Virus record (IMG/VR): IMGVR_UViG_3300042695_000536
Span: 1-64,000 of that record
Source of the DNA: a virus
Taxonomy: Duplodnaviria; Caudoviricetes
Reading direction: 5' to 3' (one strand)
Length of the DNA: 64,000 nt
Position numbers and translations under genes: made by a program. The number at the start of each line of letters is the position of its first letter. Positions within the stretch are counted from its first letter, which is position 1. This document shows, one piece after another, positions 1-64,000 of this stretch. Below the pieces are notes generated by a model that saw only the letters and a program-made list of their open reading frames with translations, made no database searches and was not told the DNA's origin.

Positions 1-78
1 AGGCTTAAAGCAGCATTAGAAGCAGCAACTGAGTTTAATATGAGCGTAGCTGCCCCCTATACATACATTCAAGTTTAG
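1..78 (+). CDS. 3' end of a truncated gene, possibly a proteasome-beta/HslV-like Ntn hydrolase
   Basis: Frame 1 reads RLKAALEAATEFNMSVAAPYTYIQV*; ALEAA..F..SV..P resembles Ntn-hydrolase C-termini; only 25 codons visible. Confidence 0.35.
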   Translation, partial: RLKAALEAATEFNMSVAAPYTYIQV

Positions 79-92
79 TGTATAATTAGTTA

Positions 93-305
93 ATGGATAT
101 AAACGACTTAAGACCAGACTATTCAAAATCAATGGACATAAGAGGTGTACCAACACATGTATGTCCATGCGGTTGTGAAATATGGAACCTTAAAGTTATT
201 TTTGATAGTTGTGAAATTGCAACTTATTTTTTAGATATGGAGTGTGCTAATTGTGGCACACTGGCAACAGCACCAACGCCACTGGATAGAGAAGAAGAAG
301 AATGA
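93..305 (+). CDS. small zinc-ribbon protein
   Basis: CPCGC and CANCG motifs; TGTATAAT just upstream of ATG (leaderless). Confidence 0.7.
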   Translation: MDINDLRPDYSKSMDIRGVPTHVCPCGCEIWNLKVIFDSCEIATYFLDMECANCGTLATAPTPLDREEEE

Positions 306-521
306 GATCACAAAGAAGAATTGACATGCTAGAACTTGAACTGTACAAAATTAGAATTGAATTAGATATAATGCACGAAATAATGAGCAACGTTATAAAC
401 GTACAGACCCAAGCGGCGGAAGCAAGAAATATGGATTCTGGCAAGTGGTATCCACGCAAAAACCCAAATCAGAATTCCTGATCTGTTGACAAACACCACT
501 CTATTTAGTAAGATTAGCTTT

Positions 522-1487
522 ATGAAAAAACTAATAGCTACTATGGCACTAATCGCCACAACAATCGCAATCACAGTAATGCCTGCACAGGCAAATCTAA
601 AGCCAAAAACAGTTGTACCAACATTGGCTATTTTAGACACAGCATTAGACACATCAATCCCATCAATTAAGTCAAGACTAGTTGCTGAGGTATGCATTTT
701 AGATTGGGCATCATGTCCCAACAAAACTAAATTTATGGAGGGAACAGGAGCATCAGTTCTTCCAATTAGCATGTTATCAACAAATAACTTTAACCATGGA
801 ACACAAATGGCTTCTGCAGCAATTGCAGCTAATCCAAACATTAATATCGTATTCATTAGAATTGTTGGCAATACATCAAAGGGCCAAGTACAAACTTATG
901 GACTCAATACTCTTGTCAATGCTTTAACATGGGTTAATAACAACAAAGCTAAGTACAATATTGTAGCAGTTGCATCAGCACATGCTACAAATGCTCCAGT
1001 TATTAAGAGAAGCGCTTCATCTGCTTATTGTCTGCCAACAGCAGTCGATACAGTAATTTCTAATTTAAATAACTCTGGCGTACCAGTATTCTTTCCTTCT
1101 GGAAATAGTGGTGGAAATACAAGCATGAATGGCAAGATCGAATGGCCAGCATGTATTAGCCAGTCAATTGCAGTTGGTGGAGTTGAAACTCTAAATCTAG
1201 ATAAGCCTCAAGTTTCTTTAACAAGCAACTATGATGTTAACCTTGTAGATCTATGGGGTGAAATTCAGCAGCCAACAATTTATCCTGGAAATGTTAGTGG
1301 ATATTCTTATGGAACATCTGTTTCTGTTCAAGTAATTGCTGCAAAGTACGTACAATTAAAGACCATGAAGCCAACGCTGACATCAACAGAGCTAATTTCA
1401 TTAATGAAGAAAGCTTCTGATCCAGTAGAAAACTCTTATGGACAAAACGTTTATCTGTTTAACTTGAGTAAAGTAATCAATGGATAG
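522..1487 (+). CDS. secreted subtilisin-like S8 serine peptidase
   Basis: Signal peptide MKKLIA...AQA; triad motifs ILDTA, NHGTQMA, YGTS; oxyanion SGN. The TTG at 486 is the TTGACA -35 box (TAAGAT -10 at 509-514), so the start is ATG 522. Confidence 0.85.
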   Translation: MKKLIATMALIATTIAITVMPAQANLKPKTVVPTLAILDTALDTSIPSIKSRLVAEVCILDWASCPNKTKFMEGTGASVLPISMLSTNNFNHGTQMASAAIAANPNINIVFIRIVGNTSKGQVQTYGLNTLVNALTWVNNNKAKYNIVAVASAHATNAPVIKRSASSAYCLPTAVDTVISNLNNSGVPVFFPSGNSGGNTSMNGKIEWPACISQSIAVGGVETLNLDKPQVSLTSNYDVNLVDLWGEIQQPTIYPGNVSGYSYGTSVSVQVIAAKYVQLKTMKPTLTSTELISLMKKASDPVENSYGQNVYLFNLSKVING

Positions 1488-1689
1488 TAAGTTAACTATA
1501 CTTGAAGAAATAATCAAGGAGATTGGTGAGGAGTTGTACCAGAAATGGTACAACGCCCTCGCCATTGAAGATAGAACAGAAGAAGCATCAAAAGCAATGT
1601 CTACAAATGCTGGTGAGACAGCCTTGTGGGTAATCCAAACATTTATGAATAAGTTTAATAATGCAGCGGACGAACTAAAGGGAGAGTAA
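1480..1689 (+). CDS. hypothetical protein
   Basis: ORF overlapping upstream stop, operon context. Confidence 0.65.
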   Translation: MDSKLTILEEIIKEIGEELYQKWYNALAIEDRTEEASKAMSTNAGETALWVIQTFMNKFNNAADELKGE

Positions 1690-1690
1690 G

Positions 1691-1993
1691 TTGATAGTTA
1701 CAGATGAAAGTTTCAATAGGGTTCTAGATTCTCATAATTTAGTCCTTATTGATTTTTGGGCTCCATGGTGCGGACCATGCTTAAAGGTGTCTCCCATACT
1801 AGATGAGATATCTAAAGAGCGTGGATTATGGGTCGGCAAGTTAAATGTTGATGAGAATCCTATAAAATCAGCAGAATACTCTGTAACATCTATCCCTTAT
1901 ATGGTACTATTTAAGTCTGGGAAGCCAGTAAAAACTATTACTGGTGCAAAACCTAAGCATGTTATGCTAGAAGAGCTTTCGGAATGGATCTAG
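1691..1993 (+). CDS. trxA: thioredoxin
   Basis: DFWAPWCGPC, VTSIP, GAKPK motifs. Confidence 0.95.
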   Translation: MIVTDESFNRVLDSHNLVLIDFWAPWCGPCLKVSPILDEISKERGLWVGKLNVDENPIKSAEYSVTSIPYMVLFKSGKPVKTITGAKPKHVMLEELSEWI

Positions 1994-2178
1994 AAAACAT
2001 AGGTTCAGATCATCTAGAGTTTGAAATATGGCTCAAAAGTGGTTACGACAGAGGCTGGATATCTGATGTATTTTGCGATACACATGATGGGCCACCTTTA
2101 ACAGATGAAGAAATGCAAGAATGGGAAGAAGGAGGAGATCCCTGCTCTTTCCATGTAAAAATAAATGCACTACATTAA
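1984..2178 (+). CDS. hypothetical protein
   Basis: C.THDG.P...EEGGDPC; coupled to thioredoxin gene. Confidence 0.65.
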   Translation: MDLENIGSDHLEFEIWLKSGYDRGWISDVFCDTHDGPPLTDEEMQEWEEGGDPCSFHVKINALH

Positions 2179-2226
2179 ATTTCTGTAATCGCAAAGGTCA
2201 CAGAGGAAATAAGGAGAATAAATTAA

Positions 2227-3471
2227 ATGAACTCATTTAAAAAAATCGCTCTAGCCGTGGTTGCAGCCATGACTTTGGGCACAATGGTAGCAACACCTGC
2301 AAGTGCTAACACCATGTCAGTTGTAGCATCCACATGGAATGCTGCAAAAACAGGTGGCGCAGGGTACGACACTCCAGCAACTGCTGGAACAGCGCTAACG
2401 ACTGCAATCGTACGTCCAGTACCTGCAGACAACACTGTTGACAATACAGACGTTGTTCAGATCGTGGCAACAGTAGTAGCAGGAACATCAGTTACTGCAA
2501 CTTCAACAAATGCAACAATCGTATCTGCACTACACTCAACTGCTGCACCAGTAGGAGCAACATCAGGATCATCATCTTTGACAGTTGCAACTGGTACAGG
2601 AACAACAGCAACATTTTATGTCTACACAAAGACAACAGCAATTGGAACAATTGTAATTACAAATGGCCCAGTAACTTTGACATACTATGTTCAAGGTACT
2701 GCTGGTCTTATTAATAATCTAACAGTTTCTGCTCCTGCTACAGGCGCTGCAGGAACAAGACAAGATATTACAGTATCTGCAACAGATGTATTTGGCAACA
2801 AGGTGTCTGGCAAGTCAATTACTGCAACAGTGTTTGCTGCTACAGCAGTTATGGATACAGCAACAGCAACAACTGGTGCAACTCTTTCAGACTTTGGAGT
2901 TGCAACATTTAAGGCAACGCTTCCAGCTGCTGGAACACGATCACTAATCACATTTAGTCCAACAACTGCTGGAGATGCAACCACTACCGATGTAGTTGGT
3001 CTACCTGCTCGTGTACTAGCGCCATTCGCAGAGATTGCAGTTCGTGATCTAGTATCAGAACTTGCTGCTGAGAAGGCTGCAAAAGATGCAGCACTCGCCG
3101 CTAAGGCTGTATCAGATGCTGCAGTTGTAAAGGCTGCTGCGGATGCAGTTGCTGCTAAGGCTGTTTCAGATGCTGCTCTTGCAAAGGCTGCTGCGGATGC
3201 AGTTGCTGCCAAGACTGCCTCAGATAAAGCACTTGCAGATGCAAAGACTGCTTCAGATGCAGCACTTGCTGCTGAGAAGGCTGCTTCTGCTAAGGCACTT
3301 GCTGATGCAAAGACTGCACACGATGCAGTTGTCCTTGCTAAGGATGCAGCTATTGCTAAGCTGACAGCAGACAATGCTAAAGCACTTGCTTCTTTAAAGA
3401 AGTCATTCAATGCACTCGCTACAAAGTGGAATGCAAAGAATCCAAAAGCTAAGGTAACCCTAGTTAAGTAA
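2227..3471 (+). CDS. secreted Ala/Thr-rich surface protein with C-terminal coiled coil
   Basis: AAGGAG RBS; signal peptide ending PASA; Thr/Val beta-rich N-half; AAKAxSDAA repeats. Confidence 0.75.
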   Translation: MNSFKKIALAVVAAMTLGTMVATPASANTMSVVASTWNAAKTGGAGYDTPATAGTALTTAIVRPVPADNTVDNTDVVQIVATVVAGTSVTATSTNATIVSALHSTAAPVGATSGSSSLTVATGTGTTATFYVYTKTTAIGTIVITNGPVTLTYYVQGTAGLINNLTVSAPATGAAGTRQDITVSATDVFGNKVSGKSITATVFAATAVMDTATATTGATLSDFGVATFKATLPAAGTRSLITFSPTTAGDATTTDVVGLPARVLAPFAEIAVRDLVSELAAEKAAKDAALAAKAVSDAAVVKAAADAVAAKAVSDAALAKAAADAVAAKTASDKALADAKTASDAALAAEKAASAKALADAKTAHDAVVLAKDAAIAKLTADNAKALASLKKSFNALATKWNAKNPKAKVTLVK

Positions 3472-3477
3472 TTTTTT

Positions 3478-3503
3478 AAGGGCAGTGGGAAACCACTGCC
3501 CTT
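3478..3503 (+). terminator. hairpin terminator
   Basis: AAGGGCAGTGG-GAAA-CCACTGCCCTT perfect inverted repeat after stop. Confidence 0.7.
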
Positions 3504-3519
3504 AATTAGGGAAACTGAT

Positions 3520-4149
3520 ATGAATTTACTTTTAGAATTTAAAAAAGCAGCCATAAATGAAGAAGCTGTTTTGATTAAAGATTATTTTAAAACAGAATTT
3601 ACTTGGCAAAATGTTTTAGATTTTGTATACGATCAAACAAAAATAAATAACCCTGACCTGGAATCAAAAAATAAGGAACAGGGCCCAGGCGTAGACACAT
3701 ACGGTAATATTCTAGCCCAAAAACCTATGTGGCTTGCTCCTCAAACTGGATTAGTCTGGGAACATTTTCCTGAAATGAAAGATTTTTTAGTTAAGATAAA
3801 TAAAGAATCAGGTTTTAATGCAGACTTTTCAAATTGTAATTATTATAAAGAATGGGATGCCAGAGGATGTACCTGCGGAGCTTTGTGGCACACAGAAGGC
3901 ATAAAAGTTTCATTGGGAGAAAAATCTGTAGGAGAGCATAGCGACCCTTGGCCAGCTTGCTACCTTCAATCAATTGGTACTTCTTTTTGGGAAATAAAAG
4001 GAAAAAACTCAACAACAACTTATGAGTTAAAAGAGGGAGACCTATTGTTTTTCCCTAAAAAAACAACACATCGTGTTTGGGCCCCTGGCCCAAGGACAGG
4101 TTTTCTAGTAAATGCTGATAGAAATAATCCTATTGCGGATGATCTTTAA
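3520..4149 (+). CDS. cupin/JmjC-like oxygenase
   Basis: HSD...LKEGDLLFFPKKTTHRV. Confidence 0.7.
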   Translation: MNLLLEFKKAAINEEAVLIKDYFKTEFTWQNVLDFVYDQTKINNPDLESKNKEQGPGVDTYGNILAQKPMWLAPQTGLVWEHFPEMKDFLVKINKESGFNADFSNCNYYKEWDARGCTCGALWHTEGIKVSLGEKSVGEHSDPWPACYLQSIGTSFWEIKGKNSTTTYELKEGDLLFFPKKTTHRVWAPGPRTGFLVNADRNNPIADDL

Positions 4150-4312
4150 AAATGGTACAATTAGATAATGAATGGGATCACTTTCATGTGATTCAAAAAA
4201 AAGTTCTAGAAGATCTAATTAAAGAATTAGAAAGTTTAGAGATCCCACCAGACTGGAGACCAAGAGAGGTTTTAAGTTTAGTACTTAGAAAATTAAAAGA
4301 AAAAGAGGCATC

Positions 4313-4558
4313 ATGTTAAATAAGTTAAAAAATTTGTTAGGGTTCAAGTCAGTTGAATCAGAGATTGAATTGATCCTGAAAGAGCTAAGCTCACCAGCCA
4401 AGAAGGCACCAGCCAAGAAGGCACCAGCCAAGAAGGCACCAGCCAAGAAGTCACCAGCCAAGAAGGCACCAGCCAAGAAGGCACCAGCCAAGAAGGCACC
4501 AGCCAAGAAGGCACCAGCCAAGAAGGCTGGCGTTACTAAGAGCAAGTCAGTAAAGTGA
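4313..4558 (+). CDS. histone H1-like PAKK-repeat basic protein
   Basis: Nine (A/S)PAKK units. Confidence 0.75.
4391..4525 (+). repeat. 15-bp tandem repeat x9
   Basis: (G/T)CACCAGCCAAGAAG repeated nine times. Confidence 0.95.
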
Positions 4559-4779
4559 TAGATCCTAATAAGAAAAGCCTATACAAATCAATTACATGGC
4601 CATTTGTGCATGTATTTTTTGTAGGAGGGTTACTTTATATTGTAACTAAACTTCTTACAGGAGAAGCTGAATGGGAATATATTGGAATTGGAGCTATATC
4701 ATACTTGCTCGTAGAAATGTCATTCTATTATCTTCATGAAAAAATTTGGGAAAAGATTAAAGGTAAGCAATTAAATTAA
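4555..4779 (+). CDS. small membrane protein, DUF2061-like
   Basis: SLYKSITW...YYLHEKIW; two hydrophobic segments. Confidence 0.7.
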
Positions 4780-4917
4780 TGACCGATTTAGATAAGTGTG
4801 AAATTAAAGATTGTTTTGGAGAAGCAAAATATATAACTTCTACAGAAACCAAAATGATTCAAGTATGTAAGACCTGTTATAATAAAATTTATAAAAGGTA
4901 AATAGCAAAGGGATAAA

Positions 4918-5388
4918 ATGGAAAATTTAATTAATCTGTTAAAAACATTTCAAGCTAATTCTGTGGTATACACAAATTTAGTAAGAGGCTTTTTCTGGAA
5001 TACAGAATCTGTCTTGATGCGTCAATCACGCATTGTTTATGAAGATATCTATCTAGACTCTGAAGAGGGCGTACACAATACCTCAACATGGCTTCGCCGA
5101 TTAGGCGGAGAAGCGCCTTACACCCTAGAAGAGTATGCATCCAACCAAACTCTAGGAAATGTTAAGCCAGATACATACTGTGGCGTGGAAATGGCAATTC
5201 ACTTAGTTCCAATTAATAAGAAGATGATCGAAGAGATTAAAAACCTTATCTCTGTTGCAAATGAAAACAACGAGTACGGACTATCATCATATCTATCTGA
5301 ACGACTTTCAGCGCATCAAGAATGGAACTGGTTCTTGGAGTCAAGCCTAAAGCTTCCTCCTAACCCATGGAAGTCACTAAAAGACTAA
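4918..5388 (+). CDS. Dps-like ferritin-fold protein, atypical metal centre
   Basis: WN...LRRLGGEAP and H..W.WFL.S pattern, 156 aa. Confidence 0.75.
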   Translation: MENLINLLKTFQANSVVYTNLVRGFFWNTESVLMRQSRIVYEDIYLDSEEGVHNTSTWLRRLGGEAPYTLEEYASNQTLGNVKPDTYCGVEMAIHLVPINKKMIEEIKNLISVANENNEYGLSSYLSERLSAHQEWNWFLESSLKLPPNPWKSLKD

Positions 5389-5389
5389 G

Positions 5390-6388
5390 TTGTCACAATA
5401 CAAGATCAGCGCAGTACAAATAGATGTAAACGGTCTATGTAATGCTGGATGTTGGTTTTGCCCAGTTTCTTATGAAGGAAACCCAAAATCTGCTATTAGA
5501 GATATGGAGTTGGGGGAGTTAGAAAATATACTCTCTCAACTTCATAATGGCAAAGGTGATTTTGTAGACCCTAATCTAAAAAACATTTATACAGCTAATT
5601 ACAACGAAGTGTTATTGTATAAAAACTTTGAAGAGATGTTTGATTTGTATAGAAAATATAACTTTACAATAAACATACTTACAAATGGTACTCCACTTAC
5701 CAAGAAAAAAGTTGATATAATTAAAAAAAATATCGATGTGATTGGTGGAATTCTTTTAAATATACCATCTGGAGATAAAACCAGATGGTCTAAGTATGTA
5801 AATTTAAATGAAAAAATGTTTGATAAAATGGTAGATAATGTTTTATATGCTGCAGAAGAACTAAATGAATTAGTTTTAGAAAATAGATTTTTTTTAATGG
5901 TTAATGGTCTAAATAATAATTCATTAGTTGAAAATGGTGGGTGGTTAGACATACTTCCTGGAGCCCCAGATTTAAATTTAGATGTAGAGTCTGGAGATTT
6001 AGCTCAAGAGGTTAAGCTATTAAAATCTATATTCCCTTCAATTGAAGTTTTCCCAGCCCACCATTTATACGACAGAGCAGGCCACCTTGCTGATTCAGGA
6101 ATAATTGATCAGACTTCAGCTATTAATAAATATTTGGCGGGAGAAGGCAAGAAGGTAATAGGATGCAATGGTGGATTAGGCGTAAGAAGCAGAACTAATG
6201 AGTGGATACATATTAACCCAAATGGTGACTTATTTATCTGCTGCGCTGATTTTGATTTTAAGACAGTGTACGGAAATTCTAATAAATCTACAATTAAAGA
6301 TATATGGTTTAGCAAAGAGAGAACAAACATGATAGAAGACTCATACTCTAATATGTGTACCAAGTGCTCAGCGGCCATCTGGGGCTAG
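5390..6388 (+). CDS. radical SAM protein with SPASM/twitch domain
   Basis: CNAGCWFC; TNGTPL; INPNGDLFICC...IW...CTKC. Confidence 0.9.
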   Translation: MSQYKISAVQIDVNGLCNAGCWFCPVSYEGNPKSAIRDMELGELENILSQLHNGKGDFVDPNLKNIYTANYNEVLLYKNFEEMFDLYRKYNFTINILTNGTPLTKKKVDIIKKNIDVIGGILLNIPSGDKTRWSKYVNLNEKMFDKMVDNVLYAAEELNELVLENRFFLMVNGLNNNSLVENGGWLDILPGAPDLNLDVESGDLAQEVKLLKSIFPSIEVFPAHHLYDRAGHLADSGIIDQTSAINKYLAGEGKKVIGCNGGLGVRSRTNEWIHINPNGDLFICCADFDFKTVYGNSNKSTIKDIWFSKERTNMIEDSYSNMCTKCSAAIWG

Positions 6389-6393
6389 CGCAG

Positions 6394-6498
6394 ATGTGTT
6401 GGATATGCGGATGTGCAGACCACGTGGGTCTTGGCAATGAGAGGCCCACAGAGGCAGAAGTTGATCCTAATCAACTAAATGATATAATAGATTCATAA
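6394..6498 (+). CDS. MCxxCGC micropeptide, 34 aa
   Basis: MCWICGCADHVGLGNERPTEAEVDPNQLNDIIDS; starts 6 nt after the rSAM stop. Confidence 0.6.
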   Translation: MCWICGCADHVGLGNERPTEAEVDPNQLNDIIDS

Positions 6499-6545
6499 GT
6501 GGAATACTAGTCCCGCTTAAATAAATAACCTATAGGAGCAATAAC

Positions 6546-6698
6546 ATGTCAGACGGAAAAGATTTAAACGGATTTACATCACCAAAAGTAAACGATTCAA
6601 CAGTATGGGGTAACAACGAGCAGTACGCAGCTGACCCAAAGGCAGCATTCCCATCAACAGACGTTTCAAACCAAGCGCAGGCTCAGGGTCCAAAGTAA
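6546..6698 (+). CDS. micropeptide, 50 aa
   Basis: AGGAG RBS; MSDGKDLNGFTSPK...QAQAQGPK. Confidence 0.7.
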   Translation: MSDGKDLNGFTSPKVNDSTVWGNNEQYAADPKAAFPSTDVSNQAQAQGPK

Positions 6699-6699
6699 T

Positions 6700-6792
6700 A
6701 TGTGCTTTGAATGCGGTTGCGAAAGCGTAGGAAGCGAAACTGGAATTAAAGAAGTTAATATCCAGGATGTATCAGATCAAAGGGATCAATAA
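6700..6792 (+). CDS. MCxxCGC micropeptide, 30 aa
   Basis: MCFECGCESVGSETGIKEVNIQDVSDQRDQ; abuts upstream stop. Confidence 0.65.
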   Translation: MCFECGCESVGSETGIKEVNIQDVSDQRDQ

Positions 6793-6899
6793 TGTGTAAA
6801 GATTGTGCATGCGGTAAAGACGAGCAAATTCAGTATGAATCAGCTCCATCACCAGCTAACAATAATGTTGTAACTATCTCACAAATTAAGGGAGCGTAG
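6792..6899 (+). CDS. MCxxCxC micropeptide, 35 aa
   Basis: MCKDCACGKDEQIQYESAPSPANNNVVTISQIKGA; TAATG coupling. Confidence 0.65.
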   Translation: MCKDCACGKDEQIQYESAPSPANNNVVTISQIKGA

Positions 6900-7081
6900 T
6901 GTCAGAAAACGTTGTAAGCTCTGGAGAAGCAACAAAAAAGAATCCTTCTCAGGGTAAATTTAAATCTGGCGTACAGCCTAAAAGACCTCCAATGAAAATC
7001 GATGTCAACAAGCACGGTATTAGAAGAGAAACACCAGCTGTTCCTCAAGCACCTAGAAAAACTGGAAGAAAGAAAGTATAA
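6899..7081 (+). CDS. small basic protein
   Basis: GTG start coupled to upstream TAG; Lys/Arg-rich. Confidence 0.6.
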   Translation: MSENVVSSGEATKKNPSQGKFKSGVQPKRPPMKIDVNKHGIRRETPAVPQAPRKTGRKKV

Positions 7082-7218
7082 TGCCTCCAAAAAAATTTGG
7101 CAGGCAAGTACCTTTTAACGACACGATTATTCGTGATGGTAAAATTGTGAGATTAAGAAAAGACGGTAGAATAAAAGCTATCGTAGGAGATTACTCTCCA
7201 AAACATCCAAAGAAATAG
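7081..7218 (+). CDS. small basic protein, 45 aa
   Basis: MPPKKFGRQVPFNDTIIRDGKIVRLRKDGRIKA...; TAATG coupling. Confidence 0.6.
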   Translation: MPPKKFGRQVPFNDTIIRDGKIVRLRKDGRIKAIVGDYSPKHPKK

Positions 7219-7254
7219 ACTATCTATTATCTTTCTAAAGGTAGGAACTATCAG

Positions 7255-8121
7255 TTGATTATAAATGGTAAAGAGATTGAGGTAGAAAAACTTCATGAAA
7301 AAGTTTGGGTGTTTAAAAATGCCCTAAGTAACTCTAATGAGATGCTAGAATACTACCTAAGTAACTATGAAGATAAGTCTGTACCTTGGTATACGTTTGG
7401 CTTTCATATATTAATACCAACATCCAGAGGATACTTTGAGTCATTTCCAAGCAAAGATGATTGGCAAAAGTTTATGGATGAAAATTTTTCTGATAAAGAA
7501 ATTGGAATTACAAATAATGAGTACGTTAAAGATTTGTTTAAAGTATTTCATGAATCTTCAGTTCAGTACTTTGGCTCAGTTAAAGTGGATTACGATAACT
7601 GGTGCTGGGATTCGGTTGATATAGCTTACTATAAAGACGGAATGGGCGTTAACGATTTCCAGGGCATGAACTACCACACTGATTTCCAAGAAGAAAGAAG
7701 AGAAGATCCTGGACTAAAGTTTGGAACAACATGCTTATTCTATTTGAATGATGATTATGAAGATGGTGGAGTAAACATTATAGAGCTAAGTGATGATAAG
7801 GAAGATCTACTCAGTCACGTATACTACAAGCCAAATGCTGGTGACTTAATAATGTTCCCTTCTGGTCACCCTTTTTACCATAGCCCAATGATTGCTAAGG
7901 GCGGATCTAAAGCGCTAATTAGAGCTTACTGGAGATACGAGTACCCAGGATCAGAAGCCTGGCATTCTGAAAAAGCTCAACACTCTGAAGAAGAGTGGAC
8001 AGAAATTCTTCGTGAAAGACACAAGGAAGGCTCTTATAATCAAGGAAGGAGCCTTAATAAGTGGAACGAGAAAATAATCGAGAACGGCTGGAACGAGAAC
8101 TTAATCAAGAAGGAAGTCTAA
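7255..8121 (+). CDS. 2OG-Fe(II) oxygenase, P4Hc-like
   Basis: YHTD; FYLNDDYEDGG; KPNAGDLIMFPS..H. Confidence 0.85.
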   Translation: MIINGKEIEVEKLHEKVWVFKNALSNSNEMLEYYLSNYEDKSVPWYTFGFHILIPTSRGYFESFPSKDDWQKFMDENFSDKEIGITNNEYVKDLFKVFHESSVQYFGSVKVDYDNWCWDSVDIAYYKDGMGVNDFQGMNYHTDFQEERREDPGLKFGTTCLFYLNDDYEDGGVNIIELSDDKEDLLSHVYYKPNAGDLIMFPSGHPFYHSPMIAKGGSKALIRAYWRYEYPGSEAWHSEKAQHSEEEWTEILRERHKEGSYNQGRSLNKWNEKIIENGWNENLIKKEV

Positions 8122-8930
8122 AGCAGCTATATTTTTTGCACATACCAAAAACTGCTGGTAAATATGTATCTGCAAATATAAAGAAATCTTTAGATAAAAA
8201 TAATATACCTTACTACATAAGTACACACTATCCAAACAATAAAAATTTTGTTAACAAAGCCTACATATCTATGCATGCTGGTACCTATCCAATTGATCTA
8301 ATAGACTCTTTAGATGTTGCTGTTGTAGTAAGACACCCAGTTGAAGCTAGACTAAGCTATTTTAATTTTATATATAATCGTGCTCTTTTTTTAAGAGATG
8401 AGTATATTGAAAGAAAGTCCACGCTGGAAAAATTAAGATACTATCTTTTTGAAGATCCAAATTTTAAGCTACACAATAACTATCAATCCAGGTTTATTTG
8501 CAATTCAGCTGATGAGCGTTCATTTGATCCTAGAAGCTTTTACACAAAAAATCATGAAGAAATGATGGATCCATTTTTTAAAAAGGGAGAGGCGTTTACT
8601 TGGTTTGTTGGAAACGAAAAAACTTCTAAAGAAAATGCAATGGAAGCGATAAAAAAGTTTAAAATTGTAAACTCTTTAGACAATATTGCTATGTTTGAAA
8701 AAAATATCAGCGATTGGTTTAATAATAACTATCAAATAGAAATAGATTTTGACCAGAACAATCTTATAAACTACGGATCTTTTTCATACGGAGATGAGAA
8801 AAACATTACTACTGAATACCTGATGTCTCTTATATCTGAAGAAGACATTGATCTGATTATAAAAAATAATGATATTGATTACTTTATTTACAATTATGTG
8901 AAGGATAATGAGACAAATGGCATTTCTTAG
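8061..8930 (+). CDS. sulfotransferase-family protein
   Basis: LYFLHIPKTAG PAPS-binding loop; VRHPVEARLSYF. Confidence 0.75.
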   Translation: MERENNRERLERELNQEGSLKQLYFLHIPKTAGKYVSANIKKSLDKNNIPYYISTHYPNNKNFVNKAYISMHAGTYPIDLIDSLDVAVVVRHPVEARLSYFNFIYNRALFLRDEYIERKSTLEKLRYYLFEDPNFKLHNNYQSRFICNSADERSFDPRSFYTKNHEEMMDPFFKKGEAFTWFVGNEKTSKENAMEAIKKFKIVNSLDNIAMFEKNISDWFNNNYQIEIDFDQNNLINYGSFSYGDEKNITTEYLMSLISEEDIDLIIKNNDIDYFIYNYVKDNETNGIS

Positions 8931-9510
8931 AGGAGATCTGACTCCAAAAAAAGAGTTAGAAGATTTTAATTTTAGATTTAATAAAACTTATGATGTAGAT
9001 CATATTGCAGATGCTTTACAAAAATTTAGCTCTGAATGGCTAATTAATCAGAATAGGCAAAATGTGGTTTATGTAGGCAGAGCAAATCCACATGCACACA
9101 CACAAACATTTATAGTACAAGACCACAGCCTAGAGTGGGACTTTGGAACAAAGATAGATGCAGTCGTTAAAGACCAAAACATTTTTGATTTAGTCTCACC
9201 TATAGTAAAAGATCTAGAGTCAATCTACGGTGGCACTTCTGGAAGAGTCCTACTGATTAAGCTTGAATCCAATAAGGATGTTTCAGAGCATACCGATAGA
9301 GGAGATTACCTATCTACTGTAAAGAGATTTCATATACCGATTATAACAAATGATAGTGTTTATTATACTGTTAATGGAGAAAAAATTAACATGAAGTGCG
9401 GAGAATGTTGGGAGATAAATAACTTAAAGCCGCATTCTGTTTTAAATGATAGCAGCATAGATAGAGTTCATTTATTAATAGACATATTCCCAGATTCATC
9501 TAATAAATGA
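8908..9510 (+). CDS. aspartyl/asparaginyl beta-hydroxylase-like oxygenase
   Basis: HTD; RFHIPIITN; WEINN.KPHSV.N; RVHLLID. Confidence 0.85.
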   Translation: MRQMAFLRGDLTPKKELEDFNFRFNKTYDVDHIADALQKFSSEWLINQNRQNVVYVGRANPHAHTQTFIVQDHSLEWDFGTKIDAVVKDQNIFDLVSPIVKDLESIYGGTSGRVLLIKLESNKDVSEHTDRGDYLSTVKRFHIPIITNDSVYYTVNGEKINMKCGECWEINNLKPHSVLNDSSIDRVHLLIDIFPDSSNK

Positions 9511-10187
9511 AAAATATAAAATTAATTAACAACTTCATGTCTGAGGAAGACTCTTTGTTTTTAATAGACTGGATCGATAAAAATTCGGATGATGATTTAA
9601 AGTTTAAAAGTAGGGTCGGTATAGCCGTAAATAAAGGATTGGCATCTAGAGCAATATTCCCAGACCAAAAGCCCCCGTATTTGTTTAAAGATTTAGAGCC
9701 AATTATAAATAAGTATTCTAAAAAATTTATAGACATTGTTAAATCAGAATATAAAATAGATCAAGATTTATACTTTTATGGAGTTTCTATAACAAAACTA
9801 TCAAAAGATATACAGCTTAGAATACATCAGGACGTCCACAACGATTTCTCATCTTTAGTTTGGAGCTGTGTTATATACCTTAACGATAATTATTCAGACG
9901 GAGAAGTTGTTTTCTTGGAGAGCTTTGACGAAGCTGATTTCGAAGAATCTCCACATGCAGCGCGATACGGTAATACATTTTATTTATATAAAGATGGCGC
10001 AGGCGGTCTTGTGTGCAAGCCAAAAGCCTTGGACGCATTTGTTTTCCCAGCCGATCAATGGCACGGTGGCAGGATGATATCAGACGGAACTAAGTATGCT
10101 GTAATTCTATGGCTTGTTAAAGAAAAGGAATATGAATTTAAAGGTTTTGATTCTAGAGAAGTATTAAAAAATATATATAAGGATTGA
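9507..10187 (+). CDS. 2OG-Fe(II) oxygenase
   Basis: HQD; IYLNDNYSDGE; FP...WH. Confidence 0.85.
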   Translation: MKNIKLINNFMSEEDSLFLIDWIDKNSDDDLKFKSRVGIAVNKGLASRAIFPDQKPPYLFKDLEPIINKYSKKFIDIVKSEYKIDQDLYFYGVSITKLSKDIQLRIHQDVHNDFSSLVWSCVIYLNDNYSDGEVVFLESFDEADFEESPHAARYGNTFYLYKDGAGGLVCKPKALDAFVFPADQWHGGRMISDGTKYAVILWLVKEKEYEFKGFDSREVLKNIYKD

Positions 10188-10213
10188 CAGCTTTACCTAT
10201 AGTGCTGTATAAT
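10184..10213 (+). promoter_or_regulatory. sigma70-type promoter
   Basis: TTGACA-N18-TATAAT, leaderless ATG at 10220. Confidence 0.7.
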
Positions 10214-10219
10214 ATAGAT

Positions 10220-10381
10220 ATGAATAACTTTATTATATTTGCCGCAGCTATATTTGCAGTGTGTGCTTACGTGGGAATAAAACTTTATAGAGAAATGTCT
10301 GTAATTTTAGATGCAAAAAGAATACAAGAGCAGTTCAAAAAAGATAGCTTTTGGGAAACACAAGAATCTTTTGAGGAGTAA
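10220..10381 (+). CDS. small single-pass membrane protein
   Basis: MNNFIIFAAAIFAVCAYVGI hydrophobic N-terminus. Confidence 0.65.
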   Translation: MNNFIIFAAAIFAVCAYVGIKLYREMSVILDAKRIQEQFKKDSFWETQESFEE

Positions 10382-10387
10382 TAACAA

Positions 10388-10684
10388 ATGATTAAGCCAT
10401 TTGGCAACCTGTTGTTAGTAAAAGAAGATAAAGTTGAGGACCGAACCACAACGTCTGGCATAGTTCTTATGGCATCATTAAGTGAATCTAACCTTAGAAC
10501 TGGTAAGATTCTAGAAATGGGAAACGGAGAATATAACTATAAAGGCGAGCTCATTCCTATAACGGGCCTCAATGTTAATGATATAGTTTATTACAACCAA
10601 AATAGCGGAACAGATATTGAAGATACAGATGGAGAAAAGTACTTACTTTTAAATACAAAAAGTGTGCTTGCAATAAAAGGATAA
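10388..10684 (+). CDS. groES: co-chaperonin GroES
   Basis: MIKPFGNLLLVK, TTSGIVL mobile loop, G.G, VLA end. Confidence 0.9.
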   Translation: MIKPFGNLLLVKEDKVEDRTTTSGIVLMASLSESNLRTGKILEMGNGEYNYKGELIPITGLNVNDIVYYNQNSGTDIEDTDGEKYLLLNTKSVLAIKG

Positions 10685-10873
10685 GTGTTGCGTAAACAAT
10701 TTAAGTTTAAAACAATTTTAAAATCTGTCAATTTAACTGTTAAAACTAAGTGTCCAGAAAAGTGGCTTCTTGTAGATAGAGAAACTGGTCAGGTTTACCA
10801 GGGAAGCGAAAAAGGACATTGGAACAGACTTGATCCAGTGATTAAAGACACAATAAATAAAGAAATGCTATAA
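10685..10873 (+). CDS. hypothetical protein
   Basis: TKCPEKWLLVDRETGQVY. Confidence 0.6.
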   Translation: MLRKQFKFKTILKSVNLTVKTKCPEKWLLVDRETGQVYQGSEKGHWNRLDPVIKDTINKEML

Positions 10874-10880
10874 TTAATTC

Positions 10881-11681
10881 ATGACTACTCCAATAATTCA
10901 CGATATGCCTGGTGGCGTAATATACATTGAGAATGCATTTCCTAAATCTAAAGAGTTTTTAGATTTTGTGGAATCAAATGATCAAAACCCTGAAATTTTA
11001 AAAGTTTTTCCTTCATGGAGCACATGGATTAACGGTTATCCAGTTAGCTTAGATCCAAATGATTTGACAAAATGGGAACAGATATTCCCAGACAACGAGG
11101 GAGCTTTAGCGGGAGTTGCTAAACTGTTAGACTGGGACCTTTCTTATAATGAAAACAATGAATTTTGGCCCCGCAAAGACATTTCTAATTATGCTCAAGA
11201 AAGCAAAGCTCATCAATTGGCATTGCCAGCTATCAAAATGATAGAAGATGATTATATTAACGCTTTAAAAATTTGGTCAGAAAAGACAAACAATGATCTA
11301 CCGCATCACATAACCAGAAACTACTGTATTAGAAAGTATAGAATTGGTGGTTTCATGGGGCCACACATAGACAGAAACATTTTAAACCCAAAAAATTCTA
11401 TGGACTGGACATCTCTTATATACTTAAATGATGACTATGAAGGCGGAGAACTAGTGTTTGATCAGCTAGGATATTCAATAAAGCCTTCAGCTGGGAGCAT
11501 AGTTTTCCTTCCATGCTTGGTTTCTCATGAAGTTAGTGAAGTGATTTCTGGAAACAAAACTTATATATTTTTGTTTATGCATACTGGAACAGGAATAACT
11601 TCAGCTCTTGGAGAGCCTTACCAAAATATGGAAGAAAAGCTAATAAGTTTTAATAACAATAATACTATTGACAACATTTAG
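10881..11681 (+). CDS. 2OG-Fe(II) oxygenase, P4Hc-like
   Basis: MGPHID; IYLNDDYEGGELVF; KPSAGS; HEV. Confidence 0.88.
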   Translation: MTTPIIHDMPGGVIYIENAFPKSKEFLDFVESNDQNPEILKVFPSWSTWINGYPVSLDPNDLTKWEQIFPDNEGALAGVAKLLDWDLSYNENNEFWPRKDISNYAQESKAHQLALPAIKMIEDDYINALKIWSEKTNNDLPHHITRNYCIRKYRIGGFMGPHIDRNILNPKNSMDWTSLIYLNDDYEGGELVFDQLGYSIKPSAGSIVFLPCLVSHEVSEVISGNKTYIFLFMHTGTGITSALGEPYQNMEEKLISFNNNNTIDNI

Positions 11682-11929
11682 TTCATGTTATATAATGAAC
11701 TATAATGATAAATAAAATAATTTGTCGCATCAAGGGACACATTCTCGTAGCAGCAGGCTCATGCCCATATACAGGATCAACTTATCAGTACTGCGAGAGA
11801 TGCAGATTAATGATACCAATTCAGGCGGCGCAATGAAAGAGCCTAAGATAATGAAAATGGACTGGCGTCCTTTAGGATATTGGCCAGTATATAAAGATGG
11901 AAAGCTTACATGGGAAAAGGATCCAAAAG

Positions 11930-12196
11930 ATGATTGAATGGATAGCAAGGCGCATATTTAGCTGGACCAATCTCAGAGAATATATTTTTGATGAAGTTCA
12001 CCTTTATGATCATTTAGATACAATTGTTAATGACCCAGAAGGAATGAAGATTGCATCATGTAGCTGGATGGAAGGCGACATGTGGTATGGCTGGAACTAC
12101 GATAGTAACGCTAAGCGTTACTACTTTGATGACATTGGCAATAAGTCCCTCATTGGATTGTGGGAAGATCAATGGTTAAAAAAGGAAGATGCCTAA
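11930..12196 (+). CDS. hypothetical protein
   Basis: Trp/Tyr-rich ORF; start coupled to the short ORF 11833-11937. Confidence 0.55.
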   Translation: MIEWIARRIFSWTNLREYIFDEVHLYDHLDTIVNDPEGMKIASCSWMEGDMWYGWNYDSNAKRYYFDDIGNKSLIGLWEDQWLKKEDA

Positions 12197-12321
12197 ACAT
12201 TGGGAGGATAAATCTCAATGGATCACCAACTGTCCAATATGCTATTGTGCAGTAACACATCAACTAAGAGATTATCATATTCAGTATCATGAAAATCAAA
12301 TAAGAATGGCAATCCCAATAG

Positions 12322-12693
12322 ATGAAGTATAAGAAATTAAAGATATTATTAAAGCCGTATAAGGCACAATTTGATAGATCACCAAGACACATAAAGGTTA
12401 TTTCTATCTTGTGTGTTGTCTGGCTGGCTTCACCAATTGACCCATTCGATATACTTTTCCCTTGGGCTGCATTTACCGATGATATATTTATTGCAGGTGT
12501 CCTTCTTAAAATGCTTTATAAATACGGCGGGCTGCCAGAAGATAAGGTTATCACCCCAGTTGAGCTACTGAAGAATCTGTTTGGAAAAGATAAAGAGCAT
12601 AAGCATACAGCAATGACATACGAAGAGCTTGCAATTTCAGCTAAAATATACTTAGAGCAAGTGTCAGAAGATAAATCTAAGAATATGATATAA
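12322..12693 (+). CDS. YkvA/DUF1232-like membrane protein
   Basis: WLASPID...DD motif. Confidence 0.7.
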   Translation: MKYKKLKILLKPYKAQFDRSPRHIKVISILCVVWLASPIDPFDILFPWAAFTDDIFIAGVLLKMLYKYGGLPEDKVITPVELLKNLFGKDKEHKHTAMTYEELAISAKIYLEQVSEDKSKNMI

Positions 12694-12694
12694 T

Positions 12695-12928
12695 ATGATT
12701 ATGGACAATAATGATATTAATTTAACAGATGAAGAGATCTCAAAGGGATATGAATCAGATAACCCAGATGAAGATAAATGGGACAACCTAGAAAAGGCTT
12801 GCTGGAGCGGATACAAGCAGGTTGGTATGAAAGATAAGGGCGGAAAGAAAGTCCCTAACTGTGTACCAGTAAAGAAGTCTCTATTCGGCACAGAAGGACC
12901 ACAGAGCCTCATCCCAAGGAATAAGTAG
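12695..12928 (+). CDS. small protein with CW.GY..VG.K.KGG..VPNCVP motif
   Basis: Acidic N-terminus followed by a Cys-bounded motif. Confidence 0.65.
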   Translation: MIMDNNDINLTDEEISKGYESDNPDEDKWDNLEKACWSGYKQVGMKDKGGKKVPNCVPVKKSLFGTEGPQSLIPRNK

Positions 12929-13180
12929 CATGGGCATACTAGATAACCTTGAAGCCTATTTAGAGGCGGAAGAGCCAGAAAAATGTTATTACTGCACTAA
13001 AGCAGCTAAGTATAATGATTTAGCAGAAGTAGATACATGTAGATATGATGTAGTAGGCGTATGTGAATGCCATTCATTTAAAGGATTAAGCTCATAATAT
13101 AATCTAATATTGACCGAAAAGTGAAGTCGAAAAGTAGAGACCCCCTTGTCAGTACCTGACATAAATGCTATACTAAATAC

Positions 13181-13393
13181 ATGTTGCAGAGTTTAGAGAT
13201 ACCTGATCCATTTACTGCTTTTCGTATAGCAAAATACGCAAAACAAAAATATGGTGCTAGATATGACTTCTTTAGCGGTGAATGGGATATGGAATGCGGT
13301 GCATGCCAAGAGCCATTAAACGCTCCAACTAAAAAGATATTGACTAAGATCAGGCTATATCATACTCGTAATGAATGTCTTGGTGGATACTGA
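13181..13393 (+). CDS. zinc-finger-like protein
   Basis: CGAC...H...C; leaderless after TGCTATACT. Confidence 0.65.
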   Translation: MLQSLEIPDPFTAFRIAKYAKQKYGARYDFFSGEWDMECGACQEPLNAPTKKILTKIRLYHTRNECLGGY

Positions 13394-13538
13394 TGAGCGA
13401 TATTGATCCTGACAGATCAATGCGTCTTAAATTAGTTATAGAAGAGATGCTTAAAGATATTGATATGAGCGGTGAAAAGTGGAATGATCGTGATAAAAAC
13501 GGGATCCCGTATTGGGAAAAAGAACGGGGTGACAAATA

Positions 13539-13766
13539 ATGTGGTCATGGGTATTAGCTATTATAGGTGTAACAGGCATATTCTTTGTTGGTCGAAAGAC
13601 AATATGGGGATGGTGGGTTTTATTATTTAATGAGGCTTTGTGGATAGCATATGCCCTAATAACAAAGCAATATGGATTTATAGCCTCAGCAATAGCATAT
13701 GCAGCAGTTTATATTAGATCTTACATACACTGGTCGAAAGAGCCAGTAAATGAGATTCATCTATGA
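13539..13766 (+). CDS. small membrane protein, PnuC-like fragment
   Basis: Three hydrophobic Trp-rich segments. Confidence 0.6.
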   Translation: MWSWVLAIIGVTGIFFVGRKTIWGWWVLLFNEALWIAYALITKQYGFIASAIAYAAVYIRSYIHWSKEPVNEIHL

Positions 13767-14815
13767 ACAACGAAACAATTTATATATCTATAGCAGCATG
13801 CAAAGAAGAGTTTTTAGTTCAAACAATCAAAAGCGCACTAGCTAACGCAGACAATCCAGACCTATTGTATTTTGGAATAGCCAATATGGTTATAGATCAA
13901 AAAGACTTTTTGTCAGATCCAATATTTAATCATCCCAGACTAACCTATGTAGATATAAAGCATGAGCGCCCACTAGGCACTGGTATTGGTAGGATGATGG
14001 CCTCTATTATAAATTATAGAGACCATGAGTATTTGCTGCAAGTTGACGCACACAATGTTTTTGAAAAAGGATGGGACACTACCCTAAAGCAACACTATAA
14101 CGATCTGTTAAAGATTTGTGATAAGCCTATCATATCTACAAATCCTCTTAGATGGATAGATGGACCAAACAAAGAAGTATTTTTGCATAACAATTTGAGG
14201 GGTATGGCGGTAGACCCACTTGATTTTAAAACTGATGAAAATTTTGGTTCATTAAAAATACAGGTTATTTCCATAAATGCTTCCTCGTATGCAAACGCTC
14301 AAGTACCAAGCGAAGAAATGATGGATTATGCTTTTATTGAGGGTTGTCATGTGGATTGGCAAGAGGGTCAAGATTTTGTTGAGCACGGACTGATATTTGC
14401 TTCATTTATGTTTACAAAATTTGGTTTTACTCGTGAGCTGATGCATGATCCAGCAAACCCTTTCAACGGTGATCAAATTAATCTATCTTTTAGAGCGGGC
14501 ACTAGAGGATACAGAATGTTCTCAATCAAGAAGTGTATAATGTGGTCTAAAGACAAGTTTAACGATGGTAAGCTTTTGTCTGACGATGACTGGAGAACTC
14601 TTGATAGAGGCAAAATTGGAAAATTTAACGAAGTTAACTCTCAATTTGATCAAACTGAAATATTTTCTGGGGAATACCTAGGATATTGGGGAGCACCAAA
14701 CAAGGAATCAATTGCTGAGTATTATAATAAGATAGGGATAGATTTATCTAAATACTTTATATCAAAGAGAGAATACCTGGTTGGAAAAGGTGAGGGCGGG
14801 GGAACCAATGGATAA
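13763..14815 (+). CDS. glycosyltransferase, Gnt1-like (hydroxyproline GlcNAc-transferase, GT60-type)
   Basis: TIYISIAA; L.QTIKSAL.NA.NP..L.FGI; YLLQVDAH..F..GWD; F.GDQ..LS.RA.T.GY. Confidence 0.75.
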   Translation: MNNETIYISIAACKEEFLVQTIKSALANADNPDLLYFGIANMVIDQKDFLSDPIFNHPRLTYVDIKHERPLGTGIGRMMASIINYRDHEYLLQVDAHNVFEKGWDTTLKQHYNDLLKICDKPIISTNPLRWIDGPNKEVFLHNNLRGMAVDPLDFKTDENFGSLKIQVISINASSYANAQVPSEEMMDYAFIEGCHVDWQEGQDFVEHGLIFASFMFTKFGFTRELMHDPANPFNGDQINLSFRAGTRGYRMFSIKKCIMWSKDKFNDGKLLSDDDWRTLDRGKIGKFNEVNSQFDQTEIFSGEYLGYWGAPNKESIAEYYNKIGIDLSKYFISKREYLVGKGEGGGTNG

Positions 14816-15015
14816 GTTTCAATCATCCTATGAGAAGTATGTAAATACAGAGCCATATAAGGTAGCATGTACTCAATGTAAGCAACTCTATGTCAAGCAA
14901 GATGATGACCCATTTATATGCCTTACATGCTCAGCAAAATGAGTGACAGCCCTACCCCATATCTTTAAGGCGGGGGAGACAAAGGAGTATAATAGTACTA
15001 TAGGGATAAACATCC

Positions 15016-15225
15016 TTGGTTACTAGAGAAAGATATAACATGAGTACTCCAATGTGCAAGACATGTTCAATAGAGACAAATAAGGCAGCATGGGCTAAAT
15101 ACCCAGATATGCTCGATCTCTGCAAAATGTGCAAATCCTTTCAACAATCAATTGAACATACCATAGATGCAGCAGATAAGGTGCGAAAGAAAGCTGCACA
15201 AATAGGCAGACAATTAGAGTCTTAA
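15016..15225 (+). CDS. small Cys-motif protein
   Basis: CKTC...CKMC; likely start ATG 15040. Confidence 0.5.
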   Translation: MVTRERYNMSTPMCKTCSIETNKAAWAKYPDMLDLCKMCKSFQQSIEHTIDAADKVRKKAAQIGRQLES

Positions 15226-15292
15226 AAGCTCTTACCCATTATATCCCCCCTCCTTTTATCTCCCTTGTATCAGCCTCCTAGAGGCTTATTTA

Positions 15293-15318
15293 GTGGAGTA
15301 TTGTGGAGTAAAGTGGAG
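15293..15318 (+). promoter_or_regulatory. MraZ-type binding repeat
   Basis: GTGGAG-N4-GTGGAG-N4-GTGGAG. Confidence 0.55.
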
Positions 15319-15716
15319 AATCATACTATCAATTTAGATCCAAATACTATCATTATATATAGTTAAACATATCTATGTAATGGAACGTTACCATTTGATG
15401 GGTCATAATGTCAATAGGGCCTATATAAAGCATATTGGCCAATATTTGTCAATAGATATTCCAGGAAATTTTTTTATTTGTTCGTAAAGAGCAATTTTGG
15501 CCCATATTTATGGCAAAAAATTATGTCTAATTCTGTATAATTTGTCTCATATAATGAGATATTCTATACAGATTTTGACAGATTTTATTCAATATGCATA
15601 CAAATTCCAGCGTATTTTTACATGCGTCGTAAAGAAGAAATTTGGCCCATAAGATGGGCATACAAAAATGGGACATATAGCTAATTAAAGCCATATGCCC
15701 CATAGGGGAAGTTATA

Positions 15717-16061
15717 TTAGAATGAATCTAGATCCATTATGTATTTGCTATCTCTTACTCTTGTTTCTTCAAGGGATTTAATAGTTAGGTTTCTATCCAC
15801 CGCCCCGTATTTTGCCTCAATCATATCGTTGAGAGCATCAGCCAGAAGCAATCCTTCGGATGTGTATCCCTTGTCCCATTCTGACTTTAATCTAAGGGAA
15901 TTGTATTGGATAATATATCTAACTAGTTCCATTAGCCTGTCTTGGGTGTATAAGGTATGTTCAGTTGTTAATACATTTGCCATTACGGCAGGGGAGAAGT
16001 TAGCATTGTTTAGATAGTCTGTTAGTTTTTCTGCTGCTTTGAATTCGTTCGCTTTAGCCAT
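15717..16061 (-). CDS. hypothetical early protein
   Basis: AACGAAAGG RBS; promoter at 16083-16104. Confidence 0.8.
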   Translation of the reverse strand: MAKANEFKAAEKLTDYLNNANFSPAVMANVLTTEHTLYTQDRLMELVRYIIQYNSLRLKSEWDKGYTSEGLLLADALNDMIEAKYGAVDRNLTIKSLEETRVRDSKYIMDLDSF

Positions 16062-16175
16062 TGAGTTCCGCCTTTCGTTTTGATTATACCATTGACCACT
16101 GACATTTGTAAATGAAGCGAGGTTCCTCCCCTTTCCCGTTTTCCCACAGAGAGGAGGAACCCCACACTTAGTTTA

Positions 16176-16328
16176 TTACTTGACGTTCTTCTTGTCTGTG
16201 AAGACTACGCCCTCTTGTGCTGCCTTGCTGATAACGCCTAGAGCTGCAGCTGAAAAGCGGCCACGCTTGCCCACAGAAATTCCCTGGGTCTTGAGGTACT
16301 CACGAGTTGTTGTTGGTGTTGATGTCAT
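16176..16328 (-). CDS. Lsr2-like DNA-binding domain protein, 50 aa
   Basis: TREYLKTQGISVGKRGRFS parallels the Lsr2 C-domain IREWA...G..VS.RGRI; GAAAGGA RBS. Confidence 0.7.
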   Translation of the reverse strand: MTSTPTTTREYLKTQGISVGKRGRFSAAALGVISKAAQEGVVFTDKKNVK

Positions 16329-16474
16329 TTGTTTGATCCTTTCTAGATCTTTGTTATATATATTATATCCGAATTTCGGCGATTTGTAAATAGGTGCCGT
16401 AAAGCAAAATTTTTGCCCGTGCCCTTAGATTATGACCGTTATGTCCGAATTGTCCATAACGGCCCAACCTATCT

Positions 16475-16657
16475 TTATTCAGTTGTTAGTTCTTCTACTT
16501 GGTATGGCTCTATCTTATCTTTACGATTGGCACCCTTTTGCCATTCTTTCTTAGGTGCGGCTACTGCCTTGTACCATGCCTCATCGCTGTCCTTGGCTTC
16601 TACTACAATGTAAAATTCCTGAATGGTGTCGCCATATACTTTAAACTGTTTAGTCAT
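16475..16657 (-). CDS. hypothetical protein
   Basis: VEAKDSDEAW.KA motif common in small phage proteins. Confidence 0.7.
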   Translation of the reverse strand: MTKQFKVYGDTIQEFYIVVEAKDSDEAWYKAVAAPKKEWQKGANRKDKIEPYQVEELTTE

Positions 16658-16783
16658 AGTTCCACCTGTTCTATCTTGTCTTTAATTAGTTTAGCAATGA
16701 TGTTGTGTGCCTCGATGTTTTCTGTTTCGGACCCACCCCACAAAAGCTTTTGGGCTTTACTAAGTTGATCGTTTAAGTACTTA

Positions 16784-17116
16784 TCACTCATCTTCATCTT
16801 CGTCGTCCTCCTCTTCTTCATCTTCCTCAAACATTGTGTCCACAATGTATTCACGATTCATCATCCATTCAAGGACATCTTCGTTGTGCTGTTCGGCACC
16901 GTACTCCAGAGAGAACCCCATACCAGCCTCCACAGCCTCACAGAGGTGGCCCCACATGTCATCTAGGGTGCAGTTCTGCTTGTAGGTCTCATCCTCAAAT
17001 ATGTTGTTAATTGTTGACCAAGTCCACAACCAAACTAATGATAGACCTAGGTCAGTGCTGTCTAGAATCTCTAAACACTTGTTTAGTTTATCTTTATCGT
17101 CAGGCTTCATTAGCAA
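16784..17116 (-). CDS. acidic hypothetical protein
   Basis: Overlapping-gene operon; poly-acidic tail. Confidence 0.7.
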   Translation of the reverse strand: MLMKPDDKDKLNKCLEILDSTDLGLSLVWLWTWSTINNIFEDETYKQNCTLDDMWGHLCEAVEAGMGFSLEYGAEQHNEDVLEWMMNREYIVDTMFEEDEEEEDDEDEDE

Positions 17117-17390
17117 ACTCCAAATCTATTCTTGATTGAATTGCAAATGATAGTTCATATGTTAGTTGATATAGTTCGACTAGAGTATCTAGTCGTCCTT
17201 CACATTCTGTTCGGACCATAGAATCCATTGCCTCTTCAGACAACTCCTCCTGTGCTAATGCGTCCTTTAAATCTTGCTCGGCAATTAGCATTAAGTTCTT
17301 TAGTTCTCCGTGCATTATATCTAATCCGCTAACACCCGCATTAACCAAACGCTGTAGGTGCGGAGGGAGCCCAATGTCTTCTTGATTCAT
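17100..17390 (-). CDS. hypothetical protein
   Basis: Coupled operon gene. Confidence 0.7.
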   Translation of the reverse strand: MNQEDIGLPPHLQRLVNAGVSGLDIMHGELKNLMLIAEQDLKDALAQEELSEEAMDSMVRTECEGRLDTLVELYQLTYELSFAIQSRIDLEFANEA

Positions 17391-17593
17391 TATATTACCT
17401 CATAGTTCACTAGTGTTGATTCATTTAAGTTGTTTGCCCAATCAGGCTTTCCTTCTACCCAATCATATTCAATATCGATATCTCCTCCGCCTTCGGCAGG
17501 AGCACCAATTGTGATTACCAATTCTGTCCCGTCCTCAAAAAATATTTGTTCAACGGCGGAACGATAAGTAACTTCTCTAGATGATATGTTCAT
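17390..17593 (-). CDS. hypothetical protein
   Basis: AACGAAAGG RBS; promoter 17618-17639. Confidence 0.7.
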   Translation of the reverse strand: MNISSREVTYRSAVEQIFFEDGTELVITIGAPAEGGGDIDIEYDWVEGKPDWANNLNESTLVNYEVI

Positions 17594-17835
17594 TAATATA
17601 CCCTTTCGTTATCAATCATTATATCAGTAGCCACTGACAAAATATGTTCCATAGTATCAATGGCACCCATATAATAACTATCTGATTCGAAGTATTCATC
17701 TTCAGGAATAGGAATATTATTTCTAGCATCTTCTAAATCTTGTTCTAAACTAATCTTATGTATCTTTAGATACTCCATAAAATGTGATGACTTAGTCAAA
17801 ATAACCCTCCGCCCAAAGCCCCTGGAGGAAGTCAT
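17593..17835 (-). CDS. hypothetical protein
   Basis: YYMGAID motif; true start probably downstream of the one listed. Confidence 0.6.
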   Translation of the reverse strand: MTSSRGFGRRVILTKSSHFMEYLKIHKISLEQDLEDARNNIPIPEDEYFESDSYYMGAIDTMEHILSVATDIMIDNERVY

Positions 17836-18101
17836 TTGTTTTTAACAAGCCTTCATTTAATATTGACTTGTCCATTAAATCGGACGGGGTTCTAAGATAA
17901 AATAACTTAGCATCATGTACTGAGTTAATCATCTCATCAAGATCATCTTTAGTATAACCTAGCATTCTATTGCCTCCATATATTTAATCATAGTATTAAG
18001 TGTTATATGAATGTGACAATCACAATCATCTGATGTATCTCTATCATCAAAATGGATTAAGTTGTCATCATAGATATAATCAATTAGTTCTTGGCTGGTA
18101 A

Positions 18102-18314
18102 TCATAGGAGGAATTCATCTCCTTCAATATAACCATAGTACTCATTGTATGATTGTTTTAAGTTATCAGGAGCAAATTGCATGAACATATATTCAGCATA
18201 ATCGCTGCCCTCATCTAAATTTTTGCTGTTCCATTGTTCAAAGAGATGTTGCTCAATATCTACTTGAATTGCTCCAAGGATATGTTCTCCTACTGTATCT
18301 GTAAATGCTTCCAT
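18102..18314 (-). CDS. acidic hypothetical protein
   Basis: Coupled to upstream gene, GGAAG RBS. Confidence 0.7.
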   Translation of the reverse strand: MEAFTDTVGEHILGAIQVDIEQHLFEQWNSKNLDEGSDYAEYMFMQFAPDNLKQSYNEYYGYIEGDEFLL

Positions 18315-19048
18315 TATGCTTCCGCCTTTCTATATTCGGGTACTTTAGTGTCTAAGTATATCTTATGGGTCTGACAAATTGCTACAGCCTCTAGGTCAGC
18401 ATTGCCTAGCCAGTTGCAGTTGCCACAGATTTCACCGCAGTCATTGTCGCAGTATTCCATTTGGTCAGTTGCATCACAATCACGGCACATGTTATCGTAT
18501 TCTGATTCTGATATAACTTCTCCACGGAGGAATTCCATTTCCCCACCCCAACCTGTTTCTTCTTCATATGATAAAGTAAATAGTAGTGTTGGGTATTGTG
18601 CAGATAGTTTAGAGATAGCACCAAGAGGTCGTGACCATGCAGTGTTAAAGTTGTAATGAACTACATAGTTCTCACCGTTTTCTGCTTCTTCAATAGTTGT
18701 ATCAGGATACTTATTACCCTCGGCTACAGCAACATCCCACTTGGTTCCCCACTCACGCACATTAAAGTTGTACCAGTCATTGGTCTCAAACTTCATTGCC
18801 TGAGAAAAGTCGGTGGAACGAGGAGGCTGTCCATGATATACCTCATCAGTAATACCAGCATCTCTATAGTTATAGATATTATGAAAAGCAAAGATAGGAT
18901 TAACATACTTAGTCTGCTTGACATCATATGATAAATCACCTACTGCAGTAATAGAATAAACAAATGGCTTATTCATTTGTTTGATTAGAGATTTTACTTG
19001 CTCAGGATTACCTTCAATAGTTAATCCATTAAATACCCAATTTGGCAT
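18314..19048 (-). CDS. DUF1281/YubB (Api92-like) protein with Cys-rich tail
   Basis: MPNWVFN.L.I.G; WY.FN...WGTKWD; F.TAWS.P; YEE; start after AACGAAAGG. Confidence 0.8.
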   Translation of the reverse strand: MPNWVFNGLTIEGNPEQVKSLIKQMNKPFVYSITAVGDLSYDVKQTKYVNPIFAFHNIYNYRDAGITDEVYHGQPPRSTDFSQAMKFETNDWYNFNVREWGTKWDVAVAEGNKYPDTTIEEAENGENYVVHYNFNTAWSRPLGAISKLSAQYPTLLFTLSYEEETGWGGEMEFLRGEVISESEYDNMCRDCDATDQMEYCDNDCGEICGNCNWLGNADLEAVAICQTHKIYLDTKVPEYRKAEA

Positions 19049-19228
19049 TTTATATCCTTTCGTTGATATGTTCCAATTATACAATGGACCACTGACATTT
19101 GGAATAGCAAATAGGTGTGTTTCACACCACATTTTCCAAGCTATGTGGTCAAGATCACACAAATTCCTGGGAAAATTAACTTGACGTCGTAAAACAAACA
19201 TGCTACCCTCAAGTCTTTGCGGGCAATA

Positions 19229-19254
19229 GAAAACCCCCAGCTATGCTGGGGGTT
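19229..19254 (-). terminator. intrinsic terminator
   Basis: AACCCCCAGC-ATA-GCTGGGGGTT followed by T-run on - strand. Confidence 0.75.
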
Positions 19255-19260
19255 ATGAAT

Positions 19261-19336
19261 ATGGCTGCTGATTTCCAACGAAAGAAATAAACCGCTTTAC
19301 TTAGCGCCTGGCCCTAAAGACTAATAGACGCACCAT
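19261..19336 (-). ncRNA. candidate structured RNA (three-way junction)
   Basis: Stems ATGGT/GCCAT, GCGTCT/AGGCGC, ATTTC/GAAAT between a stop codon and a terminator. Confidence 0.3.
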
Positions 19337-19376
19337 TTCATTTCCTATTAAAACCAGGACCAAAGTCCTAGTCTAA

Positions 19377-19742
19377 TTATACCATAACTAGTCGACTGTA
19401 TTTATCTACGAATGCTGCAAGGGACGAGGTAAACACTACCGTGCTCAGGTCCTCTTCATACAGTGTAAAAGTTTGATTGGACCAATCAATAACAGGCACC
19501 TTATGCTCATTATCTCCTAATTGATTAATGTAGATACCCCAGCCTGTTTTTTCAGTCCAGTCTTCTCCAATTAGATTAGATATAGCAATGCGTGTTGCAT
19601 ATGATTCATCCTGCCAGCGAGGCTCTGCAGCCTGCACAGCATTGGCCAACTTGGCTAGCATATTATGCCCAGCCCAGTGTCCATATAGAAATAGTACATT
19701 CTCCTTGGAATCTCTGAATCCAAAGTTTGCTCTGTCGCCCAT
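19377..19742 (-). CDS. hypothetical protein
   Basis: MGDRAN...LYGHWAG...RW.D.SYATRI. Confidence 0.8.
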   Translation of the reverse strand: MGDRANFGFRDSKENVLFLYGHWAGHNMLAKLANAVQAAEPRWQDESYATRIAISNLIGEDWTEKTGWGIYINQLGDNEHKVPVIDWSNQTFTLYEEDLSTVVFTSSLAAFVDKYSRLVMV

Positions 19743-19743
19743 T

Positions 19744-19953
19744 TTATTCCGCCGTTTCTAGTTGAGGGATTGCTTCTTCCGTTTTGTTTAATTCTATCAC
19801 TTCGTATGCGACCTTGTCAAGGCCACGCTTGCTTGCGTTGTAGTGGTGACCGCAAAAGAAAAGCTCACCATCTACTAGTTTAACCATATACATTGCTTGG
19901 GCTGTGCCACATTGGTCACATGCTATCCATCTTGTTAGATCTTCCATTGTCAT
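19744..19953 (-). CDS. zinc-binding small protein
   Basis: CDQCG..A...L.FCGHH, a pattern known from small actinobacterial proteins. Confidence 0.7.
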   Translation of the reverse strand: MTMEDLTRWIACDQCGTAQAMYMVKLVDGELFFCGHHYNASKRGLDKVAYEVIELNKTEEAIPQLETAE

Positions 19954-20105
19954 AGTGCTCCACCTTCAATCATCTCAGAAAGACGATCAAGGATCCAGGA
20001 ATCAATGTCGTTGATATCAATCTCTGATAACTTTTCCATGATTTCATCACGGGCAAACTTATACCCATCGTCCCAACCATCTTTATAGTCTGACATAATT
20101 TCTCC

Positions 20106-20309
20106 TTAATAACCTGTGGTTTCGTAGTCTGATATGTAAGATTCAGTTAAGTTATACTTATCACGAATTCTACTTACTTTCTCAATACTACCAGTTCCAA
20201 TGTTGAATGTCAACGGTGACATTGCTTGCGGGTCCAGCCCAATAATTTGTGCATCCCAATAGGCCATCTCCATGGATAGCCTATCAGGAGCAGTCAACTC
20301 AAAATACAT
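20106..20309 (-). CDS. hypothetical protein
   Basis: Coupled operon gene, GGAG RBS. Confidence 0.7.
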   Translation of the reverse strand: MYFELTAPDRLSMEMAYWDAQIIGLDPQAMSPLTFNIGTGSIEKVSRIRDKYNLTESYISDYETTGY

Positions 20310-20983
20310 TAGCAGTTCTCCCTAATGTTGCAGATTTCTTGGTCAACAACTTCAATGTTGCCATTGTGTGAATCAGCATAAAGAGCATCTTCAATTTCTG
20401 AATCTAAGTCAAAATGAGTATCCTCAAGTAGGTTGACTGAAATAGTTCCGCTAACTTCAATAGATGCAGACCATTCAATCTCTCTAATTAATTCAATCTC
20501 AAGCGCTTCTGCAATTGCTTGCAAAGTTTCTTGGTCTTCTGAATCAGCATATGCCTCTGAAATAATATCTTTAACTAAGCCAATCTTATTCTGTAAAGAT
20601 GAGACTGCCTTAGAATTTGTGCGACCATTATGCAGTTCGTATTCAATGTTGCGAACTTTATCTGTAGCATATTCAGCATCCGAATAACCACGGATTACTT
20701 TGTATGTAACTAATTGGTCAGGGTTGTACTTCTCTGCATCTGATAGAGGCAGGTTTTCTACTGTCATTCCGTCCATATTGCTTCCTTCTTTCGTTTGGTT
20801 TAAGGATGTAATTGTAGCATGCTCCACTGACACTAATGTGGTCTTACGGCCACACGGGCATGTGAGTTCTGTCACACCTGATGGAAAGCCAAATCCATCA
20901 GATGATGTTAATTGGATTAAACAATCACACTCATCTGGGTCACAGACAAATGTGTACACGCTTGATACTAGTTCGTTGGTCAT
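20309..20983 (-). CDS. hypothetical protein with two in-frame starts (20983 leaderless, 20776 internal)
   Basis: Each start has its own TGTCAG promoter; the N-terminal extension has CDPDEC...CPC. Confidence 0.7.
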   Translation of the reverse strand: MTNELVSSVYTFVCDPDECDCLIQLTSSDGFGFPSGVTELTCPCGRKTTLVSVEHATITSLNQTKEGSNMDGMTVENLPLSDAEKYNPDQLVTYKVIRGYSDAEYATDKVRNIEYELHNGRTNSKAVSSLQNKIGLVKDIISEAYADSEDQETLQAIAEALEIELIREIEWSASIEVSGTISVNLLEDTHFDLDSEIEDALYADSHNGNIEVVDQEICNIRENC

Positions 20984-21084
20984 GTACAGAATTATACAGG
21001 ACCCCACTGACATTTACAATAGATTCCAGGGAATTTAAATGTGAGTCGTAACACACTTTTTGCCCCCTTAGCTTTGAGGGCGCT

Positions 21085-21161
21085 TGGCGATCCATAACGG
21101 ACTTGAACCGTCGGCCTCTACCGTGACAGGGTAGCGCTCTAACCAACTGAGCTAATGGACC
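21085..21161 (-). tRNA. tRNA-Asp(GTC)
   Basis: GGTCCATTAGCTCAGTTGGTTAGAGC-GCTACC-CTGTCAC-GGTAG...GGTTCAAGTCC...CCA cloverleaf, 77 nt. Confidence 0.95.
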
Positions 21162-21172
21162 AAGAAAAAATG

Positions 21173-21200
21173 TGAGCAGTTTTAAATCTTGCTCAGGATT
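21173..21200 (-). ncRNA. 3'-UTR H-type pseudoknot, copy 1
   Basis: AATC-CTGAGCAA-GATT-TAAAAC-TGCTCA. Confidence 0.5.
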
Positions 21201-21208
21201 ATTTTTAT

Positions 21209-22216
21209 TTAGAAAGCAGAAATCAATTTCTTGATTTTGTTTTTCTCAGCGGTTAGCACTGGGTCAAATCCTGATGCGCCAGCCATAAGCGTTTCAGAAT
21301 TTCCACGACCTGAGCGATAGTAATCAAGGCGTTCGGTGAGAGCATTAAACGCACCCCATTTAGTTCCCTTGATGTTAGCATTAGTTGGTGAGTTATGGTA
21401 AAGGTCATCAAGTAGCACGACCTTATTCTCCCATTTAGTTAGCGCAACTTTAGCAGCATCATCAGCAGGCTTTGGATAAATTGTGTGAATTAACTTTGAG
21501 AATTCAGCATCAGTAATTGACTGAGAATAAAGTGCTTGCGCTTCCTTCTCGAATTCATCAAAGTAACCAAGAGCAAGCCCAAGAGTTTCACGAGCAACTT
21601 GAATGCGACCTTCAACAGATTGCGTATGACGAATCTTGAAAGATTGCTTAGCGTTACGCATGGCAAGATTCAATGTGTTTTGGCATACAACACGAACAGG
21701 AGTAACAGCAGCCTGAACAGCAACTGACCCGTCATGTGATGTCCATACAATTAAATAGAGTTTAGTTTCATCGTTGGCACCTTGTGGGTCAAGAACCATT
21801 GTGCGAGGAATATCAACAGTGCCGAATACAACTTTGCCCTTTTTCAATGAGCCAGCAGATTCCCAACGGCAGTCAGCGTTCGCATCATGAATAGCATCAG
21901 CGAATGCGAATAATTCTTCATTCTGTACAGGCTTGTAACGCTTGCCAACAGTGGCAAGAACATCAGTTCCCTTATTGAATGGATTGTCACGAATGACAAG
22001 AGATGCGGTAGAGACATCATTCCAAGATTCTGGAATGTGCTCAGTGATTGGAGATAGACGAACATTCCAATTTGCCAACTTTGCTTCTTCAAGCATTAGG
22101 GCGGTAGTAACTTCTTCATCTTTTGTGAAGATGCGATTTGCTAGGTTGTGCCAAGCAGGTGCGCCACGGAGAGCGAAAGCAACTTCGCCGTTTTCCATTT
22201 CTAGATTGTGAGCCAT
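21209..22216 (-). CDS. DUF932 (TIGR03299-like) phage/plasmid protein
   Basis: PAWH.L; VGKRY.PVQN; ESAGSL..G; SHDGS; TPVRVVCQNTL; IRHT. Confidence 0.9.
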   Translation of the reverse strand: MAHNLEMENGEVAFALRGAPAWHNLANRIFTKDEEVTTALMLEEAKLANWNVRLSPITEHIPESWNDVSTASLVIRDNPFNKGTDVLATVGKRYKPVQNEELFAFADAIHDANADCRWESAGSLKKGKVVFGTVDIPRTMVLDPQGANDETKLYLIVWTSHDGSVAVQAAVTPVRVVCQNTLNLAMRNAKQSFKIRHTQSVEGRIQVARETLGLALGYFDEFEKEAQALYSQSITDAEFSKLIHTIYPKPADDAAKVALTKWENKVVLLDDLYHNSPTNANIKGTKWGAFNALTERLDYYRSGRGNSETLMAGASGFDPVLTAEKNKIKKLISAF

Positions 22217-22416
22217 ATATTTTTTACCTTTCGTTTGATTAGTCATAAGTATAACAGGTGCCACTGACATTGTCTAGGATTAGATACAATATGTCCGAAT
22301 TGATCCATGTGATTAATCTCACAAAATTCCAGGGATATCCACAGGCAGTCGTAACCCTGTGGATAACCCCTTACCTTTACGGGCCAGCTGCAGGATATGC
22401 AGCTAGTGTTAGATCT

Positions 22417-22671
22417 TTACAGACCTAACTCATCCCTGGTTAATTGATTCTTTCGATTGAAGTTAATAACTTCGGCGGGAAGATAAAGAGCAGTTGTCTT
22501 AGTCTTCTTCAATGTATCATACACATAAGCACGAACATCACCAAAAAAGTTACGGCGATTAGAGAATGCTAATTCAGTTAAGTATTCCTTATCAACGCCT
22601 TGCTCTGAATAAATTGTTACATCATTTAACTTGTTCTCATCATAGATTTCTACTCTGAAACGATTTTTCAT
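22417..22671 (-). CDS. hypothetical protein
   Basis: AAAGG RBS. Confidence 0.7.
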   Translation of the reverse strand: MKNRFRVEIYDENKLNDVTIYSEQGVDKEYLTELAFSNRRNFFGDVRAYVYDTLKKTKTTALYLPAEVINFNRKNQLTRDELGL

Positions 22672-22706
22672 TTTGTTGCCTTTGTTAGTAGTTGTCCCAA
22701 AAGGGA

Positions 22707-22733
22707 GAGCAGTTTGGCGACATACTCAGGTCG
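22707..22733 (-). ncRNA. 3'-UTR H-type pseudoknot, copy 2
   Basis: CGAC-CTGAGTAT-GTCG-CCAAAC-TGCTC. Confidence 0.5.
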
Positions 22734-22742
22734 TTGGATTAT

Positions 22743-23165
22743 TTACAGATAACGAGCAACCGCATTGTAAGTGCTGGTATTAACAACTTCCTCATCTGTC
22801 ATTTTAAGAATACGAATTGCGTTTTCCATTTCCTCTTTCATCTCATTGTATGAGTGGCGGTGGATTACTTCGTAGTCCTTCTCAGGTTCAGCAGGGAAGT
22901 TTCCTTCCTTTGTGATGATGTCAAAATCAACATTGAGAGTGTTGTTCCAGTTGCGATAGTTTGTGCGTAGGTTTTCAGCCTTTGAGAAGTTAGCAATAGC
23001 CCACTTTCCAATTTCCTTTTTCCACGCTTCTACCTGCTTGTTATACTTTGCTTCGTTTGCTTCTTGTGATGCGAAGTCTTTATTTAGTTGTGCCAACTTT
23101 GTTTCCAAAGCCTTGATTACTCGCTGAGTTGGGATTTTCACCGAGATTGCTTTTCCTCTAGCCAT
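22743..23165 (-). CDS. hypothetical coiled-coil protein
   Basis: Own promoter 23205-23226 and AAGGA RBS. Confidence 0.8.
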   Translation of the reverse strand: MARGKAISVKIPTQRVIKALETKLAQLNKDFASQEANEAKYNKQVEAWKKEIGKWAIANFSKAENLRTNYRNWNNTLNVDFDIITKEGNFPAEPEKDYEVIHRHSYNEMKEEMENAIRILKMTDEEVVNTSTYNAVARYL

Positions 23166-23251
23166 TTGTTTCCTTCTTTCGTTGTGGGTTGGGTTGATGA
23201 AGTAATTATAGCAGGGAGGTCTGACATTTCTGCGACCCCCCTGCCTTTAGA

Positions 23252-23434
23252 TTATACGCCTAGTAGTGTTTGAGCGGATACGGAAGTCCAACGAGTTTCC
23301 TTGTTTGGCATTTCCAATAGCACACGCACCGAGCCAGATGTTTGTGGGTGGATTTCTTTAATCACACCTGTTTTCTTTGACTTAAGGGTAGTGAATAAAT
23401 CGCCTACCTGATACAACTTGTCGTTGATTGTCAT
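23252..23434 (-). CDS. small SH3-like beta protein
   Basis: YQVGD...TGVIKEI...RWTSV. Confidence 0.7.
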   Translation of the reverse strand: MTINDKLYQVGDLFTTLKSKKTGVIKEIHPQTSGSVRVLLEMPNKETRWTSVSAQTLLGV

Positions 23435-23531
23435 TTATTGCCTCTTTTCTTTGTTAGGTTGGTAATTATAGCATTGGGGTCTGACATTAGTCTAGCCCTA
23501 TCTCATTATTTGAGAAAGTTATTGTGTGACC

Positions 23532-23795
23532 TTAGTCACTTTCAGGTAGCCAAGCGTCTAAGTGGTGCTGTTCGATAATAGCCCACGCTGGCGCATGAGA
23601 GTCACCCTTATAAGATACGCCTTCAGGCATTTCGATCAACTTATTATAATCCTCATCATAGTAAGCATCAATAGCCTCGATACAAGGCTGTACCATAGAA
23701 AGTGGGACGGGCGGGTAATGATTACCCTGTAAGTGATAACCTAGTGCTACCTCTAAATCTAATTCAGTTAAATCTAATGCTGTATTGTATCCCAT
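23532..23795 (-). CDS. hypothetical protein
   Basis: HLQGNHYPPVP...HHLDAWL. Confidence 0.75.
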   Translation of the reverse strand: MGYNTALDLTELDLEVALGYHLQGNHYPPVPLSMVQPCIEAIDAYYDEDYNKLIEMPEGVSYKGDSHAPAWAIIEQHHLDAWLPESD

Positions 23796-23998
23796 TATTC
23801 TGCCACCTTAAGAATTGCGTATGAGCCATTAGCATTTATCTCATCAAGAATTGGTTGTAGTCGGCTACCGACTAAATCTTTTAGCATTGACTCTAGCATA
23901 AAGATACGAGTATCCTCATCAAGCATTTCTATTTGCTTAGTTACTGGATGGCCGTCCTTAAACTCTGTTACGAACTTCAGGTTGTGTTCTATTCTCAT
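23795..23998 (-). CDS. hypothetical protein
   Basis: AACGAAAGG RBS; promoter 24028-24049. Confidence 0.75.
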   Translation of the reverse strand: MRIEHNLKFVTEFKDGHPVTKQIEMLDEDTRIFMLESMLKDLVGSRLQPILDEINANGSYAILKVAE

Positions 23999-24277
23999 TT
24001 GTTGCCTTTCGTTGTTGGTATAAGAGTATTATAGCCTATGCCACTGACAAATTGCTCAACACGCCCAAGCTTTATCTAATTTATTTTGTGATTAATCTCA
24101 CAAATTCCAGGGGGTTGTGGATAACGCCCGTAACCCTGTGGATAACCCCGCAGCTTTACGGGCGGGCAGCGTCATTGATCAAATTTATTTTTATGTTTTA
24201 TTTTTCTAAAATATTTTTTCTTATTGCGTACAGGTTGCGCCGCATTACTGCGACGCAATTCCTGTATGCGTTTAACT

Positions 24278-24469
24278 TTATCTCGAAGTGAATTTTGTGA
24301 CATGGTATCCACACGCTTTATGAAATCGGTTTACATCAAATCGCTCATTATCTTTTGCGAACATAACTGCGAAATCATTTACAATTTTAGAAAATAAAGC
24401 AGGGTGCGCCTTATCACTAGCAAAGTTTAAAATTTCTGCTACTGCGACATAATCTTTTCTTGTCATCAT
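24278..24469 (-). CDS. small protein, paralog of the C-half of 51104-51577
   Basis: TRKDY..VAE.L...FAKDNERFD..RF..ACG. Confidence 0.8.
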   Translation of the reverse strand: MMTRKDYVAVAEILNFASDKAHPALFSKIVNDFAVMFAKDNERFDVNRFHKACGYHVTKFTSR

Positions 24470-24672
24470 TTTGTTACGACCTTTCGACCTTCACGATAAA
24501 ATGTTTTTGTGTACATCTTGCCAGTTGGCGTCATTAAATTTACAGTTGAGTATTCGTTAGCAAATCCCCAATCGGTAAATGAAAGAAATGCGGTGAACGC
24601 TTCTAAAGCGTCATCATAGTTTTTATTCCAATGGATAGGCTTGCTATCGTAGGAAATTGTTATTTGGTACAT
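24466..24672 (-). CDS. small protein, paralog of the N-half of 51104-51577
   Basis: DWGFANEYSTVNL..P.G. Confidence 0.8.
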   Translation of the reverse strand: MYQITISYDSKPIHWNKNYDDALEAFTAFLSFTDWGFANEYSTVNLMTPTGKMYTKTFYREGRKVVTK

Positions 24673-25028
24673 TAGTCATTTTCCCCGTTCTTAAATAAAG
24701 AGCCATCTTGACAATCGCAAGGCTCGCAATCAAAATCATTATCATCACCAAAAAAGATTACGCCATGACCTAAGCAATCTTGGCAATCTATTGTTAATAC
24801 TGAGTTAATCATTAGTGTTGTTCCTCGCAATCTTTGTCATAGTCAAATCCGCAAAAGTAGCAACCCATAAATTCTAGGTGTTCGATACAGTAATACTTAA
24901 ATTGACTTTCATCACAACAAAAATGTTGCTCGTCTGCGATTTCATAGAAATCGGTTTTGTCGATTATGTTTAACATAGTTTTCCTTTCGTTTGTTTATTC
25001 TGTAATTATAGCGGATAGCACTGACAAA

Positions 25029-25238
25029 TTAGTCAGATACCCTAACCGCAATGGTTGCCCAAAAGTTTTTGATCCCACGGGTTGGGCGAACCTCGATAGC
25101 GTAAGCCTCTAGGTTTTCTCCGTACCAAATTGCGTCACGCTTTGTTGCGTATACGATAGTTCCCTCGTCATGGCGAGAGTGTGAGCGATAGTGTTTTCCC
25201 TCTAAGAGGCTTTCGATAGTGTATGCTTTTGCTGACAT
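25029..25238 (-). CDS. hypothetical protein
   Basis: AACGAAAGG RBS; promoter 25271-25292. Confidence 0.75.
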   Translation of the reverse strand: MSAKAYTIESLLEGKHYRSHSRHDEGTIVYATKRDAIWYGENLEAYAIEVRPTRGIKNFWATIAVRVSD

Positions 25239-25563
25239 GAGTTGTCACCTTTCGTTTGTTGATACTGGCAATTATAGCCTATGCCACTGACATTTTCACA
25301 TTACTGGCGAGTAATTCCACATTTTGAGACGCTCAAGTCGTGTGATAAAAATCACAAAATCTCGGGCGTGTCGCAAATTCCAGGGGTTGTGGATAACCCC
25401 CGTAACCCTGTGGATAACCCCGCTCTTTTGCGGGCGCATCAACTTTTGTCAAGTCGACACGCCGCTGTTTATTCGAAATCTTTAAAAATTTCTTCAAGCT
25501 TTAGAATTTGCTCATCTGTTAAATGATCAATTTCAATTGCTTTTTCAAATCCAAAAAAATCCA

Positions 25564-25758
25564 TTATTCGTTTTCCATTTCTGCTAAATAATCTTCATGT
25601 TCAATTAGTCCGATTGAAAAAGCGATTGGGTCGCAACATTCCAAAATTTCGGCGGGAGTAAAAGTAGAGTAACCAATTTTTACAGTAGGGTAAACATCAT
25701 TTAGTAAATCAATAAAGCTTTCTTTAATTTCTAAATCTTTTTCGAAATCTGATTTCAT
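25564..25758 (-). CDS. hypothetical protein
   Basis: VKIG..TF.PAEIL..CDPIAF. Confidence 0.7.
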   Translation of the reverse strand: MKSDFEKDLEIKESFIDLLNDVYPTVKIGYSTFTPAEILECCDPIAFSIGLIEHEDYLAEMENE

Positions 25759-26053
25759 TCGCTTAACTCCAATTCGGTATAATCAACAACAATAAAATCA
25801 AGTCGCTCTAATGGAACAACCTTTAACCATGATAAGGCAGACTCAAAATCATCTGCCTCAACAGTAACGGATAAATCAAAATTAAATACAGCCATTTAGT
25901 TAGTTTCCTTATCTTTTAGTATGTTTAGAATAATCTCTAATTGCTTAGTGCTTAGTAACGCTTGAGCGCAACCCCACTTAAAGGCTAAATCCATTTCGCC
26001 ATAGTGCTTTTTAGCAAGAGTTGTTATTTCTTGCGTTACCTCAAAATTAGTTT

Positions 26054-26248
26054 TCATTTAGTTAAACTCCAATCGGAATAAAATGGTAAGCGGTCATAGT
26101 CATCATAGAAATAGACTCTATCTATGTTCTGCTCGCATGTTTCGCAGAAAGTGTATTCGACATCTACACCCATGCCATAGGTAGTAGATACGCTCTCCAT
26201 GTGTGGAGTGTGTGTATGTGTATTTGTTAGTGTAGTCATAGTGACCAC
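26054..26248 (-). CDS. small Cys/His protein
   Basis: H.H.PH...FCETCEQ. Confidence 0.65.
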   Translation of the reverse strand: MVTMTTLTNTHTHTPHMESVSTTYGMGVDVEYTFCETCEQNIDRVYFYDDYDRLPFYSDWSLTK

Positions 26249-26592
26249 CTTTCTTTTTCGTTATGGTAGTATTTTACCACGGGGGTCTGACATTTATCTA
26301 CCTACTAGCCAGTAATTCCAAATAATGAGACGCTCAGCCTATGTGATAGTAATCACAAAATCTCGGGCGTGTCGCAAAACCTGGGGGTTGTGGATAACCC
26401 CCGTAACCCTGTGGATAACTCCCGCAAGTACTTGCGGGCCAGCTTGACAATGTCAAGCCGACACGCCGTTAGGCTAGTGTGAGTTAGCCCACTCTCGGTA
26501 ATCCGCTACGATCTCACGCCATACAAGGCGGAGCATAATTAGGGCGGGAATACCAATACCTAATTGGACTAGTGTAGTAAGTAGTCTATTCA

Positions 26593-26784
26593 TTACTCTC
26601 CCCATGTATCATTAGTATTAGTAGGCAAGCAATTGCCTAGTGTTCGATTATTCTTTACTCTTTTATAAATCTTATAACCGATAAAAACAACGGAGGACAA
26701 GATAAGGAAAGCCCATGATAGGGATAAGTAAATAAAATCACCCATGTCAAGCATAAAGCCGTATTCATTTAGTTCGATAGTCAT
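26593..26784 (-). CDS. small membrane protein
   Basis: GAGGT RBS; one hydrophobic segment followed by basic residues. Confidence 0.65.
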   Translation of the reverse strand: MTIELNEYGFMLDMGDFIYLSLSWAFLILSSVVFIGYKIYKRVKNNRTLGNCLPTNTNDTWGE

Positions 26785-27060
26785 TACTTATTTACCTCTA
26801 CTTCTCTAATGTTGTAAGTGAAACCCTTACCTAGTTTATTTAGTTCGTTCATTACTGTTAGCAATTCATCTGCGCTAGTAGCCTTGTTATTAACGCTTAG
26901 TAGTTGGCTACCTTGCCAAAGTGTGTAAGTGATTATCATTAGTAAGTATCCTCTACGCCTAGTTCATAGGACTTGTTTAGTAGTGTTAGTAGTTCAGGTG
27001 TTACAGTAAATCCGTTAGCCTTAGCCATGTCGGCTAGTGTATCCATTGGGTACATCATTA

Positions 27061-27243
27061 TTAGTTCTCCCATGTTAGTTGGTAAAGTTTTGCTAGTGCC
27101 TCATCATCTGAGTCATCAAATTCATCTAGTGGAGGTTGTTCCTCATCTACCTCATCAAGGTATGCGTATGCGTCTGCGACATCTGATTGGATAGTATCCC
27201 ATTTAGATACGCTATTAGTTTCGTATGAGTATGCGTATGACAT
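27061..27243 (-). CDS. very acidic small protein (possible DNA mimic)
   Basis: AAGGAG RBS; Asp/Glu/Tyr-rich with only two Lys. Confidence 0.65.
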   Translation of the reverse strand: MSYAYSYETNSVSKWDTIQSDVADAYAYLDEVDEEQPPLDEFDDSDDEALAKLYQLTWEN

Positions 27244-27449
27244 TATTTATTCATCTCCTTAGCGATTGTATCGGACTTACGCAAAGCCTCTAGGGCTATT
27301 GCTAGGGAGGCAAGGCGTTGCGCCTCTACCATTTGCTTGTATTCATCTAGTGTCATTTATTCTGACCTTTCGTTGTTGTTATTCTGTAATTGTAGCATGG
27401 GGGTCTGACAAATTGGGGAGGTTGGGCTAGCGTGTCGCTGTGAGGTGTG

Positions 27450-27620
27450 TCACATGCCTCTCTTGAGGCGAATAGCCTCGACCTGTGCTAATTGCTCAGG
27501 TGTAGCGTTGCGGAAAGCCTGTACGCTCTCTCTAATCCAAGGTGACTTAGCCATAGCCTTTTCGTGAGCGATAGCGTTTCGCTCTTGTTGTTCTTTTCTA
27601 ATTCGTTCTAGTGTATTCAT
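27450..27620 (-). CDS. first gene of the - strand block
   Basis: AACGAAAGG RBS; promoter 27656-27677. Confidence 0.7.
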   Translation of the reverse strand: MNTLERIRKEQQERNAIAHEKAMAKSPWIRESVQAFRNATPEQLAQVEAIRLKRGM

Positions 27621-28152
27621 TAGATGATTACCTTTCGTTTGTTTGTTATACCTTAAGCATAGCATGGGGGTCTGACAAATGTCTAATCCAAAATGCGTAT
27701 AATTCGGACATTGTGAGATGTATCACAAAAAAATCGTGTGAGATGAGTCACAAATGACCATTCATTATGGGCGCACTATCCGAAATGTCCGTTTTGCCTA
27801 AATTGTGTATCATACATGTAAAAAATATATTAACATTTTCTTAAATCTGAAAAAGCAGTCAACTAGAATAAATGGCGGGGAATATGGTAAGATACTACTT
27901 GATCAACATAGCTGTTATATAAGCTATTGACTTTGGTAAAAGTAAAATGCTACACTTAGTTTGCTTTGTGGGGGGCTTACCCTGAAACTCAATATGTACC
28001 AGATAACATCTGTGGATATATGTTCCAGGAATTGCTTTCTCTATCTTTCCAAAAAGAAAAAATTTGGGGGGTAGGGGGGCTTTCCTAAAATCTAATATAC
28101 CCAGATAAAAAGTTAAAAAAGATAAAGAATATAAGACAAATAGGTGATAAGT

Positions 28153-28260
28153 ATGTGTAGAGAATGTGGAAACTGTTCAAGACAACATACTAGAACGATA
28201 GATGATTCTATGGATGAAGTCCTAGATTCAATTTTTAAAAAAACGGGGGTAGAACAGTGA
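28153..28260 (+). CDS. MCxxCxxC micropeptide, 35 aa
   Basis: AGGTGA RBS; MCRECGNCSRQH... Confidence 0.55.
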   Translation: MCRECGNCSRQHTRTIDDSMDEVLDSIFKKTGVEQ

Positions 28261-28339
28261 AACTTCTTTTGGCTATAGCCATAGTAACTGTAATGACTTT
28301 TACCCTTGGTATCATATATCAGATAATAGGCTAATATAA

Positions 28340-28414
28340 GGGCCTATAGCTTAACCTGGTTAAAGCAATTGTCTTATATGCAATCGACTTTGGGTTCAAA
28401 TCCCAATAGGCCTA
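28340..28414 (+). tRNA. tRNA-Ile(TAT), CCA not encoded
   Basis: GGGCCTA/TAGGCCT acceptor; ATTGT-CTTATAT-GCAAT anticodon arm; TTGGG-TTCAAAT-CCCAA T arm. Confidence 0.85.
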
Positions 28415-28540
28415 CTTGGAGGAAATATGGATAATGTAAGAGTGCCAGATGAATGGCCAAAAACTAAGAAGGCTAAATTCCTTCTTGTATGCTTTGGCGT
28501 TATAGTACTATTTCTTTTTTTTAATTTATAGATCTACTTG

Positions 28541-28554
28541 GTTTCACGTGAAAC
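28541..28554. promoter_or_regulatory. parS: parS site
   Basis: Perfect palindrome GTTTCACGTGAAAC, intergenic. Confidence 0.8.
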
Positions 28555-28813
28555 ATGGAGTATAATATTACTATGCTAGCCTATGATGTTCCTCTTTCCG
28601 CCCTCCTTTTTATCGTATATGCTGGTGTACCAGCAGAAAATAATATAGGGCCTACTGAGGAGCAATTGGACGAGTATATAGCGATGTTAAAAAGAATTCA
28701 GGACTATGGTCTCTAATTTTCGGCTCACTTTTCGCCGCACTTTTTAGGACATTGAATCTGTAGAATATGTAGGGTATAATATACTTATTCTTAAAAATTA
28801 AAGGAGATACACG

Positions 28814-29107
28814 ATGAGATTTTTTAGTACAATTGACTCTGAAAGAGTAAACGCAATCTGGAACAAGTTCGATCTTTTTCTAGTTAAAGAATTCAAAGAA
28901 GCAAACCCATCTTTATCAGACGAAGAAATCTTGGAAGCAACAAAAGATGGCAAGCTAACAATTAAATACCAAGAAGATCAAAACTACGATGTATTGGTTT
29001 ATGAAACAGCAAATCTAAAGCTAGAAGAGTCTGAAGAGTATCTAGTAACAAACTTCGGCACAGAGTCTGACATAGCAGATCTTGAATCTTGGAAGGCTGC
29101 AAATTAA
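28814..29107 (+). CDS. hypothetical acidic protein
   Basis: AAGGAG RBS. Confidence 0.75.
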   Translation: MRFFSTIDSERVNAIWNKFDLFLVKEFKEANPSLSDEEILEATKDGKLTIKYQEDQNYDVLVYETANLKLEESEEYLVTNFGTESDIADLESWKAAN

Positions 29108-29643
29108 TGGGAATCCTTGATGACGTAACCCATGCTGAAGAGCAACCAGTAATTACTCTTCCTGCAAGCTCACAAAAAAAATTTATTTCTTTTGAAATTA
29201 CAGACGAAGAAGTTCTTGAAATTAAAAATTGGCTAAATTCTGCTACAGATGAGGAAAAAGAAACAATTGAGCATTCTAATATAACTAGAATTAATTACTC
29301 TCATCCAAGACTTCCAGTAAGACCTACTTTAACTGAAATAAGAGAAAAGTTTGTAGAGTTGTCTGATTTAAAAAGCCTACTCAGCATAAAAAATTATTAC
29401 ACAATGGCTTACTCTAACGCCGAGCCTTTTGAACATACTCATACAATGTCTGTAGAGCTAGATCCAGATGCAATATTTGTAAAAGCTTATATTGTATTAG
29501 ATGGTAGCTTAAAAATAAATGGAATTTCTTCTAAAGTGTTTGCACCAAAAGAAATTGTGTTTTTTGTATCAGATTCTGAAAATGAAAACATCATGAGTTC
29601 AGGAGAAGAAGATTCTCTTATTTTGGGACTCACTTTAGCATAA
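29107..29643 (+). CDS. cupin-fold-like protein
   Basis: HTH...YIVLDGSL.I; TAATG coupling. Confidence 0.55.
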   Translation: MGILDDVTHAEEQPVITLPASSQKKFISFEITDEEVLEIKNWLNSATDEEKETIEHSNITRINYSHPRLPVRPTLTEIREKFVELSDLKSLLSIKNYYTMAYSNAEPFEHTHTMSVELDPDAIFVKAYIVLDGSLKINGISSKVFAPKEIVFFVSDSENENIMSSGEEDSLILGLTLA

Positions 29644-29649
29644 CAAAGA

Positions 29650-30300
29650 TTAATTTTTGTAAAAGTTAGGTATTTTTATAAAAGCTGGAAGTACATATCT
29701 TGTAGGTCCTTCTGTTACAAATCTTACTCCATGCTCCCATTCTGGATCCCCACCAAATAGTAAAAGATCTCCAGGTTCTGGTTTCATTTCAAATCCTTTT
29801 TTAGCCCAAAAAATTTCACCACCGTTATAATCATTATTTATGTATATAACTCCAGCGTGTTGTATGGATTCATCTGTATTTTGATCATGATGAGATACTA
29901 GCTGTACCCCATCATACATTCTCTGTATAAAATAAAATCCACTTAGTAAAAGCCCTTCTTTGGTTTTTTCAAGCACATCATTAAATCTTTTATCTATTCT
30001 TCTATGTATATCTGAGTTAATGAAGGATACGTTTTTATCATTCCAGTTTAATGTTACTTCGTATAAACCTTCTTTAACTAAATTTTCTATATCTTCCCTG
30101 CCAAATTTTTCTTTTGTAAAAACCTTTAGCTGGTCTGTATACCACTTATCCCATTGTTCTTCAGAGGTGTTATTTATTATACCCATGTATTCTTCAATGT
30201 CTTCTTTCGTTATAAAGTTTTTAACAACAAGCAATCCATCAATAGGAGTTTCTACGGTATATCCGCTTTCTTCAAATTCTTTTTTCATCCAAGTGGTCAT
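29650..30300 (-). CDS. 2OG-Fe(II) oxygenase, P4Hc-like
   Basis: HHD; IYINNDYNGGE; HGV...G.TRY. Confidence 0.88.
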   Translation of the reverse strand: MTTWMKKEFEESGYTVETPIDGLLVVKNFITKEDIEEYMGIINNTSEEQWDKWYTDQLKVFTKEKFGREDIENLVKEGLYEVTLNWNDKNVSFINSDIHRRIDKRFNDVLEKTKEGLLLSGFYFIQRMYDGVQLVSHHDQNTDESIQHAGVIYINNDYNGGEIFWAKKGFEMKPEPGDLLLFGGDPEWEHGVRFVTEGPTRYVLPAFIKIPNFYKN

Positions 30301-30312
30301 AGTATTATTGTA

Positions 30313-30945
30313 TCATTCCTTCCACATAATAGCTTGGCCAGTAGGTAGCTCAAGTATATTGTGATCTTCAAAAGCGTCTTTTACAGCTTTTCTAGATCCT
30401 TCTGTTTTGTAAGAACCGTAGTCATCACATATTAATACTCCGCCAGAAACTATTTTAGGCCAAAAATATTCTATTGATTCTTTTGTTGGCTCGTATAAAT
30501 CTACATCTACATGTACAAATGAATACTGTTTTTCTTCAAGGTCTTTAAATACTTCTGGTATCCAGCCTTTTTTTAATTCTATATTTTTGTATCTAGATAG
30601 GTTATTTTTTGCCCACGCCATTTCAGATTTTAGTTTTACTGTTTTAAAGTATTCTGTATCAAACTCTCCTGGCTCAGAAACGCCTTCCCAAGAATCAATT
30701 CCTATAAAAGATTTGTTGCAAAACTCGGCGGTAAAGAACATTGTCATTCCAGCATAAACACCAGTCTCAGCAAAGTTTAAATTTGGATTGATTACAGATT
30801 GATGTTTTGCCAGCTGTCTTAATATAGATATTCTTCCGTACTGAGCATTGTCCATAGAATTCTGTATGTTACATATTAAATTAAAATCATTATGTAGTTT
30901 TACAAAATCTTGGTCTTCAGTCCATCTGCTTAAATATGAGTCCAT
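30313..30945 (-). CDS. TylF/MycF-like O-methyltransferase
   Basis: ETGVYAG; DSWEG; KGW; VHVDVDLYE; GGVLICDDYG. Confidence 0.9.
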   Translation of the reverse strand: MDSYLSRWTEDQDFVKLHNDFNLICNIQNSMDNAQYGRISILRQLAKHQSVINPNLNFAETGVYAGMTMFFTAEFCNKSFIGIDSWEGVSEPGEFDTEYFKTVKLKSEMAWAKNNLSRYKNIELKKGWIPEVFKDLEEKQYSFVHVDVDLYEPTKESIEYFWPKIVSGGVLICDDYGSYKTEGSRKAVKDAFEDHNILELPTGQAIMWKE

Positions 30946-31070
30946 TTTGCTCCTTAAACAAAAAACCCCAAAGGAGGCGGATCCTTTAGGGTCTTTGTTG
31001 CGTTATATCCGCATAGTGTAATTAATATCACACACTTATATTGTAGTATATTTTTTTTGACAAAGCAATA

Positions 31071-31256
31071 CTATTTTACGAGTTCTTTTTCAAGAAGCAC
31101 ATCGTATACAGCAGTCAATGCATGATTAATAGAAGGAGTGCTTTGCTCAATAAACTTATCTACTTCAGCTTCTTCCATACCGCTTGCTAGAGCCATGCTC
31201 TTATTTGTTTCGCTAAAAACCTCAGTCATGAGGTTGATTATTTCTTCTCTATCCAT
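31071..31256 (-). CDS. hypothetical protein
   Basis: GAGGAG RBS, coupled. Confidence 0.65.
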   Translation of the reverse strand: MDREEIINLMTEVFSETNKSMALASGMEEAEVDKFIEQSTPSINHALTAVYDVLLEKELVK

Positions 31257-31452
31257 TATTCTCCTCAGAAATAAATGCTGGGGAAGGTCCCAGCAAGAAT
31301 CCTTCTTTATGATATTCTACCATTTTCTCTATTTCTTTTACATCCCCGCCTTGCTTGGCTATCAGGCATAATACGTCATATATTCTATGAAGCATTATAT
31401 AATTTACCATAGGCAGATTGTCTTCTAGGTTGCTAGAATTAGTTTCAGTCAT
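31249..31452 (-). CDS. hypothetical protein
   Basis: YIMLHRIYDVL...H..G.LLGP.P. Confidence 0.7.
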   Translation of the reverse strand: MTETNSSNLEDNLPMVNYIMLHRIYDVLCLIAKQGGDVKEIEKMVEYHKEGFLLGPSPAFISEENNG

Positions 31453-31639
31453 TTTTTACTTTTATGTCTTCAAGCACTTCGTCAATTGTATTTAGGCCGC
31501 GAACTTTAGCTAGCTCTAAATATGACTGAATAACATTTAATGCTTTTTCAGCAAGAAATGCTCTGGGTATGTGTGCACATGGAATATTAGAAGACATGTC
31601 TAGAACTAAGTCTTTGTTAAACTTGCTTTCTATTTGCAT
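31445..31639 (-). CDS. hypothetical protein
   Basis: Coupled operon gene. Confidence 0.55.
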   Translation of the reverse strand: MQIESKFNKDLVLDMSSNIPCAHIPRAFLAEKALNVIQSYLELAKVRGLNTIDEVLEDIKVKND

Positions 31640-31826
31640 TTTCTATTTCTTTCACCATTTTGCTATAAAGGGCTATACCGATATAGCTTTTGTATTTACA
31701 AGAAACACAATAAATAAAAATTTTATCTTCGTTGTCTGTGTTAGAAAAGAGAAGGCCTTGATCTAATGGACAAGCCATTTCTGAAACAAGACCTTCTCTT
31801 GAAAGGCTCAGATATTCAGATACCAA
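31617..31826 (-). CDS. zinc-ribbon protein
   Basis: CPLD...YCVSC.Y. Confidence 0.65.
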   Translation of the reverse strand: MVSEYLSLSREGLVSEMACPLDQGLLFSNTDNEDKIFIYCVSCKYKSYIGIALYSKMVKEIENANRKQV

Positions 31827-31850
31827 TTGTATCTTAATAGTAAATCCTTT

Positions 31851-32426
31851 CTAACTTCTAGATGGAAATTTGTTTAGCCACTCTTTTGTTCGAGGAGTTA
31901 AACCTTTCCATGACGACCAATCTTGACCGCCATTGGTCATATAATACGTTATCTCTGCGTTGATTGCTGGATCAAATAACGAATAGTTACTGTCCAGTTT
32001 GAACTTTTCTTTACGATTATCACCTAGGTTTCCCAACATGTTAATCTGAAAAATTCCATAAGAGCTGTCTCCAGTTTTTATGTTGCCGTTATAAGCCATT
32101 GGGCGTCCATTAGACTCCTTTTTAGCTACGGCCCACGCCATTTTAAGGGCGCTACCCTCAAAGCCTACAGCTTTGAGAAGTTCAACCAATTCTTTATCTG
32201 TTAAAGACTCAGATGGTTTCCACACAGTATTACTGAATTGCTTCAGCGTTTCCTTGTCAAGTTGTGCTTCGGTTTTTACATCTGGTTTTACAACCAGTGC
32301 AGATGCTGATTGAATCATTTCTGGTTGACCAGTAAATAAAAACAATACAGCTACTGCTATTGCAACATAGTGATGTAAAACATCGCTAAGTTTTTCTTTT
32401 ATATTCTCCATAGGCATTTCCTCCAA
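31851..32426 (-). CDS. membrane-anchored/secreted lytic transglycosylase (SLT-like)
   Basis: N-terminal TM; AKKESNG catalytic Glu; SYGIFQIN; LFDPAINA; WSSW. Confidence 0.85.
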   Translation of the reverse strand: MEEMPMENIKEKLSDVLHHYVAIAVAVLFLFTGQPEMIQSASALVVKPDVKTEAQLDKETLKQFSNTVWKPSESLTDKELVELLKAVGFEGSALKMAWAVAKKESNGRPMAYNGNIKTGDSSYGIFQINMLGNLGDNRKEKFKLDSNYSLFDPAINAEITYYMTNGGQDWSSWKGLTPRTKEWLNKFPSRS

Positions 32427-32629
32427 TAGAGATAACGAACTATAAGAATACCATTAAAAAGTTTAATCTGTCAACCTAGAGTTCATGTTATATTTGTTTT
32501 AGTTAACTAATAATAAAGCTGTTTTCTTTACTTTTAATTTAATGCTCTTCCCATGCGTAAAAAAGTTTGGTAGAATAGGACTCTACTTAAATTAAATTAG
32601 ACCGCTAGGCGGAGAAACAGGTACTATAA

Positions 32630-34564
32630 ATGTCAAATACTATTGCAAACCCTTACGAAAATTTTATTGCGTTATCGCGTTACGCTAGATGGATTCCAGA
32701 AGAGAACCGTCGTGAAACGTGGGGTGAAACAGTAGATAGATATTTTGACTATATGCTGAATCACCTAAAGCAAAACCACAATTATATTCCAACTGAAAAG
32801 CTTGTAGCGGAATTAAAAGACGGTGTATTCAAAAGAAATGTCATGCCCTCAATGCGCTCCGTAATGACTTCAGGAGCAGCACTAGAACGAGATAATGTTG
32901 CAGGATACAATTGTGCTTTTTTGCCAGTTGACTCACCACGTTCATTTGATGAAACAATGTATATCCTTATGTGTGGAACGGGTGTAGGGTTTTCTGTTGA
33001 ATACAAGTACATTAATAAACTTCCTGCCGTCCCAGAATCTTTAGAGAAATCAACTACAGTTATTACTGTAGAAGATTCAAAGCAAGGGTGGGCAAAAGCA
33101 TATCGTGAGTTGCTAGCCCTTCTTTGGTCGGGTCAGATTCCAGCAATAGATGTTTCTAGGGTTCGTCCTGCAGGCGCAAGACTTAAGACAATGGGCGGAA
33201 GATCATCTGGCCCGCAGCCATTGGTTAACTTGTTTGATTTTACAATTGCAAAATTTAAAAATGCCGCAGGAAGAACTCTTAAGCCAATTGAATGCCATGA
33301 TATTATGTGCAAGATTGGTGAAGTAGTTGTTGTAGGAGGAGTTCGTCGCTCAGCAATGATTTCTCTTTCTAACATTAATGATATTGAAATGGCACAGGCT
33401 AAATCAGGAAACTGGTGGGAGCAAAGCCCTCAGAGAGCGTTGTCTAATAATTCTGTTGCATACTCACGCAAGCCAGATATGGAGCAATTTATTGCAGAAT
33501 GGAAATCTCTATATGACTCAAAGTCGGGAGAACGAGGGATATACAATGTGGCCGCAGCTCAAACCCAAGCAGCCAAATATGGAAGAAGAGATCCAGATAT
33601 ACACTATGGCACTAACCCGTGTTCAGAAATTATTTTACGTCCTTATCAGTTTTGCAATCTTTCAGAAGTCGTATTACGTGAAGGTGATACAAAGAAAGAT
33701 ATTGAACGCAAGGTAGAGCTAGCTACAATCCTTGGCACATGGCAATCTACGCTTACTGATTTTAAATATCTTAGAAAAATCTGGAAAGATAATACAGAAG
33801 AAGAACGCTTGCTGGGAGTATCTTTAACAGGACAATTTGGAAATAAGTTTATGTCAGGAAAAGAAGATCTGGTTTCCCTCGAAGCCTTTTTAATGAATCT
33901 TCGTGAATCAGCAAGAGAAGCAAATAAAAAAGAAGCAGGAAAAATTGGAATTCCCGAGTCTGCAGCTATTACATGTGTAAAGCCATCTGGAACTGTTTCC
34001 CAATTAGTTGGAGTGTCTTCTGGCATGCATGCGTGGCACTCTCCATACTACATTAGAACTGTTCGTGGTTCTAAGGGGGATCCTATTTCTGTATTTCTTA
34101 AAGAAGTTGGAATTCCAGTAGAAGATGATGTAATGAAGCCAAATGAAACTTATGTTTTTTCTTTTCCAGTAAAGGCACCAGAAGGTGCAATTGTTAGAAA
34201 TGATTTGACAGCTATTGAGCACCTTAATATTTGGTTGGTTTACCAACGTGCATGGTGTGAGCATAAGCCATCTATTACAGTTTCTGTAAAAGAAGATGAG
34301 TGGATGGAAGTTGGCGCCTGGGTGTACAAGCATTTTGATGAAGTGTCTGGAATTTCATTTCTACCACATTCAGATCACTCTTATAAGCAAGCTCCTTATC
34401 AAGAAGTAAGCAAGGAGGAGTACGAGGCCCTTGTTGCAAAGATGCCAAAGGAAATTCGCTGGGAAGATCTATCTTTTTATGAAACAGAAGATGGAACTTC
34501 AACAAATGCTACTCTTGCTTGCAGCTCTGACGGCAATTGTGAATTGGTAGATATTAGCGCATAG
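32630..34564 (+). CDS. nrdJ: class II (B12-dependent) ribonucleotide reductase
   Basis: YNCAF; GGVRRSA; TNPCSEI; CNLSE; TCVKPSGT; C-terminal CSSDGNC. Confidence 0.93.
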   Translation: MSNTIANPYENFIALSRYARWIPEENRRETWGETVDRYFDYMLNHLKQNHNYIPTEKLVAELKDGVFKRNVMPSMRSVMTSGAALERDNVAGYNCAFLPVDSPRSFDETMYILMCGTGVGFSVEYKYINKLPAVPESLEKSTTVITVEDSKQGWAKAYRELLALLWSGQIPAIDVSRVRPAGARLKTMGGRSSGPQPLVNLFDFTIAKFKNAAGRTLKPIECHDIMCKIGEVVVVGGVRRSAMISLSNINDIEMAQAKSGNWWEQSPQRALSNNSVAYSRKPDMEQFIAEWKSLYDSKSGERGIYNVAAAQTQAAKYGRRDPDIHYGTNPCSEIILRPYQFCNLSEVVLREGDTKKDIERKVELATILGTWQSTLTDFKYLRKIWKDNTEEERLLGVSLTGQFGNKFMSGKEDLVSLEAFLMNLRESAREANKKEAGKIGIPESAAITCVKPSGTVSQLVGVSSGMHAWHSPYYIRTVRGSKGDPISVFLKEVGIPVEDDVMKPNETYVFSFPVKAPEGAIVRNDLTAIEHLNIWLVYQRAWCEHKPSITVSVKEDEWMEVGAWVYKHFDEVSGISFLPHSDHSYKQAPYQEVSKEEYEALVAKMPKEIRWEDLSFYETEDGTSTNATLACSSDGNCELVDISA

Positions 34565-34636
34565 TGGTACAATAATAGAATTGGGCTAAAGCCCAAAATT
34601 CCTAGGCTACCCGCCTAGAAATAAGGAGGATCAAAA

Positions 34637-34870
34637 ATGGCAAAAGCTAAAGAAGATCTTAATGGAGATGGAAAGGTTACAATGCAAGAGAAAATTCTAG
34701 CAGCACTAGCAAGTTATGGACGTCATTTTTTAGGAGCAGCAATTGCCCTATATATGACTGGCAACACTAGTCCAAGAGACCTACTATTGGGCGGATTTGC
34801 TGCCACAGCACCCGTAATTTTGAAAGCACTTAATCCAAACGAACCATCGTTCGGTTTCACAAACAAGTAA
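34637..34870 (+). CDS. small membrane protein, putative holin
   Basis: DLNGDG loop, two hydrophobic segments, ALNPNEPSFG end. Confidence 0.55.
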   Translation: MAKAKEDLNGDGKVTMQEKILAALASYGRHFLGAAIALYMTGNTSPRDLLLGGFAATAPVILKALNPNEPSFGFTNK

Positions 34871-34941
34871 ATATAGTCGATTAGAAATACTCCTGTGCTA
34901 AAATTAGTACAGGAGTATTCCTATTTAGGAGACTATGGCAA

Positions 34942-35289
34942 ATGGCAGGACAAAAGAATTTCGAAGTAGATCAGAATGCAACATTTAGCTTTGTAGTAGA
35001 ATATAAAGACGACAATGGTAATGCGATTGATCTCACTGGCGCATCTGCAAAAATGCAGGTTCGTGATGTAAAAGGTGGAACAAAGCTAGCAGTAACTTTA
35101 ACATCTCCAAGCGGCGGTATAGTAATAAACGGCCCACTTGGAAAAGTAACTGTAACACTTACACCAACTCAAACAAATAAACTCTTTTACCCAAAGTCTG
35201 TATATGACATCATGGTCGTAGATTCTAATGCGAATAAAATAAAACTCCTTGAAGGGTTTATAACCCTAAATAGGTCGGTGACCATATAA
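34942..35289 (+). CDS. virion structural protein (Ig-like/BppU-like)
   Basis: DQNATF...IDLTG.SA.MQVR...YDI...LLEG. Confidence 0.7.
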   Translation: MAGQKNFEVDQNATFSFVVEYKDDNGNAIDLTGASAKMQVRDVKGGTKLAVTLTSPSGGIVINGPLGKVTVTLTPTQTNKLFYPKSVYDIMVVDSNANKIKLLEGFITLNRSVTI

Positions 35290-35729
35290 TGGTAGAATCC
35301 GTAGTTGTTAAAGAACAAATAAACAAAGTCATAATTTCTTCACCTGGACCACAAGGCCCAAGAGGAAGAACTATTCTAAATGGATCTGGAGATCCTGCAG
35401 CAAATTTAGGACTTACTGGAGATTTTTATTACGACACGGTATCTTCTGCTTTTCACGGACCAAAAGTTTCTGATTTAACATGGTCAGGATCTACTAAAAT
35501 ATTTTTAACAAATAATACATTAGCTTATTCTTGGGAGCTCGCTCAGGTCACTGGGCCAACCCTAGGTGTGTATTCTGTTGTTATTAGCCATGGGCTTGGG
35601 TATCAACCAAACGTTACAGTTAAATCAAGCGCAGGAGATATTTTAGAAACTGGAATAGATTACAATAGTAATAACCAAATAACACTGACAATGGCTCAAC
35701 CATTTTCAGGGACAGCATACCTGTCATAA
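35289..35729 (+). CDS. fibre-associated protein with short collagen motif
   Basis: GPQGPRG; G.G.P...G..GDFY.D; HGLG..P.V. Confidence 0.7.
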   Translation: MVESVVVKEQINKVIISSPGPQGPRGRTILNGSGDPAANLGLTGDFYYDTVSSAFHGPKVSDLTWSGSTKIFLTNNTLAYSWELAQVTGPTLGVYSVVISHGLGYQPNVTVKSSAGDILETGIDYNSNNQITLTMAQPFSGTAYLS

Positions 35730-35740
35730 GGAGATAGCAA

Positions 35741-37036
35741 ATGGCAAGAAAATTTTTAGTTAGCGTTGATCTCAACAAGAATGAGTTGCTCAATGCTAGA
35801 ATCCAAAACTTAGGTTCAGCACCTTCAAATCCAGTAGTTGGACAGATTTACTACGATACATCAAATAACACAATGTATTACTATAATGGACTATCATCAC
35901 CTAATGGTCCATGGATGCCAATGTCTGGCTCTACAGAAGTTATACAAGATGTAATCGGTTCATCTATTGTTGGCGGAGTTGGCTTAACAGCAACATACGG
36001 AGACCCAGCTGGAACAACAACAATTGATTTAGACGATACCGCTGTAACTGCTGGTTCATATGGATCAACAACAGCAATTCCTACATTTACAGTTGACGCT
36101 CAAGGTCGTTTAACTGCAGCAGGAACAGTTAGCGTAGCAACTAATCTTTCAGTTGCTGGAGACACTGGAACAGACACAGTCGATCTTCTTACAGACACTC
36201 TTACAGTATCTGGCGGAGAAGGAATTGATGTAGCGGTAACAAATAACACAATTACGGTATCTGCAGAAGATGCAACTTATACAAATAAGGGTGTTGCTTC
36301 ATTTAATTCAACAGATTTTACAGTTACAGCAGGAGCAGTATCTCTCAATAAAGATCCAGTAATTACACTTTCAGGAGATGTAACTGGTTCTGCAACAATG
36401 ACCAATTTGGGAGACGTAACAATATCAACCACAATTGAGCCAAACTCAATTGCCCTTGGAACAGATACAACTGGAGATTATGTAGCAACAATTGTTGGCA
36501 CAGCCAATGAAGTTACTGTTTCTCCAAATAGCGGAGAGTCAGCAGCCGTAACAATTGGATTGCCAGATGACGTAACAATTACTAATAATTTAACAGTTGG
36601 CGGTAATTTGAATGTAACTGGAACAATTAACTCAGTAAATACTACTCAGGTAAATATTGTTGACAATAAGATTAACCTAAATACCGATTTTGCAGGAGCA
36701 CCAACAGTAGATGCTGGAATCCGTGTAGAACGAGGAACATCTGCAGATGCAGAAATATTGTGGAATGAAACATCAGATCAGTGGACACTAACTAATGATG
36801 GAACAAATTATCATGAGATAACAAGAAAGTATAAGACAACTCTTAATACTTCAGCAACATCTTATACAGTAACTCACAATTTAGGAACAAAAGATGTTGT
36901 GACTGCTATATATGAAGTTGCTTCTCCATATGCACAAATTGAGGCAGATATTGAGCATACATCAGATTCAGTTGTAACTATTAGATTTGCAGTTGCACCA
37001 GCAATTGGAGAATATAGAGTAGTTGTAATAGGATAA
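35741..37036 (+). CDS. tail/head fibre protein
   Basis: Thr/Gly-rich; [20 protein letters not shown]; VTHNLGT. Confidence 0.75.
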
Positions 37037-37045
37037 GGATTTCAA

Positions 37046-37420
37046 ATGGCCAAAAAGTTTAAGTCATTATTAAATCTGCTTACACTTCCAGAAGATCCTA
37101 TAATTGGATCAACTGGAGATGTGTATTTTAATGTAACAAGCAAAAACATTAAGATATACAATGGTGCAGTGTGGGTTGACTTAACTCCTGGCTCTACCGA
37201 TCCCGCTCCATTTTATATGCACACTCACTCTTATGATGGAAATGTACATACAGTTAATTTACAAGAAACAATTGATTTTTCTGATATTAACAATAACGCA
37301 GGAGTTGTAGAAACAAGTCCTGCTATAATAGGCATAGACGGTGGTACTCCAACATCATCGTATACAAATGCAAGTTACACGCAGTTAACATTGTTGGATG
37401 GAGGCCAAATTGGCGACTAA
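37046..37420 (+). CDS. virion structural protein
   Basis: GDVYFN...KIYNG..W; DGG motifs. Confidence 0.65.
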   Translation: MAKKFKSLLNLLTLPEDPIIGSTGDVYFNVTSKNIKIYNGAVWVDLTPGSTDPAPFYMHTHSYDGNVHTVNLQETIDFSDINNNAGVVETSPAIIGIDGGTPTSSYTNASYTQLTLLDGGQIGD

Positions 37421-37961
37421 TTATCCTACATCAAAAGATAACTTTACTAATCCTGCCGCAACTGAATCAATGGAAGGCCATGCGTCTCTGCATGGCAACG
37501 TCAATGATGCAATTGAAGCAATTGAAAACAAGCTAGGCGTAAACGGATCATCAGATGTAAATTCAATAGACTATAAGGTTTCTCAGCTAGAAACAAACTT
37601 AGCTAACCTTGATGCAGAAAACGCTTCAGAACTTTTGGGGCTAGATGGCAATAATGATTTAACTATAAACGGTATAGAGAACAAAACAACTATTGATTCG
37701 TTTTCTAAAAATGTTTACAAAACAGTTGAGTATAAAATTCAGATTGATAAGCAGGTTGGAAACTTAACTACAAGCTCAACAGTACTGATTCTAAACGATG
37801 GAGCAAATGTCTACATGTCCGAATCTAATGTTATTTCAAATACAAATGATGTTTTGGGTAATATAACTTTTGAAGAAAATAGCGGTATAATAAGTCTATG
37901 TGTTGCGCCGATATCAGGCTCCATAAGAGTAAGATATTCTAGAACAGCACTAAAAGCATAA
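37398..37961 (+). CDS. virion structural protein
   Basis: TNYPTS.D...H...NDAIEAIE.KLG; likely TTG start at 37410. Confidence 0.65.
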   Translation: MEAKLATNYPTSKDNFTNPAATESMEGHASLHGNVNDAIEAIENKLGVNGSSDVNSIDYKVSQLETNLANLDAENASELLGLDGNNDLTINGIENKTTIDSFSKNVYKTVEYKIQIDKQVGNLTTSSTVLILNDGANVYMSESNVISNTNDVLGNITFEENSGIISLCVAPISGSIRVRYSRTALKA

Positions 37962-37986
37962 AAAGCAGTAAAAGGGAGTCATATCA

Positions 37987-39477
37987 ATGGCAACAGTAAA
38001 TAAGAATTTTAGAGTTAAAAATGGTCTTATCGTTGAAGGTGGTTCAGCCACCGTCAATGGTTTTGATGTATTAACAAAGGCACAAGCGGACCAAGACTAC
38101 ATTGTTAGTATTATTGGTGGTACAGCAACCTCAGCCAATACAGCTAATACTGTTGTAAAAAGAGATGCCAACGGAAATTTTGCTGCAGGAACAATTACTG
38201 CAACATTTACGGGTAACCTTACTGGTAACGTAACTGGTGATGTAACTGGTAACGTAAGCGGTCAAGCTGGAACAGTATCAAGCCTTTCAGGACATAGTTC
38301 AGACGAGATCTCAGAAGGATCAACAAATAAATATTACACAGATGAAAGAGCTCAAGATGCTATAGGTAATTCTTTAGGTACTGGTCTTTCATACAATGAT
38401 ACAACAGGTGCAATATCTGTAACTGCAAATACTTATGATGCATACGGTGCAGCTTCAGCAGCACAGACTGCAGCAGCAACAGATGCTACTACAAAGGCTA
38501 ACGCAGCCCAGGCAGCAGCAGAGGCCACAGCAGCAGCAGATGCTACTACAAAAGCTAACGCAGCCCAGGCAGCAGCAATTTCAGCAGCAGCAACAGCAGC
38601 AAACTCAGCATTAACCTCTGCAATTTCAACAGAAGTTTCAAACCGAAATACAGCAATTTCAACAGCGGTAGATAACCTTGTTGCAGGAGCACCAAATTTA
38701 CTTAACACACTTGATGAATTAGCAGCAGCAATTGCAGACGATGCAAACTACGCAACAACTATGACATCAGCTTTGGCGACAAAGGCTCCTCTTGCTTCAC
38801 CAGCACTTACTGGTGTGCCAACAGCACCTACTGCAGCAGCAAACACTGACACAACTCAGATTGCAACTACAGCATTCGCAAAAGCAGAAGCAGATGCAGC
38901 TCAAGCAGCAGCAGAAGCCACAGCAGCAGCAGATGCTACTACAAAAGCTAATGCAGCTCAGTCAGCAGCAACAACTGCAGCAGCAACAGATGCTACTACA
39001 AAAGCTAATGCAGCTCAGTCAGCAGCAACTACAGCAGCAGCAACAGATGCTACTACAAAAGCTAACGCAGCTCAGGCAGCAGCAGAGGCTACAGCAGCAT
39101 CAGCACTTACTGCAGTAAAGAATGGTACTACAAAGTTTACAGCAGTAAACGTAAATGACCTGGTTTCACAACGGGCAGCCCAGGCAGTTCTTGCTTCAAT
39201 AGCAACAGGCTCTTCTGTAATGTCATGGGCTAAGTCAGACTATCCAACAGCTAAATTGTGGGTAAAGTTTGCAACAGCAACACATTCACAAATTTCAGAA
39301 ATTCTACTAACTACAGACTCATCAAATAACATAGCAATTACTGATTTTGCTGAGACTGGCACAAATGGTTCCCTTGGAACAATTACTGCCTCATATGTGG
39401 CGGGAAACATTGGAATAGAAGTAAATACTGTTTATGCAAATACAACAGTAACCGTAGTAGCAACACTTATTAAATAA
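37987..39477 (+). CDS. fibre protein with Ala-rich coiled-coil repeats
   Basis: AAxDATTKANAAQ repeats; AP.LLNTLDELAAAI; KAPLASPALTGVPTAPT. Confidence 0.8.
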   Translation: MATVNKNFRVKNGLIVEGGSATVNGFDVLTKAQADQDYIVSIIGGTATSANTANTVVKRDANGNFAAGTITATFTGNLTGNVTGDVTGNVSGQAGTVSSLSGHSSDEISEGSTNKYYTDERAQDAIGNSLGTGLSYNDTTGAISVTANTYDAYGAASAAQTAAATDATTKANAAQAAAEATAAADATTKANAAQAAAISAAATAANSALTSAISTEVSNRNTAISTAVDNLVAGAPNLLNTLDELAAAIADDANYATTMTSALATKAPLASPALTGVPTAPTAAANTDTTQIATTAFAKAEADAAQAAAEATAAADATTKANAAQSAATTAAATDATTKANAAQSAATTAAATDATTKANAAQAAAEATAASALTAVKNGTTKFTAVNVNDLVSQRAAQAVLASIATGSSVMSWAKSDYPTAKLWVKFATATHSQISEILLTTDSSNNIAITDFAETGTNGSLGTITASYVAGNIGIEVNTVYANTTVTVVATLIK

Positions 39478-39546
39478 TTAAATAACAAGGTTATGGGGTT
39501 CCTTTTAAAAACCCCACCAAAACACTTAGGGGATATGTGAACTTAA

Positions 39547-39912
39547 ATGGCAACAGAAAATAAGAATTTTAAAGTAAAGAACGGACTCAATGTAGCAGGT
39601 ACTGCCACATTTGGGTCTAATGTCGTTTTAGGCGAAACACCCCTTAGATTTGATACAGCAACAAATAAGCTACAAATTCAGCTAAATGGGACATGGACCC
39701 CAATAGCTTTTAATTCAGATATACCAGATCCAGCTTCACAAATTAGCTTTATGGACATCGGATTGGCCATTGATTATAACGGAGAACCAATCTACACAGT
39801 GCAGGCAAATGGAGTTACTCCTGAAGTAACAAGCAAGTTTGTAGATGGTGGATCTCCATCTTCTACAGATGCCGATGTTTCTATGGTTTTTGACTCTGGA
39901 GTCATATCTTAA
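39547..39912 (+). CDS. virion structural protein
   Basis: N-terminus MAT.NKNF.VKNGL shared with 37987. Confidence 0.65.
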   Translation: MATENKNFKVKNGLNVAGTATFGSNVVLGETPLRFDTATNKLQIQLNGTWTPIAFNSDIPDPASQISFMDIGLAIDYNGEPIYTVQANGVTPEVTSKFVDGGSPSSTDADVSMVFDSGVIS

Positions 39913-39965
39913 AGCAATAAATGATACAATAAGCAGTATAAATAAAATATATAAGGGGTAACAAA

Positions 39966-42900
39966 ATGGCAACAGTAAGATTACAATTAAGAAGAGGCGA
40001 AGCAGATCAATGGGTTGCCGCCAACCCAACACTAGCACCAGGAGAAATTGGTATTGAAACAGATACTAATACATTTAAATTTGGAGATGGAAGCACCCCT
40101 TGGAATTCACTAAGCTATGCTCTCTCACAAACAGTAGACGATTATATTCTTTTAAGCACTAAAGGTGTTGCAAATGGTGTTGCGTCATTAGACTCATCAG
40201 GATTTATTCCATCAGCACAGCTACCCCCATTAGCAAAAGTTACAGTTTCTTCAGCAGCAAATCAAGCTGCACGTTTGGCTTTAACCGCAGAACCTGGCGA
40301 TATTGCAATCCAGTCAGACAATGGAACAACATATGTACTTGCCTCTTCCCCTGCAAGCACAAATGGCAACTGGAGAGAAATATCCGCTACAGCAGCAATC
40401 TCAGCAGCAATTGCTACTCACGAAGCAGATACAACAAGCGTACACGGAATTGCTGACACTTCGCTTCTAGCAACTACAGCAAACGTAGCAACTGCTAAAT
40501 CAGAAGCAATTTCTGCAGCCGCTACTGCAGCAGGAACCGCACTTTCAACTCACGAAGCAGATACAACAAGCGTACACGGAATTGCTGACACTTCGCTTCT
40601 AGCAACTACAGCAAACGTAGCAACTGCTAAATCAGAAGCAATTTCTGCAGCCGCTACTGCAGCAGGAACCGCACTTTCAACTCACGATGTTGACACAACA
40701 GGAGTACACGGCATTGCAGATACAGCAGAGCTTGCTACAAAAACATATGCAAATTCAGCAGTGACAACCGCAGTATCTGCCCTTACAAAATCTTCAGTTG
40801 GGCTTTCAAATGTAGATAATACTTCAGACTTATCTAAGCCAGTTTCTTCTGCCACACTTACAGCGTTAGACTTAAAAGCACCACTATCTTCACCAGCTCT
40901 TACTGGCGATGCAACTGCAGTTAATTTAACTCTTTCTGGAAATTTGACAGTAAATGGAACAACTTCAACTATTAATTCAACTACACTTACAGTTCAAGAT
41001 AAAGATATTGTTTTGGGACAGACATCAAGCCCAACAGATGCCGCTGCAGATAACGGCGGAATTATATTAAAGGGAACAACTGATAAATCAATCAAATATA
41101 GCGTTGCAAAATCAGCATGGGATGTTTCAGAAAATATTAATATCCCTGCAGATAAATCTATTAAAATAAACAACATTGAAGTATTAACATTGACTACTAT
41201 TTTTGGAAAAAGCCTTCCAGATGTAGTCGTTGGAACAACAGAAACTCAAAATCTTACAAATAAAACTTTGAACTCGCCAATAATTAACACACCTACTGGT
41301 ATTACAAAATCAGATGTTGGACTTTCAAATGTAGACAATACAGCTGATTCTGCAAAGCCAGTTTCAACTGCTGCTCAGTCAGCTCTTGATCTAAAGGCCC
41401 CACTAGCCTCACCAACATTTACAGGAACAGTAACTCTTCCAGTCGGAACAGTTACATCTGGAATGATTGCCGACGGATCAATCATGAATGCAGATATTAA
41501 TGCAGCCGCAGAAATTGCTACATCAAAGATTGCAGGCCTCGACACAGCGCTTGGGCTAAAGGCCCCGCTAGCCTCACCTACATTTACAGGAACCGTAACT
41601 CTTCCAGCTGGAACAGTTACATCTGGAATGATTGCCGACGGAGCAATTCTAGATTCAGACATTAGCGGAGCAGCAGCAATTGCAACATCTAAGATCTCAG
41701 GCCTCGACACAGCTCTTGACCTAAAGGCTCCACTAGCCTCACCAACATTTACTGGTACAGTATCTGGTATTACAAAGTCTATGGTTGGACTAGGGTCTGT
41801 TGATAACACAACAGATGCAGAAAAGCCAGTTTCAACTGCTGCTCAGTCAGCTCTTGATCTAAAGGCCCCACTAGCCTCACCAACATTTACTGGTACAGTG
41901 TCTGGTATTACAAAGGCAATGGTAGGCTTAACAAACGCTAACGACACTTCAGATTTAGCTAAACCAATTTCTACTGCTACTCAAGCAGCCTTGGATCTAA
42001 AAGCACCGCTAAATTCTCCAACATTTACTGGCACGGTTGTATTGCCTTCAACAACATCAATAGGCTTAGTTGATTTATCAGAGCTTGGATATGTAAATGG
42101 AGTTACATCATCTATTCAGACTCAGATTGATAGCAAAGCCCCTCTAGCCTCACCAACATTTACAGGTACAGTAACTCTTCCATCTGGAACAGTTACATCT
42201 GGAATGATTGCTGACGGAGCAGTTGCAACAGCAGATGTTGCAGATTTAGCAATATCAACTGGTAAAATTGCAGATGCAGCAGTTACTACTGCTAAAATTG
42301 CAGATGATTCAATTACATCAGCAAAAATTGTTTCTGGCACAATTGTTAATAGCGATATTAATGCATCAGCAGCAATTGACTGGACTAAACTTGCAATATC
42401 TTCAACAGTTGATTCAACTGAAATTGGATATGTTAATGGAGTAACTTCAGCAATTCAAACTCAGCTTACAGCAGGGGTAACAGCGCTTTCAACACACGAA
42501 GCCGATACAACAAATATTCACGGAATTGCAGACACTAGTTTGCTTGTTACAACAACTGGCACACAAACCCTAACTAATAAGACAATTACTTCTCCATCGG
42601 GATTAGTAAAAGCAGATGTCGGCCTTGCTAATGTTGATAATACAGCAGACTCAGCAAAGCCAGTTTCAACAGCACAGGCTACCGCAATTGCAACTGCAAA
42701 AGCAGAAGCAATCTCAGATGCAACATCGCAAGTAAACGCACTGCTATCTGGTGCGCCAGCAGCATTAAACACACTTGATGAGCTTGCTGCAGCACTTGGT
42801 GATGACGCAAACTTTGCGGCATCAGTAACAACTAGCCTTGGACTTAAGGTAGATTCCTTAACACCAATTTCACAAAAGACAGCATCATACACACTTTCAT

Positions 42901-43169
42901 CATTAACTGAAAGAGATGATCTAATTGAAATGGGTTCAGCATCACCAATTACCCTTACAATTCCAACAGATGCTACACTAAATTATCCAATTGGAACATC
43001 AATTGATATTCTTCAAACTGGAGCGGGACAAGTAACAATTGCCCCAGTATCTGGAACAGTTACAGTAAATGCAACACCTGGCTTGAAGCTTCGCACAACT
43101 TGGTCATCTGCAACTCTCTTAAAGAGAGCAGCAAATACATGGGTTGTCTTTGGAGACTTGACAGCGTAA
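39966..43169 (+). CDS. long tail fibre protein
   Basis: QLRRG...W...NP.LA.GEIG.ETDT..FK.GDG (Mtd/HylP-type N-terminus); VGL.NVDNT.D..KPVS and LKAPLASPTFTGTV repeats. Confidence 0.85.
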   Translation: MATVRLQLRRGEADQWVAANPTLAPGEIGIETDTNTFKFGDGSTPWNSLSYALSQTVDDYILLSTKGVANGVASLDSSGFIPSAQLPPLAKVTVSSAANQAARLALTAEPGDIAIQSDNGTTYVLASSPASTNGNWREISATAAISAAIATHEADTTSVHGIADTSLLATTANVATAKSEAISAAATAAGTALSTHEADTTSVHGIADTSLLATTANVATAKSEAISAAATAAGTALSTHDVDTTGVHGIADTAELATKTYANSAVTTAVSALTKSSVGLSNVDNTSDLSKPVSSATLTALDLKAPLSSPALTGDATAVNLTLSGNLTVNGTTSTINSTTLTVQDKDIVLGQTSSPTDAAADNGGIILKGTTDKSIKYSVAKSAWDVSENINIPADKSIKINNIEVLTLTTIFGKSLPDVVVGTTETQNLTNKTLNSPIINTPTGITKSDVGLSNVDNTADSAKPVSTAAQSALDLKAPLASPTFTGTVTLPVGTVTSGMIADGSIMNADINAAAEIATSKIAGLDTALGLKAPLASPTFTGTVTLPAGTVTSGMIADGAILDSDISGAAAIATSKISGLDTALDLKAPLASPTFTGTVSGITKSMVGLGSVDNTTDAEKPVSTAAQSALDLKAPLASPTFTGTVSGITKAMVGLTNANDTSDLAKPISTATQAALDLKAPLNSPTFTGTVVLPSTTSIGLVDLSELGYVNGVTSSIQTQIDSKAPLASPTFTGTVTLPSGTVTSGMIADGAVATADVADLAISTGKIADAAVTTAKIADDSITSAKIVSGTIVNSDINASAAIDWTKLAISSTVDSTEIGYVNGVTSAIQTQLTAGVTALSTHEADTTNIHGIADTSLLVTTTGTQTLTNKTITSPSGLVKADVGLANVDNTADSAKPVSTAQATAIATAKAEAISDATSQVNALLSGAPAALNTLDELAAALGDDANFAASVTTSLGLKVDSLTPISQKTASYTLSSLTERDDLIEMGSASPITLTIPTDATLNYPIGTSIDILQTGAGQVTIAPVSGTVTVNATPGLKLRTTWSSATLLKRAANTWVVFGDLTA
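40416..40687 (+). repeat. 132-bp tandem duplication inside the fibre gene
   Basis: ACTCACGAAGCAGATACAACAAGC... at 40416 and 40548, apparently identical. Confidence 0.9.
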
Positions 43170-43202
43170 TACAAATATTTAATAAGAAATGGGAGATTAA
43201 GA

Positions 43203-44747
43203 ATGGCATCAGGCAAGAGAATAGGTAAAAAGTCCCAAGCGTCAAATGACTTCTTGGAGCCATTAGCACCAACAGGTGTTGTTGGAACAAACGTTGGAAC
43301 AGGAAGAGCATTTAATGACGGTGCCGTATCTGTAGCGTTTTCTTTACCAGCCCTTTCTCCTAATGCCACTTCTTTTACAGTAACAGCAAGCACAGGACAG
43401 ACAGCAAGTGGAGCAGCATCTCCCTTGACAGTAACTGGAATTGCTTCAGGAGCAACTCCAACATTTACAGTAACAGCAACTAATGCTGCAGGAACTTCTG
43501 CTGCATCTGCTGCTTCTGCTGCAGTAACCGTAACAACAGTTCCACAAGCACCAACCGTAACAGCGGTTAACGTAGGAACAGGCCGCCCATATAACAATGG
43601 TGCAGCTACTATTACAATAACAGGTGGATCAAATGGTGGTTCTGCAATTGGTGGCTTTACTGCTACATCGAGCCCAGGTTCTTTTACTGCTTCTAGCGGT
43701 TCTCCACTAACCGTAACGGGACTTGCATCAGCAACAGCTTATACTTTCAGCGTAACAGCAACAAACGCTAACGGAACTTCAACATCTACAACATCAAACT
43801 CGATTACAGCAACTACAGTTCCACAGGCACCTACAGTAACAGTAGCAGACGTAGGAACAGCACGACCATATAATAATGGTGCAGCTACTATTACAGCAAC
43901 AGGCGGGGCAACTGGTGGTTCTGCAATCACATCTTACACTGCTACATCTGGCTCCTTTTCAGGGTCTGGATCTTCTCCAGTAACTGTTCAATCTCTTCTT
44001 TCAGCAACCTCTTATGCTTTTACCGTAACAGCAACAAATGCCAACGGAACTTCAGCAGCTACAACATCGTCATCAATTACAGCAACTACAGTTCCTCAAG
44101 CCCCACAATCACTCACTGCAACTGCTGGTGTTAATCAAAATACAATTAACTGGCAAATAGGAGCTTCTGGAGGATCTGCATTAACACGACATAATGTTAC
44201 TGGATCAGATGGATCTTCATCTGGAGATTTAGCGGCTAATGCAACTTCTGTAGTTATTGCTGATACAGCAAATACTTCTCAAACATATTCAGCTACAGCA
44301 ACTAATGCTAATGGAACTTCCTTGGCTTCAAATAATAGTGCTAATATTACTACCATAGCACCGTTCTTCCCATTCTTCCCGCCGTTCTTCCCACCGTTCT
44401 TCCCGTTCTTCCCACCGTTCTTCCCACCATTCTTCCCACCGTTCTTCCCACCGTTCTTCCCGTTCTTCCCACCATTCTTCCCACCGTTCTTCCCACCGTT
44501 CTTCCCACCGTTCTTCCCATTCTTCCCACCGTTCTTCCCACCATTCTTCCCACCGTTCTTCCCACCGTTCTTCCCACCATACTTCCCATTCTTTAAGGGC
44601 CCGTCCTTCCCATTCTTCCCACTATTCGGACCGTTCTTCCCACCATCATTCGGACCGTTCTTCCCATCATTCGGACCGTTCTTCCCATCATTCGGACCGT
44701 TCTTCCCACCGTTCTTCCCATCATTCGGTGGCTGGGGCGGATACTAA
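43203..44747 (+). CDS. FN3-repeat protein with C-terminal (P)PFF low-complexity tail
   Basis: Four FTVTATNANGTS/VPQAP FN3-like units, then about 120 aa of PFF/PPFF/PSFGPFF ending GGWGGY. Confidence 0.85.
   Translation: MASGKRIGKKSQASNDFLEPLAPTGVVGTNVGTGRAFNDGAVSVAFSLPALSPNATSFTVTASTGQTASGAASPLTVTGIASGATPTFTVTATNAAGTSAASAASAAVTVTTVPQAPTVTAVNVGTGRPYNNGAATITITGGSNGGSAIGGFTATSSPGSFTASSGSPLTVTGLASATAYTFSVTATNANGTSTSTTSNSITATTVPQAPTVTVADVGTARPYNNGAATITATGGATGGSAITSYTATSGSFSGSGSSPVTVQSLLSATSYAFTVTATNANGTSAATTSSSITATTVPQAPQSLTATAGVNQNTINWQIGASGGSALTRHNVTGSDGSSSGDLAANATSVVIADTANTSQTYSATATNANGTSLASNNSANITTIAPFFPFFPPFFPPFFPFFPPFFPPFFPPFFPPFFPFFPPFFPPFFPPFFPPFFPFFPPFFPPFFPPFFPPFFPPYFPFFKGPSFPFFPLFGPFFPPSFGPFFPSFGPFFPSFGPFFPPFFPSFGGWGGY
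44361..44729 (+). repeat. coding minisatellite of 9/12/21-bp units
   Basis: CCRTTCTTC, CCACCRTTCTTC and CCATCATTCGGACCGTTCTTC units. Confidence 0.95.
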
Positions 44748-44826
44748 TCAATTGTAAATTTATGATTATAAATACTTTTCTTTTCTAGAAAAGTATGATA
44801 AGATTGCATAGTCGAAATGAGATAAT

Positions 44827-45531
44827 ATGGAATGGTACGACCTACCAAGAATTGAAAAAACAAGTTCAAGAGTTGAGTCAAAAAAAATTGACGATAATAT
44901 ACTTGTTGAGAACCTAGACTACGGCATAAACCTTTATAGAAATGCAATAAGTCAAGAAGACTGTCAAAGAGTAATCACTATGCTTGAAGAAGAAATATCT
45001 TTAGGCAAAAACGGAATTCAATGGCATGGCGCAAAAGTTAATGGAAAAGAAAGAACTACTCACGCTAGAAATTGCTATGATTTAAAATTTAAAAAAGATC
45101 AGCTGGGTAAATATATTTCTGACAGCGATGTTTTAAAAGAATGCTACGATATTGTTGATGTAGGTTTAAATAAATCATTAAGACATTATGAATCAGTGTG
45201 GAATTTTACCATTAACTATAAAGAAGCATTCAACTTTGTAAAGTATTTGCCAGGAGAATTCTTTAAGATACATGCTGATCATGGTCCTTATTACACATGT
45301 ACAGTATCTGCAGTTGTTTATTTAAATGATGATTATGAAGGTGGAGAAATTGAATTTCCTCGCCATAATCTTACATTAAAACCAAAGGCGGGGGACATAA
45401 TTTTGTTCCCCTCTAACTTTGTTTATGAGCATGCTTCTTTAAATGTATCCTCTGGAACAAAATACTCTGTAGTTGTTATGATGGACTATAATGATCTTTA
45501 TCATAAAGAAGAGACTGGAGAAACTTATTAA
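44827..45531 (+). CDS. 2OG-Fe(II) oxygenase, P4Hc-like
   Basis: IHAD; YLNDDYEGGE; FPSNFVYEH; TKYS. Confidence 0.9.
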   Translation: MEWYDLPRIEKTSSRVESKKIDDNILVENLDYGINLYRNAISQEDCQRVITMLEEEISLGKNGIQWHGAKVNGKERTTHARNCYDLKFKKDQLGKYISDSDVLKECYDIVDVGLNKSLRHYESVWNFTINYKEAFNFVKYLPGEFFKIHADHGPYYTCTVSAVVYLNDDYEGGEIEFPRHNLTLKPKAGDIILFPSNFVYEHASLNVSSGTKYSVVVMMDYNDLYHKEETGETY

Positions 45532-46288
45532 AATATTATTTCAGCCATTTAGACCATGGCTAAATAAGTTCAGCTCATCTTTGCCCAAGCCTACACAGAG
45601 TACTATACCAGATTGGTATAAAGAAGCGGATAGGTTTGCAAAAATGCCAAACGGAGAATACTATAAGGCAACAAAAGAAATTTGTCCAGTTCCAAGAGAA
45701 GGAACATCAAATGACTATGGTAAAATTCCAACATGGAAAGCTTGTCCAGCTATACTAGATGCTTTTATGACAGGATATGTATTAAGCACTCCGTGCGATT
45801 TAGAATTTAAAAAAGACAAATATGGTAAAATAAGAGTTGACGTAAAAGATAAAAAGCATATCGGTTTTGTTTCAGAAAGAACTCCAATGGATCAGTTTCC
45901 ATCTCCAATTGGGTACTACGAAGAGCATTTTGCTTGGTACCCAGAGTGGGGCATTCAGGTTCCAGAAGGATACAGCGCTTTGTTTATGACACCTATGAAC
46001 AGATTTGACTTACCCTTTTTGAATACAAGCGGAGTTGTAGATACAGATAAGGTTCATCTACTAGGAACATTTCCATTTTTTATTGCAAAGGATTGGGAAG
46101 GAACAGTGCCAAAAGGCACCCCATTTTTACAAATATTACCGTTTAAAAGAGAAGACTGGGATCACGATATAGAGTTTTTAAGTGTAAACGAAATGCAAAA
46201 AAGATTAATAGACAATGCAAAATTTTATCGTCAGCCTGACGGTGGAGTTTATAAATCAAAAATTTGGAAAAAGAGAGAGTATAAATGA
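45491..46288 (+). CDS. conserved phage protein, possible dUTPase-like fold (DUF6065-related)
   Basis: KACP...D....GY; PEGYSALF..P.NR; SGVVDTD; KGTP..QILPFKRE. Confidence 0.6.
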   Translation: MIFIIKKRLEKLIKILFQPFRPWLNKFSSSLPKPTQSTIPDWYKEADRFAKMPNGEYYKATKEICPVPREGTSNDYGKIPTWKACPAILDAFMTGYVLSTPCDLEFKKDKYGKIRVDVKDKKHIGFVSERTPMDQFPSPIGYYEEHFAWYPEWGIQVPEGYSALFMTPMNRFDLPFLNTSGVVDTDKVHLLGTFPFFIAKDWEGTVPKGTPFLQILPFKREDWDHDIEFLSVNEMQKRLIDNAKFYRQPDGGVYKSKIWKKREYK

Positions 46289-46995
46289 CAACAGAAACTA
46301 AAAGCATAGCCTCTACTTGGAGCAGCAAAGAGCAGCTAGCCCCAGGTATATTTGTTTATAGAGACGTACTTAAAAAAGAACTTGATATTATCAATAGGCT
46401 TGAAAGTTCTGTTGGGCCAGTAGGAACTAAAGAAAAAAGATATACTTTCCAGCCAGCTTATGTTGGATATCAGCAATTAATGCCAGACTATAGAGATTGT
46501 GTAGATTTTAAATTTAAAAAAAGTGATATTGCTTTAGATAAAAGTGAAGATGCAATGAAGCTAAAAGAATTGTGGCAGGATGTGTATGATGTTCAATATC
46601 CAGCAGTTGTAGACTATTGCAAAGCACACAATATAATGGAGCTTAAATATTGGGAAGCTTTTAATTTTATTAAATATGGAGAAAGCCAACATTTTATGGA
46701 GCACCAAGACCACGGATATTCTTATAATTGCGTTGTGTCCTTGGTTGGTTATGTTAACGATGACTATGATGATGGAGGATTGTATTTTAGACTTCAGGGC
46801 CTAGATATTAAGCCAAGAGCTGGAGACCTTTATATTTTCCCATCTAACTTTATGTACCCTCATCAAGCAAAAGCTGTAACCAAAGGAACAAAATATTCTA
46901 TAGTAACTATGCTTGACTATAGTAAAAAATTTCATACTCAAGAGATGTATGATCCAAAATGGGATAACGAAATCAATGAAAATAACAGCCTATAA
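46285..46995 (+). CDS. 2OG-Fe(II) oxygenase, paralog of 44827
   Basis: EAFNFIKY; HQDHG; FPSNFMYPH; TKYSIV. Confidence 0.9.
   Translation: MTTETKSIASTWSSKEQLAPGIFVYRDVLKKELDIINRLESSVGPVGTKEKRYTFQPAYVGYQQLMPDYRDCVDFKFKKSDIALDKSEDAMKLKELWQDVYDVQYPAVVDYCKAHNIMELKYWEAFNFIKYGESQHFMEHQDHGYSYNCVVSLVGYVNDDYDDGGLYFRLQGLDIKPRAGDLYIFPSNFMYPHQAKAVTKGTKYSIVTMLDYSKKFHTQEMYDPKWDNEINENNSL

Positions 46996-64000: not shown

Follow-up and report, generated by a model that had tools for sequence, protein, structure and literature searches.

Fifteen promoter-like elements within one gene block of an uncultured lake phage of actinobacteria share the architecture of PafBC-activated host promoters, and the phage therefore probably borrows this host switch; at a rough probability of 60%, we read them as promoters of the actinobacterial PafBC class that draw on host PafBC. 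PafBC is an actinobacterial heterodimer, a DNA-damage activator switched on by single-stranded DNA (ssDNA). In each, a -26 element (aaTGTCAG, then W-S-S) is separated by exactly 10 nt from a SigA-type -10 (TAtAAT, often with TGn), and the -35 is missing at most of the 15. If this reading is true, transcription of a probable takeover-type gene block would hinge on whether the infected cell contains ssDNA. Literature searches turned up no printed description of PafBC-type promoters in a phage, in agreement with an earlier, sequence-only reading of this DNA.

The promoter array and its gene block

The window, which is the whole 64-kb stretch analyzed, contains 17 matches to TGTCAG-N10-TAnnnT, all on the minus strand, against a mean of 0.75 and a maximum of 3 in 100 dinucleotide shuffles. 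Fifteen of them fall within one 12-kb block (16083-27677, minus strand), each ahead of an ORF (Table 1). The sequence-only reading had counted 14 sites here; all of its left ends proved correct on rescanning, but it had overlooked the site at 18355-18376. Its statement that none occur elsewhere in the window holds for members of the set, although two stray matches (40437 and 40569) do exist; these are identical copies in a repeated stretch of the plus-strand ORF 39966-43169 and were rejected as members. The spacer, described as exactly 10, is indeed so at all 15 block sites, with a lone instance at spacer 8 (25218) and none in the block at spacers 7, 9, 11, 12, 13, or 14, and the TGTCAG hexamer itself occurs 17 times on the minus strand of the block and never on the plus strand. 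The exact match to the recA form, TTGTCAGTGGC-N6-TAnnnT, at 24028-24050 is likewise confirmed, as is the description of promoters outside the block, which are plain TGnTAtAAT or TTGACA-N17/18-TATAAT and lack TGTCAG.

An ORF follows every site, so the claim that each site is directly upstream of a gene stands, although some sites fall outside intergenic DNA: 18355 and 17618 lie inside the 3' ends of preceding ORFs, and 20811 lies within ORF 20309-20983. At 14 sites the start codon stands 21-40 nt past the -10 and is preceded by a Shine-Dalgarno sequence of the (A)CGAAAGG type, while at 20991-21012 an ATG only 7 nt past the -10 makes ORF 20309-20983 a leaderless candidate. The majority of the proteins encoded in the block match no known family. 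Contigs from RNA libraries span the block, give no 5' ends, and may reflect DNA carry-over. We consider the block to hold probably early or host-takeover genes because the genes are tiny and the block shows homology to the terminal-repeat block of Streptomyces phage Genie2. SPO1 and T5 likewise carry host-takeover or pre-early blocks in their terminal repeats.

Table 1. Promoters, genes, and hairpins of the block, with CRP-like palindromes upstream of the promoters.
Feature	Position	Strand	Description	CRP-like palindrome upstream
Block	15717-27677	-	about 39 small ORFs (37-335 aa), 15 TGTCAG-type promoters (ORF map and motif scan)	
Promoter 1	27656-27677	-	TGTCAGACC...TGC TATGCT, then ORF 27450-27620	27712-27752 (two: 27712-27727, 27737-27752)
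Promoter 2	27389-27410	-	TGTCAGACC...TGC TACAAT, then ORF 27243-27356	27439-27454
Promoter 3	26271-26292	-	TGTCAGACC...TGG TAAAAT, then ORF 26054-26248	26342-26357
Promoter 4	25271-25292	-	TGTCAGTGGC...TATAAT, then ORF 25029-25238	25341-25356
Promoter 5	25005-25026	-	TGTCAGTGC...TATAAT, then ORF 24812-24976	
Promoter 6	24028-24049	-	(T)TGTCAGTGGC-N6-TATAAT, then ORF 23795-23998	24087-24102
Promoter 7	23465-23486	-	TGTCAGACC...TGC TATAAT, then ORF 23252-23434	23525-23540 (1 mismatch)
Promoter 8	23205-23226	-	TGTCAGACC...TGC TATAAT, then ORF 22743-23165	
Promoter 9	22248-22269	-	TGTCAGTGGC...TGT TATACT, then DUF932 gene and tRNA-Asp	22308-22323
Promoter 10	20991-21012	-	TGTCAGTGG...TATAAT, then leaderless candidate ORF 20309-20983	21040-21055 (1 mismatch)
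Promoter 11	20811-20832	-	TGTCAGTGG...TGC TACAAT, within ORF 20309-20983; in-frame ATG 20776	20861-20876 (TGTGA-N6-TCACA)
Promoter 12	19076-19097	-	TGTCAGTGG...TATAAT, then DUF1281_C gene 18314-19048	19144-19159 (1 mismatch)
Promoter 13	18355-18376	-	TGTCAGACC...TATACT, in 3' end of preceding ORF, then ORF 18102-18314	
Promoter 14	17618-17639	-	TGTCAGTGGC...TGA TATAAT, then ORF 17390-17593	
Promoter 15	16083-16104	-	TGTCAGTGG...TGG TATAAT, then ORF 15717-16061	
DUF932 gene	21209-22216	-	335 aa, 48% identical to Genie2 gene 4/259	
tRNA-Asp(gtc)	21085-21161	-	3' of DUF932 gene, one transcription unit	
DUF1281_C gene	18314-19048	-	244-aa protein, DUF1281_C (Api92-like ferredoxin-like) domain	
Terminator-like hairpin	19232-19254	-	10 pairs (7 G-C), between ORF 19377-19742 and promoter 12	
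Terminator-like hairpin	15668-15703	-	15 pairs and T run, downstream end of block	

Conservation among relatives and the role of the motif

The arrays are kept in 80 close relatives, where the motif has 1157 sense, 4 antisense, and 12 control matches, and in one divergent lineage (DUF932 about 50% identical), where arrays of 3-12 sites stand ahead of homologous genes. Five genomes that are 96-100% complete each hold 14-17 sites in a single block of 11-12 kb and 0-2 elsewhere; nine cultured actinophages, the nearest relatives among them, have no TGTCAG array. Across 600 unique cores, taken from the window together with the 80 relatives, information is concentrated in aAA-TGTCAG-W-S-S and cTGc-TAtAAT and does not exceed 0.16 bit anywhere from -12 to -4. 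Upstream of the DUF932 gene, 42 of 42 unique orthologous regions have kept the motif, although they differ in spacer and -35 zone.

This pattern bears on whether the motif has no function and is simply carried along in an intergenic cassette that duplicated recently, a reading suggested by several repeated elements common to the intergenic cassettes and by sites 24028 and 25271, which are identical across 22 nt. It is already disfavored and highly improbable, since flanks and spacers vary from site to site, some sites lie within coding ends, and the motif persists both in every orthologous region examined, despite the variable surroundings, and in a lineage of about 50% protein identity.

The -10 elements raise a different concern. 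An extended -10 (TGn) is present at 9 of the 15 window sites and in 379 of the 600 unique cores of the clade, and most window sites have a near-consensus -10; these promoters may therefore fire without PafBC. TGnTAtAAT promoters without TGTCAG, found in other parts of the window, presumably work activator-free. The 15 elements could accordingly be constitutive extended -10/SigA promoters, with TGTCAG serving as a PafBC sponge or as an operator that lets PafBC or some other protein hold the block back; as a sponge it would soak up PafBC and blunt the host DNA-damage and defense response. The use of TGTCAG-less promoters for other genes, a -35 (at least 5/6 of TTGACA at 16-18 nt) at 16% of unique sites in clade A and 20% in clade B, and the excess of sites, 14-17 per phage genome versus 2-8 strict sites per host-type genome, are consistent with this idea, as is a 2025 paper, cited in PMC12848934, that reportedly ties pafBC to mycobacteriophage resistance. 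A sponge, however, would not need an exact -10 register or placement on one strand ahead of genes, and at about 80% of sites the -35 zone has decayed while TGTCAG is kept, as expected if TGTCAG took over the role of the -35. We regard this alternative as improbable.

Likeness to host promoters and other known systems

As stand-ins for the host we used 12 small actinobacterial genomes selected by size (1.3-1.9 Mb). TGTC[AG]G-N10-TAnnnT precedes recA in 10 of the 12, and all 12 have tandem WYL genes; in one, the WYL pair matches the solved PafB (E 1e-38) and PafC (E 2e-22), with an identical RMFERDK helix. Seven of the recA promoters read TGTCAGTGGC, the first ten bases of phage sites 4, 6, 9, and 14, and six of these seven continue ..CTGCTA, comparable to the phage consensus cTGc-TA. 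The W-S-S form occurs 61 times across the 12 genomes versus 14 for the control; besides recA, it stands ahead of a LysM gene and a DUF6504 gene, each with a LexA-type box, and ahead of a DEDDh exonuclease gene. A LexA-type box abuts the recA element in eight genomes, whereas none was seen at the phage sites.

PMC8635444 gives the PafBC consensus as tGTCgg(N10)tA(N3)T: its 5' part spans -23 to -28, the GTC is under strict conservation across actinobacteria, and a -35 is lacking. The likeness to this class asserted by the sequence-only reading is borne out: the phage sites share with the PafBC promoters (RecA-NDp, recA P1-type) known from Mycobacterium and other Actinobacteria the -26 element with its invariant GTC, a SigA-type TAnnnT at a distance of exactly 10 nt, and the lack of a conserved -35, and their extended sequence is the same as that of the recA element in small actinobacteria with tandem WYL genes. 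Unlike host PafBC promoters, the phage sites are arrayed (14-17 in 11-12 kb), serve tiny uncharacterized genes rather than repair genes, have a -10 much nearer consensus with frequent TGn, and mostly lie downstream of a phased CRP-like palindrome.

Among other systems, T4 middle promoters (a MotA box at -30 and a -10, used by AsiA/MotA 'sigma appropriation') similarly use, in place of the -35, an element that precedes the -10 by about 10-13 nt, a parallel with PafBC promoters that PMC8635444 also draws. T4, however, encodes its activator and co-activator, whereas here the element is the host's own and no WYL activator was found in the phage. LexA (SOS)-box control likewise couples prophage or phage genes to host DNA-damage signaling, but through repression relieved by RecA, whereas the lake phage would use activation by a WYL activator via a promoter element. 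The terminal-repeat block of Genie2 (Stanwilliamsviridae) also consists of many small opposite-strand genes, with a promoter for every gene or every few genes, and shares the ACGAAAGG-type leader and the DUF932 gene. Its promoters are ordinary (GTGTTGCA/TTGACA-N17-TAGACT), unlike those of the lake phage, and its 131 kb contain one motif match versus two for the control. The Genie2 DUF932 gene, which lies in the terminal repeat, uses TTGACA-N17-TAAGCT and the lake phage orthologue uses the TGTCAG type, a swap of promoter class.

Candidate activators and the identity of the phage

The record is a 72-kb fragment of an approximately 115-kb lake phage with 38% GC. A portal 57% identical to those of Streptomyces phages, a WhiB-family protein over cut-off in all five near-complete relatives, and DUF932 homologues, 552 of 631 records of which are from Mycobacterium, Streptomyces, Microbacterium, Arthrobacter, Gordonia, and Rhodococcus phages, mark the genome as that of an actinophage; it is a lytic-type siphophage of lake actinobacteria and distant kin of the Streptomyces Stanwilliamsviridae. 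A search for WYL genes found none in the phage's own record or in the five near-complete relatives; no sigma gene was found in those relatives, nor Sigma70_r2 in its own record. Since the phage thus appears to encode neither a WYL activator nor a sigma factor, host PafBC is the likeliest activator. From the sequence-only reading's PafBC interpretation, the promoter class, the actinophage nature, the host-type elements, and the lack of a phage WYL gene stand, whereas PafBC action on these promoters and a trigger by incoming DNA or UV remain predictions.

From these sequences we infer PafBC binding and activation, early timing, an ssDNA trigger, and the host. Host PafBC would place host RNA polymerase, together with the housekeeping sigma factor, on the phage promoters ('sigma adaptation'), and ssDNA in the infected cell, for which entering or replicating phage DNA, nuclease attack, and UV damage are candidate sources, would activate PafBC and so lead to transcription of the small genes. 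Against this, an immediate-early block would need ssDNA at time zero, the source of which is not evident.

Alternatively, TGTCAG may be read by another factor, either an early-made or injected phage protein or a different host regulator, that replaces -35 recognition as MotA/AsiA do at T4 middle promoters, so that the likeness to PafBC promoters is convergence or mimicry. The link between PafBC and the sites is one of sequence, most proteins of the block fall into no known family, and two candidates are present in all five near-complete relatives: the WhiB-family protein, a family that binds sigma region 4, and a conserved 46-aa HTH ORF. Further conserved elements in the cassettes point the same way. 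A helically phased CRP-like palindrome lies upstream in 501 of 786 unique promoter contexts, and six have an additional scaffold at fixed spacing; this implies that further regulators take part, and the true activator of the TGTCAG promoters could be among them. We nevertheless consider such a factor unlikely. The phage sites agree with the host motif in their hexamer, the W-S-S/C beside it, the TGn, and the exact spacing, and four of them agree in the first ten bases with host-type recA promoters; Sigma70_r4 and HTH_11 profiles found nothing above threshold, the 46-aa ORF being the only sub-threshold match, and its gene sits in a recombination-type neighborhood away from the block; and a phage activator for the first genes would need to be injected.

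Borrowing of host PafBC thus remains our preferred reading. With regard to the host lineage, comparison of WhiB pointed to none, and a scan with RNR matched only phage contigs mis-binned in unrelated MAGs. The leaderless candidate promoter was counted toward an actinobacterial host.

A minus-strand array of TGTCAG promoters

The motif TGTCAG-N10-TAnnnT occurs 17 times in the 64-kb window, on the minus strand without exception, against a mean of 0.75 and a maximum of 3 in shuffled sequence, and 15 of these matches fall within 16083-27677. The sequence-only reading had named 14 sites here as promoters of the type activated by PafBC, an actinobacterial WYL-type heterodimer; all 14 positions are confirmed as matches, but the count was short by one, since 18355-18376 also matches. 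It had seen none elsewhere in the window; matches do occur at 40437 and 40569, but these are identical copies in a repeat within a plus-strand ORF, unrelated to the set, and we rejected them as members. The spacer is as fixed as had been claimed, with N10 at the 15 block sites, a spacer of 8 once and other spacers from 7 to 14 nowhere, and all 17 TGTCAG hexamers in the block lie on the minus strand. An ORF stands behind every site, in keeping with the earlier statement that each lies directly upstream of a gene, but three sites are themselves inside coding sequence (see table). At 14 of the 15 sites a start codon follows 21-40 nt past the -10, preceded by an (A)CGAAAGG-type ribosome site, and at 20991-21012 the ATG comes 7 nt past the -10, making the gene behind it a leaderless candidate. 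This ORF (20309-20983, minus strand; 224 aa, with a Cys-rich N-terminal part) also contains an internal TGTCAG promoter with a Shine-Dalgarno sequence and an in-frame ATG at 20776, so that two products, of 224 and 155 aa, are possible from one frame.

Some 39 ORFs, 37-335 aa in length and with few exceptions of no known family, make up the block, oriented opposite to the structural genes and closed by a strong hairpin, and we infer that these are early genes. An Anthrax-tox_M match in ORF 22743-23165, at E 0.0074 and with 16 bits where the cut-off is 25, was set aside as chance. In the Streptomyces phage Genie2, gene 4/259 is 48% identical to the DUF932 gene of the block and lies among small minus-strand genes in a block that is repeated at both genome ends, and thus within a terminal repeat of about 12 kb. 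The ACGAAAGG leader is common to the Genie2 block genes and the window block, whereas each Genie2 block gene has an ordinary promoter of the GTGTTGCA/TTGACA-N17-TAGACT type; Genie2 and the lake lineage thus share the block but differ in its promoter class.

Coordinates of sites and elements (window positions unless another sequence is named)
Feature	Coordinates	Strand	Context
TGTCAG site	17618	minus	end of upstream ORF (coding)
TGTCAG site	18355	minus	end of upstream ORF (coding)
TGTCAG site	20811	minus	inside leaderless candidate ORF
CRP-like palindrome	31017		outside block
CRP-like palindrome	61977		outside block
Scaffold copy	26380-26423	minus	
Scaffold copy	25380-25421	minus	
Scaffold copy	24107-24149	minus	
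Scaffold copy	22329-22370	minus	
Scaffold copy	21026-21067	minus	
Scaffold copy	19166-19208	minus	
Scaffold copy	15461-15503	minus	
46-aa HTH ORF (example)	G004:C1:58600-59500		near-complete relative
MenE site	23095-23116	sense	reads TGTCGGTGGC..
MenE site	28571-28592	sense	reads TGTCGGTGCC..

Distribution of the array among actinophages

The window has a G+C content of 38% and derives from an IMG/VR record of 72,284 bases, estimated to be 60% complete; it carries portal, protease, head, tail-fibre and ribonucleotide-reductase genes, together with a single 2OG-FeII_Oxy_3 match and one TylF-type methyltransferase (29650-30945). Its portal is 57% identical to those of Streptomyces phages of about 131 kb (Stanwilliamsviridae), a WhiB-family protein scores above the Pfam cut-off in five of five near-complete relatives (96-100%), and 552 of 631 records of DUF932 homologues from cultured phages belong to phages of Mycobacterium, Streptomyces, Microbacterium, Arthrobacter, Gordonia and Rhodococcus. 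As at least 79% of the sampled words are also present in 18 lake-water DNA runs, these lines of evidence together point to an abundant lake actinophage. In six metatranscriptomes, 7-10% of the sampled words were found, and contigs from four touched between 25 and 30 of the 30 bins, for the most part with 90-95% likeness and possibly through DNA carry-over; some of these RNA-library contigs, which carry no information on starts, ends or strand, cross a predicted promoter (for example, 27218-27424).

A search of IMG/VR with the DUF932 gene of the block found 265 relatives, from which we kept 80 close ones (clade A) that are at least 91% identical in the DUF932 protein and whose full genomes measure 115-117 kb. 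The motif recurs throughout this set, with 1157 sense and 4 antisense matches in 80 loci (1.30 Mb) against 12 for a reversed-pattern control, and in each of five near-complete genomes a single block of about 9-11.4 kb contains 14-17 sites, with 0-2 elsewhere and 1-3 in controls. A scan of IMG/VR with a longer form of the motif returned at least 119 stretches, and the 80 of them that we examined included 28 close relatives and 13 other stretches with 1-15% nucleotide cover to the window that bear single-strand arrays of 3-12 sites. In the seven of these 13 divergent loci compared by protein, the sites stand ahead of homologues of window block genes, and five of the seven encode a DUF932 protein about 50% identical to that of the window; the 82 unique sites of the 13 loci show the same hexamer and flavours as the window.

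Among cultured phages, Genie2 has no array (one match against two in the control over 131 kb), eight further actinophages have none either (0-3 scattered matches each), and a nucleotide search with the block found no match. The Microbacterium phage MenE (PQ362677.1, 38 kb) contains two sense sites of full host-type flavour, with none in the control: one lies inside a RuvC-like gene, 157 nt before a RecE-like gene, and the other at the end of a DnaB-like gene, ahead of a small gene and SSB. Because both fall within coding sequence or at its extreme end, we treat MenE as a lead and not as a second case; as judged from their position, its sites may be internal PafBC-type promoters of recombination genes in a cultivable system.

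Anatomy of the block promoters

In 600 unique cores from the window and its 80 relatives, collected with a search pattern that itself fixed the hexamer bases, the hexamer reads TGTCAG in 565 and TGTCGG in 35 (15 of 15 TGTCAG in the window). It is preceded by a conserved aAA and followed by T/A, G/C, G/C and then c, the commonest triplets being TGG (242), ACC (144), TGC (68) and TCC (51); the -10 conforms to TAtAAT with cTGc before it, and information does not exceed 0.16 bit at positions -12 to -4. Since this profile is conditioned on the pattern, we added an unconditioned test anchored on the DUF932 coding start, which is present in 63 of 81 sequences (80 loci and the window). The motif is kept in 42 of 42 unique upstream regions, in which aTGTCAGTG and cTGTTATACT are near-invariant and the spacer and the -35 zone vary; that TGTCAG is a passenger repeat appears very improbable.

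A good -35, taken as at least five of six bases of TTGACA at 16-18 nt from the -10, is found in 16% of the 737 unique sites of clade A (control register, 4%) and in 20% of those of the divergent lineage, clade B (control, 0%). The remaining 84% of the clade-A sites fall short of five of six, and 7 of the 15 sites in the window score no higher than 4-5 of 6. Given the core profile and the -35 count, we rejected a plain -35/-10 reading for most sites. TGn precedes the -10 at 9 of the 15 sites in the window and in 379 of the 600 cores, and this extended -10 is a frequent but not universal feature of the block promoters. Outside the block, promoters are of the TGnTAtAAT or TTGACA-N17/18-TATAAT type, as the sequence-only reading had reported, and lack TGTCAG, so that the block has a promoter class of its own. 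Two features call for caution on a PafBC reading: the strong, often extended -10 boxes make basal activity likely, and about a fifth of the sites retain a -35. They bear on the alternative that the promoters are constitutive and that TGTCAG serves as a PafBC sponge or operator, which we regard as distinctly improbable.

CRP-like palindromes (TGTGA-N6-TCACA, at most one mismatch) number 13 in the window, where 2.8 are expected, and 11 of them lie in the block (19144-27752), just upstream of TGTCAG promoters. Such a palindrome stands upstream in 501 of 786 unique promoter contexts from the window and the 80 relatives, with centre-to-hexamer distances that peak at 26.5, 36.5, 46.5 and 56.5 nt and, to a minor extent, at 41.5 nt, a spacing that as read from sequence amounts to helical phasing, as is typical of activators in contact with the polymerase. 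A further scaffold of fixed spacing, GGG-N13/14-TTACG-N16/17-CCWGG, occurs in seven minus-strand copies, with none on the plus strand and none in 200 shuffles, and six of the seven copies precede TGTCAG promoters by 13-87 nt. Between its fixed blocks are TTATCCACA words, which resemble DnaA boxes, or a CRP-like box, and in one copy the TTATCCACA words form an inverted pair for which a hairpin is possible.

PafBC as the candidate activator

The published PafBC promoter class offers a close parallel to the phage sites, with an invariant GTC and an exact N10 to a SigA-type TAnnnT common to both. According to PMC8635444, the in vivo consensus in M. smegmatis is tGTCgg(N10)tA(N3)T, the 5' element lies at -23 to -28 with GTC strictly conserved across actinobacteria and without a -35, and PafBC inserts between SigA domain 4 and DNA; according to PMC11804915, PafBC is activated by ssDNA, the sources of which are argued to be local.

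As stand-ins for a host, we used 12 genomes of 1.3-1.9 Mb from the class of an 'Aquiluna' MAG, which may not include the phage's host. Ten of the 12 carry TGTC[AG]G-N10-TAnnnT 170-231 nt before the recA ORF, reading TGTCAGTGGC in seven, TGTCAGAGGC in one and TGTCGG in two, and the other two have degenerate forms only. Each of the 12 encodes two WYL ORFs, both 300-345 aa long and separated by about 0.93 kb on the same strand, consistent with pafBC; in one genome, the pair matches solved PafB (9fnd and 7p5x, E ~1e-38) and PafC (7p5x_AX, E 2e-22), and its RMFERDK motif is identical to that of the M. smegmatis chain, the two Arg of which, by spacing, would be the GTC-reading R46/R50 of published PafBC. 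With the W-S-S form, the 12 genomes give 61 matches, or 2-8 each, and the control 14. As hexamer, the variation between TGG and ACC after it and the cTGc ahead of the -10 all agree, we take the phage element to be the host-type element.

Attempts to find the host through phage genes gave no signal. The class II ribonucleotide reductase led to 25 loci that are mostly phage-group copies mis-binned in MAGs of unrelated phyla, and the phage WhiB, searched against 401 genomes of one class, reached at most 46% identity save for one contig at 57%; this contig, in an 'Aquiluna' MAG, is probably a binned phage relative and no evidence of a host. The phage-group ribonucleotide-reductase regions, 79-96% identical, occur in MAGs with labels such as Bacteroidia, Saccharibacteria, Brevundimonas and cyanobacterium, and are evidently phage contigs swept into bins.

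The phased CRP-like palindromes and the scaffold in seven copies are a further caution, and a factor other than PafBC might read TGTCAG, which we consider unlikely. A phage-encoded WYL protein was found neither in the 72-kb record (60% complete) nor in five near-complete relatives; WhiB, Lsr2 and Sigma70_r2 were not found in that record, and Sigma70_r4 and HTH_11 yielded nothing above threshold in the five relatives. All five relatives do share a conserved 46-aa HTH ORF that scores 21.8 bits for Sigma70_r4 (cut-off 24.1); its neighbours are a RuvC-like ORF and a 113-aa ORF, at a long distance from the block, and the window does not contain it. In T4, sigma appropriation by MotA/AsiA employs a phage-encoded activator and an anti-sigma co-activator, whereas the searches of the lake phages found no WYL, Sigma70_r2 or above-threshold r4/HTH_11 gene.

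We therefore favor, with a probability of roughly 0.6, the prediction from promoter sequence that host PafBC recruits host RNAP-SigA to the block promoters: ssDNA in the infected cell would activate host PafBC, and the activated factor would then bring the polymerase to the TGTCAG promoters. More tentatively, and at slightly less than even odds, this lake actinophage lineage may have rewired its takeover block, giving up the -35 and making 14-17 promoters dependent on PafBC with a phased CRP-type co-site, such that its first programme is gated by the damage or foreign-DNA alarm of the cell and its sites drain PafBC from the host regulon.

In bacteria, PafBC and other WYL regulators are known to switch on alarms against damage and phages, and a 2025 paper reportedly links pafBC with mycobacteriophage resistance. 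A phage programme built on this alarm would convert a signal for defence into one for infection and, if the rewiring is true, would be the first in a virus with an early switch that relies on a WYL-type 'sigma adaptation' activator. The sequence-only reading knew of no description of this in a phage, and full-text literature searches found none of PafBC-type promoters on a phage; what is new here is the carrier of a known promoter class, its copy number and its composite setting. The lineage would also supply strong and varied promoters of the PafBC type as a natural collection, with about 600 distinct cores in two post-hexamer flavours, with and without a -35 and TGn, that could be used to dissect sigma adaptation. 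The phage group is abundant in lakes, where its hosts are exposed to strong UV, so that a coupling of infection to damage could be of ecological importance; the PafBC idea is directly testable in a published in vitro system.

In the host-type genomes, a LexA-type box (TCGAACAGATGTTCG) abuts the -10 of the recA element in eight. Among eight further host-type sites, four have a start codon 6-7 nt past the -10, one lies ahead of a DEDDh exonuclease, and two, before a LysM gene and a DUF6504 gene, again have the LexA-type box directly after the -10. Where a PafBC-type promoter is fused with a LexA-type box in this way, one promoter would answer to both damage systems.
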